Assembly: GCA_000934665.2 (NCBI GenBank)
Contig: JYFJ02003770.1
Coordinates: forward strand, 1 to 41,015
From: Catajapyx aquilonaris
Lineage: Eukaryota
DNA: 41,015 nt
Direction: 5' to 3'
Part shown: positions 1-41,015 of the stretch, in pieces
How positions within the stretch are numbered: position 1 is the first letter of the stretch
Layout of the letters: every line of letters begins with the position of its first letter
Made by a program: the position numbers and the translations under genes
The notes under the pieces: model-generated
Seen by the model: only the letters and a program-made list of their open reading frames with translations
The model's database searches: none
Told to the model about the DNA's origin: nothing

Positions 1-93
1 CGTTTCCGGACACAGGTTCCTATGTCAAAAATACTTATCTTGGTCCCCTCTATTACCCCTGAAAGTCTTTGCAGAGTTACAATAAACACCCTG
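1..93. mobile_element. Right end of a Tc1/mariner-type element, truncated by the window edge
   Basis: Ends ...AAACACCCTG followed by TA (94-95), i.e. the reverse complement of TA|CAGGGTG. This is the same terminus as the MITE at 28576-28769. The partner TIR is not visible. Confidence 0.4.
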
Positions 94-2917
94 TATAGTG
101 CAACAAAAACTGACAGGCATTTTGCTCATTATAATGAAGCCCAAATTACCAACATTGCTTATAGATTCTATAGACATTCTAGAGTACGTCGCGTCGTCTT
201 AGTTCGAAATGGACTACGGACCTTTAAAAATTACGTATTATAGTATAGAGCAGTGTCAAAATCACGGCCAAAATTATCCATGACAGATATTTGTAGGTTG
301 CGTATTTCTGATTGCGTGACTTCCTCCAAGTGACCTGGTCAAAGGTCCTCTTACACTGCGTTATGAGCGTGCATGTTAACTATCTGGTCTCATTTTTATA
401 GTATAATTATGCTCACATTTAGAATGAGCGACCTATAAATTCTCGTGCCATGTGAAAAATTCATGACGAAAATAAAATCCAGGAAATTGTTTTACTCCGC
501 AACAGCAACTTTCATTAGGCGGTGTTATGTCAAAGACAACATCAATGATAATAATGATTCTGATAAATAATATGTAGAATCAATTAGCATTATTTTAAGA
601 TCCTTCTCATCACGTGTGAACCAAATCGTAGCAGATTCAAATAAGTAAATGGCCGTGCTTTGAAGATGTGCTGTTTGAAGCGAAGTCCTCGACAATTTTA
701 CACTGAAGTGGTCATGATTTCACTGAGCTCTGAAAAGTTAGACTTTAGATGGCCAAAACGATCCAACTTCGCGCAAGTGAAGTGGCTAACCAAAATTGAC
801 TGTTTTCCATGACGTTTCCAACAAGGTTGCCATGAAGGACGTTTCCATTATTCGTTACTTATCACGGGACTGGTGCTCTGATGTCACAGTGCTGTCAAAA
901 GGCTAAGGCTTTTTAGCAATACCCTGAATTTTTAACAGTAGAGGTGGCGAACTGTTGATAAAGTTGGTTGAGTAACTGTCTTGACATATTCAAAACATGG
1001 AAATAGAGAAATGGGAGAGACATGCACATAATTTTGAGTAATCTGATGCAAATCAGGGAATATGTGCCATGATTCGTATAAATTGATTTAAGTGACACAG
1101 TTTTGCGTGGCCTGGTTTCGTCTCTATATGATTCACTATCCGACCTGAGTGTTGATCTTGTACCACCTGGAATAATATACTCCTTGGAAAAGATAAGAAA
1201 AACTGGGCATACGCCATGCTCCCAGGTGTGACATACTGGCACATATACACATTCGAAAAGTATCTGAAGTTAACCAACTGAAAATGTCCGGGAAGAAAAT
1301 GTTGCAGAAGGTATACACATAGTGTATATCCGGATATAGCAAACTTTCACTCTTACACTGATTCGGAGCTATCCAATTTAATATATAGACGCGGTCTGCA
1401 CAAATTCATTGGACTTCAGCCATGTTATAAATCATATAGATAAATAACACGTATAAGCTTGACTGCAGCTTATTGCAGCAAATTTTCTCGTTGACAACAT
1501 TAATCACAGTGAATTAAACCGTTTGAGCCATATACATCTGACCGACTAGAAGATCGCAGAGCTTGTTGAGCGTCGCTATTCAAGAGTGTGCAACTAATGG
1601 GTCCGAATCACATTACAGGACCGCAGCGTGCTATTAAGACCCTGGACGGCTATAATTTTCTGAGATCCCCACTAACAGGAAGGACTTTGAACCTCTACAT
1701 GATACCAAGACATTTATGGGTGTATTTCACTGGTGGAAAATGAAAAGGGCCTCTTAATGGTTGCTTACATTTTTATCGTGCAGGGAAATCTGACCCGCAA
1801 ACCGGTAAAAATTTTCAGATTAACCATGTAATGAAGCTTCAGATGTGGATTAGTGCAATTCTTCATAACTTGAACGTATAACTAACGACGAGACTTACAG
1901 TACAGTATATTGAAATGAATTATGAATGAGTTGTATAAGAGGGCCTCCTGATAACGGCAGCTTATTTGTTTGTGTTTGCGTCGGAGACTTGCGCAACACT
2001 TGGCGGTGTTGTTGCCATATAGCATACAAGACTTTGTTAAATAAGGGATGCCTATTATCACTGTGACTCATTTAAAATTGACTAAATGCCAATATATGGA
2101 ATATTCTCGTTCTTTGTTACTTTTTTTTTTTACAAAATTTGTCATTCCAAACTTGTGCAGAAATAAATCTACTTAAAAAAATTGATGATCCACATCTTTA
2201 ATAGTCCTATATCTCGCCACACGGTGAAACACTTTCTCTACGCACGTAACAGTTTGCATGTCACATGTCGTGTGATGACTGACTCGAACGAATTTAATTG
2301 TCAGAGATTTATGTAAATGACTGGCAGTAAATATGAATTCTTGAAACTGCTGTCTCACACACAAAAAGATCAACGAGGTCGAGTGGCCAACCTGAGTGTA
2401 TCCGTCTGTACAGTATCCGTCTTCACTGTGGCGCGGAAATGTCAACAATATTTGGTAGGACCAAGGTGTCTCATTTCATACAGCTGTGAGAACAATTTGT
2501 TTCTCTTGAGTCTCACGATATTTACAGCACTGCACCGTACAAAAACATATGAAGCTGAAAAGTGCATTTGATTGTTAATATTTCTTAGCTATTATTTGAA
2601 ATTATACCAGTGATTCTGTATATTGGGCTGTCCTGGGTACATGGGTCCCTCAAGAGAAAACGAAAATGACTTAATTCTAAACGAGTCATCTAATTTATGG
2701 ACACCTTGAAACACTCGTCCAATAATTACTGCCAACTGCTGCATACACCCAGAAACATGCCCACACATATGAATACCATGAATTCCTGCACGTATGAAAT
2801 TATAATATGAGTAATTGCAGGGTGCCCACTATAATAACAGTCCATGCTCCCCAGCAATAATAACAAGCAGCGATAGCCAAGTACTAATGATACTACCGTG
2901 CACGTGTTTCCTTATAG

Positions 2918-5900
2918 CAAGCGAGATGCGCCTACGTCGTGCTGATCATGGCCATCTATTGGATGACAGAAGCCATCGCCGTCAGTGTCACAGCCCTGAT
3001 TCCCATCGCGCTCTTCCCCGTCTTGGGCATCGCATCCACCTCATTGGTCTGTTTCCAGTACCTGAAGGACACCAACATCATGTTCATTTCCGGCCTCATC
3101 ATCGCCATTGCCGTTGAACACTGTGATCTTCACAAGAGGGTGGGCCTCTTAGTGCTCCTGGCAGTCAGAGGAAACCCCAAATTGTGAGTTGACAGGGTTC
3201 GCCAGAAGAATCTTCGTCGGCTGGTCTTAACATGTGGTCTCCAACATAGCCTCCTGCTGGGAATAATGTTCACTTCAATGTTCCTGTCCATGTGGATATC
3301 CAATCTGGCTGCCACGGCTATGATGCTGCCTATATCATTCGCAACATTGGAAGTACTGGCTAAGGTAATTGAATAATTGCATACCAAAAGTGGGTTTATC
3401 GAGGGAAAATTCCATAACGGTAGCTCAAAAATATTCCAATTTTTTTGTATAGTCTGAGCAAATTGATATTACACACTTCATGGACCTAAATCCTTCCAGT
3501 CCGTATACTGGTTCAATCCTACTCATGCAACCGCCTTTTGTTGCATTTCTGTAACTGGCATGTGAATAAAGGATGGGGGTTATGCTTAATTCCAAATGGT
3601 GCTCTTTCCAGTTTGATGTACAAGACGGCGCTAATGAGCACTTGAATAATGAAGAGGGAGGGGATGGCAAGGAGGGGAACAACGATAGGAAGCAATCGAA
3701 AGGGTAAGATCATCAGTTACAAGTGGTATATTGAACCTTACCCTATCCTTGCAGACAACCTGGTATTTCTAGAAGTCTCATGGAGGCATTTATCAGACCA
3801 GATTTGGTCTTGCCGGCATGGATCCATCTAGCTAGTGTAGACTAATGCAAGTATTGGATACTAGGGATGTGGAGGAAGCACGTCGACGACAAAGTGTGGT
3901 GAGCAGTCGACGTGAAGAGCAGAAGAATTCTGCAACCAAAAGAGAGGTGGCCTACATGTTGGCCATCGCCTACGCTTCATCTATTGGCGGATGCGGGACT
4001 CTGACCGGATCCGGACCAAACCTCGTCTACGTTGGCATCCTTGGCAGGTTCGAATCAGCCCTGTTTATTCCACTTGTTTAGGTGGCAAAGTCGATGAATA
4101 GTCCCATGCCCCAGTTGACAACATGCGAGACCGCATGCAGCCAATAGATGATCAAAATTTTACGACTCCCCAATCAATTCTTGATGTCGCTGCACAAGGG
4201 ATCTATGAATCGAAGAGCCATGAACTATTTTTTCTCGCTTCTTTTGGCAGCGTATATGAGGAGACCAGTATTACATACGCCACGTGGATGGCCTTCAATG
4301 TGCCTCCCATGCTTCTGGCCACCTTCCTCACCTGGATATGGCTCCAGTGGCTCTTCATCGGATTTAAATGGTAAGTACCAAATGACATAAGTGACTGATT
4401 ACAGATTAGGATTATGTGCTAGTGTTTGTCTATCGCGAAACCACCCTCCACACGATAGTCGCCCAGCCCGTAAAGACATTTCGTCAGGGACCCCGCCTCC
4501 CAATGGAGACTGCCTATTGGCGGGTTGCCTTTTGGCCTTTATTGCCATTACGTCACTCCATAAGTTACACGAACTCCCGCCATGGCGCAGTTCTCTCACC
4601 TGCTTATTTCGTCTCACCACGCGACATCTGCCCACATCTTATATACGTTGAAATCACTCTCACGTTGACTGTATCAGCACGTGCCTGATATTCTAAACTT
4701 GCGACATATCACGATGGCATAAACCCCATGAGCAATTCCTGAAGACACGAAAAATACAAGAGAACTATTGACGTGGCCCCCATACCCATAAGCGTGGGTG
4801 GGTTGGAAAAGGGTGGACCAATTTCATGGCGCACGCGATCTGGAGATTAGCCACTCAAGTGTGGATATGTCAAAGACACAAAGGTTGCTGACTTATACAA
4901 TAAAGTATGATTCGTTGAAGTTGCTCTGATGTTAAGAACACCCTGATGTGCATTTTTGTAAGTGCTGATTAAATATCTGATAGCAATCTCTTTGATGACC
5001 GGTGCAATCTTTGATAAGGTCAAGGTATTGTCCAAATGCGAGAGTGGCTTTCGTCCCTGCTGATGGGTCAAGGCGGTGGTCTATTCTAATCTGTACTTTA
5101 TCATTGGCAATAATATGTTATGAAGGCCTTATTCCGCCCCCTTAAACCTCCTGACCCACCCTTTATCATCCCAGGAAAGTGATGGTCCCCGCCTTCCACC
5201 CACAAAACAATGTCATCCGTCAGAAACTACGTACGAGGCACCTTATTAGCGCCGTCCGGCGGGCCTTGAAGGCAAATTTATTTCTTAAAAGTGGAGCAAC
5301 CCGGAATTGACTAAATAAATAATTAATATCTGAACCAATTGTGCTTTGATTCCAGGAAGACGACAACGATGGACCAACAGAAAGCGTCTGCTTTGAGGTC
5401 CGTCATCCAGGATCAGTACAAGCAGATGGGTCCAATCACTTTTCATCAAATTATGACCACCTTTCTTTTCGTTCTGGTGGTCATACTTTGGTTTATGCGT
5501 GACCCCAAGTTCATCCCAGGATGGGCTCAATTTTTCAAGCCCAAGTGAGTGTCCTCTGTCATTTTTATTGTGTCTTTCGAGTAGTTAACTGAAATGATGA
5601 CTTTACAGGTTCATTAAAGACGGCACGCCGGGTATTGCAGTGGTGCTACTTCTATTTATTATCCCCGCCAATTTGGACTTTATAGGTGCTATTAGGAGGG
5701 GAGGTAAGCCTCATTGATGGAATCTTACGTGTCTAATGTGGGCATGCACTCCAGGTCTTCTTTTTCTTCCCACAGAATACGATACATTGAAGACGACTCC
5801 GTCCATGCTGAGCTGGAAAGTAGTGGAGAATAAGCTTCCCTGGGGAGTCATCATACTCATGGGTGAGGCGTTCGTCCTTCAAAATATGTCATCACTTGCA

Positions 5901-7224
5901 TAGCTTCTGAGGGGAACTATCGATTGCTTGAATCATGGATAGAGCTACAGAATGTGGGGGCAAAGTTGGGAGGTTGAGCGGGAAAATGTAGAGGATGTGT
6001 CACCTGTTGCAGCCAATGCATGTGTACTACACATGCATGCCATGCAGTTCTGTGCTGAGACCTATAATGCTCTGAATAATAGAAAAGATAAATTATGAAC
6101 TTATGTAGAGGATTTTTTTTTGTTTTTGATAGAGTTGGGAGGGTGAGATATGAGTCCTTTTTAGCAAACTAAATTTCGACGTGTAATATTAGACTATCTG
6201 CTCCCCTTAGTAATAAATCCACCCAATCCCTTCTTCACGGAAATAATCGGTCTACTGTTCTGTGTGTGTAAATAGCAGTGCTCCATTGTTCTACATTAAG
6301 TCAAGCCATCAGAGTTGATTCTGCATTTTTCAGCCTGTTTTCCATTATGTACGAAACAGTATAATTATGCTATTTTCCCCATTGTCTATTTGTGTATAGG
6401 AGAGAGATCATATTCTGCTATAAAAGAGAACTTCCTTATCCAGGTGGAAGCTACGCCATGTCCGTGGGCTTTGTGGAATCAGGCCTGTCCAAGACGATAG
6501 GCCAGCAACTGGAGGTCGTGGACTTCCTCCCATCGGCAGTGATGGTGCTTGTGGTGGTGCTAGTCAGCATGTTAATAACGGAAGTGGCTTCCAACACAGC
6601 TGTGGCCACGATCCTCCTGCCAGTCATGAACAATGTGGCCCTATCCCTTGAAATTAACCCCATCTACCTCACCCTGCCCTGTGCCGTCTCGTCCTCATAT
6701 GCCTTCATGTTCCCTGTGGGCACACCTCCCAATGCCCTAGTGGCCGCCTCCAGCAAAAAGCTAGAGACAAAAGAGATGGTAAGTGTGTGCAACTTGCTTG
6801 TGGTTGCCCTGTTTCCTCAACTTACTCATTTTCTATGGGTGTAGATCAAAGCCGGCATTGTGACGAAGATCATCTGCTGCTTAGTCCTCATAGTCTTCCT
6901 CAACACTTTGGGTATCCTTGTGTTTGGTGGTGCCAGAGACTTTCCCCAATGGGCCGAAGCGGTAGGTGCTATGCTGTTTCTTGGTGTCACTGCCAAGAGC
7001 TGTTCTGAATGTTATTTTCGTTTATCTTCAGTCCCAATTCTTACGATTGCTCTTAATTTTCTTCATATGGGCGTGCAAATAATTATTCTTGTTCTCCTTT
7101 CTCGTACTTGCAGGCGAGAGCTGGTTTAGTAAGAGATGCCGCCTCAAAACTTGCAAATGCCACCACCACTGCAGCCACCACTGTGGCTACGGCAGCCAGC
7201 AGAGTATCGTTACCCACCTCATAG
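2918..7224 (+). CDS. Indy: SLC13/DASS family Indy-like di/tricarboxylate transporter, paralog A (5'-partial; first coding exon not identified, probably upstream of the window)
   Basis: Exons: 2918-3183, 3250-3364, 3612-3703, 3865-4047, 4251-4370, 5356-5544, 5609-5703, 5776-5862, 6444-6778, 6845-6961, 7114-7224. All introns GT-AG and phases consistent; 1710 nt = 569 aa + stop. Motifs: [83 protein letters not shown]. The symbol indicates family resemblance, not proven 1:1 orthology. Confidence 0.92.
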
Positions 7225-7551
7225 TTGACAAGGGAGCTGCAGAGAGCACCCGTGGGCGGACCTCGGGGCCCTGCCCGCAGTTGCCGCCGCTGCCTACGCC
7301 CCCCTGTAACAGCGCACCCAAATGTAGCTGCCTACTCTAGCCAACCAGTCGACGAAAGGAAAAGCGAATAGACATGACGGACGGATGGACTGACATAACG
7401 GACGTACAAAGACGATACAGAGAAGAAGAGATGCTGCCAGCTAGCTAGGCCAGTGAGAGCTGGCAGGGGGGGCTGTGGTTGTGTACAGTTGAGTCTCATC
7501 AGGCCCTCCCTTCCAGTGGACTTGCATGCTGGTCTTAGCAGCAACCAGAAG

Positions 7552-7558
<7 letters not shown>

Positions 7559-7584
<26 letters not shown>
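7559..7584. repeat. (GA)n microsatellite
   Basis: About 13 uninterrupted AG units, downstream of the paralog A stop. Confidence 0.95.
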
Positions 7585-7741
7585 TGGTGGGACTGAGCAA
7601 GTCACAGATCTGCCCGTACAGTAGTCAGAATTGAGAGAGGCCAAAGGGACTCTGGTCAGGAGCATTTGTACTCAAGTAGTGAGTGCTCCAGCCCTCATCC
7701 CATCAAATCCTGCCCCAGTCATCCTCATTGTCATTCCTACA

Positions 7742-7777
7742 TCCTCCTCCTCCTCCTCCTCCTCCTCCTCCTCCTCC
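7742..7777. repeat. (TCC)n microsatellite
   Basis: About 12 TCC units; source of the poly-S/L/E/R pseudo-ORFs in the ORF track. Confidence 0.95.
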
Positions 7778-7818
7778 CCCCACCCACCCTCCCTCCCGGC
7801 TGGTTCCCTCCAGTGGAC

Positions 7819-7835
7819 AATAAACAACAAATAAA
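7819..7835 (+). terminator. Candidate polyadenylation signals of paralog A
   Basis: Two AATAAA hexamers (7819-7824, 7830-7835) followed by GT-rich sequence, about 600 nt after the stop. Confidence 0.5.
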
Positions 7836-8603
7836 TATCCGTGTGCAGTCTTTGTTGCACTGCACGCGTGTCTCACTTTGGCTTTTTCTCACCCTGTTAT
7901 CCAAAAATGCAGTGACAAAGATATTAACCACAGAGTCTAGGAATGTCTCGTGTTCCTTACCCAACATGTTTCGCTGAGAGAGACCATCACATGCAATGCA
8001 GTAATGACGTGTTTTCTCATCACCATCGACAGCCAGCATATCCCCATCCCCCAGCCTCCACTTCTCTCCCACTAGTGCTCTCAGCACTAAAAATACCTAC
8101 TAATGTTGGTCGTCAGGAAACGCAACCGTCTGATCGCCTATATCTGTATGCAAGTGACGTTAAGGGGATGGGTTAGGAGGGAAAATGGTTGTCGGAGCCT
8201 TGCAGACCCTCTGACCATGTGCCGATGAGGGCGGACATGCATGACAGCTAGCCCCTTGACAATTGAGGTCATCCCAATAATTGCCTGGCTCATTCTGCAC
8301 TTCTGTGTTGAGAGTAGGACGTGCGGTGTACGTATAGCGCTTTGTCTACCCTGAAATCATCTGCTTGCGCCTCTTGATGAAAACGAGCAAGGACAATCTG
8401 ACAAGGCCATACCACTCTTTCCTCATTTCACCTCCACTTTCCTCCACCAATCATCCTTTCATTGTTATTCATCCTAATATACCTGACTGTTGGAAATCGG
8501 AATCCTAGGAAGCGGAAGTAAACATCGAGTTTCTCTTTCACACGTTTCCCTGGTTGACATCTTCATAGTTTCGAGACTGCTGCAAGAGGATTGACAAGCA
8601 GTC

Positions 8604-11600
8604 ATGTATAACCTGAAGATTCTACGGCTGTATTGGAAGCATGTGGTAATAGTTGTGGCACCACTAGCGTTGCTTTCTCTGGCCATTAATGATGACCCGG
8701 TGAGTCACTACCACCCACCAATTCCTAGACTGCAACCCTTCCCTACCTATTTTTACTACTTTGTCTTAGTCTCCCCACTGCATGTCCCGATATAAGTTCC
8801 TAATTTTAAATGTTTTGCACCCGGGCCAAACCGGTCCCCCTGGATCTGGGCCCATCACCTATTCACCACTCTTTCCGTATGTGATCGTCGCGCGGCGTGG
8901 CGATGATGTTCAGGCCTCGAGATGTGCCTATGTCGTACTCCTGATGGCAATCTTCTGGATTACGGCGGCAATACCTTTGGTCATCACTGCCTTATTCCCT
9001 GTGGCTTTCTTTCCGTTACTGTCCATTATGTCCACGGAATGCACCACATTACCGTACATGAAGGAGACCAACATGATGTTCATAGGAGGTCTTATCATTG
9101 CCGTCGCATTTGAAGAGATCGGGCTTCATCGTAGGATGGCTCTCCTCGTCCTGATGGCCATCAGAGGAAATCCTAAACTGTAAACATTCAATTTTGCCTA
9201 GCCACATTACGTAAATGTGTAGTAAATTGCAGCCTGTAATCTCTAAAGGGCGCTCCTCGGAGGAATGTTTGGCACCATGTTCATCTCCATGTTTGTAAGC
9301 AACGCTGCGGCCTGCGCCATGACGCTGCCTATCAACATGGTCAGCCTGCAAGTCGTCTGTGAGGTAACATTATCAACGAGCCAGCACACACAACACCAAA
9401 CTGGTTACAAGGAGTTAGGAGACAAGTGGTGTGGGAAATTTTAACTATCGCGGTTCTCTATGCCCCACCCACTAGATGGAATCAAATGCTCTTTCTGACA
9501 TTTTATTAGACTGTACTATGCCTAGTCAAAAATATATAGGCTATATTGAAAACTTTGTGAACATCGGTCTTTACAGTGCTGTCAGTTGTTGAGCATGCAT
9601 GCCCATATTTGCGAAAATCCTGATGGAAATATTGCTACGCGCAAGTCGTTCGTGAAGATCTTGCGCATAAATTAAAATTCCTTGTGATATAGGCTGTACA
9701 GTGTCCAGTAGCTATACAGTACATAATTATAACTTATGTAAAATGCCGAATGGAATTAATATTACGTATAGTACCTAATATGCTCAATAAAAACATCATT
9801 GCATGCAACAAATGTTTTTCAAATATTCAATATTATTCGATTTTCATATACAGTTATGCCAGGCATGGGCTAATCATACGAACAGAGCATGTGTATATCG
9901 CAGTAAGAAACCTGTATCGAGGAGGCCGGATATAGTTTGTTCCCCAGAAAGCAGTTTATCGAATCATTGTATTTGACTAAAGCATAGGTGTACACCCATC
10001 CAAGAACTTCAATGTGGTGCATACCGAGTAATGTAATAGGCTAATCAGGCCCATACAAGGCTGAATATTTATTGGAAATATTATCATACGAAGGCAAATC
10101 AGAACGTAGCCTAATTGAAAACTTTTTAAATTCAGAAGTGTATAACATACTAGAGAAACTGAAACTGAGATATACAGCATATGAAAGGTCAAGTCGTTCT
10201 TTAATATTTACATATAGTCACCATACAATTTTCTGCATTTGTCCAATCAGGACACGAGTTTTTCCATACCCCTGCCGAAAAAAGCGTCAGACTGTGCTGG
10301 GTGGGAAGCCAGTGGGGGGTGGCCTTTTTCACTTCCTCGATGTCGCTGAAGTTCTGACCTGCCAGATGCTTCTTCATTGGTCCAAAGAGATGGTAGACCA
10401 TGGGTAAAATCACCTCTTTGGACCAAAAAAGAAGCACTAGCTTCTCAAGACCTCAGCGACATCGAGGAAGTGAAAGAGGCCATCCCACACTGGCTTCCCA
10501 CCCACGCTGAAGTTCTGAGCTTCTGACCTGCCAGGTGCTTCTTTTTTGGTCCAAAGAGATGGCTTTAACCGCATGGACTACCATCTCGTTGGACCAATGA
10601 AGAAGCACCTGGCAGGTCAGAACTTTAGCGACATCAAGGAAGTGAAAGAGGCCATCCCCCACTGGGGGGGGGGGGGGGATCGTCATGACGCTTTTTAAAT
10701 GCATGATGGGTATGGAAAAGCTATAGTGTCCCGCTGTGACAAATGCACTAGTACTAGTGTATGGTGACTATGTCTAAAATTAGAGAAAGACTTGCCCTTT
10801 CATATGAAAATCTCAGTTTCAGTTTCTCTATAGTTACACTTCTGAATTTAAAAAGTTTTCAATTACAGTACTTTCTGATTCGCCCTCGTAGCATGAGGTA
10901 TGTTAAATTCGTTTATTTTCAGCACTCCCAACCTGAATCGAAAGAAGACACGGAAAAATCGTGAGTCATATAACCATGTGAGTAAAAAAGCTGGAAAAAA
11001 CTATAAAATTTCGATTTCCAATCAGGGAATCAAAAGGAACTCCCGAAAATATGGAACTGGCTTATCTGTTGGGTACTGCCTATGCCTCCACCATCGGAGG
11101 TTGCGGAACTCTAACCGGAACTGGACCAAACCTCTACTATCTTGGGCTTTTTAACGAGTAAGTATTAGTGAGCCACACTAGTCATATACATATAGCTATG
11201 ATACTATGGGTACAGTATAACCGGGAAAATATAAATATGTACTTGATCTTCGCAGCATATACGACACACACACCCCGATCTCCTACACTAATTGGGCCTT
11301 CTTCAATATTCCGCTGATGCTATGTTGCCTTTTCCTTACATGGTTGTGGTTGCAGTGGTACTTTATAGGACTTAAATGGTGAACTTATATTATTCGGCAA
11401 TAGCACATGGTATTGTTAAAGTGGGACATGAGTCTTGATGACAATCAATGCTTTGGGCATAAAATTTTACAGGTCCACTTCTGATGAGGACAGGGAGGTA
11501 GCCAAACATTTGCGATTAAAGCTCAAGGAGGAATACCAGGAACTGGGGCCAACTTCCTTCGGCCAGTGGATGACTCTCTTCATTTTCGTAGGCGCTGTAT

Positions 11601-13001
11601 TGAGTTGGTTCTTCTCTAAGCCACGTTTCATGACGGGTTGGGCAGACCTCTATGAAAATATTGACAAAAAGAAGTGTGTTTCCATTTATTTCATTTTTTG
11701 TGCTCGTTTTTTTCTGAAAGTGTCACATAATCTAATTTTATTTTCGTAATAGGGTTGTGAAGGATTCTTCTACCGCCATAGTGGCTGTCATTCTGTTGTT
11801 CATCTTCCCTCGAAACCTCAAGTTCATCGGCAGGATATGGAGAAAAGGTGAACACAGACACACAGGCTACACAGGCACAATTTTTGGAAAATGGTTGTAC
11901 AATAGACCGGGCATTTATGCAAGTGTACCGACAGCCGTCTTATACACCCTGGTTTTTGTCGCGCTTTATAATGGATATAATCGCTCACTTTTCCACAAGT
12001 GTTTCAAGGCCTAAATCGCTCGCCAGTTTTTGCCGCATCAAGAGATCGAAATGTTGCATTATGTCATACATAAGATTGAAGGCAATTTATGAAGGAAAGG
12101 CTTTCAAAAAGTACAGTAGACTACATCACGTAAGAGAGGAAGCGTGTCATTTGTAAAAACAAAACAAAAATATAGCCGCCTTTAATGCACTATAAAATCC
12201 TAAATAATTTTCTGTTGCCTTGAAATCAGTTTCCTCACTAATACTAACTCCGCTACAGAATGGGACGAATTAGAGGCCACACCCTCCATCCTGGATTGGA
12301 AAGCCGTACATGCCAAGACACAGTGGGACGTCATCTTCCTATTGGGTTAGTATAGCACCTCAGGTGTACCTGCACATGCTCTTCTATAGAGACCATAGTA
12401 ACACATATGTCATGTCTTCAGGAGGCAGCTATGCCATGTCGGCCGGGATAAATACATCTAAGCTGTCCCTGGAAGTATCCAAGTCGCTGAGGGTGCTGGA
12501 GGACCTCCCTCAAGTGGTCATAGTCTTGGTGGTGATCTTGATGACCTCGTTCATGACAGAAGTGGTGTCCAACACAGCCGTGGGTAGCATCTTCCTGCCT
12601 CTCATGAACAACTTGAGTCACACCCTTAAGGTCAACCCCGTCTACCTCACTCTCCCTTGTGTCATAGCTGCTTCCCACTGCTTCATGCTGCCCATGGGCA
12701 CCCCTCCAAACGCCATCGCCATGGGGGCTTCGCATGAGAAGCTGACTATATCAAAAATGGTATACCTTTTTTGTTTACTCCCAACAAAGTCAGAAGTTTT
12801 TCAGATTCTCATATGTATTTTTAAAATTTCATTTCTGTGATTTAGGCGAAGGCCGGCATTGTACCCAAGTTGCTGTCTGCGATCTTGCTGTTCACCATGA
12901 TTAACATTTATGCCCCTGTCATCTTCGACTTCCAATCAGATTATGCTGTTAATTGGGCTCAATACGCCAATTTTACTGGAAAAAGTAAAGCTGCATGTTA
13001 A
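8604..13001 (+). CDS. Indy: SLC13/DASS family Indy-like transporter, paralog B (complete, about 548 aa)
   Basis: Exons: 8604-8699, 8914-9179, 9249-9363, 10923-10960, 11026-11157, 11256-11378, 11473-11673, 11753-11847, 12259-12345, 12422-12759, 12846-13001 (1647 nt). Exon lengths 266, 115, 95 and 87 are identical to paralog A. Motifs: MFVSNAAACAMTLPI, AYASTIGGCGTLTGTGPN, TEVVSNTAV, FMLPMGTPPNA, C-terminal sequon NFT. Confidence 0.92.
10089..10888. mobile_element. Non-autonomous fold-back mariner derivative in intron 3 of paralog B
   Basis: TA on both flanks. TIRs CGA(A/G)GGC(A/G)AATCAGAA...AATTGAAAACTTTTTAAATTCAGAAGTG. Both arms translate to the mariner transposase C-terminus (DYHLxGPMKKHLAGQNFSDIxEVK): minus strand at about 10201-10398, plus strand from 10573. 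Confidence 0.88.
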
Positions 13002-16000
13002 TTCTGCATCACCTGTCTTTCAACGTCTCTCCTATATGCTAATGATCAGGAGGTGCTCGTTCCAGGAAGAAATAGCCCGCATGAAGACATATACGGCTTC
13101 ATTTCGCATTCATTCAAACAAAAAACATGAAAATTCATTTTAAAATATGGACGATTTTTTTACAATGGTTTGCAAAATGTAGGCTACGACCCCATTACCG
13201 ACACCATCAATTATTTCAGAATAGTTCTGAATGGTTCTACGCATTTCTGCAGTGAATGTTAGCCTATCAAAGAGAGTGTGTTCGTGAAATAGGCCTACTG
13301 CTTAAACCCAAAGCATTGTCCTAATTTATTTTAAAATTCAAGCAATAGGTGTCCAAAAATGATATTATGCTATACAGTACCTACCTTATTTACCTCAGTG
13401 AAGTTACCCAAGTTCCATAATGAAGCACAAGGTAGGCCTATTTAATTTAAGAGTCACACATCGACATGTGCTGGCATCTGCAGATATATGTAAAAACTAC
13501 TCATGTGTTCCCAGGTGTTCCAGCCCCATGCGCAGGAATAACACGACTGTATCACTGTTGATAATACAGTATAGTATCGGTGGTTTCATGTTCCGGCTAC
13601 CTATGTTTATATTCACGCCATTACAAAGGGTACTGTCCCGCGCGTTATTACACACTTGATATGCAATGTTTTTATGGATAGTGAATATATCGCAACAGGA
13701 ATAAGTTCGCACGAAGTACAGTAGGTCATAACAATTTTTATCATAAACGCGTATCAAAATTTAGCTGAAATTCGGTGCTTAAGAATGTGGTGACGAAGAG
13801 GCCATAATTATGACATCATTTAAGAGAGGACGAATTATAGCTCAGTGAGTTTTTAGCTATAACTGAGTTGGGCAAGGCCTCGTATATGTGTGGCTAAAAA
13901 TACACTAATATCTACAGTATACGGTATGTGTAGAAAAAAGGCTGAAGGTCGTAACTAGAGGAATGGGATAAGGAGCAGGATGATCCAAAAAGGCCTTACG
14001 GAAAATAGCCTACAGATAGGCTAACCAATGAAATTCATGGACACTACCTGCTGTTCTTGCCGCCGGATTTTATGCATGGTGCATTGCTAGTCATGTTATT
14101 AATATTATCCAGTTAAGTGAACTCTTTTGCATTAATAATTATCATGTGCAATTGGCCTGTGAAAATGCTATTTTTTATACCTGCGTATTCCTGTAGAAGC
14201 TAAAAACAGGTGCGTCCACTCAGATTACTACACTGTGTTATGCACACTAATTATTATTATTCTTAATTGGTACGTGAGCCCAAATGGCGGTATAAATGGC
14301 CCATCCCAAATTTTACGGCATTTTCTACTCGATGTAATAACGTCACAGACACTGCTCGTTCCGGCTTTTGGACTGAGCAGAGGGTTTCGTTTCAGGAAAA
14401 TTAGTATTGTACTACTGTAGGTATAATGCTATATAAGCCTAGCCTCCAACTCTCCAATTCCAGGCTTATGAACAGAATATTTCATGAATATTTCATCTGA
14501 GAATTTCGTGACAGAACCCTACTCTAGACACTATCAAAGTTCGATTACTATACAAGAACAATGCATTTTATAGACTATTGTGCACTGCTATAAACATCTC
14601 TAGAGTGCATGTAACCTTTATGAAATCTATGAATGTAAATTGTTAAGATCAACTGAACAAATTACCTTACACCACAACTATATAGTTTGTCGCAGTGACA
14701 CCCCTACAAGTTTGGAGTTGGTACCTCGCTCACAAGGAAGTTAACAATATATAATTCTTCACAGTGCATCTACGGTATAGTTGCGCAGCAGCATGGAAAC
14801 TACCGTACCTATTTTCCAGAGCAGTAGGCCTTCCATAATACAGGTATAGTCATTAGCTCTTGGTATAGTATATTAATGTCCAATTAATCTTGTTAACGGC
14901 ATGGGCAGGTGTTCTACCAATTTCCTTGCAGCTTACTCGAAATATTCATGCATTTTGTCCATCTTTACATTCAAAGCTTTGGCAGAATAAGGCGTATATA
15001 TACGCCTTCTTCTGAACGTCATATTTCTTCCCTGAAAATCTCAAGATGTGTGTAGGAGGTTGCACGTCATAACTTTGTCCCCCCTTCTGTCACCTGTAGC
15101 CTCCACCACGGACCTGACATACGTCAATCAGCAGTTCCCCACCTCAGCCCGAGGCCCTCCTCCACTAATGCGGAAGAGTGGTACCTGCACCGATGCACTT
15201 CCCTGGAGCAAGCAGCATGACTCTAGAAAACCAGAAATAGCTCCAGCTGATTTCTACAAGGTTGGTTGGTACTGGGCTGATACAAGTGGGTTATATACCT
15301 GTCCTTCTCTTCCTGTCACGCTCGCACCAAGGAAGCTCTCTTTCAGGTATCTCGCCCTGTGTGAATCCCACCCTTGTATACCATCTTGTATCTTTTTAAT
15401 GAGGTTCTGTTTACCATCGTAGTTTTCGAGTCGCATCATCGCCACCTATTTTCTTAGTAGGATACATGTCTTATAATAATCAAATTGTTGCTCCGCCCCC
15501 CCGCGTGCGAGTCTCTCAGAGCGAAACAACATGTATCGCACAAGTTAGCACGCAATCTTATCGGTGTTTTTTTGTTGCTATACGCTTTGTCAGACGTAAC
15601 CACTGCATTTTTAGTGAAGATAAAATAAATATCACCAGCATACTGGAGATATTTTATAAAATGTCACAGAGTAATTGTTGTGCGCCTTTTGTATTTGTGA
15701 AGTATATCAACAGATTTTTTTTCCTTAACCAGATGTACCGTGCGGTTAATCTGGTGTCCTGTCGTACCGGCGTCGTAAAATACTTTCACAGGCGAAACAG
15801 ACTGCACACGTACAGTACCGTCTAAAGAGAGGCGGTTTGTTCAAGATTGTTCTCAGAGGTCAAGCTCCCTAGTTTTCCCCGGGAAGGTCAGTTCCTTCAC
15901 ACTATTCCCATAAGCGCAGTAGTATTTATTTAACTTTTTTTTCATTCAGTAAGGTGGAAGACCTTCAATAGAAATATACTTGATAATTACTACATATTTA

Positions 16001-16530
16001 CCCCAACTCGGAGCATGAAAACCGGAAAGGTACCAGATTCGTCACAAATTGCTCAGAGCTACCACATTTTACCTTAGGTATGTGGTCAGTTAGCCGATAG
16101 TATCTGTAGTGCCCAGGAGCATCCCCAAACAGTTTAAAAGCGGAAAATACCCAACCTGGATATATAGGGTGCCCTGTATGATTCATTCCTCCCTCCCCCG
16201 CTTTGTCACCTTCACCCAGAAGACACGTAGATCCCCGATTAACGTCACTATTCTGTAGCCGTGTCAGAATAGTGCACATTCACTCCCCCTTAGCACTCCC
16301 AATTGTGCTTCTAGGCATAAACTGACACAAATCAAGGTCGCAGGTTTTTCAACGGAAGCGACCTCCAGTGCCATACCAGTGCATCTGCAGTCATTCAGAA
16401 TACTCTTCTGGAGCGAAGCAGTCGCCCATTCCGACTGCTTCTCTCTTCGCTCATTGACATCTGCTGCTCGTACGAGGGTGTACCAAACATACTGTCTGCT
16501 GACCAGTGACAATAAGGGACCTGTTGAACC

Positions 16531-17863
16531 ATGAGGAGCACCGCTTTCATTCTGCTGTCGCTGTACTGGCGACAGATAGTGCTATGGGTAACACCTGTCG
16601 CGCTTCTGCCGCTGCTCATCATATCTCCGTCAGTGGTAAGTTCTATTTAATATCTCGATTATTATGGGATGTTTTGGCATGTATTGCGAAAAAAAATATC
16701 AAATGGAGCGAGTCCAAGTGGGAGAATGCTGCAGTTGGTGAAGCACCCGTTTGGTGACAATAGTTACACCACGATCTTACTCATTGTGGTATGTGTTGTA
16801 TGTCCTACAGTGAAAAATGGCAAAATATGTCAATGCCGGCACGTGGCATTTATATTCCAGCTGATAATAAATAGTACAAGTGCATGGGAAATAAATTGTT
16901 CTAATAGGTCGTCAATCACACGTACAGTATATTACGATGGAAGTCTGTTCATGCTGGATGTTGATGTCTGACTTTGATAAGTGGACTCAAGCCACTGATT
17001 TTCTTTAACAATGGAATGCGTGGCTCAGACCTACATGTGAGCTTCTTGCACGTCGCGTCGTGCGAAAATGACCATCGCGGTTATTATCCTGAGCACAATT
17101 GGCAGAACGATTACTTATTATTACAACTTGTCACTTATCACGCAGTGAGTATGTCTATTAGTAAATGGAACACATTATTAACTTGGCATCAAAGTACTTT
17201 GAATGAAATCATAACCGATAAAATTTTCAATCTCACATTATGTTCTAAAAGCTAAAACAAAATAATAAGAAACTAGTTGATTTTTATAATACTAATTAGA
17301 AGTTAATTACACAAGTTGAGCATTACATGCCACTCGAGCCGTAATAAAATGTACTTAATGCACAGTATACAGAAAATTCAAAATTACATACCCAAACGGA
17401 AAAAAAAACAATTACAAAATTTGCAGATAGTTACTTCGCCTGTGAAACTACGCTGCAGGGTAATTAATACTTTAGTACTGTAGTATATGTCATTGAAAGG
17501 ACTACACATAGCATACTCTCTAATATTCATATGGACCTTGGCACTTATTACACACAGTTTCGCGTGTTATATAAATATCACACATAAAATGTACATTTTC
17601 GAGGTTTGTGCAGCATCCTTGGTTGTGATATCACTCTTTGGTCGCGGATGGGATATAATTTCGGTAATGCTATATCTTATGCGCCGAAATCCAAAGATGG
17701 TCATTACTTCTCACAGTCAGTGCATAAATTCCTAATATAGTCAGTGCAGGCGAAAGTGCCTGTCAAAAAGATAGTTCAATTTCAATACAGCTAAGCGCAA
17801 TCAAGAGAGTCGTTGTGTGACTGCCAATCCAGCCCAGAAACATGCAAAAGTTACTGGCCTGCC

Positions 17864-17926
<63 letters not shown>

Positions 17927-20900
17927 TTGTGGGTAATGCTTTCACCCCTTCGGGGTATATAGCATGGACCTTTATTGTATTTTAAGTTGTTAAGTAAGTA
18001 CATATGGTGCCTTTTTAATGAAAGCCCGGGCCCACGGGCAGGGTGACAGCAGGGGATGTGCAAGGTGCAGTGCAATGTCGTAGCTGTGGTCATTTTGTGA
18101 ACTCCCCCGGGTGGTTTAGTCTATTGGAAATACCACCCGAGACGAAGCCAGAGATGACCCCGAACTCTGCACGAGATGAATGGGGTGTCCCCGGGCTGGG
18201 ATCGAACCCGGGACCTTAACATCCGTGGGCGCATACGTTACAGCAGCGCCACTCCGTCTCCCTCTCGCAATTATTCTTATATGCAGGCCTATAAATGAGA
18301 AGGCCTAATATTACGTGAAGCTATAAATGCCTCTATCTCATTAGGAGTACATCACGTTCTAACTGATTTGTGCTCTCGTATCCTATAGTAATTTGCAACA
18401 CTTGACGGAGTAATTGGTGGGATCGTGGGACATAGAGCTTGTGACAGCCAATGTGTGCAGAACAATCATAAAACAAAATTAAAATTGAGTGCCTATACAG
18501 CAAGGTGTATACACCTTGCTATACAGTAGAAGTACTTCACCAACTTCACCATACCATTAGTTCTTGACCATACTAAGAAACCATTGTGGTTAACCGCGTT
18601 ACTCAATCTCGGTACAGTACTATTTTCAACATAACCTCGATGGGTGACTATTTTGCATTAGTTACATTTCTACCTGCCACCTGTGCCTGTGGCGAAAGAG
18701 ACCGTACTGAAGCTCCTGAAACCTCAAAGTGCCTCTGTTATCCTTGTATACTGTACAGTTGTACGTAGAAAGTAGAAACGCTCCCCTGCTGGTACCTTCA
18801 CTTACCCGCTCTACCTATACATCAGTACCACCAAACCCCTAACCCTTCTGACAAGCATCACCTACCGCGTTTGTCTTGAGCACTCTTCTTGGCCAGACCA
18901 ACCCAGACCACCAGAATGAATGTCGTCAATGGTCTTTGACACTAGCAGCGCGGGTTCCGGGCTCACAGTCCTCACACCAGGCCGACCCGCCGTATGTTCT
19001 CCCCTGGGCCCTCCGCACTGTACCTCTCCGTCGATCCCATGGCCCCCACATAATGACCTGGCTAGGTCACGGGTCATTGAGCACTCCCCCATGGCCCACC
19101 CCACTGATTCGTACCGCGCCAACACTCAAAAAGGGCTCTTCACCCCTCTATTCCAAAATGGCGGACAACTGCGACGTTGCCAATTCGGATACATGCAGTG
19201 ATGCCGCGATTTGCAAAGGAAAAATTCTTCACAATAATTAAAATTATATTACGTTGGCTTTTTTCATGATTTTATGTCAATTTATCTTTATTATTATTAT
19301 TAAGTTTTTGCTCTGGTTTGTGACCGTATATTTATACTTTTTGTACTTAAAATTTGTGTCTAGCTTTTTTATTTTCTGTAACATTATCCTCCATGCACTC
19401 GCAAAAGTAAATTTGCATGCCTATATATTTTGAGGGTTTTTTCGCGTCTATTTAAAGGTTTATTTGTGCCTATTTCAGGGTATTTTCTTGCCTATAAAAA
19501 TGATGGCTTTGTACTTATTACATTAGTACACTAATTCCTGCCGGTACTGTGCTCCACGAAGCATCTACGAAAAGAATGGGAAAAATAATAAATGTGACAA
19601 GACAAGTCGAAATCTAGGGAGCTTACAAATTGCTAAATAATTTATAGAAATTCTAGATTCCGACATACCTGGTGATATCTTAAATTAGTTTTACGTGCCT
19701 CCATTATTTTTCTTGATAATTTCAGCTGTTATTCTCTTGAAGAATTTCACGAAATAACTATAAAGAAAACCTTTGGCCAGTTGTAAGCACATACAGTAGG
19801 CCCTACTATAGCATGTGTCGAAAAGGTGTAGTCCCGTCTGTCATCTCAGCAGTATAGGCCTATTGAGCGCTTAATTGGTTTGAGTCATTTGGCATAATAT
19901 TACGCTATAAAAGAGAATTTTGCAACTAATAACTCACTATCAGAATTTTGGAGTCAGCTAAAACATCTGCATGGAAATTATGATCGTCTAGTTTCTAGTA
20001 GTAGACTAATGTCAATTAAACACCAGGGTGGGGAATTTAAGGTGCCTTCGCTTTGGGGAACAATAGTGGGGTTTTATGTACACATGGCACGTCCGGGCCT
20101 AGTTAGTAGTTACCGAGATAATTGGCATTAAATACAGTTGACTATACTGAGGTGTGAATATACTGTATGTACTGTACTTCATTTGTAAGGTGTCAACAAC
20201 AGGGTGTCAATCTAATTTACCGTGTACGTATTTTATTTGTATTACACGGTATTGTAACGTGCATTAATTTTTATCCGCCCAAAACAAACCCTTTGTAATT
20301 ATGGTGCCTGGTACAAGTTTTTTTAATTGCCTGAAGTACTGAACATACATGCGAAAAAAATGAAATGAACCTTTCAAAATGCTGGGGGTTGGGGTGGGGG
20401 CGGCAGCAAAAGTAGCAATAACATCTTATTTATTGGGTACTACTTGTTGGCATTTGGGAAGTATGACTGCATGATACTTTTGCTTCGTTTGTCATTCTTG
20501 TATCAATGTCATGGGTGCTTCAGTCATATGAGCATTTACTTAAACGCATGACTCATCTTCCATTCAACACTGCCTGACGTCAGACACGATTGGAATACAC
20601 AGAAGTAATCTTGAATAATTTACTTTGCTTTTCAATAGATGTTGATCTTAAACCATGACTTAAGACTGCCATCTTCTGCATGTGTCCAGTGACGCAAGCA
20701 CAATTCGAATGAAATTACTAATTATGAGGTTGCGTTCATTCGGATCACGCCCTTCAAAAAATTTGCATGGTTTTGTTTTGCCGAGTCACTATTTTTAGAC
20801 CCTGTTGTGTAAGAAAATACTGAAAAACGCTATGAACGTTTGAGTATTTTTCGTGAGAAACAGATATGTTGTAAGTCACCCTCTCCATGTTTGTGCAGAT

Positions 20901-23900
20901 ATACTGTATGTGCAGTAAACATCCAGCTGAGATGCAACTTATTTTTAGGCCACAATAATACGCGCACGATACCGAGATATCAGCAATTAAGTTGTCGGCA
21001 ATGAAATCTACACCCTGACAAGGACACTTGTTAATTAGCCTGAGAAGATCATATCTTTTGAGAGCACGTCACACCACAACAAATAATTTTGACCCCAACT
21101 TTGATCCGCTCTCTACCAGCTTTGCTATAGTACACACTCGTCTAGCGTGCAAGAAATTTGTTAAGAAAAAAGTGTGTTGACTTGTTGTTTACATTTCCAG
21201 GAAAACAGATGCGCATACGTGGTCCTGATCATGGCGATTTATTGGGTGACGGAAGCCATCCCCTTGGCTGTCACCTCTCTGATACCCGTGGCGCTATTTC
21301 CTGCCCTAGGAGTGTTGTCCACCTCAGAGGTGTGCGAGCAGTACCTGAAGGACACCAACATGATGTTCCTCGGTGGCCTCCTCATTGCCATGGCCGTGGA
21401 ACACTGCAGCCTCCACCGTCGCATAGCCCTGATAGTGCTGATGGCGGTCCGTGGAAGTCCCAGATTGTGAGTACACACGGTCCTAATTTCAACCTTTCCC
21501 TTCCGGGTATGTACCGTAGCCGGTACCATGCAAGCTGAAGCGGATGCAAGGCCAACCACACATTACTGGTCGAAGGTCATCGTGTTCACCGGAAGAAGCG
21601 TCTCCAAGGAGCCAATCTGCGTATTATGGACGCGTCCCGGAAAGAGACGCCAAGGAGCCAATTTGAACACTGTATACATGATGTTGGCAGCATCAACTGT
21701 AGAAGCAGCCATCCGAATCTGCGAACAAAAAAAAAATTTACAGGCACACGATTCATTGGAAAGAGAAAGGAAGAGTGGAATCAGAAAAGGGCAAGGTTGT
21801 GAAGTTGTCAAGCAAATGACAATCGCATCGAATAGCATATAGGATGGACGTCAACTAAAGGTCACCTCTCTGGCCAACTCCTTGTTTTTCCGTGTGATTA
21901 TGTTGAAATTCTGCATGTCAGAAGATGATGTCTCATTATTCATCTGGAAATTATGCTTGTCTTCTGGTTAGATTTAATTGTCGGATGGGCAATTTTCACT
22001 CTGACATCTTTGCTGCAAATTGAGGCATTCCGTGCATATGTTGCTGTACCCTTTGGAGTGTAGAGGACAGTCGCGGTTATTATGGGCATAATACTAGACA
22101 CTTACACGCGGTCATTTTTGAACTATGGGAAAACCCTCATGAATCTTCCCGAGGAAAATAAACTACGTTTGTGAATGAATTCTGAGAAAGAGGCGTACGT
22201 ATCATAGAGTACACGTCCCAACTACCAAGTGACTATGTTTTTGTAGTGCTTAAAAAACACCGAGATAAAAAGACAGGCGATGCTTAAATGGAAAAGGTTG
22301 CTCAAGGCTACCACGCAGGATAGACTCCACGCTCTGTCTATAATTTGCCTATGAGAGTGCACCAGGTGCCCGGAGTTCCCACCGGCATGAGTGTGTGGTT
22401 TTTCTAATTGAACCAGTTCAAATCCAGTTGCCACTTTTGAACATCGCACGAAGTTCCAGGTGGTCATCGCAAGACGTCATAAAATTACACCGCGAATAAT
22501 GTGCGACATCCGGTGGTACTTTTGCATAGACGTCAATGTGATGTTTTTGCGACCTGACGTATATAAACAGGCTCGGTGATATATGGACTGTACCTGTTGG
22601 TACGGTTCGCCTCTCAGCTTCGGTCTTATTAGTCACCCTTTCTAGTTACAATTATTGGACTATCCCCGGAACTGAATGTGTCTCCGACTTCTCACATAAA
22701 CTGCATGTGTTGGTTACAATATTATATCATGTAACATAAAAACATTGCCTAATTCGCCATATTCGCCTATTTCATATTGAAATGGAATAAAGAACAATTA
22801 ATAGGCATCATTTACTTGTACTTCCGCCCTTCCGGTGACATGATTTATAGTTCATGTATAGCGTGATTTCGGTTTCATAACGCCGCTGGCATTACGTACA
22901 TTGAAAATTAATGAGTAATTTTCTTTTCATTTCCGGTTCCAGCCTGCTTCTGGGCATCATGCTAACCACGATGTTTCTGTCAATGTGGATCACCAACCTG
23001 GCAGCCACCGCTATGATGATCCCTATAGCTATGGCCACTCTTTCAGTCCTATCTAAGGTAGGGTGTCTCAAGTTTAACTGCTCCTGACGCACAAAACGCA
23101 ACTTAAAAAGGGATATAATATTGGTCAAATCATATTATCATCTCTTTTGTTCCGCTGCTAACAGTCAAGTTCTTATGACATGCTATTGACAACACGTGCC
23201 ATTGCACAACCAAACTCTAGGAAGATGTGAATATACTCGGGTATGTGATGCTACATATGAATTTTTCACTAATATTTTGCAGTGCGACGAGGGTGTGACT
23301 GTACAAGACCCAGAGAGAGGTCACCATCAAAATGGAGGTCCCCCAGCTCTGACAGTACCTGCAGGAAGGTAATTAAATCGCATGAGGTGCATATGACTGT
23401 ATCATTCAATCCATGAGAAAATCACAACAGCCCATTTTCATATCCCATGTTTAGCGGAGAGCCAGGTAGTGACCAGCAAGTGTCACAGTCAGCGGCAGCC
23501 CTGATGAAACAGCGTCAAACCGCATACCTGCTAGGAATCGCCTTCTCATCTACCATTGGCGGAAGAGGAACTCTTCCTGGTGCATCAGGAAACCTGGTAT
23601 ACATCGGCATTCTTGAGAGGTAATCACGTAATCTAGTTCGTCACCCTCGCTATTTACATAATTCTACGTCACATACTGTACCTACTATTTTCCCCCCACG
23701 TGCCGGTCTGATTTGGTGTGTGAAGATGCAAGGCTATCGCCACCTTCACCTTGAAGAAAGGTGGGGCCCGGTGGGGCCACACCATTCTCAAGGTCTCGAG
23801 GTTATCCTTTCACACACGCAACCCAAGTGCCTGAAATGCACGCCGGGAAGCGTCACAGGCAGGCGCGTTTAGAAAGAGTTGTCCACTTGGTTGTCCATCG

Positions 23901-25126
23901 AGCATTGTGTTCAGTACAGCTATATAGAGCAACTATTCAATTGACATGTGTCACAAACAGTAGACATGACCAGACATTCTACCCAATGCAATTTCATTAA
24001 CCAGGTTATATATCATCCTTTCTTAGCGTGTTCAAGGAGACTAGTGTGACATATGCAACTTGGATGGCGTTCAACGTGCCTCCCATGTTGATATCAACCA
24101 TCTTGACATGGGTGCTGCTTCAATATATGCATCTTGGTCTGAAAAGCAGTAGTGAGGAGTGTGGGAAGAGCAAGGCTGTGAGGGCAGAGATCCGACAGCA
24201 GTATGCTAATATGGGTGCTATGAATTTCCACCAGTCTGCCATCAGCTTTCTCTTCGTTCTTGCCATCATTCTGTGGTTCAGCAGGGACCCCAGATTCATG
24301 CCTGGATGGGCTGCATACATCAGTGACAAGTATGTGCATGCCACTTGTGGATTTTTATTGTATCCATTAGGTTAGCAATATTAAATCACAATTCCCTCAT
24401 TCTTGTGCACTTAGGACCATAAAAGATGCAACACCAGCAATTGCAGTGATCCTGTTCCTGTTTGTGCTCCCATCTGATCTGCGTTTGCTGTCAGCTCTTG
24501 GTAGCGGCCACCTCTCAGAACTCCGAAAGTTGGAGCCATCCCCAGCTCTGCTTCCATGGGAACTGGCAGTAAAGCGTGTGTCGTGGAGTGTCTTAATCCT
24601 GATGGGTGGCTCATATGCCATGTCTTTAGCCCTGGAGAGAAGTGGATTATCAAGTGCACTTGGAAAGCAGATGCTGATTCTCAGACCACTCCCCCAGCCA
24701 GTGATAGTCCTGTGTGTGATGGTAGTGGCTTCTCTCCTAACAGAGCTTGCCTCCAATGCAGCTGTAACGTCAATCCTACTTCCAATCACTAATAACCTGT
24801 CCCTTGCCTTAAGAATCAACCCCATCTACTTAACCCTTCCTGTGGCACTAGCAGCTTCATTTTCGTTCATGTTGCCAGTTGCAACACCAACAAATGCACT
24901 AGTTGTATCTGCTGCAACTACTACTTCCACAACATCTAAAACAAACAAGGCATTTTCTACGATAACAATGGTGAGGGATGGACTCGGAGCAAAGATCATC
25001 TGCTTGGTCGTCACATTTGTTATGATTCATGTGTATGGTCCACTTGTGTTTGACCTGAACCAGTTCCCTAAATGGGCAGAAGCAGCAGCCAATAGGACAG
25101 CACACCTCATCGGGGAAACAGCATGA
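16531..25126 (+). CDS. Indy: SLC13/DASS family Indy-like transporter, paralog C (complete, about 583 aa, intron-poor 3' half)
   Basis: Exons: 16531-16635 ([35 protein letters not shown]), 21201-21466, 22943-23057, 23283-23368, 23455-23619, 24027-24329, 24415-25126 (1752 nt, phases consistent). Motifs: [65 protein letters not shown]-terminal sequon NRT. Confidence 0.92.
17864..17926. repeat. (AAT)n microsatellite (SINE tail)
   Basis: About 21 perfect AAT units. Confidence 0.95.
17864..18262 (-). mobile_element. tRNA-derived SINE with (TTA)n tail
   Basis: Minus strand begins GGGAGACGGAGTGGCGCTGCTGTAACG (A-box-like) ... AAGGTCCCGGGTTCGATCCC (B box). About 330 nt of head plus body, then about 21 TTA units (17864-17926). 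Confidence 0.8.
18493..18526. mobile_element. Collapsed hAT-like remnant: 18-bp palindrome between 8-bp direct repeats
   Basis: CTATACAG (18493-18500) + CAAGGTGTATACACCTTG (18501-18518, perfect palindrome) + CTATACAG (18519-18526). Confidence 0.55.
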
Positions 25127-25869
25127 AGAAATATGCCCAAATGCAAGAAAGCTATGTTGTGAATATTGGATTCCAAGCAAACATCATATAGCATGCCAAT
25201 ATCCTAGTGATGTTCTTGCCCAGCTGACAGTGCATATGTGAAGGGCAATGATGTCATAAATCAGTGAACATCATATCATGGCAGGCCCTAGCCAACTTGT
25301 TATGTCCCTTCCAAGTCATGTTACTTCATACCATTCCTTCCTCACTCATTACTCAAGCATGGGACATCTCAGCAAGATATGTTGAACTGGTGTGTGGTGG
25401 AGTTTGAGCCATCAAAACATCAAGTAATCCAGGTTTCATTGCATATTTTTTCCCACTCTCCACTTCCATTAGTGGGTTTTACTTCCGACCCACTGGTACA
25501 ACTATTGATGCCACCGCTACTTTTCCCCTTTTTATGTAACTTCATAAGCATTTAGATATAAGATGGGCAGCAATGCATTCGTCTTAAAGTATGGACAAAC
25601 TTTAGTACAATGCGGAAGAAGGGTGGGAAAAGTGATGCATATTCATACATTTGTATTAATGTAACATGCCAGTAAAACAATGAAATATAGTAATGCCTTT
25701 CTGTGGAGAAAATGGACCTGAGTTGAGCCTACTGTTACTTCAGACATGGGGAATGAAAAAAATAACTTCTTACAAATAATACATATACAATCCTGCTAAC
25801 AAAGCTGAATTTACTTGGAACACTAAATCAGTTGTTCCTCTTGGATTCCTCTAATAGTCTAATTCTTAA

Positions 25870-26340
25870 CCCTTAACTACGTAGGTGGAGCCTGAGAGGC
25901 TCCAAGCACTATTTAAATGCATGTAACTTTTTCATTGAATTTTATTTTCCCCTGTCCTTCTGTGACTTTGTCAAAAAAACCTTCCTAAGCATGAAAAGGA
26001 AAGAAAATTTTTTTTAGTCCCTATTCTTTGGTTTTAAAAAATTCGTAACGAGGAACAGGTCCCTCCTGGACTCTATACTGGCTCTACCTATGCAGGTGAA
26101 GCCTGAGCGGCTCCAACATGATGTAACCTTTTAATTAAGAATTTTTCCCTGTCGGAATATGCTGACTCAGCGTGTGATTTTTACGTTATCGGAAGCCTAA
26201 TGATCTGAACTGCACTTTCTGTATGTGAAAAGTCCAATATAACAATTTAGTTGATAAGCAGAAATTGAAATATACCGTTGGAGCCTCTCAGGCTCCACCT
26301 ACGTAGTTAAAGGTGTTTCACCCACCTACGTAGTTAAGGG
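25870..26340. mobile_element. piggyBac-type MITE
   Basis: TTAA duplications at 25866-25869 and 26341-26344. CCC...GGG termini with a 19-bp perfect TIR, CCCTTAACTACGTAGGTGG. Subterminal palindrome TGGAGCCTGAGAGGCTCCA at both ends, plus a degenerate internal copy near 26095. Confidence 0.9.
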
Positions 26341-26533
26341 TTAAGTTCAAAAATTAATTGCAACCCTCACTTACAGTAGTGTAAAAAACATGTTTATCTT
26401 AAGTCTCTGCCGGATAAAACTCATCATTGCATTGATTTAACAGTGATTATGAGGGTATAAAATGTGGTATAGGTTATCTAGTTCATGCAAGGGGTGTGTT
26501 TTAAAAATGGCCTAGCTGAATCAACAACTTACA

Positions 26534-26539
26534 TTTATT
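26534..26539 (-). terminator. Candidate polyadenylation signal of the zinc-finger gene
   Basis: AATAAA on the minus strand about 43 nt after the stop codon. Confidence 0.45.
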
Positions 26540-26581
26540 CACATGTGCAAAAATACTAATAATGAAATTATACAAGTCACA

Positions 26582-29500
26582 TTACACGTGAATGAGAATG
26601 TCTTCGGCTAGGAAGCTTCCCTGGGAGCTATCCATGTGCTCTACGTCATGCTGAAATACTTTAACTTCTTCCTCCTCCTCCTCCTCATCTTCATTTGCCA
26701 AACCTTTACTTAATTGGCTGACCTGCTGTCTACTGCGTTGCTGCTCCCTTACCCTAGCATGCCTCATCTGATGTGTCTTGAGGCTGCTTGATTGGTTGAA
26801 CATTTTCCCACAGTCATTGCACTTGTATGGTCTCTCCCCAGTATGAATCCGCTCATGGCGGATTATGTGGGACAAGTGGTTAAATCCCTTCCCGCACTGT
26901 CCACAAATGTAAGGCTTCTCATTAGTATGGGTGCGTATGTGCACTGTGAGGTCATACCGCTTGAAGAACCGCTTCTTACAGATAGTACACTCATGGGATC
27001 GCTCGTTGTCATGGTCACGACGCATGTGGTCACGGGTCTGTGCAGCACTGGAGTAACGGCGGGGGCATGCAGTGCATTGGTAAAGAGTCACTGTGGGTTT
27101 TGAGCCCGGGGCGCCTTGTAGCTGGTGAGCCAGAAGGTGCTTGTTCAGGGTGGATTTCCATGCAAATGAGGTCCCACACTCTTCACACTTGTATTTCTGA
27201 AGCTCAATGAAGTGGATACCTGAACAGGGAAAGACATTAAACTGCGAATTAATTATCTGTACTGCTCCTTCCAAAGTAACATCAGATTGATCCACACAGA
27301 TTCTTGGACTACAAATCTAACAACTTTTCATAGTTTTGTAAATATCAGCTGATGTGAAGGTTTCACATCTCAATGCACATGCACTTAAAAATATTTTTAG
27401 TAAGTTAACGAAGCTAAAAAAGTAATCTGCCAATCATCCATGGAATCTGTAGCAGGCAAAGAGTCCACTTGGAGTCAAATTGCAAGCTCTCACTAATTTT
27501 CTTTACCACAGCTATCTCTTTACTGCAGTTGTTAAAGAATTACATTTAATGTCACTTATAGTGGTATAAAAAGTAATTCGTCACTTCAATCGAACTGTGA
27601 ATTCAATGACATGCAGTATACTTGTGTTTGTAAAATTTTCATATTACTCATAAGTTGTGAAACCATCAAAACAATTAACTAAAAACATATTCAATGCAGT
27701 ACTGACCCATATGCTGCCTGAAGTTACCAGGCTTGCGGAACACTTTGTTGCATTCCGTGCACTGGAACTTGCCAGGTCCCCCAGATTCTGATAAGCCAAC
27801 CAGGTAGGACCCTGGATATGCATCACCTTCACTGTCACCTCTAGTATCACCAGGAATGTTCTGGGGCTCAGTCATGGAGAGAAGACCTGGATCTGGTGAC
27901 ATTTGGCCAACTGCAATCATTTCATCATTCCCATTTCCTTCATTGCCACCACTGCTGTTATCCATGTCTTCTTCAACCTCATCCTTCTCTTCCTGTATCG
28001 CAGGTTCCTTCTTCTCCTCATTCACAAGAACATAAATGTTTGACACTTCCTTAGTTTCATTCTCTTCAATGACTCCCATTCCTCCTGCTTCCCCTGCCTC
28101 CACTCCCACCCCTGTGGTGCTGCCTGCATCACCCACAGGCCAACAATCATCCAGAATACTTTGCTCAATGAGTGTCTGCAACTGCTGGTTCAGTTGCTGG
28201 TTCAGTTGTTGGTTCAATTGCTGGACTGCTTCTGCAGCTTCTGTCTCACCACCCCCTTCTCCTCCTCCTTCCCCCTCCTTGTTGCCAATTTCATCCTTTA
28301 TCAAATCACTAGGGGGAACTCCAGTGGCTCCACCACAAGCGTGACCTTTAAATGCCTCAACTGAAGAGCACATCTTTAAAAAAGAAAAAAGAAAAAGAGC
28401 ATTAATTGTTCAACAATATCCAGGTGACTTCGTTACAATAATAGCACATGTGTGGTTGGAGATTAATTTTAAACCTACACAATAATTTTCTTCTCCTTGC
28501 TACCAGCAGTGCCTGGGATTAAGTTATTTTCACATCCATATTTGTCAGGTGCCCATGAGCCATGACTACATAATACAGGGTGATCCAACTCTATGGCACC
28601 AACAGTTATTGGAAAAATCGCGCAAGCTGCTTGTTTATAAGCAGGTCGTTGCTAAGGGGTGCTATTCCTGATACTCTAGAAAGTATCTCTTAGCAACGAC
28701 CTGCTTATAAACAAGCAGCTTGCGCGATTTCTCCAATAACTGTTGGTGCCATAGAGTTGGATCACCCTGTATTGTGCAACACTAACATTAACAAGCAAAA
28801 AAAAAAGCCCAATGATGCCCAAGTTGTTATGAGAGATGAAACAATGAAAATAGTGAATTTTATTGCAAGAAGTTCTCACCTTCCGGCAACCAGAGCAGAA
28901 GATGTACTTTTGGCTGCAATGAACCTGCCTCTCATGGTCTTTCAGTTGGGCTCCAAATGGGAAGGACTCCCCACACACCTGACAGTAGAATCTCCTGCAC
29001 TTCTGTAAACCAGCCTTCTTCACAGTTTCCTTCTTGTTTTCTTCTACTTCAGGTCCTTCAGACAGTGGTAAAATAGATTCTACCTGCTGCAGATGAAATT
29101 GATTTAATTTTCCATCTCCAGAAAAGGACGCAATTTTCACTACATTACAACGTTACTATTTTATAATGTGGCATTTGCCCCAAATCTGCAGCAAAACTTG
29201 GTGTGAACTGGCAATAGTGAAAATCAAACACTAACGCAACATGCACGCAATGCTGGACATTGCACGGATGCTTTTAAAGAGAAGAAATATACTGCAGCAT
29301 AATATTATGGTGTATTATCAGTTGCATGGTGCATCTAATGAATATTCACTAAGGCTTTAGGGCCTCTGTACATTTTACCTGCGGATGAGCAGACTTCTTG
29401 TGCAGCCGTAGTGCGTTAACCTGAGCAAACCTCCTCCCACAAGTGCTGCATGGATATGGCTTGACTCCAGTGTGGGTGCGCACATGCCGCAGCAGGTTGG

Positions 29501-31277
29501 ACACATGCCCAAACTGTCTCCCGCAGGTCTCACATATGCACACCTTAATTCCCAAATGTAGATTAAGGTGTGAACGAAGATCACTCCCTTTGAAGAAGCT
29601 CTTCGGACACATCTGGCATTGGAATGGTTTCTCCCCATCATGCACTCTTCGCTGGTGATACTTGAGCTGGGACGGTCGATCAAAGGCCATTTCACAATCG
29701 GCATGTGGGCAAATGAATGGTCGGCAATTGTCGTGAGTGGAACGTTCATGTCCACGCAGTCTGGATTCTGTCCGGAAACTTTTCTCACACAAGTTACACT
29801 TCCAGTTGCGTTCACCAGTGTGGGCATGTAGATGCCCAAAATAGGAAGGTTGAGTGTTGAAGCGAGATGAGCAGAGATCACAGGGATATGGACCATCTGA
29901 TGATGGGGTGGAGGGTGATTGAGGTGGTGGAGGGGGAGCACTTCCACCTGCTCGAGGTGCCATTGCATCTAATGCTTGGAGACGTGCTTCAATTCCATGA
30001 TTTGACATTTGCTTGGCAACATCTTGCCAGAGGATGGTTGAAGGAGGCTGCTTTTTTTCTGCTTCATCACTGACGACCTCAGGTACTTCATAGGTTACAT
30101 ATAAAATCTGTCCACCAGACAACTGTAGGGCGCAATCATCACCTTCTGCAGCTGGGTTTGTTTCTGGTGCTTCCAACTGTAAGGGCGGTAGGAAGCCCAT
30201 GTTGGTGTCCTTCCTAACCTAGTGTTCAGAAAGCTTCAGTTAATAGGTGACTCCAAATAAATTTTATTTTAAACTTTAAAGTTAAATGCATGTGTCACTG
30301 GGCATTTCCATGATGCATCCGTCCGTTCGTAACACAAGTTTTGCCTACATGCACAAATGTATTTTATTATGACAATGCCAGGATGCATGCACTGCATGCT
30401 TAATCCATTTCATGCAATGTGTGTGTATGGTTACAATAAAATACGCTAGTACATGTCGGCAAAACCTGCGTAACGAACGCACAGTACGTCTGTGTTTGCG
30501 TGGAAATGCCCCACAACATGCCAGGCTGAAGTAAGTAATAAATACTTTGATACCCTGTCATAGACCTGGGGACTCTTAGGAATCATTTTGCATTTGACTC
30601 AACATCCATATATTTCAATGATGATGGGTTTTGATTGTGGAAATAAATCAAAGAAAACCCACATGAACAGAGAGCCCACCCATCGAAATTCTTCCCATAT
30701 GCAAAAATCCTCTGCCTCATGCAGGGATAGAGAGTGGGACCACAGAGGTGATATGGCATGTGGTTTACATAACTCTATCACCACTTGCAAAGATATTGTA
30801 AATGTGTGTAGCAAATGTAAGTAATAAAATTGTTATAGTGTTCTCAGTTGGAAAGAAAATATATTCCACTCATATTTCTTACATTCAACCAATAATTGAA
30901 GACTAATTACTCAACAAATCTTCATGAAATATGCAGTCACTCAGCACTAACCTGGTTCTGTCCTTCCAAAGACTGCACATATATCACCATTGGAAGTTCT
31001 GTGCCTCCAGCTTCCACAGTAGGTGTGGACGGGGTTGTTGTAGTTTGTTGCTGGCCGCTCTCCCACCACCTTCCATCCCACTTGGACAGCACGATGGACT
31101 GGACCTCTTCACGAACACGTTCCATTGCTGTCACTCCGTCTCCCTCCATTTCCAACTCACTAAACTGTTCCATGCTTTCCTCTTGCATTTCCATCTTGGT
31201 CATCATTGTTGCACTTCCTGCTGGAATGCACTCCTGGGTGGCACTTCCAATGGACTGGTCATGAACTGGGTCCACTT
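26582..31277 (-). CDS. Multi-C2H2 zinc finger protein (13 C2H2 + 1 C2HC finger, at least about 854 aa)
   Basis: Minus-strand exons: 31277 (first in-frame ATG 31206)-30952, 30176-29379, 29086 (or 29083, CAGCAG acceptor)-28880, 28373-27707, 27219-26582. Splicing completes split fingers (CSGCRK|MCSSVEAFKGHAC; FRQHM|GIH). HTGE[RK]P-type linkers. True start and any upstream exon are unresolved. Confidence 0.9.
28180..28223 (-). repeat. Coding 12-bp tandem repeat (QQLN)3-QQLQ
   Basis: Lies in the acidic linker exon of the zinc-finger gene: QQLNQQLNQQLNQQLQ. Confidence 0.85.
28576..28769. mobile_element. Tc1/mariner-type hairpin MITE in a zinc-finger gene intron
   Basis: TA flanks. About 80-bp near-perfect inverted arms starting CAGGGTGATCCAACTCTATGGCACCAACAGTTATTGG, with a short spacer. 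Confidence 0.92.
30300..30511. mobile_element. Degenerate MITE, possibly PIF/Harbinger-like
   Basis: TIR GGGCATTTCCA...TGGAAATGCCC plus inner inverted blocks (CGTTCGTAACACAAGTTTTGCC / GGCAAAACCTGCGTAACGAACG). TSD unclear. Confidence 0.6.
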
Positions 31278-31800
31278 CTACGAATCATTTACATGCATTA
31301 GTGTAAGAAATACACATATGGAATACAGGTCAAAAAGTTTGCAATACTGTACTTTCTTGTTTGCCAGATTTATAGTCACAGTCCCCATACACTGCACTGT
31401 GCTATTTGTACAGTGAGTGATGAGTTGGATTTGCAAGTTTACCCCCTTTTTCCTGCCCTCTCAACTAAACCAGTTGAAATCACAAAAATTATCCCACATG
31501 ATGTTCTGGCAGCATGACTCATGCCAGGCAAAACCATGTGTTATACTGGCCAACCCTGCATGGCCACCAGTAGTGTGCTTTCTCAAATCTGGTCAACCCA
31601 GTTTTTATCGGAATGCCTCAGATTGCATGGCCGCGTTTACATGTGAGCTATTTGATCAGCAATGTCAACGCTACGCAACAAATCCAATTGCTTGGGGAGA
31701 AACTTGATTGTTACCATGATTGTTACTTTCGCCCCAAACAATTGGATTCACCCACATGTAAACACGGCTTACGGTAATGGGAAAGTGCATGGCAAATATT

Positions 31801-31955
31801 GGGGCCGTGCAGACGGGGCAAGCTTGGCCGCGGCTGGCCGCGGCCCTGGCCAACTTCCAGGAAGTTGGTCCGTGGCCTGGCCGTGGCGTTGCTAGGGGGC
31901 CGCTAGGTGTGAACCGTCGCGGCCGCGGCTAAGCTCGGCCCATCTGCACGGCCCC
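31801..31955. mobile_element. GC-rich MITE, possibly PIF/Harbinger-like
   Basis: 13-bp perfect TIR GGGGCCGTGCAGA, extending imperfectly to about 33 bp. Internal GGCCGCGGC repeats. TSD imperfect. Confidence 0.7.
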
Positions 31956-32827
31956 ACTGACTTATCTGAGGCCACTTTGGACTACATCGACTCTATGCTG
32001 CATGGATGGCAACATGCAAGCTTCCTTTCAGGCAATGTCTAGTCTGGATAGTGGGGTAATAAATAGAAGGCACGAGCGATCGTCTGTTGAGTACGCTATT
32101 CCAATAGCCTATGCTCCCTGCTTCCCGCCCAGACATCGGCTGGAAGCTTTCATTTTACGAGCTCCATGCAACGTGCAGAACGACTTATACCCCAACCCAA
32201 GTGACATGCCCACCTGAATCAGAGTAGGCAAGTGACAGGCTCTCCAGCACCAAGGGGTCATCCCCCTTGCCACTGCCCGCAGCCCAACCTGCGCTGATCC
32301 CCGCCTCTGTCGACATGGCTCCTCACACTCAGCAAGTGACAACCAGGAGTAGTTTGCAGGGTGCCCTCATCACCCCAAGTGTTCCATCTGGGCCTTCACC
32401 CACCACTGGGGCTAAAAGAGGGCGAACCACCTTTCACCCTAGGCGGCCTATGTTTGACGCCCAAACAGTGGTAAGAATACAGTCGGTTCAGGCTCTATTA
32501 CTGACTGCCTCCTCTTCCTCCGTACGCCCCACCACAAGACCACGTACAGTTGTACGAGGAGGCCTCTCACTTCCTCGGTGTCACCAGTCTTGAGGGCGAC
32601 ATCCCCGCATTCAATGGGCGGATTCAGGTAGTCATCGCAGGCACTGAAGCTGGTGGGCAGGCGCCACCTGGAAGCTCTCCGCCAATCGGAGCTGGATCAG
32701 AGCACCAACATGGCGCACTCTCAACTTTAATGTTAACGCGATGTGGTAGCAGTTATTAGGGCGAACAGTGACTATAATGAGACCATTGCTCTTCTTCACT
32801 ACTTCGAGTCGTACGCTTCAAACTGCG

Positions 32828-32890
32828 TCAGTCATAGGCAGCAAAATGGATCCACTTTGCAATATCGGCAAATGGAAGAGGGAGGTAAGT
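32828..32890 (+). promoter_or_regulatory. Candidate initiator and first exon of the PNLDC1-like gene, in a CpG-rich divergent promoter region
   Basis: Arthropod Inr-like TCAGTC (32828-32833), CAAAATG context (ATG 32846), strong donor GAG|GTAAGT at 32884/32885. The surrounding 32500-33340 region is visibly CpG-rich. Confidence 0.55.
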
Positions 32891-33184
32891 GCGGGATGCC
32901 ATCCTGCTTGATTCGCAATTTAGCAGTTATCACTAAACAGCTGCGCTATTTCGTGCGAGTCGCTCGGACGCTCGCTGTCGGTACCATGTGCGGCATGTAG
33001 ACGGGAGGTGTTGCACTCGCCACTCGGTGGTACGGCTTGGTCAGGCTGGTTGGCCCCTAGACTCGCCCCTGGTGCCGTTGTAGTCACACAAACGCGGTTG
33101 GATCTGCAGGAACAATCCATAGGGAACTCTGGACGTCTGCGTCTCCTTGTCATTAGTACACATCGGTTACCGGTACACACAACC

Positions 33185-35004
33185 ATGTGCGAGGTGTACA
33201 AGTCCAACTTTAGGGCGTCCCTGCGCTACCTGGAGGATCTACTGCCCGACGCCTCCTTCGTGGCCATTGATACCGAGTTCACCGGTCTGCACAACAAGCC
33301 GTCCAACGCGCCTAGGTGATTATTACAGCCGTCGTGTTGGCAGACCACATCTAAAAAAAATGCACATGTACAGGTTGTCGAGAAAGTTTAAGCCCATTCC
33401 ACTACCCAGTAGAGCATCTGATGCATTTGTCTAAGTACCAAATAATGGTGTGCAGCTGTAGATGTAAATTATTCAGTTCTGCTGGAAAGAAGGGGTATGT
33501 AGTTAGTGTTCACAATTTGATCCTTTACTAAATGCTTTTTTGCTCCAGTGTCACCCAGAAAGAAGAGAACCAGCCTAATGTCCTGCATACCTTCTTCCTC
33601 GTGTTAACGCCACATTGGCCACTTACAGTTTGTCTAGTTCAATTTCATGTGAGTCAACCTTATGCAAGTGGAAAATTCAAAATCGGATTAAGTTCCATGC
33701 ATGGGTCTTCATACCTTAAGTAATTTTCAGGCTTTGATTTTTTTTTTTTTAAAAAAAAAAAACACCTTTTTGCTGCATGGGGAAGCAACCTGGGCTGTAG
33801 TTTTTGCCAGAAGCAAAAGCAGTGTAATGGCACAATTGCACAAATACATGTGCAACAGGTGTATGTGCTTGGGGTTTCAAAATTAAAAAGGTGAAAAATT
33901 CTCAAGTTTACTTAATATACCGTTGACTCTGGATATAACAGCCTCGGCTATAGCAGATTTGAAAGGCTGGTCCCAACACATTTCCACATATGGCATGTGC
34001 ATTTGGCTCAGTTATAACAGACTGATTTCCATGGTCCCTTGAAGTCTGTTATATCCAGAGTCTACTGTATAATGATAAAATTTTATTCTAAAGTCTGCTT
34101 ACAGTAATTCCTCCCCCTTAAAAGCACATTTGGTGTGTGCTCTAATAGAGATAATTACAATGTTTTTAAAAATCCTTTCCAGCCTGTTTGATGACCCAGG
34201 GAGCCGTTACTTGAAGCTCCGAGAGGGCTCATCATGCTTTCTGGTACTTCAAGTAGGCGTGTCAGTCTTCATGCCAGTGGGACCTACTGGTTTTGGCAAA
34301 GACTGGGATAATCCCCAGTGCTATGAGGCCCACTCATTCTCCTTCAACCTCTGCCCAGCCTCCTACTCCAGGAAGAATCAGTTCCTCAGCCAAGCTTCAG
34401 CTATGAAATTTCTTGCAAATCATGGAATGAATTTTAACAAGGTGATTTTTATTTTAATGTACATGAAAGGCATTTGCAAAATTTTTACAAGGTACTGGCC
34501 TGGAAAGGACTATGGCTGTATACAATGAATCATTATCATTATTAAGATTAGTAGGCTGTATAGTTTTAATAGAGGTATCGACTGTGAGGGAAGTGTTGTT
34601 TCATGGAGAAGAAAACATCTATCATCAACAATGACACCATGTTGTTCACTGTTAGGATGCAGGTACAATTTTCTCATGACACTGGTGTCCCTAGGATAAA
34701 GACCATGAAATGGTGATGTGCAGTAACTAAGAAGGCAGGACCAGATAAAAGCACCTAGTAGACACAACATGGTTAAAGGCTGCATCAGGTCAGATGCATT
34801 GAAATCTCAAATTTCATAGATGCTTATACATGGGTTGATTCATAAGTCATGGCGCGTATTTTTAAATTAAAAAACCGTAACATATACAGAGATGACCTTT
34901 GCTGAGTTTTAAAGATCCGGTGATTACAATTTGATCTGGCATATACATATGTCGCCCATATCACGAGGGGGTGGGGAAACGCAGGGGGAATGTGACCCCC
35001 TCAC

Positions 35005-35065
<61 letters not shown>

Positions 35066-38000
35066 NACACACACACACACACACACACCCCCCCCAAGAC
35101 GGCCCGAGCCTTACGTGCTTGGAGCTGTTGGACGCTGCATGCTGGACACTTGGAGATAGACAACACGGGAGCTTGATTTCGAGTGTGGGACAAGTCCGAG
35201 CACTATGCTTAGATAGGATTCTGAAAGACTGAAAGGTGTCAGGAAGTTGGCATCCTAACTGGTTCCTCGCCATCTCTTTGAGGTGCAAAAGTGCCGCCAT
35301 TTTGCCCTCTCTTGGAACGCATTGAAGGCGATAGTTTTTAAAACCTGTCTGTGGTGATGGATGACACATGGCTCCGGTCATAGTGCTCTGACTTGTCCTA
35401 CACTCGAAAGCAAGCTCCTGTGTTGTCCATCTCCGAGTGTGTCCCGCATGCAGCGTCCAACAGCTCCAAGCGCGTCCGGCTCGGGCCGTCTTAGGGTGAT
35501 GGTTCGGTGGAGGGGTCACATTCCCTCTTTGTTCTCTCTCTCTCTTCCCCCCCCCCGCAAGATATGGGCGACATCTATATGCCAGATCAAATTGTAATCG
35601 GCGGATCATCAAAACTCAGAAAAGGTCATGTGTTGCCTTTTTGAATAAAAAAATACGCGCCATGACTTATGAATCAACCCTCGTAGATGCAAATATTCCA
35701 AAATCCTAAACGCTTCCAGTCCCAAGCATTTCGGATCAATAATAGTAATAGTACTAGTAGTAGTAGTAGTCTCCTGCATATATTTGAAAGGGCTTGACCG
35801 TGTGAAAAACAGAATGTCATTAAAAACAAGCCAGACATACTCTATTTGATGCAGTTCCTGCTTGTTTGTACTGATGCCTAAGATGTTCAATTTGGCCCAG
35901 CATGGGGCAAATGTTTTAACGGCAAATAGACATGTGGGAAGGTCTTTTTACGTCTAAATTTGGTCACAACTTTAATAAACTTTTTCAATGTAGGTTTTCA
36001 CGGATGGAATACCATTCCTTAGGGGAGATGAAGAGAATCTAGTAACACAAAGACTGGCTGAGTTCCAGTCGTTGAAGGAAAATAAGGATATTATTGGTAA
36101 CATGGAGGCAGAGCATAAGAAGGAAGAGGGAAAGGGTGATGGGAACAGAGGAGGAGAAGAATGGGACACGGAGGAGCGAAGTGATTTTGAGGGAGGTGAT
36201 CAAAAGACAGAGGAAGAGGAAGATGCTGAGGATATGCGAGGCTTCTCATGCATTTTTTCTGCTATAGTTGCTGCAAAGAAGCCTCTGATTGGCCACAACA
36301 TGATTCTTGATCTGATTCTACTCCTTGGGCAAATTCATGCCCCTCTGCCAGGTATTCATTCAGCTACTAGAAGAAACAAATCAGGCTCTACAGAAATTTA
36401 TCTCTGTTTCAGATAACATAAAGAAGTTCAAAGCAATGGTTCATGAACTGTTTCCATGTGTGTTTGACACGAAGCATTTGTGTGCATGTCTACGAAAGAC
36501 TGCCAGTGAAAGAGGTAAGAACAGAGTGTTGTAATGGCAGTGTAATGGATATTGATAGACATTAGAAATGGGAAATTGCTAATCTGGAGATCATAATAAT
36601 TTTGTAAAGTGCATAAATCCAATGCTGATCTTAAGTGATTCCCCCTACCTCATATCATGTACCGTATTTACTCGCATATAAGACGCACTTTTTTTCCGAT
36701 TTTTGTAGCTCAAAAGGTAGGGTGTGTCTTATACGCGTGTGCGTCTTATACGGCAGGGCACAACGGGTGAAACCCGTGAGAAATCGTGAAAATCGTTTAT
36801 TGAAAAATTTAAGCTTGTCGGTTTGATGTTCTGTCAGCACAGTTGATCACTTTCTTCTTGAAATCGGCACGGTACGACCTGCGTTTCTCCTTCACTTCCA
36901 TAGATATGCTCCCCCCGTACACACACGTGCACAATTCCGGTGTGACCTTGCCACCTATACGTTTCAGATGCGTAGCATTGTCCCATTTTCCACTTGCCCC
37001 CACTTTTTACTGGATTCTAATGGATTCCACATGCACATGCATTGCACATGCATTGCACACGAGGTTGCTGCCGGCAGTTCGAGGCCAGTTCCCAAACTAC
37101 GGCAAAAAATCTGGGTGCGTCTTATGTGAGTCAACAACCGATTTTCTACGATTTTTCGCCTCAAAACCGGGGTGCGTCTTATACGCGTGTGCGTCTTATA
37201 TGCGAGTAAATACGGTAGTTACTTAACCCTCAATTTGTGCAGTTAGGAACTTCTCCAAACTCAGTGCAATGGTGCCTTTGGAGAGAGAACTTTAGTTTTT
37301 CTAACATTATTTTTGCTACCTTTTTCATCAAAAAATCAGATTGTTTAAAAATCCCTTGGAAGTCCAATGAATTTCCAGGGATGGTGATGTTGGTGCAAAG
37401 TCTGAAAATTGTTTTGATGTAAATGTTTGCATTTTGGTTGGTAGGTTGATCTGGAAATTATGTAAAACCTTTCCATATGCCCTCCTGCCCCCCCCNNNNN
37501 NNNCCTGGATGAGCTTTGGGCTTTATTGTTCTGATTAATTTGTACACAGATGTGAGCCAAACTTCTGCCCAGAACTAACTAGACAGTGGAAATTCCTTCC
37601 TGTCTTGACCTTGACTTCATTGCCTCTAATCTGTCATTGTATCCATCAGAAGTGATGAAAAAAAATTCTTATATATCAGTTTATAACCTACAAATAAATT
37701 GGTCTGCTCTAATTTTGCATGTGCATTCATTGCACAGAGTAATTATGTAAGAATAGGGTTGAATTGGCACAAAACAAATTTGAATACATATTAATTTTTT
37801 GAAATGGCTGATTGCATTTGAAAAGTTTGAAAACGTGGCACATGTAAAGGAAAAATTGATTGAGGAATACATGGAGCTCAATGAGATAGGTAGTAAAAAA
37901 TTACACATCTCATTGAGCTCCATGTATAGCTCCATATAAAAAAGGCAGAAAAAAATTACACTTTTTTTGAAAATTCGATCATGCTGTGTCGAAAAGCACC

Positions 38001-40642
38001 ACTGCAAAACTTGAGGGTAAAGGCCACCCCCCAGAAAAATGTACACCACACCTCTGTGGAACATGCCCCCATACCCCATGTTCAGTTTTATCATTACACT
38101 CGCTTTGCGAGGCTGTGGGGCTGCTCCCCACTTGCGCGCCTTCCGAGTGAATTGGTCGGGTCGTGGGCAGGTCCCCCTTGGCCTTCGTAACTCTGCGAGG
38201 CACTTTGTGGTGCAGGTGCAACAGGCTGCCTCCCCGACCACCACTCTCTGATGAGAACAGAGCAAGTATTTTTACGCAAAAATTGGTCGGAGTGAGTTGC
38301 ATTGGGTTACAATACATCCACCAGTGACGTCATCGCTAGGGATGAGGGACATGCAAACACACCCTCTGTCATTTCATACAAAAGGAAGGATGGGGTGGGG
38401 GCCGGGAGGTGAAAGCAGAGAAAGCCGAGATGGTAACGTCTCGTCTTGCTGAGTGAAAGGTCCCAGGTTCGATCCCCGCCTGGGAGTTCCCTTTCACCTG
38501 CGTCAGGAGGGTCTCTGACCTACACCTTGAAGGTGTCTGGCAAGCTAACCTCCTGGGGGATTGCACACAGCCCAAACTTGAGACATTGCACCTGCACTCA
38601 TGTCCCCTCCCCGAAAATCCCAATCCTTACCCAATCTCCTTGATTCCCTGCACCCGAGTGAAGTTAACTTAGAAAAGTGAGGGAAAATGGTGGTGTGCCA
38701 CCCCCCTATTAGTATAGAACCCGTAAGGGTCATCATGGGGTACAATAAATTGGAAAATAAAAAATCCAATATCACGAGGTTCATGTTAACTTCTTGGCAT
38801 AAAATGGATGTCATGAGAAAGCTACAGTAGATCTTAGCTGGCAGTATCAGTTATAATCTTAATTTAGCCTTTACATTAGGTGAAACACTTTCGTATCAGG
38901 TGTTGAGATACCATGAGTATCAGACGTTCTTGCTCATATCTGTATGAGTGTAATATTTGTGGACTTTGTGTCAAGATAGTACAGTACGTTCGTGCTTAAG
39001 CATACCCACAAAATACAGTAAAACTTCTATAAGTCGAATCTCCATGGGCCCGGAAAAAAAACTTCGAGTTATAGAAGATTCAAGTTAGAGATGTTTTGGC
39101 ATTTTTAAAACACATAACTCTATAAGGAAGCCTACCTTATGTCCAGGAACGAAAGGTGTTCAACACTTATAAATAACAGTCACCATCACACTACAATGTT
39201 CCTCATTGTTTTGTTGTAAAAAACTCTGTTATGGACATTCGCCTACTCTTAGATCGGCTCTCACTCTTAATAAAGGATTCAATTGTCACAATATGCAGAT
39301 GCAGATGTGAACGTCTGGGCCCATGCGCCTCTAAAGATTCGCTACGTCACATCTGCTCCACCACCTTCACAGAAGCAAAAGTCAGCTCTAAGGCCTCCGA
39401 ATAATTCTGCCTTGGTCCCCTAATGCATCGTCCATGTACAAAAGGCGATCAAATCCCATTAGAGTAAGAATCCGTGTGCAACACCTGTGTACTTTGTTGT
39501 TTTTGCCTCATAGTTTATCATCAAGCCCTCTACACTTTAAAGGCGCAGTATGCATTAACTATGCAAGGGCACCCAAAATTAATTGCATGTCCCTATACGT
39601 ATTAGTTTTGCGAGTACTATTAGTCTACCTGGCGATTATCCACAAGTTTCTCTTCACCCTGTATATGCAGTACTGTATTGTTGGTCTCGCCACTCCCTGA
39701 GGTACTCTAACTGTTGTTAAATACACGTGTACAGCAGTTCTAGCCAAAATAAGGAAAGGAGCCCTCAGAACTGAATGACCCTCAACCTGGAACCTCCCAT
39801 TAATCAATGTTTCAAATATTTGGCATGAAATACAGCAATATTAGTACTGCCTATGGAAATTTGTGGCAATTTTGGAACATATCTCATGTATACATTGTAA
39901 TTTTGTCTCCTTTTATGCCAATTAACTTTACACTGCATTTTGCTGGAACCAATTAATGGCATAAAACGGGTACCCGGTACTTCCTGTACTCCTGAATCTG
40001 AGGAGATTTTTCACATCAGAAGGTGTGACTCTTTTGCATAGGAAATTTTACATGTGAAAATAATAAATTAATTTTGACAGTTATAATATTAAGGAACTTA
40101 ATAATTTAAATTTTTATTTATTGCAGAGTTGTTCATGGAAAGCTGCCTGGATGAACTCTATGACAATCTTAAGGGTGGATCTCTTTTTTTACCCAAAGTG
40201 GACCATGCTGAAGGATTTGATCGGTACCGTAAGTATCAAAATAAGAAATATGTCACGCCCCATTGGCTCTTCTCCATGTAACACATTGTTTCTTACGTTT
40301 TTTTAGGTGGGAAGGAAGCTTCTCATGAGGCTGGCTTTGATGCCTTCCGCACTGGCTGCTGCTTCCTGTGGATGGCCCAGGTGGCTGCTGTCAATGGTTT
40401 CTTGTGAGTTGACTCAACTCATTCACAAAACATCAACGATAGAATTGGAGTCCACCACTTCCTTTCAAAACCTCATGTTTTCTTTTGACAGGTGCATCAG
40501 TTCATTGACCTGTAATAGCAAATGCTATTTTTTGTGTTTCAGAATGGGTAATGATCGTCCTCTCCCTCCACGCTCCTTGCTGGGTGTCATGAAGCCCTAC
40601 TCAAATAAAGTCCACCTGAGCATTGCCACCATTCCATTCATG
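33185..40642 (+). CDS. PNLDC1: PNLDC1/Trimmer-like PARN-family (CAF1, DEDDh) 3'-5' exoribonuclease, 3'-partial
   Basis: Exons: 33185-33315, 34183-34441, 35994-36351, 36413-36514, 40127-40228, 40307-40403, 40543 (alternative 40492)-40642 = 383 aa, continuing past the window. Catalytic motifs intact: FVAIDTEFTGL, KPLIGHNMILDL, VFDTK, HEAGFDA. SLFDxP..YLK.R, YxAHS, QAS and RGFS are closer to recalled PNLDC1 than to PARN. Confidence 0.88.
33920..34067. mobile_element. pogo/Tigger-type MITE
   Basis: TA flanks. 22-bp TIR C(C/A)GT(T/A)GACTCTGGATATAACAG. Internal TATAACAG repeats and GGTCCC motifs typical of pogo-like MITEs. Confidence 0.85.
34829..35683. mobile_element. Long-TIR (about 300 bp arms) non-autonomous mariner-type element
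   Basis: TA flanks. Termini C(AT/GA)GGGTTGATTCATAAGTCATGGCGCGTATTTTT. Inverted similarity extends to about 35208 and 35378. The left arm contains the (CA)n expansion. Confidence 0.88.
35007..35088. repeat. (CA)n microsatellite with one N
   Basis: About 40 CA units; N at 35066. Confidence 0.95.
36662..37215 (-). mobile_element. Internally deleted pogo/Tc2-like transposon retaining the transposase start
   Basis: TA flanks. 28-bp perfect TIR CCGTATTTACTCGCATATAAGACGCAC. GTGCGTCTTATA repeats. Minus-strand ATG at 36901: MEVKEKRRSYRADFKKKVINCADRTSNRQA*, resembling the Brinker-type DNA-binding start of pogo/POGK transposases. Confidence 0.88.
37496..37503. other. Assembly gap (8 N) at a poly-C run
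   Basis: NNNNNNNN in the sequence. Confidence 0.99.
38411..38610 (+). mobile_element. tRNA-derived SINE, diverged or truncated relative of 17864-18262
   Basis: AGCCGAGATGGTAACG (A-box-like), AAGGTCCCAGGTTCGATCCC (B box 38466-38475), shared body motif GACATTGCAC.TGCAC. Boundaries approximate. Confidence 0.65.
39016..39090. mobile_element. Isolated pogo/Tigger-like terminus
   Basis: TA|CAGTAAAACTTCTATAAGTCGAA with an internal inverted echo TTCGAGTTATAGAAG. No partner TIR found. Confidence 0.4.
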
Positions 40643-41015
40643 GTTTGTTTCTCTCATTTTGTTATACACTGAAAATTTAAAGCATAAAAATATGCACTCA
40701 TAAATATGGACCTAGAAGAGAAAATTATTCATATACTTGCTCTGATCTGAAAATATTGGGACACCCCCAAAAAATGGAGTGGTGGGGTTATACACAGGAT
40801 GTGATAAAAAGTTTCCATTAAGATTATCTGGACTTTAGAATGGATAATTATGAATAGTAACAATTGAGCTAGGAGGATACCAAATTTGAAGTTCATTTGA
40901 CAGTTAACAACTGAAATTAATACGATTATACCTTGGACAGTGAATTTCTGTGGGGTCTGGTAAAAATTGCTGCCACTATGTTAATTTCTTACTTAGCGGG
41001 ATGTAAATGTTGATA

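Follow-up and report, generated by a model that had tools for sequence, protein, structure and literature searches.

We found that paralog C, one of three tandem SLC13 (DASS) genes (A, B, and C) within the 41,015-nt window (the whole stretch of DNA that was analyzed), has been maintained, is transcribed, and belongs to a trio of animal SLC13 transporters specific to its lineage. Given an arginine (Arg228) unique to C and a rebuilt loop, C probably differs from its relatives in how it couples to ions or substrate. The reading that we prefer, at a probability of roughly 0.4, is that the X pocket and the Na1 clamshell of C have been remodeled around a fixed positive charge, which would alter coupling or substrate.

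Paralog C consists of seven exons, all GT-AG and in frame, at 16531-25126 on the forward (+) strand, and its intact ORF encodes 583 aa. Exon 1 (16531..16635, +; 35 aa, MRSTAF...ISPSV) contains the start codon, ends at the donor GTAAGT, and was placed by similarity to B exon 1 and a donor scan. Exon 2 (21201..21466, +) encodes the TM2-TM4 region, and exon 3 (22943..23057, +) encodes the hairpin-in (HPin), with the T141-N142-L143 codons at 22992-23000. A variable cytoplasmic loop is encoded by exon 4 (23283..23368, +). Exon 5 (23455..23619, +), which aligns without gaps to Drosophila INDY, NaDC3, and VcINDY, spans the end of TM5a, loop L5ab, and the start of TM5b. It holds the Arg228 codon AGA (23564..23566, +) and the L5ab residues P232-G-A-S-G-N237 (23576..23593, +). 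Exon 6 (24027..24329, +), which covers TM5b-TM6 and beyond, corresponds to A exons 6 and 7 fused, and exon 7 (24415..25126, +), from TM7 to the stop codon, corresponds to A exons 8a, 8b, 9, and 10 fused. Within exon 7 are the hairpin-out (HPout) residues S460-N461-A462 (24752..24760, +), Ser495 (24857..24859, +), and A503-T-P-T-N507 (24881..24895, +). The initial annotation had given C the span 22943..24900; position 22943 is indeed the first base of exon 3, but the gene is larger and starts at 16531. Rfam and tandem-repeat scans of the high-copy element in intron 1 of C gave only an (AAT)21 run.

Run X5 comes from a different sample and study from those of the DNA runs. Its kind is unrecorded, and we read it as RNA-derived on the sole ground that its contigs skip introns. 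X5 record 11 links C exons 2 and 5 across the junctions of the gene model and matches both 21200-21466 (exon 2) and 23453-23619 (the Arg-bearing exon 5) with 0 differences. The 199 nt that it carries between these exons match the summed lengths of exon 3 (115) and exon 4 (86) less 2 ambiguous bases, which provided a length check for exon 4. X5 record 12 joins 24329, the end of exon 6, to 24415, the start of exon 7. The X5 depth of 0.74 in the bin 16540-17206 corresponds to ~94 nt of a depth-5.23 contig that runs on into exon 2. Because the X5 contigs of C are spliced where the gene model predicts and include the Arg codon, we concluded that C is transcribed.

Paralog A (2918..7230, +) extends from exon 2 to the stop codon, with exon 1 not found in the window and its exons joined by X5 record 9; it carries GGCGTLTGSGPN, SNL, SNT, and TPPN. 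Paralog B (8604..13010, +), of which exon 4 was not located, carries GGCGTLTGTGPN, SNA, SNT, and TPPN. B has no X5 cover, which says nothing about B expression.

The residue changes that had been listed for C were all found at the expected places. The codon at 23564-23566 is AGA (Arg) in C and TGC (Cys) at the same position in A and B. The loop at 23576-23593 reads P-G-A-S-G-N in C, T-G-S-G-P-N in A, and T-G-T-G-P-N in B. In the hairpin-in, the SN of A and B is TN in C (ACC AAC, 22992-22997); in the hairpin-out, SNT is SNA (24752-24760); and in L10ab, TPPN is TPTN (24884-24895). The protein stretch flagged as identical between A and C is identical, and the rest of C is intact, as had been stated, and as conserved as in A and B. 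A and C share 55% identity, and the site of A is canonical. In C the loop Ser lies one position further on (S235), so the loop hydroxyl may be shifted rather than lost.

PF00939 (Na_sulph_symp) matched C exons 2, 6, and 7 with 61.3, 48.5, and 73.3 bits (gathering cutoff, 27). On exon 5 alone it gave no match in C or B and 14.4 bits in A, whose exon 5 is equally short; weak CitMHS matches to exon 5 (A, 21.4; B, 16.2; C, 13 bits) were no useful discriminator. In a quick-search tree of 51 rows (LG+G4), C falls among animal SLC13s, and the three paralogs group together (SH-aLRT, 99) within a starred clade of 23 rows that also holds Daphnia, scorpion, and damselfly proteins. Both hairpin Asn residues are kept in C, as T-N-L in HPin (with the Leu common to A) and S-N-A in HPout. 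The canonical DASS-C L5ab pattern, x-G-[ST]-x-P-N, is not present in C, whose P-G-A-S-G-N is canonical at the Gly233 and Asn237 positions only.

We compared C with 224 homologs of 440 aa or more. Arg, Lys, or His occurred at the Arg228 column, the variable position of GGxGTL, in 0/224. Ala234 was found in 3 and Gly236 in 1 of ~224 homologs, and the other changes exist in the family as minority states (Thr141 in 18, Ala462 in 13, S235 in 11, and Thr506 in 3 of ~224). Ranked by rare residues at 20 binding-site positions, C was third among 227 rows; equally divergent sites occur in ~2% of sampled family members. C-specific changes were found at 8/17 site positions, from a set of 20 defined in the literature, versus 62/227 elsewhere (Fisher one-sided p = 0.076), an enrichment that is not significant alone and only suggestive. 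At the same site positions, lineage-specific changes numbered 0/9 in A and 2/11 in B. As the initial annotation had it, the changes do lie on ion- and substrate-binding elements, and the rare residues R228, A234, and G236 are concentrated in one region.

A word-indexed protein search with C exon 5 gave 57 candidates, none with an E value of ≤10, and the control search with A exon 5 gave 63, again none; because the query is short, this blank is uninformative on uniqueness. A database search with the 236-aa last exon found no ortholog of C and no copy of the proteins encoded in the window, the best identities being 38 to 44%. A search of the available literature found no natural SLC13 with such an Arg and no study of arthropod SLC13 paralogs.

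We found that C is not decaying and that its protein rate is no faster than that of A. C mismatches the family at 0/26 columns with at least 95% conservation (A, 1; B, 1), at 2/46 with at least 90% (A, 4; B, 4), and at 13/85 with at least 80% (A, 14; B, 16). Tajima relative-rate tests of A versus C were balanced with 5/5 outgroups (51/51, 43/56, 45/49, 39/42, and 40/41; p, 0.19 to 1.0), and the end branches of the tree were 0.44 for A, 0.60 for C, and 0.79 for B. Pairwise comparison of the paralogs showed saturation at synonymous sites (pS, 0.68 to 0.75; dS, 1.8 to 4.6), so the duplication is old and the ORF has long remained open. The pairwise dN/dS for A-C is about 0.2, a ratio that this saturation makes uninformative for the C lineage. 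Since the changes on binding elements are real, the rest of the protein is conserved, and the gene is transcribed, a changed function is favored over decay. Of the neofunctionalization proposed in the initial annotation, this part stood; the LaINDY-type Na1 surrogate that went with it did not find support, as described below.

The positions of Arg228 and the loop can be read from solved relatives. Residue roles and distances in VcINDY are given here as in PMC13394699, with the role of L5ab as half of the Na1 clamshell from PMC9098524. By ungapped alignment, Arg228 on TM5a corresponds to VcINDY Ile194, and I194...G199-S200-P201-P202-N203 aligns gap-free to C R228...G233-A-S-G-N237; VcINDY S412 and N424 align to C S495 and N507. 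In NaCT the Arg228 column is Thr221, as numbered in PMC12204159 (supplement 3, codon table). Ile194 is buried and adjoins Density X, a feature in the transport-domain core of VcINDY that was once suspected to be Na3 and is now judged a structural water. Density X is also present in NaCT, NaDC3, NaDC1, and NaS1 maps, and it is still debated where SLC13/DASS cotransporters bind a third Na+ and what the core density is (PMC13394699). Density X is liganded by N203, S412, and the carbonyl of A408, and I194 and P202 lie 3.9 to 4.0 Å and S200 4.2 Å from it. A second density, X', lies 4 Å from X, 5.9 Å from Na1, and 5.1 Å from the substrate. L5ab forms part of the Density X pocket, and the loop changes in C fall on the Ser200 and Pro202 equivalents. 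The equivalents of the Density X ligands are kept in C, namely, N237 (Asn in 213/223), S495 (Ser in 215/224), and A491 for Ala408.

In the preferred reading, one part of the transport domain, the end of TM5a together with loop L5ab, would have been rebuilt. Since the residues at six positions (Ile194, Ser200, Pro202, Asn203, Ser412, and Ala408 in VcINDY) surround Density X in solved cotransporters, we propose that the Arg228 side chain fills that pocket, where it could hydrogen bond to Asn237 and Ser495. The Na1 clamshell and the substrate carboxylate would then have a fixed positive charge next to them. The outcome may be weakened or lost cation binding at Na1, with a lower cation stoichiometry and less electrogenic transport, or an altered anion preference, or both; an exchanger of the LaINDY type is not what this reading predicts. 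Where the side chain points and how far it reaches are judged from one published Ile194 distance. That charge matters at this site is indicated by the NaCT deep mutational scan, in which Arg, Lys, and His at position 221 are deleterious and Cys, Ile, Gln, and Ser neutral (PMC12204159), and at the neighboring loop S200A nearly abolishes VcINDY transport (PMC13394699).

Several observations count against this reading. NaCT T221R is deleterious, which, plainly read, means loss of transport and no new coupling (PMC12204159). The VcINDY authors take Density X as water, not Na+, and cationic substitutions at the X site of VcINDY either were not expressed (S200K, S412R, and S412H) or left transport electrogenic (N203H) (PMC13394699). 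The enrichment has a p value of 0.076, about 2% of the sampled family is equally divergent, and no C ortholog was found. Drosophila INDY, which shares with A and B the Cys at the Arg228 position, is H+ coupled (PMC11782487).

C might instead be a dead or noncanonical transporter, in which the Arg and the loss of the substrate-contacting loop Ser/Thr abolish transport. The protein would then be kept as a sensor or as a regulatory partner (e.g., in a heterodimer with A), or C would be a recent loss-of-function gene still short of decay. We consider this possible, though unlikely. In the NaCT deep mutational scan, T221R, T221K, and T221H are all deleterious (Prob[Del], 0.999, 0.998, and 0.994), while T221C, I, Q, and S are neutral, and DASS proteins are dimeric (PMC12204159). 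Transport by VcINDY S200A is drastically reduced, nearly to nothing (PMC13394699), and AlphaMissense scores NaCT T227A as likely pathogenic (0.82). In contrast, C shows no sign of relaxed constraint, since it has 0/26 mismatches where the family is most conserved and its protein evolves at the same rate as that of A; the saturated synonymous sites point to an old duplication with a long-open ORF; and C is spliced and transcribed. The hydroxyl at S235, one position later, may be a shifted one.

It is rather doubtful that Arg228 permanently fills the X/X' pocket as a built-in cation away from LaINDY's site, giving reduced Na+ stoichiometry or Na+-independent electroneutral transport. The X/X' pocket is described as holding a "linchpin" water in Na+-coupled DASS proteins and possibly a third Na+ in some (Pho90, by the authors' account; PMC13394699). 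If this reading were true, C would be a counterpart in nature to the VcINDY surrogate mutants, which failed, and it would show which loop changes make the charge tolerable (S200A, P201S, P202G, and perhaps P423T and A414S).

Less probable is that C is an ordinary Na+-coupled dicarboxylate or citrate transporter in which the changes are tolerated variation with little functional effect. Consistent with this, T141, A462, S235, and T506 are existing minority states, sites as unusual as that of C occur elsewhere in the family, and NaCT S140T and P229G are neutral in the scan; T225P, T227A, and G228S are without a score there (PMC12204159). The column of Arg228, however, has no positively charged residue among the homologs, NaCT does not tolerate a positive charge at residue 221, Ile194 lies buried beside Density X, and A and B have few lineage-specific changes at the same positions.

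The initial annotation had raised the possibility of a Na+-independent exchanger in which the Arg substitutes for Na+ at Na1 in the manner of LaINDY. We regard this as quite improbable. In its favor, one wall of the Na1 clamshell has gained a positive charge, DASS exchangers are reported to have Ala at the S200 position (PMC13394699), and X' is 5.9 Å from Na1, so a long side chain could approach. However, Arg228 is at VcINDY Ile194, which lines the Density X pocket and not Na1 itself. In LaINDY the Na1 surrogate is Arg159 of the hairpin-in, paired with Glu146, His392 serves at Na2, and exchanger-specific insertions are found in HPin, HPout, and L10ab (PMC7553777). C has Ala145 three residues past the hairpin-in Asn, the spot that matches R159 as judged from the LaINDY numbering (N156, R159, and E146; PMC7553777) and not from an alignment, and the hairpin tip has no Arg or Glu. 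HPout and L10ab of C contain no His and no insertions relative to the 224 homologs. Furthermore, Ser495 is the cotransporter state of S412, at which exchangers have Leu or Ile (PMC13394699), and the Na2 half of C is nearly canonical (SNA and ATPTN). At the S412 and S200 positions C is mixed, with S495 in the cotransporter state and A234 in the exchanger state.

It is extremely improbable that these features come from errors in sequencing, assembly, or the gene model, since exon 5 has the same letters in the DNA runs and in the spliced contigs of an independent sample, AGA for TGC is a two-base change and the loop requires six base changes or two indels, and every C junction is GT-AG with the reading frame kept.

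C has the family and architecture of NaCT (SLC13A5; PDB 7JSK and 8UVB), NaDC1, NaDC3, and NaS1, and its last exon matches NaCT (E = 9e-38), NaDC1 (1.4e-33), and NaDC3 (1.9e-31). Like NaCT and the other human SLC13 cotransporters, it keeps all four Asn residues (two in the hairpins and two in the loops) along with the Ser412 equivalent. NaCT reads G219-G-T221-A-T-L-T-G-T227-G-P-N230; in C, T221 is replaced by Arg, T225 by Pro, T227 by Ala, G228 by Ser, and P229 by Gly. After TM10b, C further carries a Thr/Ser-rich insert of 11 residues, which is found in none of the five solved eukaryotic chains compared.

The best PDB match to C exon 5 is Drosophila INDY (PDB 8ZKW), an H+/citrate symporter and, like the nearest database relatives of C, an arthropod SLC13. 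It shares a rare Cys (GGCGT) with A and B, where C has Arg; its loop reads I-G-T-A-T-N, and its Na+-site residues are kept. Its H+ coupling has been ascribed to a tighter cavity and not to a built-in charge (PMC11782487). LaINDY and the DASS-E exchangers CitT and TtdT, in which a fixed positive side chain stands in for a bound cation, offer a parallel in concept. C shares with DASS-E exchangers, which have Ala or Met at S200, the Ala at that position, and it has none of their reported surrogates (Arg159 and His392), HPin, HPout, or L10ab insertions, or Leu/Ile at S412 (PMC7553777 and PMC13394699).

If C were inactive, it would be an ordinary diverged paralog. A and C form a ready-made pair for questions of ion coupling, electrogenicity, and transport-domain stability. 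The residue-role reference for C is the bacterial Na+/dicarboxylate cotransporter VcINDY (PDB 5UL7 and 7T9F), which has Ile194, Ser200, and Pro202 where C differs. Engineered cationic pocket residues in VcINDY were not tolerated or left electrogenicity unchanged (PMC13394699), and C carries an Arg naturally. C is a natural, expressed, and otherwise well-conserved protein with a charge that failed in VcINDY and disables NaCT, together with a rebuilt loop.

We found that paralog C, the third of three tandem SLC13 (DASS) genes (A, B and C), encodes arginine (Arg228; AGA, 23564-23566) where A (3950-3952 region) and B (exon 5, 11026-11157) both have cysteine (TGC) at the corresponding position, which lines Density X. 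In loop L5ab, A reads T-G-S-G-P-N, B reads T-G-T-G-P-N, and C reads P-G-A-S-G-N. C also has TN instead of SN in hairpin-in, SNA instead of SNT in hairpin-out, and TPTN instead of TPPN in L10ab. The initial annotation had described all of these differences correctly, together with an intact reading frame and a stretch of about 12-13 residues with the same letters in A and C. In nucleotides, the C loop (CCT GGT GCA TCA GGA AAC) differs from that of A (ACC GGA TCC GGA CCA AAC) either by six substitutions or by gain of GCA and loss of CCA, which moves the Ser-Gly pair by one residue; if whole codons were gained and lost in this way, the Ser of the loop may have been displaced instead of lost. Elsewhere, C has an 11-residue Thr/Ser-rich insert (24914-24946) in the cytoplasmic loop that links TM10b to TM11. 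The insert is absent from A, B, and each of the five solved eukaryotic SLC13 chains in the alignment, and it could have a regulatory role as a phosphorylation-rich loop. Where TM11 begins, C reads MVRDGLG, with Asp535 (25016-25018 region), where A and B read KAG. No Asp occurs in this column among 224 homologs (commonest state, Ala, 78), and Asp535 is on the cytoplasmic side, probably far from Arg228.

From a six-frame translation, and from tblastn searches whose queries were four full-length SLC13 proteins, we placed A at ~2.9 to 7.2 kb, B at 8.6 to 13.0 kb, and C at 16.5 to 25.1 kb, all on the plus strand of the window, which is eukaryotic with short introns and 43% G+C. Exons were modeled manually from reading frames and splice sites. 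C comprises seven plus-strand exons (16531-16635, 21201-21466, 22943-23057, 23283-23368, 23455-23619, 24027-24329, and 24415-25126), every junction being GT-AG and in frame, and its product is 583 amino acids long. The span first assigned to C started at 22943, the first base of exon 3, and so held only exons 3 to 7. The reading frames of A and B are open too, in models that begin at exon 2 for A and leave out the variable exon 4 for B. We compared C (24027-25126) with A (4251-6961) and B (11256-12759) and found that the introns after A positions 4370, 5703, 5862, and 6778 are common to A and B, at the same positions and phases, and absent in C, as is A's last coding intron (after 6961). Five introns are common to the paralogs in the 5' part. 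The 3' bias of intron loss in C fits past recombination with a reverse-transcribed copy. Intron 1 of C holds a very high-copy dispersed repeat (17874-18540), with a summed contig depth of 137,283 in DNA run X1, compared with ~35 in flanking single-copy DNA, and 3,584 in X5, a run from another sample and study. This repeat had no Rfam match, and a tandem-repeat scan gave only an adjoining (AAT)21 run. Lesser repeats lie in a B intron (9870-11203) and upstream of C exon 2 (19208-20541). Downstream of C, three minus-strand C2H2 open reading frames (26582-27295, 27675-28373, and 29349-30200, within 26582-30200) are probably part of one or more zinc-finger genes.

Four DNA runs from one sample cover the window completely. 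The kind of run X5 is unrecorded, and it contains 33% of sampled words. We treated it as RNA derived because its contigs over 5201-25200 skip introns. Record 11 (728 nt) matches 21200-21466 and 23453-23619 with no differences, and the intervening 199 nt match the summed lengths of exon 3 (115) and exon 4 (86), less 2 ambiguous bases. Record 12 (1,418 nt) joins 24329 directly to 24415 and continues past the stop codon, and record 9 likewise joins exons of A. The depths of X5 contigs are not a ranking of genes, and the missing cover of B says nothing about B expression. If X5 is RNA derived, C is transcribed and spliced as modeled, with the Arg codon present in an independent sample. A C/G polymorphism at 21369 in exon 2 (Leu92Val) has variant depths of 34.5/68.4 in X1, about half, and 9.42/14.6 across two X5 contigs, and thus both alleles appear in transcript-like contigs. 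Two X5 contigs match exon 2 only from 21339 on, after unrelated sequence (median, 213 nt); the explanation could be an alternative 5' exon, chimerism of the contigs, or a paralogous copy at another genomic locus.

Exons 2, 6, and 7 of C each score above the Pfam cutoff for PF00939 (Na_sulph_symp), and the last exon matches PDB chains of NaCT (SLC13A5; 9e-38), Drosophila INDY, NaDC1, NaDC3, and NaS1. We found no close relative of C in protein databases (best last-exon identity, 38 to 44%); the best ten representatives checked were one nematomorph and nine arthropod proteins, the latter from ticks, a mite, an ostracod (two proteins), a copepod, a damselfly, a prawn, and a horseshoe crab. Pairwise identities were 55% (A-C), 50% (A-B), and 44% (B-C). 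In a quick LG+G4 tree of 51 rows (38 representatives of 520 to 700 amino acids, 7 named animal proteins, 3 bacterial outgroups, and A, B, and C), the three paralogs formed a single clade (SH-aLRT, 99), and their terminal branch lengths were 0.44 (A), 0.79 (B), and 0.60 (C). Synonymous sites among them are saturated (pS, 0.68 to 0.75). A, B, and C are old, lineage-specific duplicates.

The three paralogs were aligned with 224 of 269 database proteins, and the 45 shorter than 440 amino acids were left out. At the 26 columns at least 95% conserved, C had no mismatches and A and B had 1 each; at the 46 columns of at least 90%, the counts were 2 (C), 4 (A), and 4 (B), and at the 85 columns of at least 80%, they were 13, 14, and 16. 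Tajima relative-rate tests of A against C were balanced with all five outgroups tried; B is the fast-evolving paralog. Given the few conserved-column mismatches and the balanced tests, C shows no sign of a general relaxation of constraint. Overall, C is a well-constrained SLC13 paralog whose gene is intact and transcribed.

Exon 5 of C aligns without gaps to Drosophila INDY (GGCGTIIGTATN), NaDC3 (GGTATLTGTAPN), and VcINDY (GGIATLVGSPPN). Arg228 corresponds to VcINDY Ile194 (full-length numbering), and the loop G-A-S-G-N corresponds to G199-S200-P201-P202-N203. PMC13394699 describes Density X, a nonprotein density in the VcINDY transport-domain core, with N203, S412, and the A408 carbonyl as ligands; its distance is 3.9 to 4.0 Å to I194 and P202 and 4.2 Å to S200. 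Another density, X', lies 4 Å from X, 5.9 Å from Na1, and 5.1 Å from the substrate. In that study, X is argued to be a structural "linchpin" water and not the missing third Na+, and it is also seen in maps of NaCT, NaDC3, NaDC1, and NaS1 (PMC13394699). By this alignment, Arg228 maps to a position that in VcINDY is buried beside Density X. C changes the flanking nonligand trio (I194 to R, S200 to A, and P202 to G) and keeps the ligands (N237, S495, and A491; C-terminal equivalences by counting from alignment ends). The facing half has two more C-specific changes, P506T, at the pseudosymmetric partner of P202, and A497S, two residues past S495.

Arg228 was found in none of the 224 homologs, nor were Lys and His, and the commonest states in this column are Thr (81), Ile (80), Val (26), Met (19), Leu (12), and Cys (3); the Cys of A and B, in only 3 of 224, is also the state of Drosophila INDY (GGCGT). 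Ala234 occurs in 3 homologs (Thr 194 and Ser 22), Gly236 in 1 (Pro 187), and Thr506 in 3 (commonest, Pro). Thr141 (18 homologs; commonest, Ser), Ala462 (13; commonest, Thr), and Ser235 (11, in a variable column) are less rare, and the Pro232 column is variable (Thr, Ile, or Val), with Pro in at most 2 of 223. We defined 20 site positions from the literature (two SNT motifs, L5ab, L10ab, and three further Density X residues). C has six residues with a family frequency below 5% at these positions and ranks third of 227 rows; about 2% of sampled rows are as divergent or more. The initial annotation held that the changes cluster on functional sites. The unusual residues of C concentrate on TM5a-L5ab. 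The plain enrichment test, with the other two paralogs as the reference, is only suggestive (C-specific changes, 8 of 17 at site positions versus 62 of 227 elsewhere; one-sided Fisher P = 0.076). Lineage-specific changes at the same positions numbered 0 of 9 in A and 2 of 11 in B. A stronger signal is the contrast of 8 in C with 0 in A (sign test, ~0.008), two paralogs whose overall rates are equal.

We suggest that the guanidinium of Arg228 would occupy the X/X' pocket, held by Asn237 and Ser495, with the loop changes making room for it. A fixed charge would thereby lie within a few angstroms of Na1, whose clamshell is L5ab plus the hairpin-in tip (PMC9098524), and of the substrate. We would then expect a change in cation stoichiometry or in the preference for substrate. 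The main rival is that C has lost transport and retained some other role, and the NaCT deep mutational scan fits it equally well. Arg228 corresponds to NaCT Thr221 (G219-G-T221-A-T-L-T225-G-T227-G228-P229-N230 in the scan codon table). T221R, T221K, and T221H are deleterious and T221C, T221I, T221Q, and T221S are neutral, so this position in NaCT is intolerant of positive charge; computed destabilization is moderate for T221R (0.8 to 3.6 kcal/mol, four models listed) and large for T221H (PMC12204159). S140T and P229G are neutral in the scan, and T225P, T227A, and G228S carry no scan score (PMC12204159). VcINDY loses nearly all transport in the S200A mutant because Ser200 contacts the substrate, and VcINDY N203H is still electrogenic (PMC13394699). 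Ordinary transporter function is less likely. A LaINDY-like Na1 surrogate, which the initial annotation raised as a possibility, is also less likely. Its premise was right, since the bacterial exchanger LaINDY has Arg159 in Na1 and His392 in Na2 (PMC7553777), but the Arg of C is at a different site and hairpin-in has Ala. Within the limits of these data, an artefact is ruled out.

We found no report of a natural SLC13 protein with a basic residue at the Arg228 position, and no study of such arthropod paralogs, in a full-text literature search. The value of C lies mainly in offering a naturally occurring case in which to examine the Density X and third-Na+ question. Among known systems, Drosophila INDY is H+ coupled (PMC11782487). 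LaINDY Arg159 lies in hairpin-in, three residues past the binding-site Asn156, and is salt-bridged to Glu146 (PMC7553777; restated in PMC11782487). Exchangers conserve Arg159 and His392 and carry insertions in HPin, HPout, and L10ab as well (PMC7553777). In C, the residue matching Arg159 is Ala, the Na2 half lacks His, the insertions are absent, and the cotransporter-type Ser is retained at the S412 position; we therefore rejected C as a LaINDY-type exchanger. Only the Ala at the S200 position is exchanger-like.
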